The notes under the pieces were generated by a model. The model had not been told where the DNA came from, did no database searches, and was given only the letters and a program-made list of their open reading frames with translations. Positions 1-64,000 of a DNA stretch of 64,000 nucleotides are shown in pieces; positions within the stretch are counted from its first letter, which is position 1, and every line of letters begins with the position of its first letter. The translations under genes were made by a program, and so were the position numbers. The DNA is taken from positions 838,542 through 902,541 of the forward strand of contig CM082583.2 in the NCBI GenBank assembly GCA_040954595.2. Direction: 5' to 3'. This stretch comes from Balanoglossus misakiensis (Eukaryota; Animalia; Hemichordata).

Positions 1-3000
1 CAGCTCAACTGCCACCAATAAACTGGCCCACAGCAGATGAGTTCATTTCAACAGGTGCCAAGCTCTTCGGCTAGAATAGATAAAATATATTGATGCCGCA
101 ATGAATGAATGAAAACAGTATCAATGACCAGTCAATGGAGCTCTCCAATGGCACGTAAGATTCTAGAATAGGCAAATTTGCAATTACACTCACTCGCATG
201 AATGAATGCTGGCATCTGTGGTGGGCGGCGTGGAACTTTACTTGGTGGCGTGCCGGGAAAGAAGGTGCTCTCCTCAGCTCAACTGCCACCAATAAACTGG
301 CCCACAGCAGATGAGTTCATTTCAACAGGTGCCAAGCTCTTTGGCTAGAATAGATAAAATATATTGATGCCGCAATGAATGAATGAAAACAGTATGAATG
401 ACCAGTCAATGGAGCTCTCCAATGGCACGTAAGATTCTAGAATAGGCAAATTTGCAATTACACTCACTCGCATGAATGAATGCTGGCATCTGTGGTGGGC
501 GGCGTGGAACTTTACTTGGTGGCGTGCCGGGAAGGAAGGTGCTCTCCTCAGCTCAACTGCCACCAATAAACTGGCCCACAGCAGATGAGTTCATTTCAAC
601 AGGTGCCAAGCTCTTCGGCTAGAATAGATAAAATATATTGATGCCGCAATGAATGAATGAAAACAGTATGAATGACCAGTCAATGGAGCTCTCCAATGGC
701 ACGTAAGATTCTAGAATAGGCAAATTTGCAATTACACTCACTCGCATGAATGAATGCTGGCATCTGTGGTGGGCGGCGTGGAACTTTACTTGGTGGCGTG
801 CCGGGAAGGAAGGTGCTCTCCTCAGCTCAACTGCCACCAATAAACTGGCCCACAGCAGATGAGTTCATTTCAACAGGTGCCAAGCTCTTTGGCTAGAATA
901 GATAAAATATATTGATGCCGCAATGAATGAATGAAAACAGTATGAATGACCAGTCAATGGAGCTCTCCAATGGCACGTAAGATTCTAGAATAGGCAAATT
1001 TGCAATTACACTCACTCGCATGAATGAATGCTGGCATCTGTGGTGGGCGGCGTGGAACTTTACTTGGTGGCGTGCCGGGAAAGAAGGTGCTCTCCTCAGC
1101 TCAACTGCCACCAATAAACTGGCCCACAGCAGATGAGTTCATTTCAACAGGTGCCAAGCTCTTTGGCTAGAATAGATAAAATATATTGATGCCGCAATGA
1201 ATGAATGAAAACAGTATGAATGACCAGTCAATGGAGCTCTCCAATGGCACGTAAGATCTGTCTTGAAATTGCAGAAAGTACTCTAATTTGAAACAGGGTT
1301 AAAGACCATACAACACACCCAGCAGTGAGGGCGCTTTAGTGCATGTACACAATTAATAATTGATGCAGGACGGCTTGCCAATTAAATGTCTATTTTACAG
1401 AAAATATAAGGTACTTTCTCCATTTCCATTACAGATCTAGAATAGGCAAATTTGCAATTACACTCACTCGCATGAATGAATGCTGGCATCTGTGGTGGGC
1501 GGCGTGGAACTTTACTTGGTGGCGTGCCGGGAAGGAAGGTGCTCTCCTCAGCTCAACTGCCACCAATAAACTGGCCCACAGCAGATGAGTTCATTTCAAC
1601 AGGTGCCAAGCTCTTCGGCTAGAATAGATAAAATATATTGATGCCGCAATGAATGAATGAAAACAGTATCAATGACCAGTCAATGGAGCTCTCCAATGGC
1701 ACGTAAGATTCTAGAATAGGCAAATTTGCAATTACACTCACTCGCATGAATGAATGCTGGCATCTGTGGTGGGCGGCGTGGAACTTTACTTGGTGGCGTG
1801 CCGGGAAGGAAGGTGCTCTCCTCAGCTCAACTGCCACCAATAAACTGGCCCACAGCAGATGAGTTCATTTCAACAGGTGCCAAGCTCTTTGGCTAGAATA
1901 GATAAAATATATTGATGCCGCAATGAATGAATGAAAACAGTATGAATGACCAGTCAATGGAGCTCTCCAATGGCACGTAAGATCTGTCTTGAAATTGCAG
2001 AAAGTACTCTAATTTGAAACAGGGTTAAAGACCATACAACACACCCAGCAGTGAGGGCGCTTTAGTGCATGTACACAATTAATAATTGATGCAGGACGGC
2101 TTGCCAATTAAATGTCTATTTTACAGAAAATATAAGGTACTTTCTCCATTTCCATTACAGATCTAGAATAGGCAAATTTGCAATTACACTCACTCGCATG
2201 AATGAATGCTGGCATCTGTGGTGGGCGGCGTGGAACTTTACTTGGTGGCGTGCCGGGAAAGAAGGTGCTCTCCTCAGCTCAACTGCCACCAATAAACTGG
2301 CCCACAGCAGATGAGTTCATTTCAACAGGTGCCAAGCTCTTCGGCTAGAATAGATAAAATATATTGATGCCGCAATGAATGAATGAAAACAGTATGAATG
2401 ACCAGTCAATGGAGCTCTCCAATGGCACGTAAGATTCTAGAATAGGCAAATTTGCAATTACACTCACTCGCATGAATGAATGCTGGCATCTGTGGTGGGC
2501 GGCGTGGAACTTTACTTGGTGGCGTGCCGGGAAAGAAGGTGCTCTCCTCAGCTCAACTGCCACCAATAAACTGGCCCACAGCAGATGAGTTCATTTCAAC
2601 AGGTGCCAAGCTCTTTGGCTAGAATAGATAAAATATATTGATGCCGCAATGAATGAATGAAAACAGTATGAATGACCAGTCAATGGAGCTCTCCAATGGC
2701 ACGTAAGATCTGTCTTGAAATTGCAGAAAGTACTCTAATTTGAAACAGGGTTAAAGACCATACAACACACCCAGCAGTGAGGGCGCTTTAGTGCATGTAC
2801 ACAATTAATAATTGATGCAGGACGGCTTGCCAATTAAATGTCTATTTTACAGAAAATATAAGGTACTTTCTCCATTTCCATTACAGATCTAGAATAGGCA
2901 AATTTGCAATTACACTCACTCGCATGAATGAATGCTGGCATCTGTGGTGGGCGGCGTGGAACTTTACTTGGTGGCGTGCCGGGAAGGAAGGTGCTCTCCT

Positions 3001-4066
3001 CAGCTCAACTGCCACCAATAAACTGGCCCACAGCAGATGAGTTCATTTCAACAGGTGCCAAGCTCTTCGGCTAGAATAGATAAAATATATTGATGCCGCA
3101 ATGAATGAATGAAAACAGTATGAATGACCAGTCAATGGAGCTCTCCAATGGCACGTAAGATTCTAGAATAGGCAAATTTGCAATTACACTCACTCGCATG
3201 AATGAATGCTGGCATCTGTGGTGGGCGGCGTGGAACTTTACTTGGTGGCGTGCCGGGAAAGAAGGTGCTCTCCTCAGCTCAACTGCCACCAATAAACTGG
3301 CCCACAGCAGATGAGTTCATTTCAACAGGTGCCAAGCTCTTTGGCTAGAATAGATAAAATATATTGATGCCGCAATGAATGAATGAAAACAGTATGAATG
3401 ACCAGTCAATGGAGCTCTCCAATGGCACGTAAGATCTGTCTTGAAATTGCAGAAAGTACTCTAATTTGAAACAGGGTTAAAGACCATACAACACACCCAG
3501 CAGTGAGGGCGCTTTAGTGCATGTACACAATTAATAATTGATGCAGGACGGCTTGCCAATTAAATGTCTATTTTACAGAAAATATAAGGTACTTTCTCCA
3601 TTTCCATTACAGATCTAGAATAGGCAAATTTGCAATTACACTCACTCGCATGAATGAATGCTGGCATCTGTGGTGGGCGGCGTGGAACTTTACTTGGTGG
3701 CGTGCCGGGAAGGAAGGTGCTCTCCTCAGCTCAACTGCCACCAATAAACTGGCCCACAGCAGATGAGTTCATTTCAACAGGTGCCAAGCTCTTCGGCTAG
3801 AATAGATAAAATATATTGATGCCGCAATGAATGAATGAAAACAGTATGAATGACCAGTCAATGGAGCTCTCCAATGGCACGTAAGATCTGTCTTGAAATT
3901 GCAGAAAGTACTCTAATTTGAAACAGGGTTAAAGACCATACAACACACCCAGCAGTGAGGGCGCTTTAGTGCATGTACACAATTAATAATTGATGCAGGA
4001 CGGCTTGCCAATTAAATGTCTATTTTACAGAAAATATAAGGTACTTTCTCCATTTCCATTACAGAT
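1..4066. repeat. Tandem satellite of 274-bp (S) and 452-bp (L) monomers; SSSS, then alternating L/S (726-bp higher-order unit), last L cut by the Penelope element
   Basis: Marker CTAGAATAGATAAAA recurs at 71, 345, 619, 893, 1167, 1619, 1893, 2345, 2619, 3071, 3345, 3797 (spacings 274 or 452). Copies differ by only a few SNPs. The array runs off the left edge. Confidence 0.97.
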
Positions 4067-4098
4067 ATATATATATAGTAGAGTGTGTGTTTTGACAT

Positions 4099-4161
4099 AG
4101 GCGGTGTATTACTGTTCAGTTTCGTGTAAGCGGGGCCTACACTCGTCAGATACTGATGCCT
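4099..4161 (-). ncRNA. Second copy of the hammerhead ribozyme, in the inverted arm
   Basis: Reverse complement of 7348-7410. Confidence 0.85.
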
Positions 4162-4220
4162 GAATGATGGTGAAGGGTGTGGACAACAGGGAATTGGGTA
4201 GGGTGGATATGCAAATGGGC

Positions 4221-5059
4221 CTACATTTGAATGGGAGTGTGTATTGATTGGGGCTGTGTGGAGGGGTGCTGATTGGCCAGATTCTTCAGGAGGAATTTGC
4301 TGGAGTGGCGGCATGTGCTGACGAGTTCGTTACGTTTGTTGAGTGTGGCTAGTTTTGGTTTGCATATGATGAAATATTTTTCCCAAAGACATAGGTTGCA
4401 TCTGTTGCTGGTGGGGGTATAGGGGCTAGCTTGTTTTCTTGTTTTCCATGTGATTTTGTGTTCTATGTGCTCGTCCTTTAGTTTCCAAATGTATTTACTG
4501 AGTTCTGTACTGTTCTTTTTGGCGGCGTTCCTGAATGAGTCCTTGTGGTTGTTGAAGCGGGTCTTGAAGGTGTTGGCAGTTAGTCCGACGTAGGTTTGGT
4601 CTGGCTTGCTATCCTGCGTAGTAACGGTGGCTTGGTATACAATTGATTCGGTCAGGCAGTGTCCTGACATTGGGCAGTTTGCAGGTGACCGGCAGTTGCA
4701 TTGTTTTTTAGTGCTGTTGTCGTTGTTGCTGGAAAGTACCGATTTGTTGTGATTCTGGATGGTTTGTGCTGTGTTGCTCATGGTGCTGTAGCTTATTTTT
4801 ACTGTGTTCCGGTTGAATATCTTGTGGAGGGTGTGGCTTGGTGGGAATTCTTCGTTAATTATTTTGAGGAACTCTCTCCCTATATGTGTGGCGACGTTTT
4901 TACTGTACGGTGGGGTGTACCATATTATGTTCCTGCTGCGGTTTCTCTTGTGGGCTTGTGGTTGTTCTGTTGGCGGCGTGAATTTCAGTTCATGTTTGTA
5001 TCCGCTTTTGTAGATGGCCTGTTGGTATAGTGGTGCGGCCGTGTTGAAGCATTCGTCGT
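4221..5059 (-). pseudogene. Inverted partial copy of the Penelope ORF C-terminus (GIY-YIG portion only)
   Basis: ORF 4221..5063 is nearly identical to the end of ORF 6092..7288 and has no RT or start of its own. Confidence 0.9.
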
Positions 5060-5126
5060 GCAACGAACTCCCAAATCGTATTACTACGCTCCTTTGTGTC
5101 GAGCACTCTTCGCAAATACCACTGTC

Positions 5127-7288
5127 ATGGAACCCAGAAGTTTTGACTATTCAACGAAGAACATCGGACTACCATCAGAACGTGAGTACAACAGGAAACT
5201 GATAGAAAAAACCGAGCACCTATGCAGACGCATGAGATGGAAAGCCTACTTCTTTCTAAACCCAGAAACACGTGCCATAAACAAAGAAACATACGGATTC
5301 AACTCAAAAAAGACACCACCGCAAATTCAAGAATTGGTAAGCTTTGAAGGCAGGCTGCTGAACATGATCGAAAACATAAAATTTCAAAATATTAACTGCC
5401 GCTTCCAAAGACAACTAGCATCAGATGTTAGCAAAATCAAGAAATCCCAGGACCTCCTCGCACCAGCAGACAAATCCAACAACTTTTACAAGATGGACCC
5501 CCCTTCCTACAATACCTTACTAAGCAAGAACATTACTAAGTCATATAAGAAGGTCCCCCCGGAAACCACCAAAATGATCGAAACCGACGCCGCCCACATT
5601 GCAGCAAAACTAGACATTGGTGACAGAATCAACACCACAGCCAAAAGGGAAGCATTCATAACCCTGAAAGACCATAAGCCCAACTTCAAAAACAAGCCTA
5701 CATGCCGTCTCATCAACCCAGCAAAATCAGAAATCGGAAAAATCAGCAAACAAATACTAGACAGAATCAACAAGAAAGTCATCACAAAGACAGGTCTCAA
5801 CCAATGGAAGAGCACCAAAGCAGTCCTAAAATGGTTTAATAGCATCCCCAACAAGCACCAATATTCATTCATTGCATTCGATGTGGTAGACTTTTACCCA
5901 TCCATCTCGGCCGACCTGCTCAACACAGCGCTGGAATTTGCATCCAACCATGATAATATCACCAATGACGAAAAAGAAATTATCACCCATGCCAAGAGAT
6001 CATGCCTCTTCAACGAAAATGAACAATGGACGAAAAAATCATCATCCAACCTATTTGACGTAACCATGGGGAGCTACGATGGCGCCGAAACATGCGAGCT
6101 TGTCGGCACATTCATACTCCACGAGATCACCAAAAAACACGGCAACCAATTTGGCCTATACAGGGACGACGGCCTCGGTATAATCAAGGCGTCAGCACGA
6201 CAAGTGGAACGCAAAAAGAAAGACCTCTGCGCCATCTTCAACCAATATGGACTGAAAATCACAATCGAAGCCAACAAAAAAATTGTGAACTTTCTCGACA
6301 CCACCCTGAACCTAACCACCGGAAAATACCAGCCCTACACGAAACCCAACAACATACCGCAATACGTCCACAGCAAATCAAACCACCCACCAGGAATCCT
6401 AAAAACATACCAGAATCCATCAACAAGCGACTCTCAGAAATTTCATATGACGACGAATGCTTCAACACGGCCGCACCACTATACCAACAGGCCATCTACA
6501 AAAGCGGATACAAACATGAACTGAAATTCACGCCGCCAACAGAACAACCACAAGCCCACAAGAGAAACCGCAGCAGGAACATAATATGGTACACCCCACC
6601 GTACAGTAAAAACGTCGCCACACATATAGGGAGAGAGTTCCTCAAAATAATTAACGAAGAATTCCCACCAAGCCACACCCTCCACAAGATATTCAACCGG
6701 AACACAGTAAAAATAAGCTACAGCACCATGAGCAACACAGCACAAACCATCCAGAATCACAACAAATCGGTACTTTCCAGCAACAACGACAACAGCACTA
6801 AAAAACAATGCAACTGCCGGTCACCTGCAAACTGCCCAATGTCAGGACACTGCCTGACCGAATCAATTGTATACCAAGCCACCGTTACTACGCAGGATAG
6901 CAAGCCAGACCAAACCTACGTCGGACTAACTGCCAACACCTTCAAGACCCGCTTCAACAACCACAAGGACTCATTCAGGAACGCCGCCAAAAAGAACAGT
7001 ACAGAACTCAGTAAATACATTTGGAAACTAAAGGACGAGCACATAGAACACAAAATCACATGGAAAACAATAAAACAAGCTAGCCCCTATACCCCCACCA
7101 GCAACAGATGCAACCTATGTCTTTGGGAAAAATATTTCATCATATGCAAACCAAAACTAGCCACACTCAACAAACGTAACGAACTCGTCAGCACATGCCG
7201 CCACTCCAGCAAATTCCTCCTGAAGAATCTGGCCAATCAGCACCCCTCCACACAGCCCCAATCAATACACGCTCCCATTCAAATGTAG
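5127..7288 (+). pseudogene. Penelope-like RT/GIY-YIG endonuclease ORF with one 1-bp frameshift
   Basis: MEPRSFDYSTKNIG start; RT motifs FDVVDFYPSI, MGSYDGAE, GLYRDDGL; CNCRSPANCPMSGHCL linker; GIY-YIG IVYQATV..YVGLT..FKTRF; CNLCLWEK..LNKRNEL..CRH end. One extra A in the A5 run at 6401-6405 would join the two ORFs as PPGILKNIPESINKR. Confidence 0.88.
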
Positions 7289-7347
7289 GCCCATTTGCTT
7301 ATCCACCCTACCCAATTCCCTGTTGTCCACACCCTTCACCATCATTC

Positions 7348-7410
7348 AGGCATCAGTATCTGACGAGTGTAGGCCCCGCTTACACGAAACTGAACAGTAA
7401 TACACCGCCT
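7348..7410 (+). ncRNA. Minimal type I hammerhead ribozyme in the Penelope 3' region
   Basis: Core CTGACGA, stem II GTGTAGG/CTTACAC, GAAA, short stem III CTG-AA-CAG, GTA cleavage triplet, stem I GTAT/ATAC extended by AGGC/GCCT. Confidence 0.85.
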
Positions 7411-7512
7411 ATGTCAAAACAGCCTTAGTTCCCTTGCACACTCTACTATCAAGCTCTGGATTTACACCATCGAGCACTCTGCCAGCAGTACTTGCAACGA
7501 ACTCCCAAATCG

Positions 7513-7515
<3 letters not shown>

Positions 7516-7546
<31 letters not shown>
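7516..7546. repeat. (TA)n microsatellite at the Penelope 3' junction
   Basis: About 15 TA units; a shorter (TA)n lies at 4065-4077 on the other side. Confidence 0.95.
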
Positions 7547-7549
<3 letters not shown>

Positions 7550-7865
7550 ATACATGCCTAAATATAGGGATAAACTGTGTTAACGCCATCTTGAAAATTT
7601 GCAGTGCATTATCGGTCAATTGAGTCCCAGTTGGGGGGGGGGGGGAGTAGCGTCTACAACCTATCCAATTTTCCAGCAGTTTTGTCAGATTTTCTTCAAG
7701 TAACGTTAGTAGTAGTAGTTACATGAAGAAAATCTGACTAAACCGCTGGAAATGGATAGGTTGTAGTGGTACTCCCCCCAACCGGAACTCAATTGACCCA
7801 TAATGCACTGCAAATTTTCAAGATGGCATTAACAGTTTATCCCTACATTTAGGCATGTATGACAT
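7545..7865. mobile_element. Foldback/MITE-like palindromic element (~320 bp)
   Basis: ATGTCATACATGCCTAAATATAGGGATAAACTG... is mirrored by ...CAGTTTATCCCTACATTTAGGCATGTATGACAT. The inversion continues almost to the centre. Confidence 0.85.
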
Positions 7866-7888
7866 TGTGTTTTGATTTTTTTTTTTAG

Positions 7889-8762
7889 ATGGGTATGATA
7901 AACTATCTCCATATGGATTTGCCATTCATGGTTGCATCGATGGGTAAGTGCTATCAACTTATCATCTATACAAACCTTTCTGAGGAATGCTGGAGACCCA
8001 TTGTAACACCATTGGTTTTTTGAGAATCACAATATTGATGAAAGCTAAGATTAATGAAGCACATTTAGTAACAATTCTGTGGAAATATGTTTATGCAATG
8101 AAATTTACTTATTCCTTTTTTAATTTGAAAATTAATAATAACTTTGTTTTCTATAGATTTTCGCGAAGGGTGTTGTGGTTGAAAGTTGGTGCATCAAACA
8201 ATGATCCAAGCAAAGTTGCTTCCTATTTCATAGACACAGTTGAGAAGCTGAAAGGTAATAGACACATTCACTTAAGGTTGTTAAACATATCATTTTGACA
8301 AAATTTGTTTTATTGACATTTCTGAACTGGGTAAAGGCGATAAATTTAGCCAACCACTAATCAATGACAATTATCCATTGCATGCTCATATTAGTCTTGT
8401 ACCCAATATTTCCTGTGGCAACATTGTAATGATCTTCACATATCCAGGCTGTGTTGAAAAACATTGAAACTACGTGTAGGCAGTAAAGCATTTGGAATGA
8501 AAATCTTTCTTAAAAATTAAATCTAGTGTGTACAATTTTTTTTTTTTTTTTTTTTTTTGGGGGGGGGGTTAACATTTTAACTGTAAGAGCTGCCAATGTC
8601 AATCCTAATTTGTTTGCAGGTTGCCCCAGGATCTTGCGAGCAGATCATGGCACAGAAACAGGAGTGATAATGACTGCTCAAGCCATGTTGAGGACAGATG
8701 GTGATGATGCTTTTGCTGACAACAGCTTTTGGTATGGTCCTTCAACTGCTAACCAGGTCAGT

Positions 8763-8798
<36 letters not shown>

Positions 8799-11700
8799 TT
8801 TTATTTACCCATTAATTAAAGGGTACATATGATAGGTAAAATACAAATGGTGGGTAAATATGGAGTCAGGAAATAGCCACAGCTAGTCTAGCCTGTACTC
8901 CTACAATATAGCTTGCTTGGTTACAGAAAAAAAAAGATAATGTTGAGGGAACGCTTGAAGCGTGATTCAAGTACGATCTCACTACAACAGTGTAAAGTTA
9001 TCCATTGCAAATGGTAATGGAAAAAAGAAAGGAACAACAATCACAAACAAACAAACAAAACAGCATCATACTACATCAAGAAAATTACAAATTCATTTGT
9101 ACTGGTTTAAGAGGTGTTGTTTAAATGTCCTACGAAATTGGCATAAAGTATTTGAAGACTTAATTTGTGGAGGAATATCGTTCCAGATTTTTGCTCCAGT
9201 ATGTGATATCGAGAACTGGCCTGAGTTTGTTTTGGCATGGAACGGGCGTAGATAGTGATGTAACCAAATTCTGGTATTATGCTCATGACTTGTTGTGTCA
9301 AAATAATCTGAAAGTGAATGTGGAGATTTCTGGTGATATAAATAATAAATGAAGGAACCTAGTAAATAACTGTGAAGCTTGGTAATATCCAAAATATTCA
9401 GTTGATTAAAGAGAGGAGAAGAATGGTCCATGTGTGATTTGAAAAGCATTATACGTACAATTGTTTTTTGGGCAACTTGGATACAACGTAACTTTGTGGG
9501 GTAAGTATTGCCCCAAACCTCAAGACCATATGTAACATGGGGGAGTATGAAGGCGTTGTAATACAAAATTCTGATATGGAGTGGTAAAATATTTCTAATC
9601 TTGTATAAAATTCCACAGTGCTTCCTAATGAGATTATTTATTTTGTTAATTTGATGTGACCATGACAGATGCTTATCCAATAAAACCCCAACAAATGGTA
9701 TCACATCAACCTCTTTGATTTCTTCATTCTGGATTTGCAATGACCCAAGAACATTAAGTTTTTTCTGCCGACCCCTAAAAATAATAAAGTGAGTCTTGGC
9801 CCTATTAATTGTTAGTTTGTTGGCATTGCACCATTGCTGAACATCATTTAAATAAGAGGATATATGAGTCAAGTTAATACTATCTGCACCTGAGAAGGAA
9901 TGGAAGAGATTGGAGTCGTCAGCAAATAAACGGAAATCAAAAAATGTAGAAGAATTTGGAAGGTCATTGATATAAATAAGGAAAAGGGTTGGGCCCAAAA
10001 CTGATCCCTGTGGGACTCCATTGTGGATCAAGGACTTTTCTGAAACATGACTGGTTAATGTGACATACTGTGAGCGGTCTGTGAGGTAGCTGTTAAACCA
10101 ATGCTGGCAGGGGCCCCTAAACCCGTAATGTTCAAGCTTGGACAATAAAGTGGCATGGTGAATGGTATCGAAAGCTTTGCTGAAGTCAATAAACACCCCC
10201 AGTGTGGAATTCCCCTTATCAATTTCTTTTAACAAGTGGTTAACTAAGTTAATCAAAGTGTGCTTGGTGCTATGGTTCTTTCTAAAGCCATACTGGTGCT
10301 TATATAATATATTATATTTATCAAGGTAAGTAATCACTTGTTTGTTTACCACTTTTTCTATCACTTTACTGAACATTGATAAAATGGCGATGGGTCTGTA
10401 GTTCCCAGCAATGTTCTGTTCTCCTTTCTTGAAGATAGGTTTAACCTTAGCGACTTTTAAGGAATTAGGGAAGACACCGGTACAGAAAGACATATTTATG
10501 ATGTGGGTCAAAGGTTGAGCAATAACATCAGCTGCATCAATTAGGAGTCTTGGAGGAATATTATCCCACCCACTGGCCTTTTTACTGTCAAGATGCACCA
10601 AAATCTCTTTTATCTCAGCAACCGTAACAGGATGGAGAAAAAAAGAGTTTGGCATAGGATCATTCATATAATTTTTAAAATCTTTTGTGGTTTTTGGAAT
10701 GTGTTTTGCCAGATTTTGACCCACATGTACAAAGAAGTCATTAAAACACTTAGCCATATCAGCTGGCTTATCTACCAACCTTTCAATCCCATTTACATTG
10801 ACCTTTAACTGATCTGGTGCTTTATCTAAAGTAGTGTTTTTACCAAGCAACTCATTTACAACATTCCACACTTTACCATTGTTGTTTACAGTGAATAAAT
10901 TAGCATAATACACCCTTTTGGCTTTTCTTAAAACACTTGTAAGAATATTTCTGTAGGTTGTGTAGCGAGCAACAGCACTTGGTTCATGTTGTGTGGTGAC
11001 AACTTTAGCATATAGTTTGCGTTTGGTGCGAATTGACTTCTTAATAGCTTTGGTAATCCAGGGATTTTTGTTACACTTGGCCTTAATAGTTTTAACCTCA
11101 AGTGGGGCATGATGGTCACACACCTGGCTGAACAAATTGCTGAAGGTGTCAAAAGCAGTGTTTACACAGCTATTGTTATGCATAACAACGTTCCAGTTAA
11201 CATTAATTAAATCAGAAATAAAACGAGCAGAGTTATAGCGCCTGAAATTCCTTGTACAAACTGACCGTACAAATGGCGTGTGGACATTGAAGTTGTTGAA
11301 AATAGAGAAAATAGGTAAGTGATCTGAAATATCAGCAATAATTGTACCAGCATCAATGTGACAAGAGCTAATATTGGAATAAATATGATCAATGGTCGAC
11401 TTGGAAGTACTTGTAATACGAGTTGGGGAGGAGATTAACTGTTCTAGATGAAGACATTGCATCCTTGGTATAAAATCCCGAGCACTTGAATCTGGACTTG
11501 ACACATCAATATTAAAGTCACCCATAAGAATACAATGTTTTTTATCCAGTTTCAAAGAACAAAGAACATTAAAAAGACTGTCTTCAAACTCTGTGACACT
11601 AGTTCCTGGTTTGCGATATAACACACCGACAACTATGCGATTCTTTAACCCGCATATTTCAAACCATAGTGATTCAGAATGAACCACATTAAAGTTTAAC

Positions 11701-14700
11701 AGTTTGTATTTAAGAGAACAATGAATATATGCCCCTACCCCGCCACCCCGACCGATGTTTCTGCTATTTAACTCAAAAGAGTAATTTGGCAAATTAAAAA
11801 AAGTTGGATTATTGATTTGCCAGGTTTCTGAAACACCAATAATGTGAAAAGGACTGGTGATACATTCATTATACAGGAGACGTACATCGTCTATACTATT
11901 ACAGAGAGATCTTGCATTAATATGAGATACTGAGAAAGAATGGCTGGATCTAGAGCTAAATTTATCATTAAATGTTGACGGTTCTAGTATATGATTTGTA
12001 ACTGTGAAAATGTCATCATCTATGTCATTTACTGAGTTTGGCATGAAGCAATATATGGGAAACCAAGAAAATGTCTACAAGATGGTTTATACAATCTTGG
12101 CAAGGTCCAGCTCATTCCTTATCACTAGTACAGGTGACTGCTCACTTTTCTTCACAAGAACTTCACCGTTCCGCGTCCACGCATACTTATAGCGTGCTGA
12201 TTAGCGCTTCACGTTCGTCATCTTAAAAAGTTTGCGTGCTTTTGGAGTTAGATTTTCATTTACGTAGATTTTGTTCCGATTGGCATATCCAATATCTCCA
12301 GTTGTAATGGTCGCTAGCTTCTTTTTGTTCCGGTGGATATAGTCGCGTTTCTTCCTGCTTAAGAATCGCACAATGATTGGTCTTGGGAAAGTAGGTGCAG
12401 CATTGTCACCTGTATGCTTTTGACCTAATCTGTGGGTAATCACAATGTCGTGGTCACTGATACCTGGATCGATCTTTTTAGCACTCTTGTTACGATTGCA
12501 TCTGTATTTTCTCCATCATCTGCACTTTCATGAATTCCATGAAGTTCAATGTTTTCACGTCTATTGTATGATTCATACTTTCCATAGATTTCTCGAGCTC
12601 TGTGATGCGAGTGAAAAGCTGTTCATTCGTTTCTTTGACTTCTTTATTTTCAAGCTCCAAAGTAGAAACTCGTCCACGTACTTCCTCTACAAGTCCGTTG
12701 AAGAACTCCAGTGACGAATTTATTGTGCTTTGGCTTTCTTTGAGCTCAGCAATACTGATCAATAGTGCCGGTATGTGATTTACATGTGAACAGATTTCAG
12801 CAAGCCGGTTTTCTATTGATTGTGGTGTGCCAGCTGGAGGTGTTGATTGGCAAGAGTCTGATGATCCAGATGGTGTTTGGTCTTTTCTTCTCGGCATCGT
12901 GAATGAGCACAGGTGTTCGATTACACAACGTGGGTTTTAAACAAAGGAGCAGAATTCCAGTACTATTTTGCATGCATAATGAGATCGACTGGAACTAACG
13001 GCAGGATTCTGTGTGCTGGCTTCGACTTGATAGATAAAAATCAAAACTCACTTTTGACAAAAAGTTACAGCAATCTTCCGCAAAAATCCGTTGCCAGCTA
13101 ATAGTCCACGCCTTCAAAAATCGACACATTGACCGGTGATGAAAACAAGTTCCAACTAAGGAGTGATTTTTGGCTCGTACCAAGAGACGATGTTGCTGAA
13201 CTTGTCGACCATGCGCAGCGCCCTCTATCCACATATGACAAATGACATCACAATTTTTCTTAGGAATACCTACGCTGTACCGTGTCATGAGATAAAAAGA
13301 CTGTTAATACTACCCATTTTTCCACTACCTTGTTAAGATGACTATATGCTTGAGGAGACAATCCTCAAACCTCATAGACTCCCCATCTTCCCTACTTCAG
13401 TCACCGATTCCATTGCTGCTGCATGCCTGAGCAAATTTTGTTCAAATTTGGTGCAGTTTTTTGTTTCACAATATAATCCAAAAAAGACACTTTTGGTATC
13501 GTGTTTCACATTTGTTTGTTCAGAGTGGTGACAGTAATTGTGTCAGACCATTGTTTTCATTGTGATCTCTTCTTACAGCGTATTGAACGATGGTGGGGTG
13601 TGTTAAGAAGTAAAAGTGCAGATTGGTGGATTGACCATTTTAAGGTAAAGTATCATTTGGCTTGTACAAATGTGTTCTGCAAAACAAAATCAACTCAAAC
13701 ACAAAGATGGTTGTATAAGTGACAAAATTTGTATTCTCATAGAATGTGCCACAGCCCAAGATGCAATGTCATTAGTGGATGCAGTTGTGTGTAGGAATGA
13801 GAAAAATAACCAGTATAGCTCAAGTCAGCTCATATCATGATGTTGAATTGTCCTGCAGAGTTTTTATACATGAGGACTAGGCTTTCCAAACATTTTTTTT
13901 CTTGGCCATGGCCTTGCAGGCAGTTTATACACAAGTACAAGACCACATTCACTGACACATTTTACTGTAGCATTACAGGAAATTCACCACTATCAATTTT
14001 TTATCCCCTAGGATTTGGTATCAATGGGTCATTTGCAGTTAGGTGACCCGGTCAACATGTGAGTTGATACACTTTATGTTTTGTTTCAAGTAATGAAAGA
14101 AATTCCATTATTCAATCTGTCAATGTTTGCACAGAGCAGAGAAGAAACAGACACAGACAGGATGGTAGAGACATAGACAGGAGATCAAATATTGCAGTTC
14201 GTTTGAAATCCGTAGATCTGCTGGAAATCATATTTTTAACTGGATGAATTTCCATAAACTTGTAACATTATGCTATTTGTTAAGTATGATAAAATGCACA
14301 TATTATTCCCAAGCATCTTGAAATCAATTTGCATTTTTTCTTTCAGAATGAGTATGCAGTTTTGTTATTTTTCTGTCATGCAAAGGGAACTGGATGAGGT
14401 AGTTGAGAGGTGGAACCACCACAGAATAAGGCGACAAAATAAAGGAGATTCTGTATCAGGCATTCCAGAAATTCTCTATACCTGTCCTGAGTTACTAGGT
14501 ACTTTTTTATTGCAACAAAATAAAGAAACCAACAAAGATTCATTAAAATTGCAGAAATGCTACCTAATCTGGACCCTGTGACTGAATGTAGATCACAAGT
14601 CATGTGGGTATTTCACTCATTAGGTCAACATAAGGCTTATCCATGAAGTAAATGACATGCAGTGTTTAAAGCATAAATCATGAACATTGGAAAGTTTCCT

Positions 14701-15383
14701 CAACAAAAATCTCAAGATTACATAACATCTGCAGAGAATGATAGAAAAATAACATTTCAATCACTTCATTGCTTAAGGTAAATAAAATAAAATAACTTAA
14801 TATACATCTGGCACCAAGAACAATAGATACTCCAATATAAACAAAAAAGAAAGATGGCTGCTCAGTGTGTACTGTGTTTCAGCTGATCGGTTATGGTTGA
14901 TCGTACCAGCGTTTTGAAAGCCAAATAATATGCAACACAAGAACTAACTGAGATGTAAGATGTACAATAATAATTTTATTATGAAAATACCACAAAGTAT
15001 ATATTTGGACATTAGCATAGTGCATCGCCCTCCGCTACGCATCAGGCGATACGTGGCGCTAATGTCCTTGAGCATACTTTGCAGTATTTTCGTAATACCC
15101 TCATAGTATTTAACCCATACATAAATTCTTATTTGAACAAACATATTTTGTTATTTCAGACCGCCCTAATTGTCGGAACTACATACATTCAGTCAACGCT
15201 GGCTCTCAAACTTTCTTGCTATGCAAGTCACAGTGTAACTTTAATAATGGTTGAAATGAAGATTTCGCAGTTGTGGCACGGAACATATGCCAAATGAATG
15301 GATGGAATCATGAACCCACTACAGCATTTGCAGCAAAAGAACTCTACTTGCACTTGACACCTTGCCTTGAAGAACTTTTCTAA
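7889..15383 (+). CDS. Multi-exon DDE 'integrase core' transposase of IS3/IS481 type (IS3EU-like); 5' exons not in window; in-frame TGA in last exon
   Basis: Exons with AG/GT borders and consistent phases: 7889-7943 (DGYDKLSPYGFAIHGCIDG), 8157-8254 (FSRRVLWLKVGASNNDP..), 8620-8756 (GCPRILRADHGTE..YGPSTANQ), 13579-13644 (RIERWWGVLR..), 14012-14058, 14347-14498 (QRELDEVVERWNHHRIR..GIPEILYTCPE), 15160-15383 (..AKELYLHL..). D, D and E catalytic motifs are present. Confidence 0.85.
9093..12044 (-). CDS. LINE ORF2: APE endonuclease + reverse transcriptase (983 aa, open)
   Basis: HINARSL, GVSETW, GGGVGAY, MGDFN, IDHI, SDHLP (endonuclease); NYRPIAIL, QYGFR, IDFSKAFDT, GVPQGSVLGP, LFADD (RT). Confidence 0.93.
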   Translation of the reverse strand: MPNSVNDIDDDIFTVTNHILEPSTFNDKFSSRSSHSFSVSHINARSLCNSIDDVRLLYNECITSPFHIIGVSETWQINNPTFFNLPNYSFELNSRNIGRGGGVGAYIHCSLKYKLLNFNVVHSESLWFEICGLKNRIVVGVLYRKPGTSVTEFEDSLFNVLCSLKLDKKHCILMGDFNIDVSSPDSSARDFIPRMQCLHLEQLISSPTRITSTSKSTIDHIYSNISSCHIDAGTIIADISDHLPIFSIFNNFNVHTPFVRSVCTRNFRRYNSARFISDLINVNWNVVMHNNSCVNTAFDTFSNLFSQVCDHHAPLEVKTIKAKCNKNPWITKAIKKSIRTKRKLYAKVVTTQHEPSAVARYTTYRNILTSVLRKAKRVYYANLFTVNNNGKVWNVVNELLGKNTTLDKAPDQLKVNVNGIERLVDKPADMAKCFNDFFVHVGQNLAKHIPKTTKDFKNYMNDPMPNSFFLHPVTVAEIKEILVHLDSKKASGWDNIPPRLLIDAADVIAQPLTHIINMSFCTGVFPNSLKVAKVKPIFKKGEQNIAGNYRPIAILSMFSKVIEKVVNKQVITYLDKYNILYKHQYGFRKNHSTKHTLINLVNHLLKEIDKGNSTLGVFIDFSKAFDTIHHATLLSKLEHYGFRGPCQHWFNSYLTDRSQYVTLTSHVSEKSLIHNGVPQGSVLGPTLFLIYINDLPNSSTFFDFRLFADDSNLFHSFSGADSINLTHISSYLNDVQQWCNANKLTINRAKTHFIIFRGRQKKLNVLGSLQIQNEEIKEVDVIPFVGVLLDKHLSWSHQINKINNLIRKHCGILYKIRNILPLHIRILYYNAFILPHVTYGLEVWGNTYPTKLRCIQVAQKTIVRIMLFKSHMDHSSPLFNQLNILDITKLHSYLLGSFIYYLYHQKSPHSLSDYFDTTSHEHNTRIWLHHYLRPFHAKTNSGQFSISHTGAKIWNDIPPQIKSSNTLCQFRRTFKQHLLNQYK
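12087..12897 (-). pseudogene. LINE ORF1 (coiled coil, RRM, C-terminal domain), disrupted
   Basis: Coiled coil in ORF 12490..12897; HRLG..PRPIIVRF..IYVNENLT in ORF 12201..12443; YKYAWTRNGEVLVKK after a premature TAA at 12201-12203; frameshift near 12565. Confidence 0.8.
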
Positions 15384-15424
15384 ACTACACAACTAAAGAG
15401 AACAATACAACAGCTAATACTTTA

Positions 15425-15621
15425 GAGGCCGTTCAGTTTTCATGGCTTGGGGCAAGTTTGTGTCATCTGTTTTCAAAAACAGGCAGACCCCCCCCCCCAT
15501 TCCCTTTACACGGGACCAAAAAATGATGACCCCCCTTTTGAATTTCCAAATTTAAGTGACACCCCCTTGATTTTGCCGACTCCCCCTACCTACCTCCCGC
15601 CGTAAAAACTGAATGGTCCCC
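15425..15621. mobile_element. MITE (~200 bp) between the two convergent stop codons
   Basis: Imperfect TIRs GAGGCCGTTCAGTTTTT / AAAAACTGAATGGTCCCC, with TA on both sides. Confidence 0.75.
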
Positions 15622-17099
15622 TAGTAAAAAAAAATGTTCACAAGTACAGTTCAAAACAGCCCACACAGAAGAACATCATCATAGTTTGTTAGGGTGTCAT
15701 CCAGGTCACCACTAATCTGTTGAACAAATAAAAAAGTGATTTCATGCATTAAAAAACATTGTTTATCATATTCATGTGTATGTACTGACATTTTGTGATG
15801 CGAAATAAAACTTGGTAATCAGAATAGCTGTACTATGTGAACATTTGGATTCTGTTTCACGAGACTGAAGAATGTTGTGCATTTTTGGACAACTCGATTT
15901 TCAGTATAAAACTGCTAAAAAAGACAGTTGATCAATCTCTCAAAATTGGCAAACACCGAAATATGCAAATATCATCAAAAAAATTTAAAATTATTAAATT
16001 ACCTCTTTCACTAGCATCATTTCTGGTAGATATTCTACGAAAAGGAAGTCAGCCTCAGCTGTGGCATGGTATTCATGCTGACACTGAAAATCAACACAGT
16101 TGGGAGGATCGAAACATTGCAGAAAAAATCTGCAAGGAAGATCTTCTGAATCAACTGTACCGCAAATCCAATCAAAGACATCCTGCAAAGCAAATAGATT
16201 CTTTTATGTTTACAATTATAATGCTAGAATATGATGATTAATCCAAACCTTGGTTTCTTTATTTTGGTATGACTGCAGTTACACTCAGAAATGCCTTACA
16301 TTGTAAGGCTGCAACGGACTGTATTTGAACAGTGAACATGAAACACACAATTTACACTTGATGGCCCATATCTTGACTTACTTTGAGTGTATCTAGGTCT
16401 CTGAATGGCCTTTCCAGGACCTCATCGTTCACCATGATGCAGATTTGTCTTTTCCTTTCGTTAATCAAGGGCAATCTTATATTTTCGGCTCTGGCCTGTG
16501 CTGCCTGTAAAGAAATAAACACATTGAGTGTCATAACCTGAGCAGACAATTCACTGACTAACCGGTTCCTAGGGAAGAGATTGCCTTGCCTAACGTGAAA
16601 TAGGTATGTGGATGAGAAAGTACAAAACAAACATTTAGTAGAATGCACCTCTGAGCTTTAAATTTTTAGACATTGGACCTAAAAATTAACAATTTATCAA
16701 AAACTATCCTATAAATGTAAAAATGAAGAATTTATCAAAAACTACAAAGACAATCAACACGTTTCAATCCAGTATTAACATCATTGCCCAAACTGTCACT
16801 TTGGTGTAGGAGTATAACCAATCCAGTCAAATGTATGACTCAGAATCAAAATTCGACTAAACTTACATCTTTCCTCTGCAATTTCCTTTGAGCTTGTTTC
16901 TCTCTTTCCTGTAACGTTAATATTGATACCATTTAATACCTTAGACTAATCAATATCCCCCAGGGGCGGCCTAAACATCACATGTGAAAGCCCCATTTGT
17001 TTAAGAGTCATTCCATAATCTTTCAACACCTTTGCAAATACCAGTCAGAGTTATTTTCCATCATATCTGCTCTGACTGTCCCCATATTTCCTCATGCAG

Positions 17100-17261
17100 C
17101 AGTAAAACCTGTCTAATCTTGAAACCTATCTATATTGAACACATGTTCCTGTCCCTTTGACATGGAACCACATGTTAAAAGAACCCCTATAAACCAGACA
17201 CCTTTGCAAATGGAATAATTTCTTCAGTCACTTTGGTGTTCAGTTTCGACAGGTTTTACTG
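17100..17261. mobile_element. Small Tc1/pogo-type MITE
   Basis: TIR CAGTAAAACCTGTC / GACAGGTTTTACTG, followed by TA on the right. Confidence 0.7.
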
Positions 17262-17371
17262 TAGCAGAATAGACATTTTGCCAATAAATACAATTGGTAT
17301 TGACTAGAAGTGCCTGATCATTCGAATATTTATTCGGAGAACCTGCTCCATCATTTATAGTAGTTAATTAA

Positions 17372-18104
17372 GGTGGCATTGCATGAAAAGTTGTGATTTT
17401 TGCCAAATTTTACTTTTTTACATAAATCGGTAGGCCTAACACTGACCCACAACCTGACTAATACGTCTTGGCGGAAATGGTGCATAATCACCCCAAAATA
17501 GCACTTTTCTGAATGAGTTCACAGCTTAAAAAATAGGTGTCAACAATGCAAATAGCCGTTTTTCTCAGTTTGCATTTTCGCTGCTCTTGACAACTTCGGA
17601 CTAAAATAGCTTCGCCCTGCGTTGGCCGAATTTGCTCAAATTTTGACAGGGAATTGTGTATGACCCATCCAACAAAACGCTAGTTTTGTTTGTCGATAAA
17701 GTGTCCCTGGCGGGAATAAACTCTGATTCAATACAACTCACCGTGAATTTGATCAAATTTTCTGAAAATCTAACTTTTAAACGCTGTTACTCCTCAATGG
17801 AAGCAGATAACGCAAAACAAAATTAGCGTTTTTTTGCACGTGTACTCTAGTTTTGAATGACATATTAAGATGCATGATGCATGGTCAACTGTTTTACCTA
17901 TTTTAAATTTCATGACATAATATCAAAAAATGGTTTTTTTCACCCAAAATCGCCACCATTTCCGGGGATCAATAATATTTGCAACTCAAACAAAAGTTCA
18001 AAATCTCAGCTTCCAGAATATATATGGTTTATGGGGGTTTTAACTTTTTCTTTGATGAGAAATAGGCCTCTGAAAAAGTCTCGACGGTTTCATGCAGTGC
18101 CACC
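17372..18104. mobile_element. Non-autonomous TTAA-targeting DNA transposon (Kolobok-like)
   Basis: TTAA-GGTGGCATTGCATGAAA ... TTTCATGCAGTGCCACC-TTAA: TIRs with GG..CC ends and a TTAA duplication. Confidence 0.85.
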
Positions 18105-18916
18105 TTAATCATGTCTAACCTGTTCTGAATTCAATGCCTGTTCAGCAGTACATTCTTTCATGGATTCCTCACATGAAGCTGCCACCTCCTCCACCACTGT
18201 TATGTCAACAGAATTTTCAACCGCAATCACTTCTACATCTTCATTGACACCATCACAGGACACAGGATCACAGGACACAGGATCACAGGACACTAACTTT
18301 TCATTGTCAGTACCCTATAACAGAAAATAAAAAAATGAAATATCTATCTGGCTGTAATTATGATTTTGTAAAATGTTGCTGTTTTGTGCTTAAACTATAT
18401 TTTTTGTTCCCCATAAATTTTGTTGAAATGTCAAGATTTCAATTCATCGCCAGTAGATACTGTATGCCACACTGTATTACAAACCATGACATCACTGGCA
18501 GACTAAATTTCACATGTTAAAATATTCATGCCATTATACCTTGACCATTTCTTGTTCTTGTTCAGGTTCCTCTTGCTGCTCGAACTCTTTGTCTTGCAGT
18601 TGCAGCTTCTTTTGAACAAAGGATGCTTTCAAAGAATGTTTTGCTGTGGAATACAAAAAAAAAATACACAATACAGAAATGCCCTGAAAATTGATAAGCA
18701 CATCAGCATAGCTCACATATGCATAAAGAAACTGTTAATTATTTACTACTGAGTTTTAGTCCATACTAAAATCATTTCTCAATGTTGACTATACAAAGAC
18801 CAGATGTTCTCGTAGGAGGATCCTTAAACCTTTGGCAATGAAACTACAAACCATAGTTCTAACCTGGGACTACACATAACAAAAGGACAGATTTACTCTG
18901 GAAAATAGGTCATTAA

Positions 18917-20242
18917 AGGGACAATGTCTCTCTCTTGCTGCCCCTTTTCCATTAATTATGTTTGATACAAGACACCGTTTATGTTATTATATGTGTGGAT
19001 ATATAGTGAATCAACGTTCAACCACACACACCTTCCATTCGGCTTGAAGACATGAGTGAAAAAAAATCGCCAAAATGAATAATATTCCTCTACCATTTTT
19101 TCATTTGGGGCGAGTTTTTATTCTCATATCATCATACAAGTGAAATGGAAGTTGTGTGTGGTCGAATGTTGATTCGCTGTATGTCTACATGTAAAAACAT
19201 AGCAACATAGCAATAAGCACATCTGCTCTGGATGCCAAGATATGGAAAAGTAGGTCAAAGGTCACCTGAGGTCATGCAAAATTTGGGCATAAAATTTTGA
19301 CCCTATACTGGTCCATGTTCAACAAAAACCAAACCTATAGCCCTATTGGTTAGCCTGGAATTAGGTATGCACATAATTAATGAGATATGCAAGTGTCACA
19401 GGTGACCCCCAATTTTGGCTTTTCAATTTTAGTCCCAACCCTCCAAACGCGAAGTCTCTACCTGCTCTGGATGCCAAGATATGATAAAGTAGGTCAAAGG
19501 TCACCTGAGGTCATGCAAAATTTGGGCAAGAAATTTTGACCTTATACTGGTCCATGTTCAATAAAAACCAAACCTATAGCCTTATTGGTTAGCCTGGAAT
19601 TAGGTATGCACATAATTAATGTGTTAAGCAGGTGTTACAGGTGAGCCCAAAAATTTGCCTTTTATTTTGGCCCCATTGTGCTCACTGACCAATAGACAGT
19701 CACTGTACAGGACTATTGCACAGACCAGAACTCCACAATAAGACGTGGACATAGCTTAACCATAGAGGTATAAGTAAAGGTATAAATTTAATAAAAAGAC
19801 TAAAAAATTCATAAAAAATAAAACATCCATGATATTAACTTAACACTTACAGGTCGATGTGAGGTTGACATAAGGTACATGCATACCAATTTTTAAAGCA
19901 ATCTGAGCAGTAGTTGTTGACTTTCAGAGTTTTGATAAATTTCACATTTTACTGGCTAATTTGCATATTTTTGGGCCTGGCAACTTCGTTTGGACAAACT
20001 CCCATCTACAGCCCTGCCTGCATCTGCACACCAAATATCAAGGTGATACGCGCAGCGGTTTTCAAGTTTTTGATGTGGACGGACATACAGACATACATAC
20101 ATACATCCATACAGACACAACCCATCCCATAAGGTCCCATGGTATATAGGCCTATACCAATGGGACCTAATAACACAAATAATATCTTGTATCAAACATA
20201 ATTAATGTAAAAAAGCAGCAAGAAGCAGAGAGAGACTTTGCC
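18917..20242. mobile_element. Old foldback element (TTAA-flanked) split by a nested insertion
   Basis: ATTAATTATGTTTGATACAAGA (18951) pairs with TCTTGTATCAAACATAATTAAT (to 20206). Internal palindrome at 18990-19195. TTAA at 18913 and 20243. Confidence 0.65.
19195..20170. mobile_element. Helentron-associated non-autonomous element (HINE/DINE-1/pearl-like organisation)
   Basis: Two ~239-bp core repeats (19223, 19462) containing GGTCAAAGGTCA, an (ACAT/ACAG)n microsatellite at ~20083-20115, and a terminal hairpin AGGTCCCA..TGGGACCT at 20132-20168. Confidence 0.6.
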
Positions 20243-22691
20243 TTAAGGGGTCACTGATAGACAAGGCTGAAACTTTTTTAGTGCAACCTTTGAGTCAGAT
20301 AATCAAGTTAATCAAGTATAATGCACCTGTGCACTTACACAATCAAAGTGGTGGAACTTGGAGGTAGCATTGTTGGAATAAAAGTGCCCATACTTGGGCC
20401 ATTGTCACATGACCAGACAGGTACCACTATCCTGCAATTTTGCAAATACATGTCTAAAATGGCATTTGTTGAATTTGTTATGTTCATGCCAGGCTTTGCA
20501 TAATTGCATGATAGCATGAATATACCAACCATAAAGTCCACCATGCCAATGATACCCACTGGATAATGGGGTCTGCCCAGTCATGTGACAATGACAGAAA
20601 TGGCGCTTTTCTTCCAACAAAACAAGTTCTGCCACTTCTATTTTTGTCTGTTTTTGTTTAAAAAGCAGCAAGTGAATAATAAAAAACTACCATGACTTTT
20701 TAACCTGGATAATCCAACACAAAACGGGCACAAAGAAAAAAAACAACCTTTCAATTTATCCAGTTAAATACTTGACACAACTTGTGACAATGTAAATAGA
20801 CATGATTTACTCACTCTGCCCAACTGCAAACATGAAGACTGGCAACTTGTCTGTCTTCGCCTTCATACTTTTGTATTTTGCCTTCAGGTCTTTTAATTGG
20901 AAATTCATTGGGTCCTTCATCCTTATGAACACTCCTATGTCATTCATCTCATAAGGTACAAAATCCACGTCGATGAAGTGTGCCGATACACTCTGGGCCC
21001 AGTGCATGGCATTTGAGCCACTGTCCACGGTAATGGCCACCTGACTTTTTCTGCCGACAGCTGATGGTAGTACTGCCCCCATTTTCTTTAGAACTCCTTT
21101 ACTGTCTTTTGTCAGTGGTGTAACATTTAACACCTGAATGAAAATGTTACAAAATAGGGTAAACATCAAAATTTTAATAAATGTATGTAAAATGGCATGA
21201 ATATAAACTTAAATTTTCATAAAATCAGGAAATAACTAACAAGGAAAAGACTTGTACATTGCATGGATATGAAGAAAACATGTGTTATAACTCCTAGCAA
21301 TTACGTATAATGCTTAAAGGCTGAACTGTACATAACCTTGGTCTATACTTTCCTGTGTATGTATACTCTACACTTCTATTCTATTCCCTAAAGCATGATG
21401 AAATTACCAGTGTCTAGAATGTTTACCTTGTCTGTAAATTAGATGATGAGAAATTAAATACATGTACTGGGCAATTCATCATGCTATTGGGTGTAGAATG
21501 GAAAGAAAACAAAAGTGTAGACAAAATACAAAAAGGTTAGTGGTGGGGGGGGGGACTAAAACATGCCATTGGCAGCTCACGAGTCAGTCAATGGCCAGTC
21601 AGTGTTTGCCTGTTGATCTGTGTGTGAGCATGGACACTTTCATCTGTATTTCCAAACACATAAACACCTAGCAGTGAGACAGGAACATCCACTGAAAAGG
21701 AAATCCTGTCACCCTCAAATTGGTTTCCTTTCCATGTGTTTGGATTTTTTTCATTGATGAAACGCCGCGCCACAATGGCATTATTTGGAACCACATTTCT
21801 TGTGATTACATCCACATAACCAGGAACAGGAAAATTGCATCCAGGATGTCGAACTGCTTTTAATATCTGGAAGATGGGGAAGAAATGGCTCAAAACAAAA
21901 GGGGGCATCCATATCATTGCCATTGACACCCTGAAGTTTCCTTTCCACCCATAAAAACAATGCATTCAAAAGTGTGTCTTCCTTTACCGAAAGCGTCTGA
22001 CGCTGAATTATTTTTACAACTATGCTTTCAGGAAGTTGAAGAAAATCTTCCAAAACTTGCTCAGAATTAAACAGTTTAACACCATTCTGATCAATTATTG
22101 ACAGACAGTGTTCAAAAGTACTATCTAACTGGTATTTCTGACAAAATACAAGGTCTCTAATACTGCGGGAAGTTACAATGTTGGAAATTAAAAATGATTC
22201 ACATTTCTCTTTTAAAGAATTTATCATGTAAAAGTTACATATCTCCACATAATCTTCAACATTTTCACTTGTAATATTTAACTTTTCAAAATAAAAATCA
22301 TCAATGACATTTTGCATGAGTAAGGGATCAAAGTCAGAACAATCAATGGTTTTGTCGTTGGCCCATTCCGAATGCAAACGGGCGGCAAACACATCCGAAA
22401 AAAGACACAACACCAATGAATGGGCCCTTCTCGTCTGACCATCTCTGAAGCGAAGGATGACATCATTTGCTACAGTGTCTTGGTTTCTATATGAAGTTTG
22501 CAATTTTTGGGCCAGTAACATGATGTCTGCAAGTGTAACAAAGGTATAACACCAGTATTGTATCAGTTTAGTTGTATATCGACACAAACTGAATAGCTCA
22601 GGGCCTAACTGTATCCTAATTATATTGGAAAATATCTGAATTGTTAGATTGTTCATTTTATCAGTTTATTACCATTTTGGTAGGAAATTCT

Positions 22692-24753
22692 AATTGTTCT
22701 CAAAAATTGCACAGACAAGTATTACATATACAACAGGCTTATTGCATCAAAACTAGAAAAACAAATAAACATGGAAACAAATTGGGTTATATTTGTCCCA
22801 GACAGAAATCTATGAACGGTTATGAAATCTGGCGACTTCTTGATGAAGTTTCTTTTAATTTCTGTAGTAAACTTAACTGTCAAAAGTTGTTTATTTTATC
22901 ATACCTTATTCAAATGTGAAATATCATAGTCGAAATTGGGGCATTATAGTGAAAAAATGTAAAATTACAGTTTATAAATTGGTTGGTAAATCGGAATAAA
23001 TCATGTAAATTTACATGAATGTCATTAGAAAGAAAAGTCAAAGTTCAAATAAAGAGTTCAATCAAATTCATGGAGATTCCATGACAGTGTATATCATCTG
23101 TTACATTTCTTTTTGTTCTTTTCTAAATTATGTTGAACTCTCTTTTTTTCAGCTTTTCAACATATTCCAGTGCATTATTATGACACAGTTGCGTTTTGAC
23201 TGTTGCTGAAAAAGGTCTGCAGACTTGTTCCTAAATTTACCACTTTAGGTGCAAACATTATACATGAAAACAAGAACACCACATCTAATTGAAATGCAGG
23301 TGTCCATAGAAACCAACCAATAATGTAATCAACCCATGTTTTTTCAGCTGTGTCACTATCAGTTTCACTATCTGTAGGCTCATAAAACAAACAGCTATGG
23401 ACTCCCAACAGGAACCCAACTTGGGTTAACATTTGAACAGTAAAAAATGACCTATACCTCCCTGAACTGACTATTTTCTGTTCCCAAACTAAATTCCTGA
23501 ACAAAATTTCTTGTCCGTTTACAAATTGCAGCCACTTTTCCAAGGAGTACCAGTTAGATTTCCACACAGCCAGCCAGCGAACTCTGACCCTCACCCAAAA
23601 TGGACATTCAGTTAACTTCGTGCGAGCGCCATATTAGCATATCAATAGCAATCATTTCAAGTTGAGAACTTTCTCTGTGGATGATCGGCTGAAATACGTA
23701 AACTAACCAGAGAATTTGTTCACGAAAAGAGTTTAGGAAACAGTAAATTAAAAAAGATAACACAGACGAGACAGTGGATTCGCAGGAAACTAGCGGAAAA
23801 GACTAGCAAACGAACATAACTGTTCTTACCTTCACTACAACTTCGCTCCACAAGTTCTGTTTGCAGTGGTGAATTGTTCTCAAAAATTGCACAGACAAGT
23901 ATTACATATACAACAGGCTTATCGCATCAATACTAGAAAAACAAAAAACATGGAAACAAATTGGGTTATATTTGTCCCAGACAGGAATCTATGAACGGTT
24001 ATGAAATCTGGCGACTTCTATGACTTGATGAAGTTTCTTTTAATTTAATTTCTGTAGTAAACTTAACTGTCAAAATTTGTTTATTTTATCATACCTTATT
24101 CAAGTGTGAAATATCATAGTCGAAATTGGGGCAAACATTATACATGAAAACAAGAACATCACATCTAATTGAAATGCAGGTGTCCATAGAAACCAACCAA
24201 TAATGTGATCAACCCATGTTTTTTTCAGCTGTGTCACTATCAGTTTCACTATCTGTAGGCTCATAAAACAAACAGCTATGGACTCCCAACAGGAACCCAA
24301 CTTGGGTTAACATTTGAACAGTAAAAAATGACCTATACCTCCCTGAACTGACTATTTTCTGTTCCCAAAGTAAATTCCTGAACAAAATTTTTTGTCGGTT
24401 TACAAATTGCAGCCACTTTTCCAAGGAGTACCAGTAAGATTTCCACACAGCCAGCCAGCGAACTCTGACCCTCACCCAAAATGGACATTCAGTTAACTTC
24501 GTGCGAGCGCCATATTAGCATATCAATAGCAATCATTTCAAGTTGAGAACTTTCTCTGTGGATGATCGGCTGAAATACGTAAACTAACCAGAGAATTTTT
24601 CACGGAAAGAGTTTAGGAAACAGTTATTTAAAAAAAGATAACACAGACGAGACAGTGAATTCGCAGGAAACTAGCGGAAAAGACTTGACAAACGAACATA
24701 ACTTTTCTTACCTTCACTACAACTTCGCTCCACAAGTTCTGTTTGCAGTGGTG
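22692..24753. repeat. Tandem duplication (22692-23871 and 23872-24753) of the 5' region of the BTB gene
   Basis: Both copies start AATTGTTCTCAAAAATTGC and end GCAGTGGTG. Copy 1 has ~300 bp extra (~22943-23250). Each copy has a minus-strand AAG|GTAAG donor (23829, 24711). Confidence 0.9.
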
Positions 24754-24776
24754 ACTGCGCATGCTCAGAAAATCAG

Positions 24777-25082
24777 AGAAAACGCCGATGCGAGAAAACT
24801 CTTTAGCTGAAACGCCAATGCGCATGTGTAGAATGCCGGCGCGACAAAACTCTCCAGAAACGCCGATGCGAGAAAACTCTTTAGCTGAAACGCCAATGCG
24901 CATGTGTAGAATGCCGGTGCGACAAAACTCTCCAGAAACGCCGATGCGAGAAAACTCTTTAGCTGAAACGCCAATGCGCATGTGTAGAATGCCGGTGCGA
25001 GAAAACTCTCCAGAAACGCCGATGCGAGAAAACTCTAGCTGAAACGCCAATGCGACAACTCTGTAGAAACGCCGATGCGAGA
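24777..25082. repeat. 78-bp tandem repeats built from GAAACGCC(G/A)ATGCG submotifs; putative subterminal repeats
   Basis: About 3.5 near-perfect units, decaying into shorter motif copies towards 25201. Confidence 0.9.
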
Positions 25083-28000
25083 ACTCATCAAATCACCGGT
25101 TGTGATTTTGTCGGCGCCGGTAGAATGAGTAAAGGTGTCGGCAAAAATTTGGTTGTTACCGGCATTTTAGATTACGGCGTCGGCACCCAATGTGCGTCAT
25201 ATTTTCAGCATATGCGTTCCTATCATTTGTCTATGGACTTTACCCATGTATTGAGAGAAGTTGTCGGGGGTCCCCAACGGCTTTCCATAGTCTGTCATGG
25301 TGTGCCGGGGTTTTAGTCGAGCCAGGCCGTAGGAGATCTGACTTGATCATCGTGGTCAATGTACGCGTGTTTCCGCTCTAAAGTGCCGGGGCTTCAGCTA
25401 AACCAGGCCGTAGGAAATCCGACGTAATCATCGTTGATAACTTACGCCAGTCTGTGTCATATAGAGCCGGTGCACCAGCCGAGTCACGCCGTAGGAAATC
25501 TGACTTGATCAACGTGGTCAATGTACGCCTGTTTCTGCTCTAGAGCGCCGGGGCTTCAGCTGAGCCAGGCCGTAGGAAACCCGACGTGATTACCGTTGTT
25601 AACTTACGCCAGTCTGTGTCCTATATATAGTGCCGGGGCATCAGCCGTGTCAGGCCGAAGGAAATGTGAGTAGATCAACGTGGTCTCTGTACGCGTGTTT
25701 CTGCTCTAGAGTGCCGGGGCTTTATCCAAGCCATGCCGTAGAAAATCTGACTTGATCACCGTTGCTAACGTACGATAGTGTCTGTCATATTGTGACGGAG
25801 ATTTAGCCGAGCCAGGCCGTAGAAAAATCGACTTGTTCAACGTTACCAGTGTGCAACTGTTTCTGCTCTAAAGTCTCAGGGTTTTAGCCGACTTATGCTG
25901 TAGGAAATCTGAGTTGATGAACGGGAATTCAATGTTAGAAAACCCGTGTGGAAAGTATCTCTACCCGTTTGAAACTAAGAAAAGAATTAATTCTTATTTA
26001 TTTTGTAAAAAAGACAATTTTTCGAAAAAAATTCGAAAATGGTAATTTTGTCTTGGGTGATTCAAATTATACCGCCTTTTCTGGAATTTGCAGCACTTTT
26101 TACAAGAGAACGACACTTCATGCTCCATAATATTTCCGAAAATGAAGAAAAGAGTTAATTTTTTATGATTTTTTTAAAAATTTACCATTTTTGTCAAAAT
26201 ATGGCCAAAATGGCTATTATTTCTTGAATTCCGTCAATATCTCTGCATTTTTGGAGTGGTCGAAAGTTTTAACATACAATCAACATGTCATATATGATCA
26301 GGGCACCAAATTCGAAGATAAAAGGTTTTTTAATTTTTTTTTTCTAAAAATGACATTTTCAAGGAAAATTTTGTAAAACGCAATTTTGTCTTCAGTGAGC
26401 CAAATTAGACGGTCTTTTGTGGAATTTGTATCGATATATACATACGAAGAGCATTCTATACTCCATCAGATTTCCGAAAATGTAGAAAACAGGTATTTTT
26501 TGTAATTTTCAAAAAATTACCATTTTGACCAAATTGTGGCTAAAATTGTTATTTTCGTGTTGAATGCCGCCAGTGTCACTGCTTTTAAAAGTCATAAAAA
26601 CTTTTAACATACAAGCAATTGTTTATATATGATCAGGTCACCGAATTAAAAAAATAAAGAATGTTTTGCCTAAAAATGACCTTTTTGGTGCAAAAACGCA
26701 ATTTTGTATTAAATCAGCTCATTCAGAGTGCATTTTTTATAATCAGCACCATTTTTACATAAAATGGAAATTTCATACATCATCAGATATCCAAATATGA
26801 AAAAATGATTTAGATTTTAGATGATTGTCCAAAATTAGCTGATATCTAATAAATGTAGTATTGAACCGTTCTGTCCCCCCCCCCCCCTACATTATATGCG
26901 GTACGCCGATGTAAGCTTACCCGGCAGTACTGCAGGCCGTGCCCCCAACTAACGTCGGTGTTTGAAACGCCCTGGTTAAATTCGGGCTTTCTCTATAAAT
27001 TGACAGGCAATAATGCAGTCCTACCCGAACAAATGTCGAGTGTTGACCCGCTGTGACTTTCCCTCTTCGGTTTGCCCGACTTAGCTAACGTCTTTGTACT
27101 AGAGTGTCGGGTCTTTTGCAGAGCCAGGCCGAAGGAAATCCGACTTGATCACCGTTGCTAACGAACGCTAGTGTCTGTCATGGTGTGCCGGGGTTTTAGT
27201 CGAGCCAGGCCGTAGGAAATCTGACTTGATCAACGTGGTCAATGTACGCCTGTTTCTGCTCTAGAGTGCCGGGGCTTCAGCTGAGCCAGGCCGTAGGAAA
27301 CCCGACGTGATTACCGTTGTTAACTTACGCCAGTCTGTGTCATATATATAGTGCCGGGGCATCAGCCGTGCCAGGCCGAAGGAAATGTGAGTAGATTAAC
27401 ATGGTCTCTGTACGCGTGTTTCTGCTCTAGAGTGCCAGGGTTTTAGCCAAGCCAAGCCGTAGGAAATCTGACTTGATCAACGTTGCTAACGAACGCTAGT
27501 GTCTGTCATAGTGTGCCGGGGTTTTAGTCGAGCCAAGCCGTAGGAGATCAGACTTGATCAACGTGGTCTCTGTACGCGTGTTTCTGCTCTAGAGTGCCGG
27601 GGCTTCAGCTGAGCCAGGCCGTAGGAAACCCGACGTGATTACCGTTGTTAACTTACGCCAGTCTGTGTCCTATATATAGTGCCGGGGCATCAGCCGTGCC
27701 AGGCCGAAGGAAATGTGAGTAGATCAACGTGGTCTCTGTACGCGTGTTTCTGCTCTAGAGTGCCAGGGCTTTAGCCAAGCCATGCCGTAGGAAATCTCAC
27801 TTGATCACCGTTGCTAACGTACGCTAGTGTCTGTCATATTGTGACGGAGATTTAGCCGAGCCAGGCCGTAGAAAAATCGACTTGTTCAACGTTTCCAGTG
27901 TGCAACTGTTTCTGCTCTAGAGTGTCAGGGTTTTAGCCGACTTATGCTGTAGGAAATCTGAGTTGATGAACGGGAAGTCAATGTTAGGAAACCCGTGTGG

Positions 28001-31000
28001 AAAGTATCTCTACCCGTTTGAAACTAAGAAAAGAATTTATTCTTATTTATTTTGTAAAAAAGACAATTTTTCGAAAAAAAGTCGAAAATGGTAATTTTGT
28101 CTTGGGTGATTCAAATTATACCGCCTTTTCTGGAATTTGCAGCACTTTTTACAAGAGAACGACACTTCATGCTCCATAATATTTCCGAAAATGAAGAAAA
28201 GAGTTAATTTTTTATGATTTTTCAAAAATTTACTATTTTTGTCAAAATATGGCCAAAATGGCTATTTTTCTTGAATTCCGTCAATATCTCTGCATTTTTG
28301 GAGTGGTCGAGAGTTTTAACATACAATCAACATGTCATATATGATCAGGGCACCAAATTCGAAGAACAAAGGTTTTTTTATTTTTTTTTCTAAAAATGAC
28401 ATTGTCAAGGAAAATTTGGTAAAACGCAATTTTGTCTGCAGTGAGCCAAATTAGACGGTCTTTTGTGGAATTTGTATCGATATATACATACGAAGAGCAT
28501 TCTATACTCCATCAGATTTCCGAAAATGTAGAAAACAGGTATTTTTTATAATTTTCAAAAATTTACCATTTTGACCAAATTGTGGCTAAAATTGTTATTT
28601 TCGTGTTGAATGCCGCCAGTGTCACTGCTTTTAAAAGTCATAAACACTTTTAACATACAAGCAATTGTTTATATATGATCAGGTCACCGAATTAAAAAAA
28701 TAAAGAATGTTTTGCCTAAAAATGACCTTTTTGGTGCAAAAACGAATAAAACGCAATTTTGTATTAAATCAGCTCATTCAGAGTGCATTTTTTATAATCA
28801 GCACCATTTTTACATATAATGGAAATTTCCTACATCATCAGATATCCAAATATGAAAAAATGATTTAGATTTTAGATGATTGTCCAAAATTAGCTGATAT
28901 CTAATAAATGTAGTATTGAACCGTTCCGTTCCCCCCCCCCCTTACATTATATGCGGTACGCCGATGTCAGCTTACCCGGCAGTACTGCAGGCCGTGCCCC
29001 CAACAAACATCGGTGTTGGAAACGCCCTGGTTAAATTCGGGCTTCCTCTATAAATTGACAGGCAATAATGCAGTCCTACCCGAACAAATGTCGAGTGTTG
29101 ACCCGCTGTGACTTTCCCTCTTCGGTTTGCCCGACTTAGCCAACGTCTTTGTACTAGAGTGTCGGGTCTTTTGCAGAGCCAGGCCGAAGGAAATCCGACT
29201 TGATCACCGTTGCTAACGAACGCTAGTGTCTGTCATGGTGTGCCGGGGTTTTAGTCGAGCCAGGCCGTAGGAGATCTGACTTGATCATCGTGGTCAATGT
29301 ACGCGTGTTTCCGCTCTAAAGTGCCGGGGCTTCAGCTAAACCAGGCCGTAGGAAATCCGACGTAATCACCGTTGATAACTTACGCCTGTCTGTGTCATAT
29401 AGAGCCGGTGCACCAGCCGAGTCACGCCGTAGGAAATCTGACTTGATCAACGTGGTCAATGTACGCCTGTTTCTGCTCTAGAGTGCCGGGGCTTCAGCTG
29501 AGCCAGGCCGTAGGAAACCCGACGTGATTACCGTTGTTAACTTACGCCAGTCTGTGTCCTATATATAGTGCCGGGGCATCAGCCGTGCCAGGCCGAAGGA
29601 AATGTGAGTAGATCAACGTGGTCTCTGTACGCGTGTTTCTGCTCTAGAGTGCCAGGGCTTTAGCCAAGCCATGCCGTAGGAAATCTGACTTGATCAACGT
29701 TGCTAACGAACGCTAGTGTCTGTCATAGTGTGCCGGGGTTTTAGTCGAGCCAAGCCGTAGGAGATCAGACTTGATCAACGTGGTCTCTGTACGCGTGTTT
29801 CTGCTCTAGAGTGCCGGGGCTTTATCCAAGCCATGCCGTAGAAAATCTGACTTGATCACCGTTGCTAACGTACGCTAGTGTCTGTCATATTGTGACGGAG
29901 ATTTAGCCGAGCCAGGCCGTAGAAAAATCGACTTGTTCAACGTTACCAGTGAGCAACTGTTTCTGCTCTAGAGTGTCAGGGTTTTAGCCGACTTATGCTG
30001 TAGGAAATCTGAGTTGATGAACGCGAATTCAATGTTAGAAAACCCGTGTGGAAAGTATCTCTACCCGTTTGAAACTAAGAAAAGAATTTATTCTTATTTA
30101 TTTTGTAAAAAAGACAATTTTTCGAAAAAAAGTCGAAAAATTGCAATTTTGTCTTGGGTGATTCAAATTATACCGCCTTTTCTGGAATTTGCAGCACTTT
30201 TTACAAGAGAACGACACTTCATGCTCCATAATATTTCCGAAAATGAAGAAAAGAGTTAATTTTTTATGATTTTTCAAAAATTTACTATTTTTGTCAAAAT
30301 ATGGCCAAAATGGCTATTTTTCTTGAATTCCGTCAATATCTCTGCATTTTTGGAGTGGTCGAGAGTTTTAACATACAATCAACATGTCATATATGATCAG
30401 GGCACCAAATTCGAAGAACAAAGGTTTTTTTATTTTTTTTTCTAAAAATGACATTTTCAAGGAAAATTTGGTAAAACGCAATTTTGTCTGCAGTGAGCCA
30501 AATTAGACGGTCTTTTGTGGAATTTGTATCGATATATACATACGAAGAGCATTCTATACTCCATCAGATTTCCGAAAATGTAGAAAACAGGTATTTTTTG
30601 TAACTTTCCAAAAATTACCTTTTTGACCAAATTGTGGCTAAAATTGTTATTTTCGTGATGAATGCCGCCAGTGTCACTGCTTTTAAAAGTCATAAAAACT
30701 TTTAACATACAAGCAATTGTTTATATATGATCAGGTCACCGAATTAAAAAATAAAGAATGTTTTGACTAAAAATCAGCTCATTCAGAGTGCATTTTTTAT
30801 AATCAGCACCATTTTTACATATAATGGAAATTTCATACATCATCAGATATCCAAATATGAAAAAATGATTTAGATTTTAGATGATTGTCCAAAATTAGCT
30901 GATATCTAATAAATGTAGTATTGAACCGTTCTGTTCCCCCCCCCCCCTACATTATATGCGGTACGCCGATGTCAGCTTACCCGGCAGTACTGCAGGCCGT

Positions 31001-31622
31001 GCCCCCCCCCCCCCCCCCCCCAACTAACGTCGGTGTTTGAAACGCCCTGGTTAAATTCGGGCTTTCTCTATAAATTGACAGGCAATAATGCAGTCCTACC
31101 CGAACAAATGTCGAGTGTTGACCCGCTGTGACTTCCCCTCTTCGGTTTGCCCGACTTAGCCAACGTCTTTGTACTAGAGTGTCGGGTCTTTTGCAGAGCC
31201 AGGCCGAAGGAAATCCGACTTGATCACCGTTGCTAACGAACGCTAGTGTCTGTCATGGTGTGCCGGGGTTTTAGTCGAGCCAGGCCGTAGGAGATCTGAC
31301 TTGATCATCGTGGTCAATGTACGCGTGTTTCCGCTCTAAAGTGCCGGGGCTTCAGCTAAACCAGGCCGTAGGAAATCCGACGTAATCACCGTTGATAACT
31401 TACGCCAGTCTGGATGGAGGGCGCTAGAGTCAGCCATCTACGGAAGCAGATTTCTAGCACGCTCAGAGTTTTCATCGTTTTTTCACGTGAAATCGGTGAA
31501 TTTTGTGGCGAAACTGTAGGTATATGCTTTTGGATAGATACTTGCAGCTAACTCGAGAGCAAAGAAGCATTTTGATTCTCAGAAGAAAGACATTTTGCTA
31601 GTTTTCGTGGTCTCGAGCAAGC

Positions 31623-32794
31623 ATGGCCGTCAGAGACAAAGCCAGTTATGCGCAGGTGGTGACGACCAAACGCCTGCAAGACAAAGACGGTGAAGTAGGA
31701 GTTCTACCCGTCTTTCTGAAGCAGTCGGACATAGTTCCCAGGGACAGTAATCAATGGCTAAGAGGTGAGGAAATTATAGCAGCCGTTTCAGAAGTTGTCA
31801 CCATCGGCAGCTTGGAAGGGTTGCAACGGATAAGAGGTCTGTGGCGTATTGATATGAATGACGAAGCAGACCGGACAATTTTGTTACAACATGGACTCAC
31901 ACTACGCGGGAAGTCGATAGAGCTGTGGGGCGAAATCCCTTCCGAAGAGAGTTTCATGAAGATTGGTTAAGATTAACGATAAAAGATCTACCATTGTCAC
32001 ACGATGATGATGCTATTGCCGCTACACTTACTGGTTTGGGCTGTAAGCTCAAAACAGATATATCCAGACAGAAATGGAGGTTAGAAGGCAAGTTGACAAA
32101 CATTCTTAATGGGGATCAAACTGTGTTCATCGAAAAACCAAAGACACCATTACCAGCTCAGGTTAAGATCGGTGCATTTTACGCGAAGATTATTTATAAG
32201 CAATCCACAGCGGAGACGCAGCCACGATGCGGCAAATGCTTAGAGGAGGGACATACTGCGTACAATTGCACTGGACAAATCAAATGCAGACTCTGTAAAA
32301 GAGAGGGGCATATTGCAAGAAATTGTATGACTTCTCAGGTACACGAAGAATTAACGTCTCAGTCCACCAAATACACAATGCAGAAAAGGTCTACGAATCC
32401 TGCCGATGCGGTATCGAGACTAGAAAGTGACAGCACACCGTTACAAGGAACATCCAGGCGTGAAACGGGGGACGAAGACCGTGTTGAGAAACCGCAAAGT
32501 CTGGCAAACAAAGCACCTGAGCCCTCGAGCTCGAGCGTTAAATCACAAAGCTCAATTTTAGCGTTCTTAAAAGAGAACAGAGACGATAGACAAAACGATA
32601 CTAGTGTCAGTGAAGGTGATGTAACGGATATTGAAGGTGGCGAGGACCGGCGTTATGACACATCAAGAGAAAATTTCTCTGAATTGTCTGCTGAATCGCC
32701 ACCACTGTTGTCATTGACCCAAAGCAAAGAAAATAAGAAAAAACGTAAAAGAAGACGAAAGCAGCAGCAGCAAGTCAGAATCAAAGGCTACTGA
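31623..32794 (+). pseudogene. Tx1 ORF1 (two CCHC zinc knuckles), frameshift near 31930
   Basis: SYAQVV start, GLQRIRGLWRI, LTIKDLP, CGKCLEEGHTAYNC, CRLCKREGHIARNC, basic tail. Split into two ORFs. Confidence 0.88.
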
Positions 32795-35700
32795 TGGCAG
32801 CGCTGAAGTTAGTTACCCTGAATGTCAGGGGTTTCAAAGACAAAACGAAAAGGAACTGTATATATCGCTGGCTAAAACTCCAAAAAACGAGTATCGCGAT
32901 TTTACAAGAGTTGCATGGAAATGGAACAGACATTGACACTTGGGAGAAAGAATGGGGAGGGAAAGTATTCTTCTCGAAAGGTGACAATTATAGCAGAGGA
33001 ACGGCAATATTGATTGAGCGCAGATGTGACCTCACCATTGATTCCGTGTGGAATGACGACTTCGGAAGAATTTGCATAATAAACGGTAGCCTTGTAGGTG
33101 TTAAGCTTTCAATTTGTAGTGTTTATGCCCCGAATCTCGTGAAACAAAGAACGGAATTCTTGAAAGATCTAGCTGGCCTGGTTGACACGCACTGCTATTA
33201 CGAAAATCTTTTTATAGCAGGCGACTTCAATTGTGCACTCAACGACACTTTGGACAGAGCGTCAAGTGTGAAATCACGGCAATCACATGATGGATCAAGA
33301 AGAGTCTTACGTAGTTTTTGTAATCAGTTTCAACTTATTGATGTTTGGAGGAATTTCCACCCTGGGCAACGGCAGTTTACTTGGCGAAGATTGGCCCCAT
33401 CACCGACTCATAGCCGATTAGATTATGTTTTTATCTCAAAGCACCTCGTCAAGAATGTCAAAAAATCGGATATTCGTCCTGCTGTACACACAGATCATAT
33501 GGCTGTTTACGTGGAATTGCAGACCGCTTCAGATTGTAGAGGGCCTGGTACATGGAAACTGAACAATAGGCTTTTAAAAAATGAAGGCTTTGTCAACGGA
33601 GTCAAATCTGTAATCAGAGAGTGTGGTGAGAAGACATTCGAAAATAATCGGATGAAATGGGACATCATGAAGAAAGAAATTAAAGAATATGCATTGGAAT
33701 TTACAAGGTATGGAACAAAAGATCACAATAAGGAAATACCGAAGTTGAGCAACAGCTAAAAGCGGATGAAAGAAATATGCTGGTGAATCCATCAGATGAA
33801 AATATACGGAAATACAGTGAAACCAAACAACGCCTTGAGAATATTTACAACATACTCGCTGAAGGTGCGTAGATAAGATCGCGTGCAGCGTGGGTGGAAA
33901 AGGGAGAAAGGAATACCAAGTATTTTTATCATTAGAAAAGCGAAATGCAGGAAAAAAGGAAATTAAGGAGCTGGTGACCAGAAGTGGAAAGTGTGTGACA
34001 AAAACGGACGAGATTCTGCGGGAACAAAGAGAATTCTACGAGACGATCTATCAGCGAAAATGTTGCCATCAGTCGATTGACGATTTTTTGGAAAATAGCA
34101 GTTTACCAGGACTAACAGCTCTACAAAGTGAACAGTGCGAAGGTAATTTAACGGAAAGGGAATGTTTGCGCGCTTTGAAGACCATGGCAGCTAACAAGTC
34201 TCCGGGATGTGATGGACTTTCGGTCGAATTTTTTCTTTTCTTTTGGTCAGAAATAAAAACATTTGTCACTTCATCTCTCAATGAAGCCTGGTCGTCAGGG
34301 GAACTTTCTGCTACACAAAAAAGAGGTATTATTACATTGTTGTATAAAAAGGGAGATGAAAATGACTTGAATAATTGGAGGCCTGTGTCGCTTTTAAACA
34401 TTGACTACAAAATTGCCACTAAGGCATTATCAAACAGACTCAAATGTGTTTTACCTACAATTATCCATAGAGATCAGACAGGCTATATGAAAGGCCGTTT
34501 TATTGGAGAAAACATTCGCCTGATCTCCGATGTTCTAGACTACACTAAAAAGCGGCGTTTGGAAGGAGCGATCCTTTTTGTAGATTATGAGAAAGCGTTT
34601 GACAGTGTAAATTGGAAATTTTTGTATAGCGTGCTTAAAAAGATGAATTTTGGTCCAGGCTTTATACGCTGGATTGAAGTTTTATATAGTAATATTTCTA
34701 GTTGTATTGTTTATAAGGGATGGTGCTCTGGATACTTTTCATTACATAGAGGTGTTCGACAGGGATGTTCCCTCTCGGCTTTATTGTTTTTACTTGTGAT
34801 CGAAGTACTTGCATGTAAAATAAGACAACACGGGGAGATCAACGGGATCCCCTTATATGGTAATAATACAGCGAAGATTTCATTATTTGCCGACGACACC
34901 ACTATTTTTACAAGGGGTGGTCGGTCATTAGAAAATGTTTTTAAAGTTATGGATGATTTTCATCAGTGTGGTGGTTTAAAAATGAGCAACAAGAAAACGA
35001 AGGCAATGTGGGTTGGAAAAAACAGAAATAGTGAAAAGAAAATGGGAAATGTTGAATGGACAAATGAGCCCATCAAAACGCTTGGTGTGTATTTTGGCTA
35101 TGACACTGAGAAATGTAACAAACTTAACTGGGAGCCTAAGATTGATAAACTGAAAAAGGTGCTACAAATGTGGGAAAGGAGAAGGCTTACGTTTTATGGG
35201 AGAGTGATGATTACGAAGGTTTTTGCAATTTCACAGATTTTGTTTTTGACATCAGTGATTGGAATACCTGAAGGCATTAAGTGTGTTGTTCGAAAGCTAA
35301 TTGATGGTTTTATAAGAAGAAAACGAAATATAAGCAATGTAATACTTCAGAGTGATTATGACAAAGGTGGCATCAGATGTGTCAACTTAGACAAGCAAAT
35401 TGATTCTCTTTATGCAGTATGGGTCAAGAGACTGGTCTTGTGTAAAGGCAACACTTGGTCTGCTATACCATGGCATTATTTACAAATGGATGACCTTCAG
35501 TCATGTAATCTTATTCAGCACAACATTTTCTGGGAATCACTACCAAAGGCTTTAGAGTCTGCGATCCCTGAATTTTACGTCAAGGTTTTAAATGCGTGGT
35601 ACAGTGCAAGTGAAAACATCAAAGGAAACAGAAATGTAATTTTGAAATGGTGTAGCAAGTTTAACTTTTTCTACAAATCCTTGAAAAATTGTAAATACGG

Positions 35701-36349
35701 TATTTGGGATGGAAAACACTGGATTTCCATCAATAACGTTACGTGTAAAGCCATTTATGCGAACATTCCACAAAGGAGTCCAAAAGTGGATAAACTTAAC
35801 AAATGGTACACATTGCTGGAGGTACCAAACCAGACTACAAAAGAAAGTGAAACGGTCTGGAAGAACATACACGCAATAACTAAGGAAACAAAGTTGCGGG
35901 AATTTCAATGGAAACTTTTACACAGGTTGTTGCCATGTAATAAGTATTTGTTTTATTGGAATAAGAGCAGCAGTGTGGATTGTGAACTTAGTAAGATACC
36001 AGAGTCTCTTGAGCACAAGTACGTGCGTTGTACTATAGCCACATCACTTTGGGCAAAAATCGAGTGCATAATTCGGCAACTTTTTTGTAAAGATTTTGTT
36101 TTACAAAGCGCTCATATAATTTTCAATTGCATTAGAAGTGTTATGCTTTCGAAATCTGAAGAAAATATTGTAAATTTATTGATTTTAGTTTGCAAATGGA
36201 GTATACATAAATACTGGCTAAGTGAAACCAGAGCACCTTTAATGGTGCTAGTAAAATACGAATTCATATTGAGATACAAGGTATACAAGGAAATATGCAA
36301 TAATTCAGAAAGTGCAAGAATTTTTGAAGCTATTATATCTATGATGTGA
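32794..36349 (+). pseudogene. Tx1 ORF2 (APE endonuclease, RT, degenerate C-terminal zinc finger), disrupted between EN and RT
   Basis: TLNVRG, LQE, YAPN, GDFN, SRLDY, TDH; KSPGCDG, NWRPVSLLN, GVRQGC, FADD. Stop at 33759, TAG at 33870-33872 (EGA*IRSR) and a frameshift near 33925. Confidence 0.9.
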
Positions 36350-38731
36350 GTTTTCGGTTGGTTTCTTTTTTTTGATATGTTAATGTAACACTGAAAGTTT
36401 TTTTAATAAAAGATAAAAAAAAAAAAAAAAAAAAAAAATTACGCCAGTCTGTGTCATATAGAGCCGGTGCACCAGCCGAGTCACGCCGTAGGAAATCTGA
36501 CTTGATCAACGTGGTCAATGTACGCCTGTTTCTGCTCTAGAATGCCGGGGCTTCAGCTGAGCCAGGCCGCAGTAAACCCGACGTGATTACCGTTGTTAAC
36601 TTACGCCAGTCTGTGTCCTATATATAGTGCCGGGGCATGAGCCGTGCCAGGCCGAAGGAAATGTGAGTAAATCAACGTGGTCTCTGTACGCGTGTTTCTG
36701 CTCTAGAGTGCCAGGGCTTTAGCCAAGCCATGCCGTAGGAAATCTGACTTGATCAACGTTGCTAACGAACGCTAGTGTCTGTCATAGTGTGCCGGGGTTT
36801 TAGTCGAGCCAAGCCGTAGGAGATCAGACTTGATCAACGTGGTCTCTGTACGCGTGTTTCTGCTCTAGAGTGCCGGGGCTTTATCCAAGCCATGCCGTAG
36901 AAAATCTGACTTGATCACCGTTGCTAACGTACGCTAGTGTCTGTCATATTGTGACGGAGATTTAGCCGAGCCAGGCCGTAGAAAAATCGACTTGTTCAAC
37001 GTTACCAGTGTGCAACTGTTTCTGCTCTAGAGTGTCAGGGTTTTAGCCGACTTATGCTGTAGGAAATCTGAGTTGATGCACGGGAATTCAATGTTAGAAA
37101 ACCCGTGTGGAAAGTATCTCTACCCGTTTGAAACTAAGAAAAGAATTTATTCTTATTTATTTTGTAAAAAAGACAATTTTTCGAAAAAAAGTCGATAATG
37201 GTAATTTTGTCTTGGGTGATTCAAATTATACCGCCTTTTCTGGAATTTGCAGCACTTTTTACAAGAGAACGACACTTCATGCTCCATAATATTTCCGAAA
37301 ATGAAGAAAAGAGTTAATTTTTTATGATTTTTTAAAAATTTACCATTTTTGTCAAAATATGGCCAAAATGGCTATTTTTCTTGAATTCCGTCAATATCTC
37401 TGCATTTTTGGAGTGGTCGAGAGTTTTAACATACAATCAACATGTCATATATGATCAGGGCACCAAATTCGAAGAACAAAGGTTTTTTTATTTTTTTTTC
37501 TAAAAATGACATTTTCAAGGAAAATTTGCTAAAACGCAATTTTGTCTGCAGTGAGCCAAATTGGCCGGTTTTTTTTTGTGGAATTTGTATCGATATATAT
37601 ATACGAAGAGCATTCTATACTCCATCAGATTTCCGAAAATGTAGAAAACAGGTATTTTTTGTAATTTTCAAAAATTTACCAATTTGACCAAATTGTGGCT
37701 AAAATTGTTATTTTCGTGTTGAATGCCGCCAGTGTCACTGCTTTTTAAAGTCATAAAAACTTTTAACATACAAGCAATTGTTTATATATGATCAGGTCAC
37801 CGAATTAAAAAAATAAAGAATGTTTTCCCTAAAAATGACATTTCTGGTGCAAAAACGAATAAAACGCAATTTTGTATTAAATCAGCTCATTCAGAGTGCA
37901 TTTTTTATAATCAGCACCATTTTTACATATAATGGAAATTTCATACATCATCAGATATCCAAATATGAAAAAATGATTTAGATTTTAGATGATTGTCCAA
38001 AATTAGCTGATATCTAATAAATGTAGTATTGAACCGTTCTGTTCCCCCCCCCCCTACATTATATGCGGTACGCCGATGTCAGCTTACCCGGCAGTACTGC
38101 AGGCCGTGCCCCCCCCCCCCCCCCCCCCCCAACTAACGTCGGTGTTTGAAACGCCCTGGTTAAATTCGGGCTTTCTCTATAAATTGACAGGCAATAATGC
38201 AGTCCTACCCGAACAAATGTCGAGTGTTGACCCGCTGTGACTTCCCCTCTTCGGTTTGCCCGACTTAGCCAACGTCTTTGTACTAGAGTGTCGGGTCTTT
38301 TGCAGAGCCAGGCCGAAGGAAATCCGACTTGATCACCGTTGCTAACGAACGCTAGTGTCTGTCATGGTGTGCCGGGGTTTTAGTCGAGCCAGGCCGTAGG
38401 AGATCTGACTTGATCATCGTGGTCAATGTACGCGTGTTTCCGCTCTAAAGTGCCGGGGCTTCAGCTAAACCAGGCCGTAGGAAATCCGACGTAATCACCG
38501 TTGATAACTTACGCCAGTCTGGATGGAGGGCGCTAGAGTCAGCCATCTACGGAAGCAGATTTCTAGCACGCTCAGAGTTTTCATCGTTTTTTCACATGAA
38601 ATCGGTGAATTTTGTGGCGAAACTGAAGGTATATGCTTTTGGATAGATACTTGCAGCTAACTCGAGAGCAAAGAAGCATTTTGATTCTCAGAAGAAAGAC
38701 ATTTTGCTAGTTTTCGTGGTCTCGAGCAAGC

Positions 38732-39903
38732 ATGGCCGTCAGAGACAAAGCCAGTTATGCGCAGGTGGTGACGACCAAACGCCTGCAAGACAAAGACGGT
38801 GAAGTAGGAGTTCTACCCGTCTTTCTGAAGCAGTCGGACATAGTTCCCAGGGACAGTAATCAATGGCTAAGAGGTGAGGAAATTATAGCAGCCGTTTCAG
38901 AAGTTGTCACCATCGGCAGCTTGGAAGGGTTGCAACGGATAAGAGGTCTGTGGCGTATTTATATGAATGACGAAGCAGACCGGACAATTTTGTTACAACA
39001 TGGACTCACACTACGCGGGAAGTCGATAGAGCTGTGGGGCGAAATCCCTTCCGAAGAGAGTTTCATGAAGATTGGTTAAGATTAACGATAAAAGATCTAC
39101 CATTGTCACACGATGATGATGCTATTGCCGCTACACTTACTGGTTTGGGCTGTAAGCTCAAAACAGATATATCCAGACAGAAATGGAGGTTAGAAGGCAA
39201 GTTGACAAACATTCTTAATGGGGATCAAACTGTGTTCATCGAAAAACCAAAGACACCATTACCAGCTCAGGTTAAGATCGGTGCATTTTACGCGAAGATT
39301 ATTTATAAGCAATCCACAGCGGAGACGCAGCCACGATGCGGCAAATGCTTAGAGGAGGGACATACTGCGTACAATTGCACTGGACAAATCAAATGCAGAC
39401 TCTGTAAAAGAGAGGGGCATATTGCAAGAAATTGTATGACTTCTCAGGTACACGAAGAATTAACGTCTCAGTCCACCAAATACACAATGCAGAAAAGGTC
39501 TACGAATCCTGCCGATGCGGTATCGAGACTAGAAAGTGACAGCACACCGTTACAAGGAACATCCAGGCGTGAAACGGGGGACGAAGACCGTGTTGAGAAA
39601 CCGCAAAGTCTGGCAAACAAAGCACCTGAGCCCTCGAGCTCGAGCGTTAAATCACAAAGCTCAATTTTAGCGTTCTTAAAAGAGAACAGAGACGATAGAC
39701 AAAACGATACTAGTGTCAGTGAAGGTGATGTAACGGATATTGAAGGTGGCGAGGACCGGCGTTATGACACATCAAGAGAAAATTTCTCTGAATTGTCTGC
39801 TGAATCGCCACCACTGTTGTCATTGACCCAAAGCAAAGAAAATAAGAAAAAACGTAAAAGAAGACGAAAGCAGCAGCAGCAAGTCAGAATCAAAGGCTAC
39901 TGA
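38732..39903 (+). pseudogene. Tx1 ORF1, copy 2 (same frameshift)
   Basis: ORFs 38732..39079 and 39034..39903 match copy 1 except for one D/Y change. Confidence 0.88.
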
Positions 39904-42900
39904 TGGCAGCGCTGAAGTTAGTTACCCTGAATGTCAGGGGTTTCAAAGACAAAACGAAAAGGAACTGTATATATCGCTGGCTAAAACTCCAAAAAACGAG
40001 TATCGCGATTTTACAAGAGTTGCATGGAAATGGAACAGACATTGACACTTGGGAGAAAGAATGGGGAGGGAAAGTATTCTTCTCGAAAGGTGACAATTAT
40101 AGCAGAGGAACGGCAATATTGATTGAGCGCAGATGTGACCTCACCATTGATTCCGTGTGGAATGACGACTTCGGAAGAATTTGCATAATAAACGGTAGCC
40201 TTGTAGGTGTTAAGCTTTCAATTTGTAGTGTTTATGCCCCGAATCTCGTGAAACAAAGAACGGAATTCTTGAAAGATCTAGCTGGCCTGGTTGACACGCA
40301 CTGCTATTACGAAAATCTTTTTATAGCAGGCGACTTCAATTGTGCACTCAACGACACTTTGGACAGAGCGTCAAGTGTGAAATCACGGCAATCACATGAT
40401 GGATCAAGAAGAGTCTTACGTAGTTTTTGTAATCAGTTTCAACTTATTGATGTTTGGAGGAATTTCCACCCTGGGCAACGGCAGTTTACTTGGCGAAGAT
40501 TGGCCCCATCACCGACTCATAGCCGATTAGATTATGTTTTTATCTCAAAGCACCTCGTCAAGAATGTCAAAAAATCGGATATTCGTCCTGCTGTACACAC
40601 AGATCATATGGCTGTTTACGTGGAATTGCAGACCGCTTCAGATTGTAGAGGGCCTGGTACATGGAAACTGAACAATAGGCTTTTAAAAAATGAAGGCTTT
40701 GTCAACGGAGTCAAATCTGTAATCAGAGAGTGTGGTGAGAAGACATTCGAAAATAATCGGATGAAATGGGACATCATGAAGAAAGAAATTAAAGAATATG
40801 CATTGGAATTTACAAGGTATGGAACAAAAGATCACAATAAGGAAATACCGAAGTTGAGCAACAGCTAAAAGCGGATGAAAGAAATATGCTGGTGAATCCA
40901 TCAGATGAAAATATACGGAAATACAGTGAAACCAAACAACGCCTTGAGAATATTTACAACATACTCGCTGAAGGTGCGTAGATAAGATCGCGTGCAGCGT
41001 GGGTGGAAAAGGGAGAAAGGAATACCAAGTATTTTTATCATTAGAAAAGCGAAATGCAGGAAAAAAGGAAATTAAGGAGCTGGTGACCAGAAGTGGAAAG
41101 TGTGTGACAAAAACGGACGAGATTCTGCGGGAACAAAGAGAATTCTACGAGACGATCTATCAGCGAAAATGTTGCCATCAGTCGATTGACGATTTTTTGG
41201 AAAATAGCAGTTTACCAGGACTAACAGCTCTACAAAGTGAACAGTGCGAAGGTAATTTAACGGAAAGGGAATGTTTGCGCGCTTTGAAGACCATGGCAGC
41301 TAACAAGTCTCCGGGATGTGATGGACTTTCGGTCGAATTTTTTCTTTTCTTTTGGTCAGAAATAAAAACATTTGTCACTTCATCTCTCAATGAAGCCTGG
41401 TCGTCAGGGGAACTTTCTGCTACACAAAAAAGAGGTATTATTACATTGTTGTATAAAAAGGGAGATGAAAATGACTTGAATAATTGGAGGCCTGTGTCGC
41501 TTTTAAACATTGACTACAAAATTGCCACTAAGGCATTATCAAACAGACTCAAATGTGTTTTACCTACAATTATCCATAGAGATCAGACAGGCTATATGAA
41601 AGGCCGTTTTATTGGAGAAAACATTCGCCTGATCTCCGATGTTCTAGACTACACTAAAAAGCGGCGTTTGGAAGGAGCGATCCTTTTTGTAGATTATGAG
41701 AAAGCGTTTGACAGTGTAAATTGGAAATTTTTGTATAGCGTGCTTAAAAAGATGAATTTTGGTCCAGGCTTTATACGCTGGATTGAAGTTTTATATAGTA
41801 ATATTTCTAGTTGTATTGTTTATAAGGGATGGTGCTCTGGATACTTTTCATTACATAGAGGTGTTCGACAGGGATGTTCCCTCTCGGCTTTATTGTTTTT
41901 ACTTGTGATCGAAGTACTTGCATGTAAAATAAGACAACACGGGGAGATCAACGGGATCCCCTTATATGGTAATAATACAGCGAAGATTTCATTATTTGCC
42001 GACGACACCACTATTTTTACAAGGGGTGGTCGGTCATTAGAAAATGTTTTTAAAGTTATGGATGATTTTCATCAGTGTGGTGGTTTAAAAATGAGCAACA
42101 AGAAAACGAAGGCAATGTGGGTTGGAAAAAACAGAAATAGTGAAAAGAAAATGGGAAATGTTGAATGGACAAATGAGCCCATCAAAACGCTTGGTGTGTA
42201 TTTTGGCTATGACACTGAGAAATGTAACAAACTTAACTGGGAGCCTAAGATTGATAAACTGAAAAAGGTGCTACAAATGTGGGAAAGGAGAAGGCTTACG
42301 TTTTATGGGAGAGTGATGATTACGAAGGTTTTTGCAATTTCACAGATTTTGTTTTTGACATCAGTGATTGGAATACCTGAAGGCATTAAGTGTGTTGTTC
42401 GAAAGCTAATTGATGGTTTTATAAGAAGAAAACGAAATATAAGCAATGTAATACTTCAGAGTGATTATGACAAAGGTGGCATCAGATGTGTCAACTTAGA
42501 CAAGCAAATTGATTCTCTTTATGCAGTATGGGTCAAGAGACTGGTCTTGTGTAAAGGCAACACTTGGTCTGCTATACCATGGCATTATTTACAAATGGAT
42601 GACCTTCAGTCATGTAATCTTATTCAGCACAACATTTTCTGGGAATCACTACCAAAGGCTTTAGAGTCTGCGATCCCTGAATTTTACGTCAAGGTTTTAA
42701 ATGCGTGGTACAGTGCAAGTGAAAACATCAAAGGAAACAGAAATGTAATTTTGAAATGGTGTAGCAAGTTTAACTTTTTCTACAAATCCTTGAAAAATTG
42801 TAAATACGGTATTTGGGATGGAAAACACTGGATTTCCATCAATAACGTTACGTGTAAAGCCATTTATGCGAACATTCCACAAAGGAGTCCAAAAGTGGAT

Positions 42901-43458
42901 AAACTTAACAAATGGTACACATTGCTGGAGGTACCAAACCAGACTACAAAAGAAAGTGAAACGGTCTGGAAGAACATACACGCAATAACTAAGGAAACAA
43001 AGTTGCGGGAATTTCAATGGAAACTTTTACACAGGTTGTTGCCATGTAATAAGTATTTGTTTTATTGGAATAAGAGCAGCAGTGTGGATTGTGAACTTAG
43101 TAAGATACCAGAGTCTCTTGAGCACAAGTACGTGCGTTGTACTATAGCCACATCACTTTGGGCAAAAATCGAGTGCATAATTCGGCAACTTTTTTGTAAA
43201 GATTTTGTTTTACAAAGCGCTCATATAATTTTCAATTGCATTAGAAGTGTTATGCTTTCGAAATCTGAAGAAAATATTGTAAATTTATTGATTTTAGTTT
43301 GCAAATGGAGTATACATAAATACTGGCTAAGTGAAACCAGAGCCCCTTTAATGGTGCTAGTAAAATACGAATTCATATTGAGATACAAGGTATACAAGGA
43401 AATATGCAATAATTCAGAAAGTGCAAGAATTTTTGAAGCTATTATATCTATGATGTGA
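39903..43458 (+). pseudogene. Tx1 ORF2, copy 2 (same disruptions)
   Basis: ORFs 39903..40868 and 40999..43458 translate identically to copy 1. Confidence 0.9.
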
Positions 43459-46400
43459 GTTTTCGGTTGGTTTCTTTTTTTTGATATGTTAATGTAACAC
43501 TGAAAGTTTTTTTAATAAAAGATAAAAAAAAAAAAAAAAAAAAAAAATTACGCCAGTCTGTGTCATATAGAGCCGGTGCACCAGCCGAGTCACGCCGTAG
43601 GAAATCTGACTTGATCAACGTGGTCAATGTACGCCTGTTTCTGCTCTAGAATGCCGGGGCTTCAGCTGAGCCAGGCCGCAGTAAACCCGACGTGATTACC
43701 GTTGTTAACTTACGCCAGTCTGTGTCCTATATATAGTGCCGGGGCATGAGCCGTGCCAGGCCGAAGGAAATGTGAGTAGATCAACGTGGTCTCTGTACGC
43801 GTGTTTCTGCTCTAGAGTGCCAGGGCTTTAGCCAAGCCATGCCGTAGGAAATCTGACTTGATCAACGTTGCTAACGAACGCTAGTGTCTGTCATAGTGTG
43901 CCGGGGTTTTAGTCGAGCCAAGCCGTAGGAGATCAGACTTGATCAACGTGGTCTCTGTACGCGTGTTTCTGCTCTAGAGTGCCGGGGCTTTATCCAAGCC
44001 ATGCCGTAGAAAATCTGACTTGATCACCGTTGCTAACGTACGCTAGTGTCTGTCATATTGTGACGGAGATTTAGCCGAGCCAGGCCGTAGAAAAATCGAC
44101 TTGTTCAACGTTACCAGTGTGCAACTGTTTCTGCTCTAGAGTGTCAGGGTTTTAGCCGACTTATGCTGTAGGAAATCTGAGTTGATGCACGGGAATTCAA
44201 TGTTAGAAAACCCGTGTGGAAAGTATCTCTACCCGTTTGAAACTAAGAAAAGAATTTATTCTTATTTATTTTGTAAAAAAGACAATTTTTCGAAAAAAAG
44301 TCGATAATGGTAATTTTGTCTTGGGTGATTCAAATTATACCGCCTTTTCTGGAATTTGCAGCACTTTTTACAAGAGAACGACACTTCATGCTCCATAATA
44401 TTTCCGAAAATGAAGAAAAGAGTTAATTTTTTATGATTTTTTAAAAATTTACCATTTTTGTCAAAATATGGCCAAAATGGCTATTTTTCTTGAATTCCGT
44501 CAATATCTCTGCATTTTTGGAGTGGTCGAGAGTTTTAACATACAATCAACATGTCATATATGATCAGGGCACCAAATTCGAAGAACAAAGGTTTTTTTAT
44601 TTTTTTTTCTAAAAATGACATTTTCAAGGAAAATTTGCTAAAACGCAATTTTGTCTGCAGTGAGCCAAATTGGCCGGGTTTTTTTTGTGGAATTTGTATC
44701 GATATATATATACGAAGAGCATTCTATACTCCATCAGATTTCCGAAAATGTAGAAAACAGGTATTTTTTGTAATTTTCAAAAATTTACCAATTTGACCAA
44801 ATTGTGGCTAAAATTGTTATTTTCGTGTTGAATGCCGCCAGTGTCACTGCTTTTTAAAGTCATAAAAACTTTTAACATACAAGCAATTGTTTATATATGA
44901 TCAGGTCACCGAATTAAAAAAATAAAGAATGTTTTCCCTAAAAATGACCTTTTTGGTGCAAAAACGAATAAAACGCAATTTTGTATTAAATCAGCTCATT
45001 CAGAGTGCATTTTTTATAATCAGCACCATTTTTACATATAATGGAAATTTCATACATCATCAGATATCCAAATATGAAAAAATGAATTAGATATATTTAA
45101 GATGATTGTCCAAAATTAGCTGATATCTGATAAATGTAGTATTGAACCGTTCTGTTTCCCCCCCCCCCCTACATTACATGCGGTACGCCGATGTCAGCTT
45201 ACCCGGCAGTACTGCAGGCCGTGCCCCCAACTAACGTCGGTGTTTGAAACGCCCTGGTTAAATTCGAGCTTTCTCTATAAATTGACAGGCAATAATGCAG
45301 TCCTACCCGAACAAATGTCGAGTGTTGACCCGCTGTGACTTTCCCTCTTCGGTTTGCCCGACTTAGCCAATGTCTTTGTACTAGAGTGTCGGGTCTTTTG
45401 CAGAGCCAGGCCGAAGGAAATCCGACTTGATCACCGTTGCTAACGAACGCTAGTGTCTGTCATGGTGTGCCGGGGTTTTAGTTGAGCCAGGCCGTAGGAG
45501 ATCTGACTTGATCATCGTGGTCAATGTACGCGTGTTTCCGCTCTAAAGTGCCGGTGCTTCAGCTAAACCAGGCCGTAGGAAATCCGACGTAATCACCGTT
45601 GATAACTTACGCCAGTCTGTGTCATATAGAGCCGGTGCACCAGCCGAGTCACGCCGTAGGAAATCTGACTTGATCAACATGGTCAATGTACGCCTGTTTC
45701 TGCTCTAGAGTGCCGGGGCATCAGCCGTGCCAGGCCGAAGGAAATGTGAGTAGATCAACGTGGTCTCTGTACGCGTGTTTCTGTTCTAGAGTGCCAGGGC
45801 TTTAGCCAAGCCATGCCGTAGGAAATCTGACTTGATCAACGTTGCTAACGAACGCTAGTGTCTGTCATAGTGTGCCGGGGTTTTAGTCGAGCCAAGCCGT
45901 AGGAGATCAGACTTGATCAACGTGGTCTCTGTACGCGTGTTTCTGCTCTAGAGTGCCGGGGCTTTATCCAAGCCATGCCGTAGAAAATCTGACTTGAGCA
46001 CCGTTGCTAACGTACGCTAGTGTCTGTCATATTGTGACGGAGATTTAGCCGAGCCAGGCCGTAGAAAAATCGACTTGTTCAACGTTACCAGTGTGCAACT
46101 GTTTCTGCTCTAGAGTGTCAGGGTTTTAGCCGACTTATGCTGTAGGAAATCTGAGTTGATGAACGGGAATTCAATGTTAGAAAACCCGTGTGGAAAGTAT
46201 CTCTACCCGTTTGAAACTAAGAAAAGAATTTATTCTTATTTATTTTGTAAAAAAGACAATTTTTCGAAAAAAAGTTGAAAATGGTAATTTTGTCTTGGGT
46301 GATTCAAATTATACCGCCTTTTCTGGAATTTGCAGCACTTTTTGCAAGAGAACGACACTTCATGCTCCATAATATTTCCGAAAATGAAGAAAAGAGTTAA

Positions 46401-49400
46401 TTTTTTATGATTTTTTAAAAATTTACCATTTTTGTCAAAATATGGCCAAAATGGCTATTTTTTCTTGAATTCCGTCAATATATCTGCATTTTTGGAGTGG
46501 TCGAAAGTTTTAACATACAATCAACATGTCATATATGATCAGGGCACCAAATTCGAAGAACAAAGTTTTTTTTTATTTTTTTTTCTTCTAAAAATGACAT
46601 TTTCAAGGAAAATTTGGTAAAACGCAATTTTGTCTGCAGTGAGCCAAATTAGACGGTCTTTTGTGGAATTTGTATCGATATATACATACGAAGAGCAATC
46701 TATACTCCATCAGATTTCCGAAAATGTAGAAAACAGGTATTTTTTGTAATTTTCAAAAAATTACCGTTTTGACCAAATTGTGGCTAAAATTGTTATTTTC
46801 GTGTTGAATGCCGCCAGTGTCACTGCTTTTAAAAGTGATAAAAACTTTTAACATACAAGCAATTCTTTATATATGATCAGGTCACCGAATTAAAAGAAAA
46901 AGAATGTTTTGCCTAAAAATGACCTTTTAGGTGCAAAAACGAATAAAACGTAATTTTGTATTAAATCAGCTCATTCAGAGTGCATTTTTTATAATCAGCA
47001 CAATTTTTACATATAATTGAAATTTCATACATCATTAGATATCCAAATATGAAAAAATGATTTAGATTTTAGATGATTGTCCAAAATTAGCTGATATCTA
47101 ATAAATGTAGTATTGAACCGTTCTGTTTGCCCCCCCCCCTACATTATATGCGGTACGCCGATGTCAGCTTACCCGGCAGTACTGCAGGCCGTGCCCACAA
47201 CTAACGTCGGTGTTTGGAACGCCCTGGTTAAATTCGGGCTTTCTCTATAAATTGACAGGCAATAATGCAGTCCTACCCGAACAAATGTCGAGTGTTGACC
47301 CGCTGTGACTTACCCTCTTCGGTTTGCCCGACTTAGCCAACGTCTTTGTACTAGAGTGTCAGGTCTTTTGCAGAGCCAGGCCGAAGGAAATCCGACTTGA
47401 TCACCGTTGCTAACGAACGCTAGTGTCTGTCATGGTGTGCCGGGGTTTTAGTCGAGCCAGGCCGTAGGAGATCTGACTTGATCATCGTGGTCAATGTACG
47501 CGTGTTTCCGCTCTAAAGTGCCGGGGCTTCAGCTAAACCAGACCGTAGGACATCCGACGTAATCACCGTTGATAACTTACGCCAGTCTGTGTCATATAGA
47601 GCCGGTGCACAAGCCGAGTCACGCCGTAGGAAATCTGACTTGATCAACGTGGTCAATGTACGCCTGTTTCTGCTCTAGAGTGCCGGGGCTTCAGCTGAGC
47701 CAGGCCGTAGGAAACCCGACGTGATTACCGTTGTTAACTTACGCCAGTCTGTGTCCTATATATAGTGCCGGGGCATCAGCCGTGCCAGGCCGAAGGAAAT
47801 GTGAGTAGATCAAAGTGGTCTCTGTACGCGTGTTTCTGCTCTAGAGTGCCGGGGCTTTATCCAAGCCATGCCGTAGAAAATCTGACTTGATCACCGTTGC
47901 TAACGTACGCTAGTGTCTGTAATATTGTGACGGAGATTTAGCCAAGCCAGGCCGGAGAAAAATCGACTCGTTCAACGTTACCAGTGTGCAACTGTTTCTG
48001 CTCTAGAGTGTCAGGGTTTTAGCCGACTTATGCTGTAGGAAATCTGAGTTGATGAACGGGAATTCAATGTTAGAAAACCCGTGTGGAAAGTATCTCTACC
48101 CGTTTGAAACTAAGAAAAGAATTTATTCTTATTTATTTTGTAAAAAAGACAATTTTTCGAAAAAAAGTCGAAAATGGTAATTTTGTCTTGGGTGATTCAA
48201 ATTATTCCACCTTTTCTGGAATTTGCAGCACTTTTTACAAGAGAACGACACTTCATGCTCCATAATATTTCCGAAAATGAAGAAAAGAGTTTATTTTTTA
48301 TGATTTTTTAAAAATTTACCATTTTTGTCAAAATATGGCCAAAATGGTTATTTTGTCTTGAATTCCGTCAATATCTCTGCATTTTTGGAGTTGTCGAAAG
48401 TTTTAACATACAATCAACATGTCATATATGATCAGGGCACCAAATTCGAAGAACAAAGGTTTTTTTATTTTTTTTTCTAAAAATGACATTTTCAAGGAAA
48501 ATTTGGTAAAACGCAATTTTGTCTGCAGTGAGCCAAATTGGCCGTTTTTTGTGGAATTTGTATCGATATATATATATACGAAGAGCATTCTATACTCCAT
48601 CAGATTTCCGAAAATGTAGAAAACAGGTATTTTTTGTAATTTTCAAAAATTTTCGATTTTGACCAAATTGTGCTAAAATTGTTATTTTCGTGTTGAATGC
48701 CGCCAGTGTCACTGCTTTTAAAAGTCATAAAAACTTTTAACATACAAGCAATTCTTTATATATGATCAGGTCACCGAATTAAAAAAATAAAGAATGTTTT
48801 GCCTAAAAATGACCTTTTAGGTGCAAAAACGAATAAAACGTAATTTTGTATTAAATCAGCTAATTCAGAGTGCATTTTTTATAATCAGCACCATTTTTAC
48901 ATATAATTGAAATTTCATACATCATTAGATATCCAAATATGAAAAAATGATTTAGATTTTAGATGATTGTCCAAAATTAGCTGATATCTAATAAATGTAG
49001 TATTGAACCGTTCTGTTTGCCCCCCCCCCCCCTACATTATATGCGGTACGCCGATGTCAGCTTACCCGGCAGTACTGCAGGCCGTGCCCCCAACTAACGT
49101 CGGTGTTTGGAACGCCCTGGTTAAATTCGGGCTTTCTCTATAAATTGACAGGCAATAATGCAGTCCTACCCGAACAAATATCGAGTGTTGACCCGCTGTG
49201 ACTTACCCTCTTCGGTTTGCCCGACTTAGCCAACGTCTTTGTACTAGAGTGTCAGTTCTTTTGCAGAGCCAGGCCGAAGGAAATCCGACTTGATCGCCGT
49301 TGCTAACGAACGCTAGTGTCTGTCATGGTGTGCCGGGGTTTTAGTCGAGCCAGGCCGTAGGAGATCTGACTTGATCATCGTGGTCAATGTACGCGTGTTT

Positions 49401-52400
49401 CCGCTCTAAAGTGCCGGGGCTTCAGCTAAACCAGACCGTAGGAAATCCGACGTAATCACCGGTGATAACTTACGCCAGTCTGTGTCATATAGAGCCGGTG
49501 CACAAGCCGAGTCACGCCGTAGGAAATCTGACTTGATCAACGTGGTCAATGTATGCCTGTTTCTGCTCTAGAGTGCCGGGGCTTCAGCTGAGCCAGGCCG
49601 TAGGAAACCAGACGTGATTACCGTTGTTAACTTACGCCAGTCTGTGTCCTATATATAGTGCCGGGGCATCAGCCGTGCCAGGCCGAAGGAAATGTGAGTA
49701 GATCAACGTGGTGTCTGTACGCGTGTTTCTGCTCTAGAGTGTCGGGGCTTTATCCAAGCCATGCCGTAGAAAATCTGACTTAATCACCGTTGCTAAGATA
49801 CGCTAGTGTCTGTAATATTGTGACGGAGATTTAGCCGAGCCAGGCCGTAGAAAAATCGACTCGTTCAACGTTACCAGTGTGCAACTGTTTCTGCTCTAGA
49901 GTGTCAGGGTTTTAGCCGACTTATGCTGTAGGAAATCTGAGTTGATGAACGGGAATTCAATGTTAGAAAACCCGTGTGGAAAGTATCTCTACCCGTTTGA
50001 AACTAAGAAAAGAATTTATTCTTATTTATTTTGTAAAAAAGACAATTTTTCGAAAAAAAGTCGAAAATGGTAATTTTGTCTTGGGTGATTCAAATTATAC
50101 CACCTTTTCTGGAATTTGCAGCACTTTTTACAAGAGAACGACACTTCATGCTCCATAATATTTCCGAAAACGAAGAAAAGAGTTTATTTTTTATGATTTT
50201 TTAAAAATTTACCATTTTTGTCAAAATATGGCCAAAATGGCTATTTTGTCTTGAATTCCGTCAATATCTCTGCATTTTTGGAGTTGTCGAAAGTTTTAAC
50301 ATACAATCAACATGTCATATATGATCAGGGCACCAAATTCGAAGAACAAAGGTTTTTTTTATTTTTTTTCTAAAAATGACATTTTCAAGGAAAATTTGGT
50401 AAAACGCAATTTTGTCTGCAGTGAGCCATATTAGACTGTCCTTTTTTTGGAATTTGTATCGATATATACATACGAAGAGCATTCTATACTCCATCAGATT
50501 TCCGAAAATGTAGAAAACAGGTATTTTTTGTAATTTTCAAAAATTTTCCATTTTGACCAAATTGTGCTAAAATTGTTATTTTCGTGTTGAATGCCGCCAG
50601 TGTCACTGCTTTTAAAAGTCATAAAAACTTTTAACATACAAGCAATTCTTTATATATGATCAGGTCACCGAATTAAAAAAATAAATAATGTTTTGCCTAA
50701 AAATGACCTTTTTGGTGCAAAAACGAATAAAACGCAATTTTGTATTAAATCAGAATGCATTTTTTATAATCAGCACCATTTTTACATGTAATGGAAATTT
50801 CATACATCATCAGATATCCAAATATAAAAAAAAATGATTTAGATTTTAGATGATTGTCCAAAATTAGCTGATATCTAATAAATGTAGTATTGAACCGTTC
50901 TGTCCCCCCCCCCCCCTACATTATATGCGGTACGCCGATGTCAGCTTACCCGGCAGTACTGCAGGCCGTGCCCCCAACTAACGTCGGTGTTTGAAACGCC
51001 CTGGTTAAATTCGAGCTTTCTCTATAAATTGACAGGCAATAATGCAGTCCTACCCGAACAAATGTCAAGTGTTAAACTGCTGTGACTTTCCCTCTTCGGT
51101 TTGCCCGACTTAGCCAACGTCTTTGTACTAGAGTGTCGGGTCTTTTGCAGAGCCGGGCCGAAGGAAATCCGACTTGATCACCGTTGCTAACGAACGCTAG
51201 TGTCTATCATGGTGTGCCGGGGTTTTAGTCGAGCCAGGCCGTAGGAGATCTGACTTGATCATCGTGGTCAATGTACGCGTGTTTCCGCTCTAAAGTACCG
51301 GGGCTTCAGGTAAACCAGGCCGTAGGAAATCCGACGTAATCACCGTTGATAACTTACGCCAGTCTGTGTCATATAGAGCCGGTGCACCAGCCGAGTCACG
51401 CCGTAGGAAATCTGACTTGATCAACGTGGTCAATGTACGCCTGTTTCTGCTCTAGAGTGCCGGGGCTTCAGCTGAGCCAGGCAGTAGGAAACCCGACGTG
51501 ATTACCGTTGTTAACTTACGCCAGTCTGTGTCATATATATAGTGCCGGGGCATCAGCCGTGCCAGGCCGAAGGAAATGTGAGTAGATCAACGTGGTCTCT
51601 GTACGCGTGTTTCTGCTCTAGAGTGCCAGGGCAGGGATTTAGCCAAGCCATGCCGTAGGAAATCTGACTTGATCAACGTGGTCTCTGCACGCGTGTTTCT
51701 GCTCTAGAGTGCCGGGGCTTTATCCAAGCCATGCCGTAGAAAATCTGACTTGATCACCGTTGCTAACGTACGCTAGTGTCTGTCATATTGTGACGGAGAT
51801 TTAGCCGAGCAAGGCCATAGAAAAATCGACTTGTTCAACGTTACCAGTGTGCAACTGTTTCTGCTCTAGAGTGTCAGGGTTTTAGCCGACTTATGCTGTA
51901 GGAAATCTGAGTTGATGAACGGGAATTCAATGTTAGAAAACCCTTGTGGAAAGTATCTCTACCCGTTTGAAACTAAGAAAAGAATTTATTCTTATTTATT
52001 TAGTAAAAAAGACAATTTTTCGAAAAAAAGTCGAAAATGGTAATTTTGTCTTGGGTGATTCAAATTATACCGCCTTTTCTGGAATTTGCTGCACTTCTTA
52101 CAAGAGAACGACACTTCATGCTCCATAATATTTCGGAAAATGAAGAAAAGAGTTATTTTTTATGATTTTTTAAAAATTTACCATTTTTGTCAAAATATGG
52201 CCAAAATGGCTATTTTTTCTTGAATTCCGTCAATATATCTGCATTTTTGGAGTGGTCGAAAGTTTTAACATACAATCAACATGTCATATATGATCAGGGC
52301 ACCAAATTCGAAGAACAAAGGTTTTTTTATTTTTTTTCTTCTAAAAATGACATTTTCAAGGAAAATTTGGTAAAACGCAATTTTGTCTGCAGTGAGCCAA

Positions 52401-55400
52401 ATTAGACGGTCTTTTGTGGAATTTGTATCGATATATACATACGAAGAGCATTCTATACTCCATCAGATTTCCGAAAATGTAGAAAACAGGTATTTTTTTG
52501 TAATTTTCAAAAATTTACCATTTTGACCAAATTGTGGCTAAAATTGTTATTTTCGTGTTGAATGCCGCCAGTGTCACTGCTTTTAAAAGTCATAAAAACT
52601 TTTAACATACAAGCAATTGTTTATATATGATCAGGTCACCGAATTAAAAAAATAAAGAATGTTTTGCATAAAAATGACCTTTTTGGTGCAAAAACGAATA
52701 AAACGCAATTTTGTATTAAATCAGAATGCATTTTTTATAATCAGCACCATTTTTACATGTAATGGAAATTTAATACATCATCAGATATCCAAATATGAAA
52801 AAAATGATTTAGATTTTAGATGATTGTCCAAAATTAGCTGATATCTAATAAATGTAGTATTGAACCGTTCTGTTCCCCCCCCCCCCTACATTATATGCGG
52901 TACGCCGATGTCAGCTTACCCGGCAGTACTGCAGGCCGTGCCCCCAACTAACGTCGGTGTTTGAAACGCCCTGGTTAAATTCGGGCTTTCTCTATAAATT
53001 GACAGGCAATAATGCAGTCCTACCGGAACAAATGTCGAGTGTTGACCCGCTGTGACTTTCCCTCTTCGGTTTGCCCGACTTAGCCAACGTCTTTGTACTA
53101 GAGTGTCGGGTCTTTTGCAGAGCCAGGCCGAAGGAAATCCGACTTGATCACCGTTGCTAACGAACGCTAGTGTCTGTCATGGTGTGCCGGGGTTTTAGTC
53201 GGGCCAGGCCGTAGGAGATCTGACTTGATCATCGTGGTCAATGTACGCGTGTTTCCGCTCTAAAGTGCCGGGGCTTCAGCTAAACCAGGCCGTAGGACAT
53301 CCGCCGTAATCACCGTTGATAACTTACGCCAGTCTGTGTCATATAGAGCCGGTGCACCAGCCGAGTCACGCCGTAGGAAATCTGACTTGATCAACGTGGT
53401 CAATGTACGCCTGTTTCTGCTCTAGAATGCCGGGGTTTCAGCTGAGCTAGGCCGTAGGAAACCGGACGTGATTACCGTTGTTAACTTACGCCAGTCTGTG
53501 TCCTATATATAGTGCCGGGGCGTCAGCCGTGCCAGGCCGAAGGAAATGTGAGTAGATCAACGTGGTCTCTGTACGCGTGTTTCTGCTCTAGAGTGCCAGG
53601 GCTTTAGCCAAGCCATGCCGTAGGAAATCTGACTTGATCAACGTTGCTAACGAACGCTAGTGTCTGTCATAGTGTGCCGGGGTTTTAGTCGAGCCAAGCC
53701 GTAGGAGATCAGACTTGATAAACGTGGTCTCTGTACGCGTGTTTCTGCTCTAGAGTGCCAGGGCAGGGATTTAGCCAAGCCATGCCGTAGGAAATCTGAC
53801 TTGATCAACGTGGTCTCTGCACGCGTGTTTCTGCTCTAGAGTGCCGGGGCTTTATCCAAGCCATGCCGTAGAAAATCTGACTTGATCACCGTTGCTAACG
53901 TACGCTAGTGTCTGTCATATTGTGACGGAGATTTAGCCGAGCAAGGCCATAGAAAAATCGACTTGTTCAACGTTACCAGTGTGCAACTGTTTCTGCTCTA
54001 GAGTGTCAGGGTTTTAGCCGACTTATGCTGTAGGAAATCTGAGTTGATGAACGGGAATTCAATGTTAGAAAACCCTTGTGGAAAGTATCTCTACCCGTTT
54101 GAAACTAAGAAAAGAATTTATTCTTATTTATTTAGTAAAAAAGACAATTTTTCGAAAAAAAGTCGAAAATGGTAATTTTGTCTTGGGTGATTCAAATTAT
54201 ACCGCCTTTTCTGGAATTTGCTGCACTTCTTACAAGAGAACGACACTTCATGCTCCATAATATTTCGGAAAATGAAGAAAAGAGTTATTTTTTATGATTT
54301 TTTAAAAATTTACCATTTTTGTCAAAATATGGCCAAAATGGCTATTTTTTCTTGAATTCCGTCAATATATCTGCATTTTTGGAGTGGTCGAAAGTTTTAA
54401 CATACAATCAACATGTCATATATGATCAGGGCACCAAATTCGAAGAACAAAGGTTTTTTTATTTTTTTTCTTCTAAAAATGACATTTTCAAGGAAAATTT
54501 GGTAAAACGCAATTTTGTCTGCAGTGAGCCAAATTAGACGGTCTTTTGTGGAATTTGTATCGATATATACATACGAAGAGCATTCTATACTCCATCAGAT
54601 TTCCGAAAATGTAGAAAACAGGTATTTTTTTGTAATTTTCAAAAATTTACCATTTTGACCAAATTGTGGCTAAAATTGTTATTTTCGTGTTGAATGCCGC
54701 CAGTGTCACTGCTTTTAAAAGTCATAAAAACTTTTAACATACAAGCAATTGTTTATATATGATCAGGTCACCGAATTAAAAAAATAAAGAATGTTTTGCA
54801 TAAAAATGACCTTTTTGGTGCAAAAACGAATAAAACGCAATTTTGTATTAAATCAGAATGCATTTTTTATAATCAGCACCATTTTTACATGTAATGGAAA
54901 TTTAATACATCATCAGATATCCAAATATGAAAAAAATGATTTAGATTTTAGATGATTGTCCAAAATTAGCTGATATCTAATAAATGTAGTATTGAACCGT
55001 TCTGTTCCCCCCCCCCCTACATTATATGCGGTACGCCGATGTCAGCTTACCCGGCAGTACTGCAGGCCGTGCCCCCAACTAACGTCGGTGTTTGAAACGC
55101 CCTGGTTAAATTCGGGCTTTCTCTATAAATTGACAGGCAATAATGCAGTCCTACCGGAACAAATGTCGAGTGTTGACCCGCTGTGACTTTCCCTCTTCGG
55201 TTTGCCCGACTTAGCCAACGTCTTTGTACTAGAGTGTCGGGTCTTTTGCAGAGCCAGGCCGAAGGAAATCCGACTTGATCACCGTTGCTAACGAACGCTA
55301 GTGTCTGTCATGGTGTGCCGGGGTTTTAGTCGGGCCAGGCCGTAGGAGATCTGACTTGATCATCGTGGTCAATGTACGCGTGTTTCCGCTCTAAAGTGCC

Positions 55401-58400
55401 GGGGCTTCAGCTAAACCAGGCCGTAGGACATCCGCCGTAATCACCGTTGATAACTTACGCCAGTCTGTGTCATATAGAGCCGGTGCACCAGCCGAGTCAC
55501 GCCGTAGGAAATCTGACTTGATCAACGTGGTCAATGTACGCCTGTTTCTGCTCTAGAATGCCGGGGTTTCAGCTGAGCTAGGCCGTAGGAAACCGGACGT
55601 GATTACCGTTGTTAACTTACGCCAGTCTGTGTCCTATATATAGTGCCGGGGCGTCAGCCGTGCCAGGCCGAAGGAAATGTGAGTAGATCAACGTGGTCTC
55701 TGTACGCGTGTTTCTGCTCTAGAGTGCCAGGGCTTTAGCCAAGCCATGCCGTAGGAAATCTGACTTGATCAACGTTGCTAACGAACGCTAGTGTCTGTCA
55801 TAGTGTGCCGGGGTTTTAGTCGAGCCAAGCCGTAGGAGATCAGACTTGATAAACGTGGTCTCTGTACGCGTGTTTCTGCTCTAGAGTGCCGGGGCTTTAT
55901 CCAAGCCATGCCGTAGAAAATCTGACTTGATCACCGTTGCTAACGTACGCTAGTGTCTGTCATATTGTGACGGACATTTAGCGGAGCCAGGCCGTAGAAA
56001 AATCGACTTGTTCAACGTTACCAGTGTGCAACTGTTTCTGCTCTAGAGTGTCAGGGTTTTAGCCGACTTATGCTGTAGGAAATCTGAGTTGATGAACGGG
56101 AATTCAATGTTAGAAAACCCGTGTGGAAAGTATCTCTACCCGTTTGAAACTAAGAAAAGAATTTATTCTTATCTATTTTGTAAAAAAGACAATTTTTCGA
56201 AAACAAGTCGAAAATGGTAATTTTGTCTTGGGTGATTTTAATTATACCGCCTTTTCTGGAATTTGCAGCACTTTTTACAAGAGAACGACACTTCATGCTC
56301 CATAATATTTCCGAAAAAATAAGAAAAGAGTTAATTTTTTATGATTTTTTAAAAATTTACCATTTTTGTCAAAATATGGCCAAAATGGCTATTTTTTCTT
56401 GAATTCCGTCAATATCTCTGCATTTTTGGAGTGGTCGAAAGTCTTAATATACAATCAACATGTCATATATGATCAGGGCAACAAATTCGAAGAACAAAGG
56501 TTTTTTTATTTTTTTTCTTCTAAAAATGACATTTTCAAGGAAAATTTGGTAAAACTCAATTTTGTCTGCAGTGAGCCAAATTAGACGGTCTTTTGTGGAA
56601 TTTGTATCGATATATACATACGAAGAGCATTCTATACTCCATCAGATTTCCGAAAATGTAGAAAACAGGTATTTTTTTGTAATTTTCAAAAATTTACCAT
56701 TTTGACCAAATTGTGGCTAAAATTGTTATTTTCGTGTTGAATGCCGCCAGTGTCACTGCTTTTAAAAGTCATAAAAACTTTTAACATACAAGCAATTGTT
56801 TATATATGATCAGGTCACCGAATTAAAAAAATAAAGAATGTTTTGCCTAAAAATGACCTTTTTGATGCAAAAACGAATAAAACGCAATTTTGTATTAAAT
56901 CAGAATGCATTTTTTATAATCAGCACCATTTTTACATATAATGGAAATTTCATACATCATCAGATATCCAAATATGAAAAAATGATTTAGATTTTAGATG
57001 ATTGTCCAAAATTAGCTGATATCTAATAAATATAGTATTGAACCGTTCTGTCCCCCCCCTACATTATATGCGGTACGCCGATGTCAGCTTACCCGGCAGT
57101 ACTGCAGGCCGTGCCCCCAACTAACGTCGGTGTTTGAAACGCCCTGGTTAAATTCGGGCTTTCTCTATAAATTGACAGGCAATAATGCAGTCCTATCAGA
57201 ACAAATGTCGAGTGTTGACCCGCTGTGACTTTCCCTCTTCGGTTTGCCCGACTTAGCCAACGTCTTTGTACTAGAGTGTCGGGTCTTTTGCAGAGCCAGG
57301 CCGAAGGAAATCCGACTTGATCACCGTTGCTAACGAACGCTAGTGTCTGTCATGGTGTGCCGGGGTTTTAGTCGGGCCAGGCCGTAGGAGATCTGACTTG
57401 ATCATCGTGGTCAATGTACGCGTGTTTCCGCTCTAAAGTGCCGGGGCTTCAGCTAAACCAGGCCGTAGGACATCCGCCGTAATCACCGTTGATAACTTAC
57501 GCCAGTCTGTGTCATATAGAGCCGGTGCACCAGCCGAGTCACGCCGTAGGAAATCTGACTTGATCAACGTGGTCAATGTACGCCTGTTTCTGCTCTAGAA
57601 TGCCGGGGCTTCAGCTGAGCCAGGCCGTAGGAAACCCGACGTGATTACCGTTGTTAACTTACGCCAGTCTGTGTCCTATATATAGTGCCGGGGCATCAGC
57701 CGTGCCAGGCCGAAGGAAATGTGAGTAGATCAACGTGGTCTCTGTACGCGTGTTTCTGCTCTAGAGTGCCAGGGCTTTAGCCAAGCCATGCCGTAGGAAA
57801 TCTGACTTGATCAACGTTGCTAACGAACGCTAGTGTCTGTCATAGTGTGCCGGGGTTTTAGTCGAGCCAAGCCGTAGGAGATCAGACTTGATCAACGTGG
57901 TCTCTGTACGCGTGTTTCTGCTCTAGAGTGCCGGGGCTTTATCCAAGCCATGCCGTAGAAAATCTGACTTGATCACCGTTGCTAACGTACGCTAGTGTCT
58001 GTCATATTGTGACGGAGATTTAGCCGAGCCAGGCCATAGAAAAATCGACTTGTTCAACGTTACCAGTGTGCAACTGTTTCTGCTCTAGAGTGTCAGGGTT
58101 TTAGCCGACTTATGCTGTAGGAAATCTGAGTTGATGAACGGGAATTCAATGTTAGAAAACCCTTGTGGAAAGTATCTCTACCCGTTTGAAACTAAGAAAA
58201 GAATTTATTCTTATTTATTTTGTAAAAAAGACAATTTTTCGAAAAAAAGTCGAAAATGGTAATTTTGTCTTGGGTGATTCAAATTATACCGCCTTTTCTG
58301 GAATTTGCTGAACTTCTTACAAGAGAACGACACTTCATGCTCCATAATATTTCGGAAAATGAAGAAAAGAGTTATTTTTTTATGATTTTTTAAAAATTTA

Positions 58401-61400
58401 CCATTTTAGTCAAAATATGGCCAAAATGGCTATTTTTTCTTGAATTCCGTCAATATATCTGCATTTTTGGAGTGGTCGAAAGTTTTAACAAACAATCAAC
58501 ATGTCATATATGATCAGGGCACCAAATTCGAAGAACAAAGGTTTTTTTATTTTTTTTCTTCTAAAAATGACATTTTCAAGGAAAATTTGGTAAAACGCAT
58601 TTTGTCTGCAGTGAGCCGAATTAGACGGTCTTTTGTGGAATTTGTATCGATATATACATACGAAGAGCATTCTATACTCCATCAGATTTCCGAAAATGTA
58701 GAAAACAGGTATCTTTTTGTAATTTTCAAAAATTTACCATTTTGACCAAATTGTGGCTAAAATTGTTATTTTCGTGTTGAATGCCGCCAGTGTCACTGCT
58801 TATAAAAGTCATAAAAACTTTTAACATACAAGCAATTGTTTATATATGATCAGGTCACCGAATTAAAAAAATAAAGAATGTTTTGCCTAAAAATGACCTT
58901 TTTGGTGTAAAAACGAATAAAACGCAATTTTGTATTAAATCAGAATGCACTTTTTATAATCAGTACCATTTTTACATGTAATGGAAATTTCATACATCAT
59001 CAGATATCCAAATATGAAAAAATGATTTAGATTTTAGATGATTGTCCAAAATTAGCTGATATCTAATAAATGTAGTATTGAACCGTTCTGTCCCCCCCCC
59101 CCCCCCTACATTATATGCGGTACGCCGATGTCAGCTTACCCGGCAGTACTGCAGGCCGTGCCCCCAACTAACGTTGGTGTTTGAAACGCCCTGGTTAAAT
59201 TCGGGCTTTCTCTATGAATTGACAGGCAATAATGCAGTCCTACCCGAACAAATGTCAAGTGTTAAACCGCTGTGACTTTCCCTCTTCGGTTTGCCCGACT
59301 TAGCCAACGTCTTTGTACTAGAGTGTCGGGTCTTTTGCAGAGCCAGGCCGAAGGAAATCCGACTTGATCACCGTTGCTAACGAACGCTAGTGTCTATCAT
59401 GGTGTGCCGGGGTTTTAGTCGAGCCAGGCCGTAGGAGATCTGACTTGATCATCGTGGTCAATGTACGCGTGTTTCCGCTCTAAAGTACCGGGGCTTCAGG
59501 TAAACCAGGCCGTAGGAAATCCGACGTAATCACCGTTGATAACTTACGCCAGTCTGTGTCATATAGAGCCGGTGCACCAGCCGAGTCACGCCGTAGGAAA
59601 TCTGACTTGATCAACGTGGTCAATGTACGCCTGTTTCTGCTCTAGAGTGCCGGGGCTTCAGCTGAGCCAGGCCGTAGGAAACCCGACGTGATTACCGTTG
59701 TTAACTTACGCCAGTCTGTGTCATATATATAGTGCCGGGGCATCAGCCGTGCCAGGCCGAAGGAAATGTGAGTAGATCAACGTGGTCTCTGTACGCGTGT
59801 TTCTGCTCTAGAGTGCCAGGGCTTTAGCCAAGCCATGCCGTAGGAAATCTGACTTGATCAACGTTGCTAACGAACGCTAGCGTCTGTCATAGTGTGCCGG
59901 GGTTTTAGTCGAGCCAAGCCGTAGGAGATCAGACTTGATCAACGTGGTCTCTGTACGCGTGTTTCTGCTCTAGAGTGCCGGGGCTTTATCCAAGCCATGC
60001 CGTAGAAAATCTGACTTGATCACCGTTGCTAACGTACGCTAGTGTCTGTCATATTGTGACGGAGATTTAGCCGAGCCAGGCCATAGAAAAATCGACTTGT
60101 TCAACGTTACCAGTGTGCAACTGTTTCTGCTCTAGAGTGTCAGGGTTTTAGCCGACTTATGCTGTAGGAAATCTGAGTTGATGAACGGGAATTCAATGTT
60201 AGAAAACCCTTGTGGAAAGTATCTCTACCCGTTTGAAACTAAGAAAACAATTTATTCTTATTTATTTTGTAAAAAAGACAATTTTTCGAAAAAAAGTCGA
60301 AAATGGTAATTTTGTCTTGGGTGATTCAAATTATACCGCCTTTTCTGGAATTTGCTGAACTTCTTACAAGAGAACGACACTTCATGCTCCATAATATTTC
60401 GGAAAATGAAGAAAAGAGTTATTTTTTTATGATTTTTTAAAAATTTACCATTTTAGTCAAAATATGGCCAAAATGGCTATTTTTTCTTGAATTCCGTCAA
60501 TATATCTGCATTTTTGGAGTGGTCGAAAGTTTTAACATACAATCAACATGTCATATATGATCAGGGCACCAAATTCGAAGAACAAAGGTTTTTTTATTTT
60601 TTTTTCTTCTAAAAATGACATTTTCAAGGAAAATTTGGTAAAACGCATTTTGTCTGCAGTGAGCCAAATTAGACGGTCTTTTGTGGAATTTGTATCGATA
60701 TATACATACGAAGAGCATTCTATACTCCATCAGATTTCCGAAAATGTAGAAAACAGGTATTTTTTTGTAATTTTCAAAAATTTACCATTTTGACCAAATT
60801 GTGGCTAAAATTGTTATTTTCGTGTTGAATGCCGCCAGTGTCACTGCTTTTAAAAGTCATAAAAACTTTTAACATACAAGCAATTGTTTATATATGATCA
60901 GGTCACCGAATTAAAAAAATAAAGAATGTTTTGCCTAAAAATGACCTTTTTGGTGTAAAAACGAATAAAACGCAATTTTGTATTAAATCAGAATGCATTT
61001 TTTATAATCAGCACCATTTTTACATGTAATGGAAATTTCATACATCATCAGATATCCAAATATGAAAAAATGATTTAGATTTTAGATGATTGTCCAAAAT
61101 TAGCTGATATCTAATAAATGTAGTATTAACCGTTCTGTCCCCCCCCCTACATTATATGCGGTACGCCGATGTCAGCTTTTCCGGCAGTACTGCAGGCCGT
61201 GCCCCCAACTAACGTCGGTGTTTGAAACGCCCTGGTTAAATTCGGGCTTTCTCTATAAATTGACAGGCAATAATGCAGTCCTACCGGAACAAATGTCAAG
61301 TGTAGAACCGCTGTGACTTTCCCTGTTCAGTTTGCCCGACTTAGCCAACGTCTTTGTACTAGAGTGTCGGGTCTTTTGCAGAGCCAGGCCGAAGGAAATC

Positions 61401-64000
61401 CGACTTGATCACCGTTGTTAACTTACGCCAGTCTGTGTCCTATATATAGTGCCGGGGCATCAGCCGTGCCAGGCCGAAGGAAATGTGAGTAGATCAACGT
61501 GGTCTCTGTACGCGTGTTTCTGCTCTAGAGTGCCAGGGCTTTAGCCAAGCCATGCCGTAGGAAATCTGACTTGATCAACGTTGCTAACGAACGCTAGTGT
61601 CTGTCATAGTGTGCCAGGGTTTTAGTCGAGCCAAGCCGTAGGAGATCAGACTTGATTAACGTGGTCTCTGTACGCGTGTTTCTGCTCTAGAGTGCCGGGG
61701 CTTTATCCAACCCATGCCGTAGAAAATCTGACTTGATCACCGTTGCTAACGTACGCTAGCGTCTGTCATATTGTGACGGAGATTTAGCAGAGCCAGGCCG
61801 TAGAAAAATCGACATGTTCAACGTTACCAGTGTGCAACTGTTTCTGCTCTAGAGTGTCAGGGTTTTAGCCGACTTATGCTGTAGGAAATCTGAGTTGATG
61901 AATGGGAATTCAATGTTAGAAAACCCGTGTGGAAAGTATCTCTACCCGTTTGAAACTAAGAAAAGAATTTATTCTTATTTATTTTGTAAAAAAGACAATT
62001 TTTCGAAAAAAAGTCGAAAATGGTAATTTTGTCTTGGGTGATTCAAATTATACCGCCTTTTCTGGAATTTGCTGCACTTCTTACAAGAGAACGACACTTC
62101 ATGCTCCATAATATTTCGGAAAATGAAGAAAAGAGTTATTTTTTATGATTTTTTAAAAATTTACCATTTTTGTCAAAATATGGCCAAAATGGCTATTTTT
62201 TCTTGAATTCCGTCAATATATCTGCATTTTTGGAGTGGTCGAAAGTTTTAACATACAATCAACATGTCATATATGATCAGGGCACCAAATTCGAAGAACA
62301 AAGGTTTTTTTATTTTTTTTTCTAAAAATGACATTTTCAAGGAAAATTTGGTAAAACGCAATTTTGTCTGCAGTGAGCCAAATTGGCCGTTTTTTGTGGA
62401 ATTTGTATCGATATATATATACGAAGAGCATTCTATACTCCATCAGATTTCCGAAAATGTAGAAAACAGGTATTTTTGTAATTTTCAAAAATTTACCATT
62501 TTGACCAAATTGTGGCTAAAATTGTTATTTTCGTGTTGAATGCCGCCAGTGTCACTGCTTTTAAAAGTCATAAAAACTTTTAACATACAAGCAATTGTTT
62601 ATATATGATCAGGTCACCGAATTAAAAAAATAAAGAATGTTTTGCCTAAAAATGACCTTTTTGGTGCAAAAACGAATAAAACGCAATTTTGTATTAAATC
62701 AGAGTGCATTTTTTATAATCAGCACCATTTTTACATATAATGGAAATTTCATACATCATCAGATATCCAAATATGAAAAAATGATTTAGATTTTAGATGA
62801 TTGTCCAAAATTAGCTGATATGTAATAAATGTAGTATTGAACCGTTCTGTTCCCCCCCCCCCCTACATTATATGCGGTACGCCGATGTCAGCTTACCCGG
62901 CAGTACTGCAGGCCGTGCCCCCAACTAACGTCGGTGTTTGAAACGCCCTGGTTAAATTCGGGCTTTCTCTATAAATTGACAGGCAATAATGCAGTCCTAC
63001 TGGAACAAATGTCAAGTGTTGAACCGTTGTGACTTTCCCTGTTCGGTTTGCCCGACTTAGCCAACGTCTTTGTACTAGAGTGTCGGGTCTTTTGCAGAGC
63101 CAGGCCGAAGGAAATCCGACTTGATCACCGTTGCTAACGAACGCTAGTGTCTGTCATGGTGTGCCGGGGTTTTAGTCGAGCCAGGCCGTAGGAGATCTGA
63201 CTTGATCATCGTGGTCAATGTACGCGTGTTTCCGCTCTAAAGTGCCGGGGCTTCAGCTAAACCAGGCCGTAGGAAATCCGACGTAATCACCGTTGATAAC
63301 TTGCGCCAGTCTGTGTCATATAGAGCCGGTGCACCAGCCGAGTCACGCCGTAGGAAATCTGACTTGATCAACGTGGTCAATGTACGCCTGTTTCTGCTCT
63401 AGAGTGCCGGGGCTTCAGCTGAGCCAGGCCGTAGGAAACCCGACGTGATTACCGTTGTTAACTTACGCCAGTCTGTGTCCTATATATAGTGCCGGGGCAT
63501 CAGCCGTGCCAGGCCGAAGGAAATGTGAGTAGATCAACGTGGTCTCTGTACGCGTGTTTCTGCTCTAGAGTGCCAGGGCTTTAGCCAAGCCATGCCGTAG
63601 GAAATCTGACTTGATCAACGTTGCTAACGAACGCTAGTGTCTGTCATAGTGTGCCATGGTTTTAGTCGAGCCAAGCCGTAGGAGATCAGACTTGATCAAC
63701 GTGGTCTCTGTACGCGTGTTTCTGCTCTAGAGTGCCGGGGCTTTATCCAAGCCATGCCGTAGAAAATCTGACTTGATCACCGTTGCTAACGTACGCTAGT
63801 GTCTGTCATATTGTGACGGTGATTTAGCGGAGCCAGGCCGTAGAAAAATCGACATGTTCAACGTTACCAGTGTGCAACTGTTTCTGCTCTAGAGTGTCAG
63901 GGTTTTAGCCGACTTATGCTGTAGGAAATCTGAGTTGATGAATGGGAATTCAATGTTAGAAAACCCGTGTGGAAAGTATCTCTACCAGTTTGAAACTAAG

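What the first reader, a model, noticed from the sequence alone, without database searches (positions are those of the whole stretch)
7889..25289. Candidate giant IS3EU-like transposon pairing an intron-rich DDE transposase with a ubiquitin-pathway cargo gene
Seen: a 7-exon DDE transposase (+) and a ~9-exon gene (-) end tail-to-tail. The stops are at 15383 and 15651, only ~70 bp apart once the 200-bp MITE between them is removed. Beyond the second gene's 5' end lie short-motif repeats and a sharp ...CCATA junction with satellite DNA. Established, from recall: IS3EU elements have an IS3-like DDE transposase, a second ORF of poorly known function, TAY..RTA termini and 6-bp TSDs. Inference: the whole block is one element, >17 kb here and >25 kb if it extends past position 1, and its second gene is a BTB + UBX-like protein. 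That would be an unusual cargo able to recruit host proteolysis.
Basis: partly seen in the sequence, partly recalled or inferred. Interest (0 to 1): 0.82.

Follow-up and report, generated by a model that had tools for sequence, protein, structure and literature searches.

The report
Three-gene transposon carrying ubiquitin-system cargo
This is a damaged copy of a large, likely recently multiplied jumping DNA element of a known but little-studied type (IS3EU) that carries, besides its cutting enzyme, a conserved partner gene and what is likely a separate third gene of a ubiquitin-ligase adaptor family, predicted to let the element tamper with host protein turnover.

Summary
The element is real. 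Seven transposase exons splice in frame (77% identical to a Ptychodera flava protein, IS3EU motifs). Seven opposite-strand exons give a 342-aa partner, 37% identical to a P. flava protein two accession numbers from that transposase, so the pair recurs in another species. Public contigs place the end at 25289 (CCATA), imply a 6-bp duplication (GTCTGT) in the satellite, and cover transposase, partner and BTB gene at one depth, about 10-20 times that of rare variants.

Corrections: this copy is defective (stop at 15252, 74-bp deletion, about 1.7 kb lost at 21561-21625, 5' exons not in the window). A BTB+UBX fusion is not supported. The P. flava partner lacks BTB, and the BTB-BACK-PHR frame probably stops in the lost stretch, so three genes are likelier. 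UBX identity is weak. Copy number may partly reflect passive satellite duplication.

The scan found this before on other DNA: an oyster IS3EU with ubiquitin-like and BTB-BACK-PHR genes (e1-8622937, unchecked). I found it in none of seven paper searches. Cul3 recruitment is inferred, not tested.

The parts
7889..7943 (+). Transposase exon, first in the window; holds the last 2 nt of the first catalytic Asp codon; upstream exons absent from the window
8157..8254 (+). Transposase exon
8620..8756 (+). Transposase exon with the second catalytic Asp (RADHG motif)
   Evidence: 84% to P0001 and P0002
8766..13235 (-). LINE (endonuclease + RT, open 993-codon frame 9096-12074; ORF1 in two frames) nested in a transposase intron; ends estimated by eye; its 5' end lies inside a main-depth contig, so it is likely carried by most copies
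13579..13644 (+). Transposase exon with the catalytic Glu (RIERWW motif)
14012..14058 (+). Transposase exon
14347..14498 (+). Transposase exon; weak PF24764 rva_4 match alone (E 0.0011)
15160..15383 (+). Last transposase exon; TGA at 15252-15254 in this copy, while the main contigs of both runs read C at 15254
15425..15621 (.). 197-bp MITE-like insert between the two stops; present in a main-depth contig (X2, 14903-15921, no gaps)
15651..15716 (-). Partner gene, last exon
16003..16182 (-). Partner exon: second half of the predicted beta-grasp (UBX-like) domain, with a Cys/His loop shared with P0004
16382..16504 (-). Partner exon: first half of the predicted beta-grasp domain
16867..16908 (-). 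Partner exon (basic stretch)
17368..18104 (.). 737-bp MITE flanked by TTAA; absent from the main contigs, so an insertion in this copy or a few copies
18120..18314 (-). Partner exon (acidic linker, poorly conserved)
18540..18643 (-). Partner exon
20815..21133 (-). Partner exon: conserved N-terminal domain of no known family (56% to P0004); its upstream coding exon is missing from this copy
21561..21626 (.). Scar of a ~1.7-kb deletion; this 66-bp piece is inverted relative to the main contig and holds a TGA (+ strand 21614-21616) in the frame that best fits the PHR domain
21625..22521 (-). Intronless BTB-BACK-PHR reading frame; 74 bp deleted at 21874/21875 in this copy (frameshift); 3' part lost
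22692..24754 (-). Duplicated 5' region (23248-23872 vs 24128-24754 at 97%; 22692-22943 vs 23872-24133 at 94%), each large copy with a likely non-coding exon (donor at 24711 and its twin); inferred, no RNA
24780..25083 (.). 78-bp subterminal repeats; one 14-mer occurs 5 times in 24701-25289 and 0 times in 7866-24700; likely transposase-binding sites
24953..25289 (.). Right terminal repeat ending in CCATA; likely 337-493 bp long, judged from contigs that leave the stretch at 24953 (X1) and 24797 (X2)
25290..25295 (+). GTCTGT, the inferred 6-bp target site duplication in the 81-bp satellite subunit

Best explanation
This is a defective copy of a likely multi-copy IS3EU/GingerRoot cut-and-paste transposon inserted in a satellite, and it likely carries three separate genes: a DDE transposase, a convergent partner gene also found beside the transposase in P. 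flava, and an intronless BTB-BACK-PHR gene predicted to act as a Cullin-3 adaptor or decoy that weakens host control. Shown: the exon structures, the homologies, the right end, and the defects of this copy relative to the main contigs. Inferred: (a) the transposase binds the 78-bp subterminal repeats and cuts the target with a 6-bp stagger; (b) the partner (basic N-terminal helix in P. flava, conserved domain, acidic linker, predicted beta-grasp domain) is an old accessory protein that travels with the transposase; (c) the BTB gene was captured upstream of the partner, under the promoter at the right end, and would bind Cul3 or host BTB proteins to remove or block a silencing factor. I put step (c)'s function at about 0.35; the three-gene element at 0.7.
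For: Transposase: 76.7% over 258 aa to P0001 and 66.3% to P0003; P0001 matches PF24764 at E 9e-33; motifs match IS3EU-1_CGi, IS3EU-1_DR and IS3EU-4_CGi by eye in the PMC10045372 supplement. Partner: 37% over its full length to P0004, 52% in the N domain and 49% in the C domain. P0001 and P0004 are XP_070548835.1 and XP_070548833.1, each on one contig of 203,092 nt. Ends: CCATA fits TAYGG..CCRTA with 6-bp TSDs (PMC12730594). A loose end behind 25289 is the reverse complement of the satellite ending in GTCTGT, and empty satellite sites have the same letters directly before GTCTGT. One unit: X1 contigs on the transposase, partner and BTB lie at depth 683-737, against 37-60 for most rare-variant contigs of that run; an X2 contig spans 14903-15921 across both stops. 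Separate BTB gene: P0004 has no BTB; the main contig holds about 1.7 kb more between BTB and exon 21133; the PHR-like frame meets TGA there; PHR is the carboxy-terminal module of BBP proteins (PMC1257465 passages).
Against: The left end was never seen on the same molecule as the right end. Contig depth is not a copy number (tool caveat), both covering runs are one sample, and X2 depth varies widely (388-4208 among its main contigs). Adjacency in P. flava rests on accession numbers and an equal contig length, not on DNA, and XP_070548834.1 is unseen. The stop in the PHR frame depends on an unseen stretch whose length (about 155 nt) I estimated from contig overlaps. Nothing tests Cul3 binding, and whether P. 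flava's element has a BTB gene is unknown. The beta-grasp call is weak (pLDDT 52, best Z 4.2).
Confidence: 0.7

Rival explanations
1. The BTB-BACK-PHR exon is spliced to the seven downstream exons (always or as an alternative form), giving the BTB + UBX-like fusion that the first reader proposed.
For: Same strand, adjacent, one apparent upstream promoter and non-coding exon. Exon 21133 needs an upstream coding exon that is not in the window. The P. flava gene model is automatic and could be truncated.
Against: P0004 starts with its own 47-aa basic N-terminus (15 K/R) and no BTB. About 1.7 kb is unseen, enough for a separate first exon. The PHR-like frame has a stop in the 66-bp piece.
Confidence: 0.15
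2. Most copies did not transpose on their own: one insertion was multiplied passively when the satellite array duplicated, so the high depth says little about activity or about selection on the cargo.
For: In the same array a 5-kb LINE lies in a 7,109-bp unit duplicated at 99.9%. The main contigs share the nested LINE end, the spacer MITE and the duplicated 5' region. X2 lists only one loose contig behind 25289, and it is satellite at the same site.
Against: X1 shows two other junction types at 25289: a second loose contig unlike the satellite (two contigs, agreement 0.7) and a joint from 25289 to 25128 inside a terminal repeat at depth 38.5. The main contigs keep both broken frames of this copy open. 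A Glandiceps relative has at least 4 near-identical transposase records.
Confidence: 0.4
3. The element prefers this satellite (and its own ends) as a target, so many independent insertions share the GTCTGT site.
For: Both junction types seen in X2 use the same 6-mer. The site occurs 39 times in the window with at most 1 mismatch. One joint points into a terminal repeat.
Against: One junction in X1 is neither satellite nor terminal repeat. Short contigs cannot separate independent insertions from duplicated ones. No target preference is given in the IS3EU passages that I read.
Confidence: 0.25
4. The BTB-BACK-PHR gene is a neutral hitchhiker, a captured retrocopy or fragment as described for GingerRoot, with no role in transposition.
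For: It is intronless, strongly diverged (best solved relatives E 4e-10 to 1e-7), and its PHR may be cut short. GingerRoot elements often carry gene fragments (PMC6839031 abstract).
Against: In the main contigs the frame appears open for about 390 codons despite high divergence (partly inferred). An unchecked scan note reports the same gene type in an oyster IS3EU, which would be unlikely for a neutral passenger (a lead only).
Confidence: 0.35
5. The genes are unrelated neighbours: a transposase fragment beside single-copy host genes.
For: The left end is not in the window; no genome assembly was available.
Against: Equal contig depth over all three genes, a bridging contig, an IS3EU end beyond the BTB gene, and the same pair in P. 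flava.
Confidence: 0.04

Closest known systems
IS3EU/GingerRoot superfamily (Repbase; PMC10045372 passages and supplement passages; PMC6839031 abstract and sections 15, 21)
   Same: DDE core motifs, TA..TA ends, 6-bp TSD, presence in marine animals; acorn worm is among the first hosts named (PMC11934779 passages).
   Different: At least 17.4 kb here (about 18.5 kb in the main form, without the left part) against 3.9-12.9 kb for Selaginella GingerRoots; terminal repeat likely 337-493 bp against 100-150 bp; the passages read describe no ubiquitin-system cargo.
Fungal three-gene IS3EU: transposase + TET/JBP + alpha-kinase (PMC12730594 passages and section 4.1)
   Same: TAYGG..CCRTA ends, 6-bp TSD, an opposite-strand standing partner plus an extra captured gene thought to counter silencing.
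   Different: Partner and cargo are unrelated proteins, and the BTB gene lies distal to the partner, not between partner and transposase.
BTB-BACK-PHR (BBP) proteins BTBD1/2/3/6 (PMC1257465 passages; 10.1101/575910 search listing only)
   Same: Domain order BTB-BACK-PHR; such proteins are expected Cul3 adaptors.
   Different: Multi-copy inside a transposon, intronless, highly diverged, PHR probably shortened; Cul3 binding untested.
UBX-domain p97 adaptors (Pfam PF00789)
   Same: Sub-threshold match to the first half of the profile (19 bits against 21); a low-confidence model resembles beta-grasp folds.
   Different: The recalled p97-binding signature (Arg in strand 1 and the FPR loop) is not seen; a Cys/His loop stands in its place in both species.
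Earlier scan notes e1-8622937 (oyster) and e1-9540004 (unchecked AI notes)
   Same: Large animal IS3EU elements with ubiquitin-like partner genes; the oyster one also with a separate BTB-BACK-PHR gene.
   Different: Other genomes. No shared short words with this BTB frame or with P0004, so common ancestry of the cargo is not shown.

Membership tests
IS3EU/GingerRoot | IS3EU-type DDE transposase core | tested here: met
   77% to P0001, which matches PF24764 at E 9e-33; motifs match IS3EU rows of the PMC10045372 supplement by eye; the first Asp codon is split by an intron and only 2 nt are in the window
IS3EU/GingerRoot | TA..TA (TAYGG..CCRTA) termini | tested here: met
   right end CCATA at 25289; the left end is inferred from a contig junction and is not in the window
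IS3EU/GingerRoot | 6-bp target site duplication | tested here: met
   GTCTGT follows the end in the window and, in reverse complement, in a contig junction; empty sites have it once. The two sides were not seen on one molecule
IS3EU/GingerRoot | Terminal inverted repeats longer than 30 bp at both ends | tested here: inconclusive
   no partner arm in the window; contigs leaving at 24953 and 24797 into sequence absent from the window may be the other end or a deletion derivative
IS3EU/GingerRoot | Second gene in opposite orientation (stated for fungal families in PMC12730594; general rule recalled) | tested here: met
   convergent 342-aa partner, also beside the transposase in P. flava by accession
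IS3EU/GingerRoot | Tree placement with Repbase IS3EU proteins | not testable with these tools
   Repbase is not held; the supplement rows were compared by eye only
BTB-BACK-PHR (BBP) | BTB and BACK domains | tested here: met
   PF00651 E 3e-16 and PF07707 E 2e-6, both above cut-off
BTB-BACK-PHR (BBP) | Complete C-terminal PHR domain | tested here: inconclusive
   PF08005 positions 2-51 of 151, 20.9 bits against cut-off 23.6; the rest falls in the deleted stretch
BTB-BACK-PHR (BBP) | Binds Cullin-3 | not testable with these tools
UBX domain | Profile match and beta-grasp fold | tested here: inconclusive
   PF00789 E 0.0016, below cut-off, in 1 of 3 alignment members; model pLDDT 52; no Foldseek hit at E<=0.001; best Z 4.2
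UBX domain | p97-binding signature (Arg in strand 1, FPR loop; motif recalled) | tested here: not met
   not seen by eye in the window exons or in P0004
   the junction is deleted in this copy; the orthologue lacks BTB and the likeliest frame has a stop

The most novel reading that the evidence does not exclude
Animal IS3EU transposons from deuterostomes to molluscs carry a standing anti-silencing kit, a ubiquitin-like-fold partner plus a captured BTB-BACK-PHR Cullin-3 adaptor, with which a DNA transposon redirects host ubiquitin ligases as viruses do; this family also homes to a satellite and to its own ends.
Probability: 0.25. Interest if true: 0.8.

Novelty: new variant of a known kind. Interest (0 to 1): 0.5.

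Why it matters
IS3EU elements are widespread, but their structure and function are called largely unexplored (PMC11934779 passage). This locus defines a partner protein of no known family that is inherited with the transposase in at least two species, and a third gene from a Cul3-adaptor family. A young family with apparently intact copies makes it testable whether a DNA transposon recruits host ubiquitin ligases against silencing, a parallel to the TET cargo of fungal IS3EUs. It also warns annotators that such multi-copy 'BTB' and 'uncharacterized' genes are transposon parts. If the BTB gene is a neutral passenger, this is an ordinary large IS3EU.

Tried and rejected
No whole genome was held, so flanks and the left end were read from public contigs only. 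No RNA holder was listed; this says nothing about expression.

Word-based protein searches gave 0 of 60 candidates for exon 21133 and 0 of 684 for the BTB exon among proteins of 430-2000 aa. The first was a false negative, since one search found P0004. The second left out the ~390-aa length of a stand-alone BBP, so neither is evidence. Of the 4 hits I kept P0004, noted P0007 (106 aa, 32%, unnamed) as a possible distant relative, and dropped P0005 and P0006 as repeat-protein noise.

ESM Atlas: no hit at 0.9 or more for two exons. PDB sequence searches: none for P0004, and 2 chance-level rows for alignment A1. The full-length P0004 model was unusable (pLDDT 38). Foldseek gave nothing at E<=0.001; no UBX chain is among the 50 VIA-align rows shown, which excludes nothing.

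Metagenome scan: 1 of 35 stretches, an unrelated intron-poor IS3EU. Viral contigs: 0 of 4 stretches for the BTB frame. Rfam: 0 matches. The end at 25201 was rejected.

Seven paper searches listed no paper on BTB or UBX cargo in IS3EU. I read passages of only seven papers; Repbase entries and the Kojima 2019 review are not held and may describe it. No complex prediction was run.
Full report
Setting. The window is eukaryotic repeat-rich DNA. It holds a 274/178-bp array (1-4066), a Penelope-like element (about 4088-7510), a MITE (7545-7865), the block in question, and a satellite of about 2-kb units with 81-bp subunits from 25290 on. No genome was held. The nearest protein relatives are from acorn worms, so the host is likely a related marine deuterostome (inference).

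Transposase. Seven exons with AG acceptors and GT-AG introns splice into 259 codons with one internal TGA at 15252-15254. A search with one exon returned 2 of 3 candidates, both 84% identical: P0001 (P. flava) and P0002 (Glandiceps talaboti). The spliced product is 76.7% identical to P0001 over 258 aa and 66.3% to P0003, without gaps, which confirms the exon model. The first ~139 residues of P0003 have no match in the window. P0001 matches PF24764 rva_4, and the motifs match IS3EU rows in the supplement of PMC10045372 by eye.

Partner gene. Seven minus-strand exons from 21133 to 15651 give an open 342-aa frame. A full-library HMMER search with the 107-aa exon gave 4 hits at E<=0.001, one strong: P0004 (E 8e-27). 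P0004 aligns along the whole product (37%; 52% N domain, 25% linker, 49% C domain). It is XP_070548833.1, and the transposase P0001 is XP_070548835.1; each lies on one contig of 203,092 nt. I infer that the pair is adjacent in P. flava; the DNA was not seen. P0004 has a 47-aa basic N-terminus and no BTB. The C domain scores below the UBX cut-off. Its model is low-confidence (pLDDT 52); 10 of the top 15 VIA-align rows are beta-grasp domains (fold labels recalled, except one title), all at Z<=4.2. The recalled p97-binding motif is not seen. 'UBX-like fold' is plausible; 'p97 adaptor' is not shown.

BTB gene. The frame from 22521 matches BTB and BACK above cut-off and, after a frameshift, the first third of PHR. 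It is therefore of the BTB-BACK-PHR type, expected Cul3 adaptors with a C-terminal PHR (PMC1257465 passages).

Contig evidence. Five runs were listed; two, from one sample, hold 83-85% of the sampled words. Contigs were laid on 13000-25600 (4 runs) and 21450-25310 (2 runs). In X1 the long contigs on all three genes have depth 683-737. Most rare-variant contigs in that run lie at 37-60; in X2 the figures are mostly 2200-4200 against about 120-400. Depth is not a copy number, but the ratio suggests about 10-20 near-identical copies. An X2 contig crosses both stops. Relative to the main contigs this copy has a stop at 15254, a 737-bp TTAA-flanked MITE, a 74-bp deletion at 21874/21875 that explains the frameshift, and a loss of about 1.7 kb at 21561-21625 with a 66-bp piece left inverted. 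So the window holds a degenerate member of a family whose main form seems intact at these places.

Fusion or third gene. The deletion removes exactly the junction in question. The contig letters next to 21625 continue the PHR frame by eye. If the unseen stretch up to the inverted piece is about 155 nt (my estimate from contig overlaps; it fits the PHR spacing as recalled), the frame reaches the TGA at 21614-21616. That gives a stand-alone protein of about 390 aa with a shortened PHR, and leaves about 1.5 kb for the partner's own first exon. With the BTB-less orthologue this favours three genes (0.7) over a fusion (0.15). I noted this reading before seeing the scan note on an oyster element of the same layout, which is an unchecked lead.

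Ends. The right end reads CCATA then GTCTGT, matching TAYGG..CCRTA and 6-bp TSDs (PMC12730594) and TA..TA (PMC10045372). A loose end behind 25289 in X2 is the reverse complement of the satellite up to and including GTCTGT; the X1 consensus of two contigs matches it at 21 of 27 letters. Empty sites carry GTCTGT once. This is either the left junction or an opposite-orientation insertion at the same site; both imply a 6-bp stagger. Contigs that leave the stretch at 24953 (X1) and 24797 (X2) into sequence absent from the window suggest a terminal repeat of 337-493 bp. X1 adds a non-satellite flank and a joint from 25289 to 25128, about 165 bp inside a terminal repeat, at single-copy depth; I read it as a self-insertion, as in scan note e1-8630879.

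Against independent transposition of most copies: a 7,109-bp satellite unit bearing a LINE is duplicated at 99.9% in this window, X2 lists only the satellite junction, and copies share old nested inserts. Passive amplification and target preference cannot be separated here.

Size. 7889-25289 is 17,401 bp; the main form would be about 18.5 kb plus the unseen left part, including a LINE of about 4.5 kb. This exceeds the 3.9-12.9 kb of GingerRoots. Whether bases 1-7865 belong to the element was not tested.

Mechanism. Cut-and-paste transposition by an IS3EU transposase follows from family knowledge and the end geometry. The partner's role is inferred only from co-inheritance. The BTB gene would most likely bind Cul3 or host BTB proteins. 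A shortened PHR would suit a decoy, or substrate capture through BTB heterodimers, a mode named for Btbd6 in 10.1101/575910 (search listing only). No binding was tested. A neutral passenger remains possible (0.35).

Verdict. An IS3EU/GingerRoot member with an undescribed partner family and a likely third BTB-BACK-PHR gene. Seven paper searches did not list it; PMC12062965 and 10.1101/2021.09.26.461848 (passages) do not cover it in the passages read; Repbase could not be checked. The scan has noted a similar layout in an oyster. New variant of a known kind; interest 0.5.

Noticed in passing
window 31411-36439 and 38520-43548: A 5-kb poly(A)-tailed LINE with a 13-bp TSD (L1/Tx1 type by recall) sits in the 81-bp satellite subunit, a few bases from the spot used by the IS3EU. 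It lies in a 7,109-bp unit duplicated at 99.9%, and ORF2 is split in both copies. It may be a satellite-targeting retrotransposon.
   Followed up: partly
window 4088-7510: Penelope-like element (RT and GIY-YIG-like frames read by eye; no Pfam hit) with a 972-bp inverted terminal copy, 99.7% identical, inserted in a TA run; one frameshift near 6400.
   Followed up: partly
window 1-4066: Near-perfect array of a 274-bp unit interspersed with a 178-bp unit that has imperfect inverted ends. It stops about 25 bp upstream of the first transposase exon once the Penelope and the MITE are removed; whether it lies in the element's intron is unknown.
   Followed up: no
window 25124-25128 (contig joint): One X1 contig joins an element end to a point about 165 bp inside a terminal repeat: a likely self-insertion.
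   Followed up: partly
window 15245 (- strand): The only AATAAA/ATTAAA found downstream of the partner's stop (searched to 15101) lies inside the transposase's last exon, and none lies on + in 15384-15700, so the two 3' ends may overlap and form double-stranded RNA.
   Followed up: no
L001 56-1117 and 1183-2571: Metagenome contig with an intron-poor IS3EU transposase and a divergently placed frame that looks like an alpha-kinase by eye (no Pfam support), as in fungal IS3EUs.
   Followed up: partly
window 18916-20244: Cluster of very high-copy MITE-like and hairpin repeats in a partner intron, including a 239-bp tandem pair; several are shared with a second organism's runs.
   Followed up: no
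P0007: Unnamed 106-aa protein, 32% identical to the partner's N-terminal domain: a possible distant member of the partner family.
   Followed up: no

What the first reader, a model, noticed from the sequence alone, without database searches (positions are those of the whole stretch)
15651..22521. Unusual architecture: BTB-BACK-PHR-like fused to coiled-coil + UBX-like domain
Seen: exons in compatible phase join a BTB/BACK/PHR-like N-terminus (resembling BTBD1/2/3/6) to an acidic linker, a charged helix (EQALNSEQ-EREKQAQRKLQRKD-AAQARAE) and ICIMVNDEVLERPFRDLDTLK-DVFDWI. The last part resembles the UBX pattern (..LERRF..DTL.DV.D(F/W)V). Established: BTB-BACK proteins are Cullin-3 substrate adaptors, and UBX domains bind p97/Cdc48. 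Inference: one protein could couple ubiquitylation to segregase extraction, for example to dismantle transpososomes or counter silencing. I know of no described protein with this combination. The UBX call is by eye only.
Basis: partly seen in the sequence, partly recalled or inferred. Interest (0 to 1): 0.72.

Follow-up and report, generated by a model that had tools for sequence, protein, structure and literature searches.

The report
Transposon's UBX-like gene beside broken BTB
A decayed cut-and-paste transposon, likely from an acorn worm, carries a broken BTB adaptor gene next to a spliced gene ending in a predicted UBX-like fold; these are likely two cargo genes brought together by a deletion rather than one fused protein, and intact copies would likely use them to turn the host's protein-disposal machinery against its silencing proteins.

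Summary
Partly confirmed. Seven minus-strand exons (21133 to 15651) splice into one open 342-codon frame. A Ptychodera flava protein (XP_070548833.1) matches them end to end and across the 20815->18643 junction; a partial Saccoglossus protein matches from exon 18643 on. The C-terminal domain is UBX-like by weak, concordant tests on the homologue, but lacks the R...FPR p97-binding signature; a conserved Cys3-His insert sits there. The fusion to BTB is not supported. The BTB-BACK frame shifts near 21870, PHR stops after about a third, and the Ptychodera homologue starts with a 47-residue charged helix that has no BTB and no match in the window. An open 520-residue fusion is still possible through one weak donor inside BACK. 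Both genes lie in an IS3EU transposon: matching DDE motifs, a CCATA end at 25289, and a premature stop in the transposase. The scan noted an oyster IS3EU with separate UBX-like and BTB-BACK-PHR genes before (e1-8622937, unreviewed). No RNA or genome data were available.

The parts
25230..25289 (-). Right terminus of the IS3EU element (reads TATGG... inwards); abuts satellite DNA, predicted target duplication GTCTGT at 25290-25295
   Evidence: 11 of 12 window matches of the flanking satellite word are preceded by satellite sequence, this one by CCATA; chance of CCRTA at a given place 0.0018; left end not in the window
24780..25083 (.). Subterminal 78-bp tandem repeat, 3.6 copies
24712..24762 (-). 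Likely first exon (donor at 24711); holds an ATG giving 17 codons in phase 0; may be untranslated
   Evidence: inferred from donor sequence
22692..24754 (.). Tandem duplication of about 880 bp with the first exon and intron start (second donor at 23829), 94-97% identical
21781..22521 (-). BTB-BACK reading frame, intronless, acceptor at 22526, runs out of frame near 21870 and stops at 21783
21588..21866 (-). First third of a PHR domain in a shifted frame (match 21764-21615), stop at 21590
20815..21133 (-). Exon for a conserved ~105-residue domain of undetermined fold
   Evidence: 55-56% identical to P0001 residues 45-153; fold inconclusive
18540..18643 (-). Exon: helix continuing the upstream domain, then acidic linker
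   Evidence: start aligns to P0001 and to the first residues of P0004
18120..18314 (-). Exon: acidic linker with a SIM-like word (EDVEVI)
   Evidence: SIM pattern recalled, not tested
16867..16908 (-). Exon: basic helix, first half of K-x5-[AT]A-x2-R-h (VIM-like)
16382..16504 (-). Exon: end of helix and first strands of the UBX-like domain
   Evidence: 50% over 42 residues to P0001; Pfam UBX 14-50 of 82 on P0001
16003..16182 (-). Exon: rest of the UBX-like domain with C-x5-C-x4-C-x-H insert
   Evidence: 47% over 66 residues to P0001; motif in 3 of 3 sequences
15651..15716 (-). Last exon: acidic tail with T-N-[FY]-D-[DE]-V and stop
   Evidence: 42% over 26 residues, E 0.009; motif in 3 of 3
7889..15383 (+). 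3' part of an IS3EU transposase in seven exons (7889-7943, 8157-8254, 8620-8756, 13579-13644, 14012-14058, 14347-14498, 15160-15383), tail to tail with the cargo gene; in-frame TGA at 15252; 5' exons not in the window
   Evidence: splice model; same motifs in Repbase IS3EU alignment; rva_4 E 0.002, below cut-off

Best explanation
The stretch lies inside a decayed IS3EU DNA transposon and likely holds two cargo genes in tandem, a frameshifted and truncated BTB-BACK-PHR gene and a spliced gene ending in a predicted UBX-like domain, which an internal deletion likely pushed together. Shown: the exons, the lesions, the transposase motifs, the element end, and hemichordate homologues of the second gene. 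Inferred: the deletion took about two thirds of PHR, the end of the BTB gene and the first coding exon(s) of the second gene. Inferred for intact copies: the BTB protein is a Cullin-3 adaptor that ubiquitylates a host silencing factor (or the spent transposase), and the second protein binds SUMO- or ubiquitin-marked chromatin proteins through its acidic SIM-like linker and calls in p97 through the VIM-like helix and a non-canonical UBX-like domain, so tagging and extraction are coupled in trans by two proteins, not one.
For: P0001 (Ptychodera flava, 432 aa, not labelled partial) aligns with the 3' exon chain from its residue 43 to its end (37% over 395 columns, E 1e-81) while the first 174 residues of the candidate fusion have no meaningful match. 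Its first 47 residues are a charged helix with no match in the window's cargo region and no BTB family hit. BTB frame and PHR frame differ by one base, with stops at 21783 and 21590. Only 481 bases separate the PHR match from acceptor 21133, and none of 20 further minus-strand frames scanned between 21805 and 18537 hit PHR. BACK similarity runs on to residue 197, past the only simple in-phase donor at residue 178. The element is decayed elsewhere too: TGA at 15252 in the transposase, retroelement and hairpin insertions in introns, a duplicated first exon. An HMMER search of 1.84 billion representatives with exon 21133-20816 gave 3 hits, one real (P0001) and two repeat proteins. Lead only: an unreviewed note describes an oyster IS3EU with a separate BTB-BACK-PHR gene and a UBX-like gene.
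Against: No transcript, no second copy and no genomic context for P0001 or P0004 could be read, so the two-gene state is not seen in this lineage, and it is not shown that the homologues sit in transposons. P0001 is an automatic model and could lack 5' exons. One GT-AG intron (21987 to 21134) gives an open 520-residue BTB-to-UBX frame, and its donor scores about as well as one accepted donor of the gene (0.4 against -0.3). The oyster and acorn-worm genes were not shown to be homologous. No binding of Cullin-3, SUMO or p97 was tested.
Confidence: 0.6

Rival explanations
1. The UBX-like gene is whole and starts at the upstream first exon (ATG 24762, 17 codons, phase 0), which would splice straight to 21133; the BTB gene is a nested or alternative exon in its first intron, sharing the promoter.
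For: The exon ends in a strong donor and is in phase with acceptor 21133; no deletion of a first exon is then needed; the 3' exons have no lesion.
Against: The 17 codons do not match the 47-residue N-terminus of P0001; the duplicate exon at 23830-23872 lacks the ATG; PHR is still truncated, so DNA was lost anyway.
Confidence: 0.15
2. The ancestral element had one long gene, BTB-BACK-PHR, helix, middle domain, linker, UBX-like; this copy lost its middle, and P0001 is a 5'-truncated model of the same gene. The protein would tag and extract substrates in cis.
For: Same strand, one visible promoter and first exon for both parts, only 481 bases between them. The searches for longer homologues were insensitive: one search missed even P0001.
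Against: P0001 starts with Met and is not marked partial; no BTB-bearing homologue among representatives or among 237-756-residue proteins (2 hits of 4656 candidates); the BTB part is intronless while the other part has six introns.
Confidence: 0.12
3. A new fusion: after the deletion the cryptic donor at 21987 joins BTB plus most of BACK to the intact 3' exons, giving a working 520-residue Cullin-3 adaptor with a UBX-like tail.
For: Open frame. BTB plus the 3-box at the start of BACK is what binds Cullin-3 in Btbd6 (bioRxiv 10.1101/575910, passages), and that part is kept.
Against: The donor is weak and competes with a strong acceptor at 21866 and stronger donors at 21712, 21580 and 21426 that lead to stops or need the micro-exon; the transposase of this copy has a premature stop.
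Confidence: 0.1

Closest known systems
IS3EU/GingerRoot DNA transposons (Repbase; PMC10045372, PMC12730594, PMC6839031, PMC11934779; passages read, plus passages of the PMC10045372 supplement)
   Same: Transposase words DGYDKL, GCIDG.SR, R.DHGTE and NQRIERWW as in IS3EU-1_DR and relatives; end of the TAYGG..CCRTA type; second gene in opposite orientation as for the fungal alpha-kinase cargo; the family is reported from acorn worm.
   Different: Cargo here is BTB-BACK-PHR plus a UBX-like gene, which the passages read do not mention; this copy is broken and its left end is outside the window.
BTB-BACK-PHR Cullin-3 adaptors BTBD1/2/3/6 (bioRxiv 10.1101/575910, passages)
   Same: BTB, BACK and the start of PHR in that order.
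   Different: Intronless, inside a transposon, frameshifted after BACK position 75 of 103, PHR cut at 51 of 151.
UBX-domain p97 cofactors such as FAF1, UBXD7, p47 (PMC5389986, passages)
   Same: C-terminal beta-grasp domain after a charged helix; nearest Atlas clusters are UBX.
   Different: No R...FPR signature, no UBA found; a Cys3-His insert in the place of the loop; a VIM-like helix with Lys for the first Arg; an acidic tail.
p97-KBTBD7 pathway (PMC8121430, passages)
   Same: A BTB-BACK Cullin-3 adaptor works together with UBX adaptors and p97 as separate proteins, the arrangement proposed here.
   Different: Host genes acting on a membrane protein in ERAD; Kelch rather than PHR; not carried by a transposon.
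Oyster IS3EU with UBX-like and BTB-BACK-PHR genes (scan note e1-8622937, unreviewed)
   Same: Same superfamily and same two kinds of cargo.
   Different: Described as two genes, with zinc ribbon and a ubiquitin-like domain at the front; homology to this gene not tested.

Membership tests
IS3EU/GingerRoot | DDE transposase of the IS3EU type | tested here: met
   Spliced model shows the three catalytic words as in the Repbase alignment; Pfam rva_4 E 0.002 on one exon, below cut-off; no tree built
IS3EU/GingerRoot | TA..TA (TAYGG..CCRTA) termini | tested here: met
   Right end CCATA at 25289 at the exact satellite junction; left end not seen
IS3EU/GingerRoot | Terminal inverted repeats and 6-bp target duplication | not testable with these tools
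   No second copy of the end in the window; no genome held
BTB-BACK-PHR (BTBD1/2/3/6) | BTB and BACK domains | tested here: met
   Both above Pfam cut-off; 27 PDB sequences at E<=0.001
BTB-BACK-PHR (BTBD1/2/3/6) | Complete PHR domain in frame | tested here: not met
   Positions 2-51 of 151 only, other frame, stop at 21590
BTB-BACK-PHR (BTBD1/2/3/6) | Binds Cullin-3 | not tested
UBX domain | Beta-grasp fold nearest to UBX | tested here: inconclusive
   On homologue P0001: Pfam UBX E 0.013, 16.1 bits against cut-off 21; Atlas features best 0.84 (lead only), 10 of 10 best named hits one family or clan; Atlas model TM 0.54-0.62, aligned part UBX in 7 of 10 rows, all under the tool's naming bar. 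Leaning yes. My AlphaFold model was too poor to add
UBX domain | R...FPR p97-binding signature | tested here: not met
   No [FY]P[RKP] in 3 of 3 sequences; C-x5-C-x4-C-x-H in that region in 3 of 3; signature from PMC5389986
VIM (p97-interacting motif) | R-x5-AA-x2-R | tested here: not met
   0 of 3 match; the relaxed K-x5-[AT]A-x2-R-h, a pattern I widened after seeing the alignment, matches 3 of 3 at the same place
Single BTB-BACK-PHR-UBX fusion protein | One open, conserved frame joining both parts | tested here: inconclusive
   Open only through a donor inside BACK or a micro-exon; homologue lacks BTB; no RNA

The most novel reading that the evidence does not exclude
IS3EU elements of acorn worms encode a single protein that joins a Cullin-3 adaptor (BTB-BACK) to a zinc-loop UBX-like domain and a VIM-like helix, either ancestrally or as a fresh fusion through the 21987 donor, so that one transposon protein tags a host silencing factor with ubiquitin and hands it to p97.
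Probability: 0.2. Interest if true: 0.72.

Novelty: new variant of a known kind. Interest (0 to 1): 0.4.

Why it matters
The fusion that made the finding striking is probably a side effect of decay. What remains is still of use: a transposon carrying a UBX-like gene and a Cullin-3 adaptor gene, a pairing the scan has noted once before in an oyster. If intact elements in two phyla keep this pair, animal DNA transposons would have recruited the ubiquitin-p97 pathway as a counter-silencing or transpososome-removal kit, which pull-downs could test directly. The domain itself, a UBX-like fold with a conserved Cys3-His insert instead of the FPR loop and kept in three hemichordate sequences, may be a new way of docking on p97 or a UBX fold with a new partner. 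Eight literature searches (listings only) showed no title or abstract start on a transposon-borne UBX protein or a BTB-UBX fusion; Repbase reports are not in the library.

Full report
Setting. The window is repeat-rich animal DNA: a retroelement array at 1-7546, a LINE at about 9093-13300, an 81-bp satellite from 25290 to the end, and two copies of another LINE inside it. No genome and no RNA run were available. The only real homologues found come from the acorn worms Ptychodera flava and Saccoglossus kowalevskii, so the source is likely a hemichordate; earlier notes on this genome say the same (unreviewed).

The 3' exons are one real gene. Exons 21133-20815, 18643-18540, 18314-18120, 16908-16867, 16504-16382, 16182-16003 and 15716-15651 have canonical ends and give 342 codons and a stop. 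An HMMER search of 1.84 billion representatives with the first of them found P0001 (E 2e-26, 56%), plus two unrelated repeat proteins. P0001 is XP_070548833.1, 432 residues. By tblastn it hits four of the seven exons in order: 55% over 110, 50% over 42, 47% over 66 and 42% over 26 residues; the linker exons are poorly conserved. P0004 (XP_077866879.1, partial) starts at the equivalent of exon 18643 and shares the C-terminal domain. Over the last 145 columns 50 are invariant in all three sequences.

The last domain is UBX-like but not canonical. On P0001, Pfam UBX scores E 0.013, below its cut-off, over profile positions 14-50; P0004 and the single window exons gave no UBX hit. In the ESM Atlas, residues 325-432 of P0001 have UBX clusters as nearest by features (0.84, a lead only by the tool's own scale) and by predicted structure (TM 0.54-0.62; aligned part UBX in 7 of 10 rows, one FERM protein and two without a family in the rest; all under the naming bar). 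My own models were too poor to add anything. UBX domains bind p97 through an R...FPR motif in a loop between two strands (PMC5389986, passages). No such word is present in any of the three sequences; all three have C-x5-C-x4-C-x-H in that region, a possible zinc site (zinc binding inferred). The helix before the domain has K-x5-[AT]A-x2-R-hydrophobic in all three, close to but not matching the VIM consensus R-x5-AA-x2-R. The linkers hold acidic-flanked hydrophobic words like SIMs, and the tails share T-N-[FY]-D-[DE]-V, like an ATG8-binding word (both patterns recalled, untested). The fold of the middle domain stays open.

The BTB part is broken and its link to the rest is weak. From ATG 22521 the frame gives BTB and BACK above Pfam cut-offs and stops at 21783. 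The PHR start lies in a frame one base off, covers positions 2-51 of 151, and stops at 21590. No other piece of PHR was found in 20 further minus-strand frames down to 18537. From the end of the PHR match to acceptor 21133 there are 481 bases, AT-rich and partly a hairpin. P0001 has 47 residues before the point where exon 21133 begins; they form a charged helix, hit no BTB family, and match nothing in this region. Enumeration gave 41 open splice paths from 22521 to 21133 under lenient thresholds; I printed the 21 whose first exon reaches 21990 or further, and all use weak donors, the 5-base micro-exon or both.

Both genes are transposon cargo. On the plus strand seven exons from 7889 to 15383 give the 3' part of a transposase with DGYDKL (first D split by the intron), GCIDGFSR, RADHGTE and NQRIERWW, as in IS3EU proteins of the PMC10045372 supplement (passages). 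It ends 268 bases from the stop of the UBX-like gene, tail to tail, and has an in-frame TGA at 15252. At 25289 unique sequence ends in CCATA exactly where the satellite resumes; the 11 other matches of the flanking word are preceded by satellite. IS3EU ends are TA..TA, in fungi TAYGG..CCRTA, with 6-bp duplications, and fungal families carry a kinase gene opposite to the transposase (PMC10045372, PMC12730594, passages). The left end lies outside the window. Retroelements and hairpin elements sit in the introns and the first exon is duplicated, so this is an old, damaged copy.

Reading. Most likely (0.6) two cargo genes, BTB-BACK-PHR then the UBX-like gene, were brought together by a deletion that removed most of PHR and the first coding exon of the second gene. 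An unreviewed note on an oyster IS3EU describes just these two kinds of gene as separate; it moved my reading, and I could test only the acorn-worm side. In intact elements the BTB protein would act as a Cullin-3 adaptor, as Btbd6 does through BTB and the 3-box (bioRxiv 10.1101/575910, passages), and the second protein would bring in p97, much as KBTBD7 works with UBX adaptors and p97 as separate host proteins (PMC8121430, passages). The target would be a silencing factor or the spent transposase. All of this paragraph's function is inference. Rivals: a nested BTB exon with a shared first exon (0.15), an ancestral fusion with a truncated P0001 model (0.12), a working new fusion (0.1).

Limits. 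The two-gene state was not seen directly in any acorn worm; the homologues' surroundings could not be read; the searches for fused homologues were insensitive; a one-base shift could be an assembly error, though the loss of most of PHR could not. Supplements of the bioRxiv preprint were not consulted and do not bear on the claims; Repbase entries for acorn-worm IS3EU families, which may already list such cargo, are not in the library.

Novelty and score. Eight paper searches (listings only, apart from the seven papers read in passages) showed nothing on transposon-borne UBX proteins or BTB-UBX fusions. The element is a new variant of a known superfamily, seen before by this scan in another animal. 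The headline fusion has about a one-in-five chance. Interest 0.4.

Noticed in passing
window 1-7546: Retroelement array: 274-bp and 452-bp tandem units (1-4066), a 972-bp inverted duplication (4088-5059 with 6450-7421, 99.7%) and a frameshifted RT plus nuclease frame (5031-7288) that looks Penelope-like (label recalled; no Pfam hit). It sits in what is likely an intron of the IS3EU transposase.
   Followed up: partly
window 9093-12936 (-): LINE with a 993-codon endonuclease-RT frame without stops and a coiled-coil ORF1 piece, antisense in a transposase intron.
   Followed up: no
window 25290-64000: 81-bp satellite in a higher-order unit of about 1.9-2.1 kb; the IS3EU end is inserted in it. An IS3EU-like repeat is reported at putative centromeres of Hydractinia (PMC11934779, passages).
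   Followed up: partly
window 31602-36349 and 38711-43458 (+): Two copies, 7109 bases apart, of a LINE with zinc-knuckle ORF1 and endonuclease-RT ORF2, nearly identical in translation and both split at the same place (33759/33863), so likely duplicated with the satellite after breaking.
   Followed up: no
window 22692-24754: Tandem duplication of about 880 bp that starts just inside the first exon; the second copy has about 300 extra bases.
   Followed up: partly
window 7545-7865, 14977-15097, 15429-15616, 17367-18109, 18987-19196, 20400-20593, 21374-21503: Small inverted-repeat elements in introns and between the two convergent genes; 17367-18109 has 22-bp arms, 95% complementary.
   Followed up: no
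P0004 residues about 48-145: The Saccoglossus homologue has about ten 10-residue repeats in its linker that AlphaFold builds as a beta-solenoid at low confidence; the window gene has a short 15-bp repeat at 18252-18293 in the same linker.
   Followed up: no
window 15654-15716 (-): Tail word T-N-[FY]-D-[DE]-V after acidic residues, kept in all three homologues, resembles an ATG8-interacting motif (pattern recalled).
   Followed up: no
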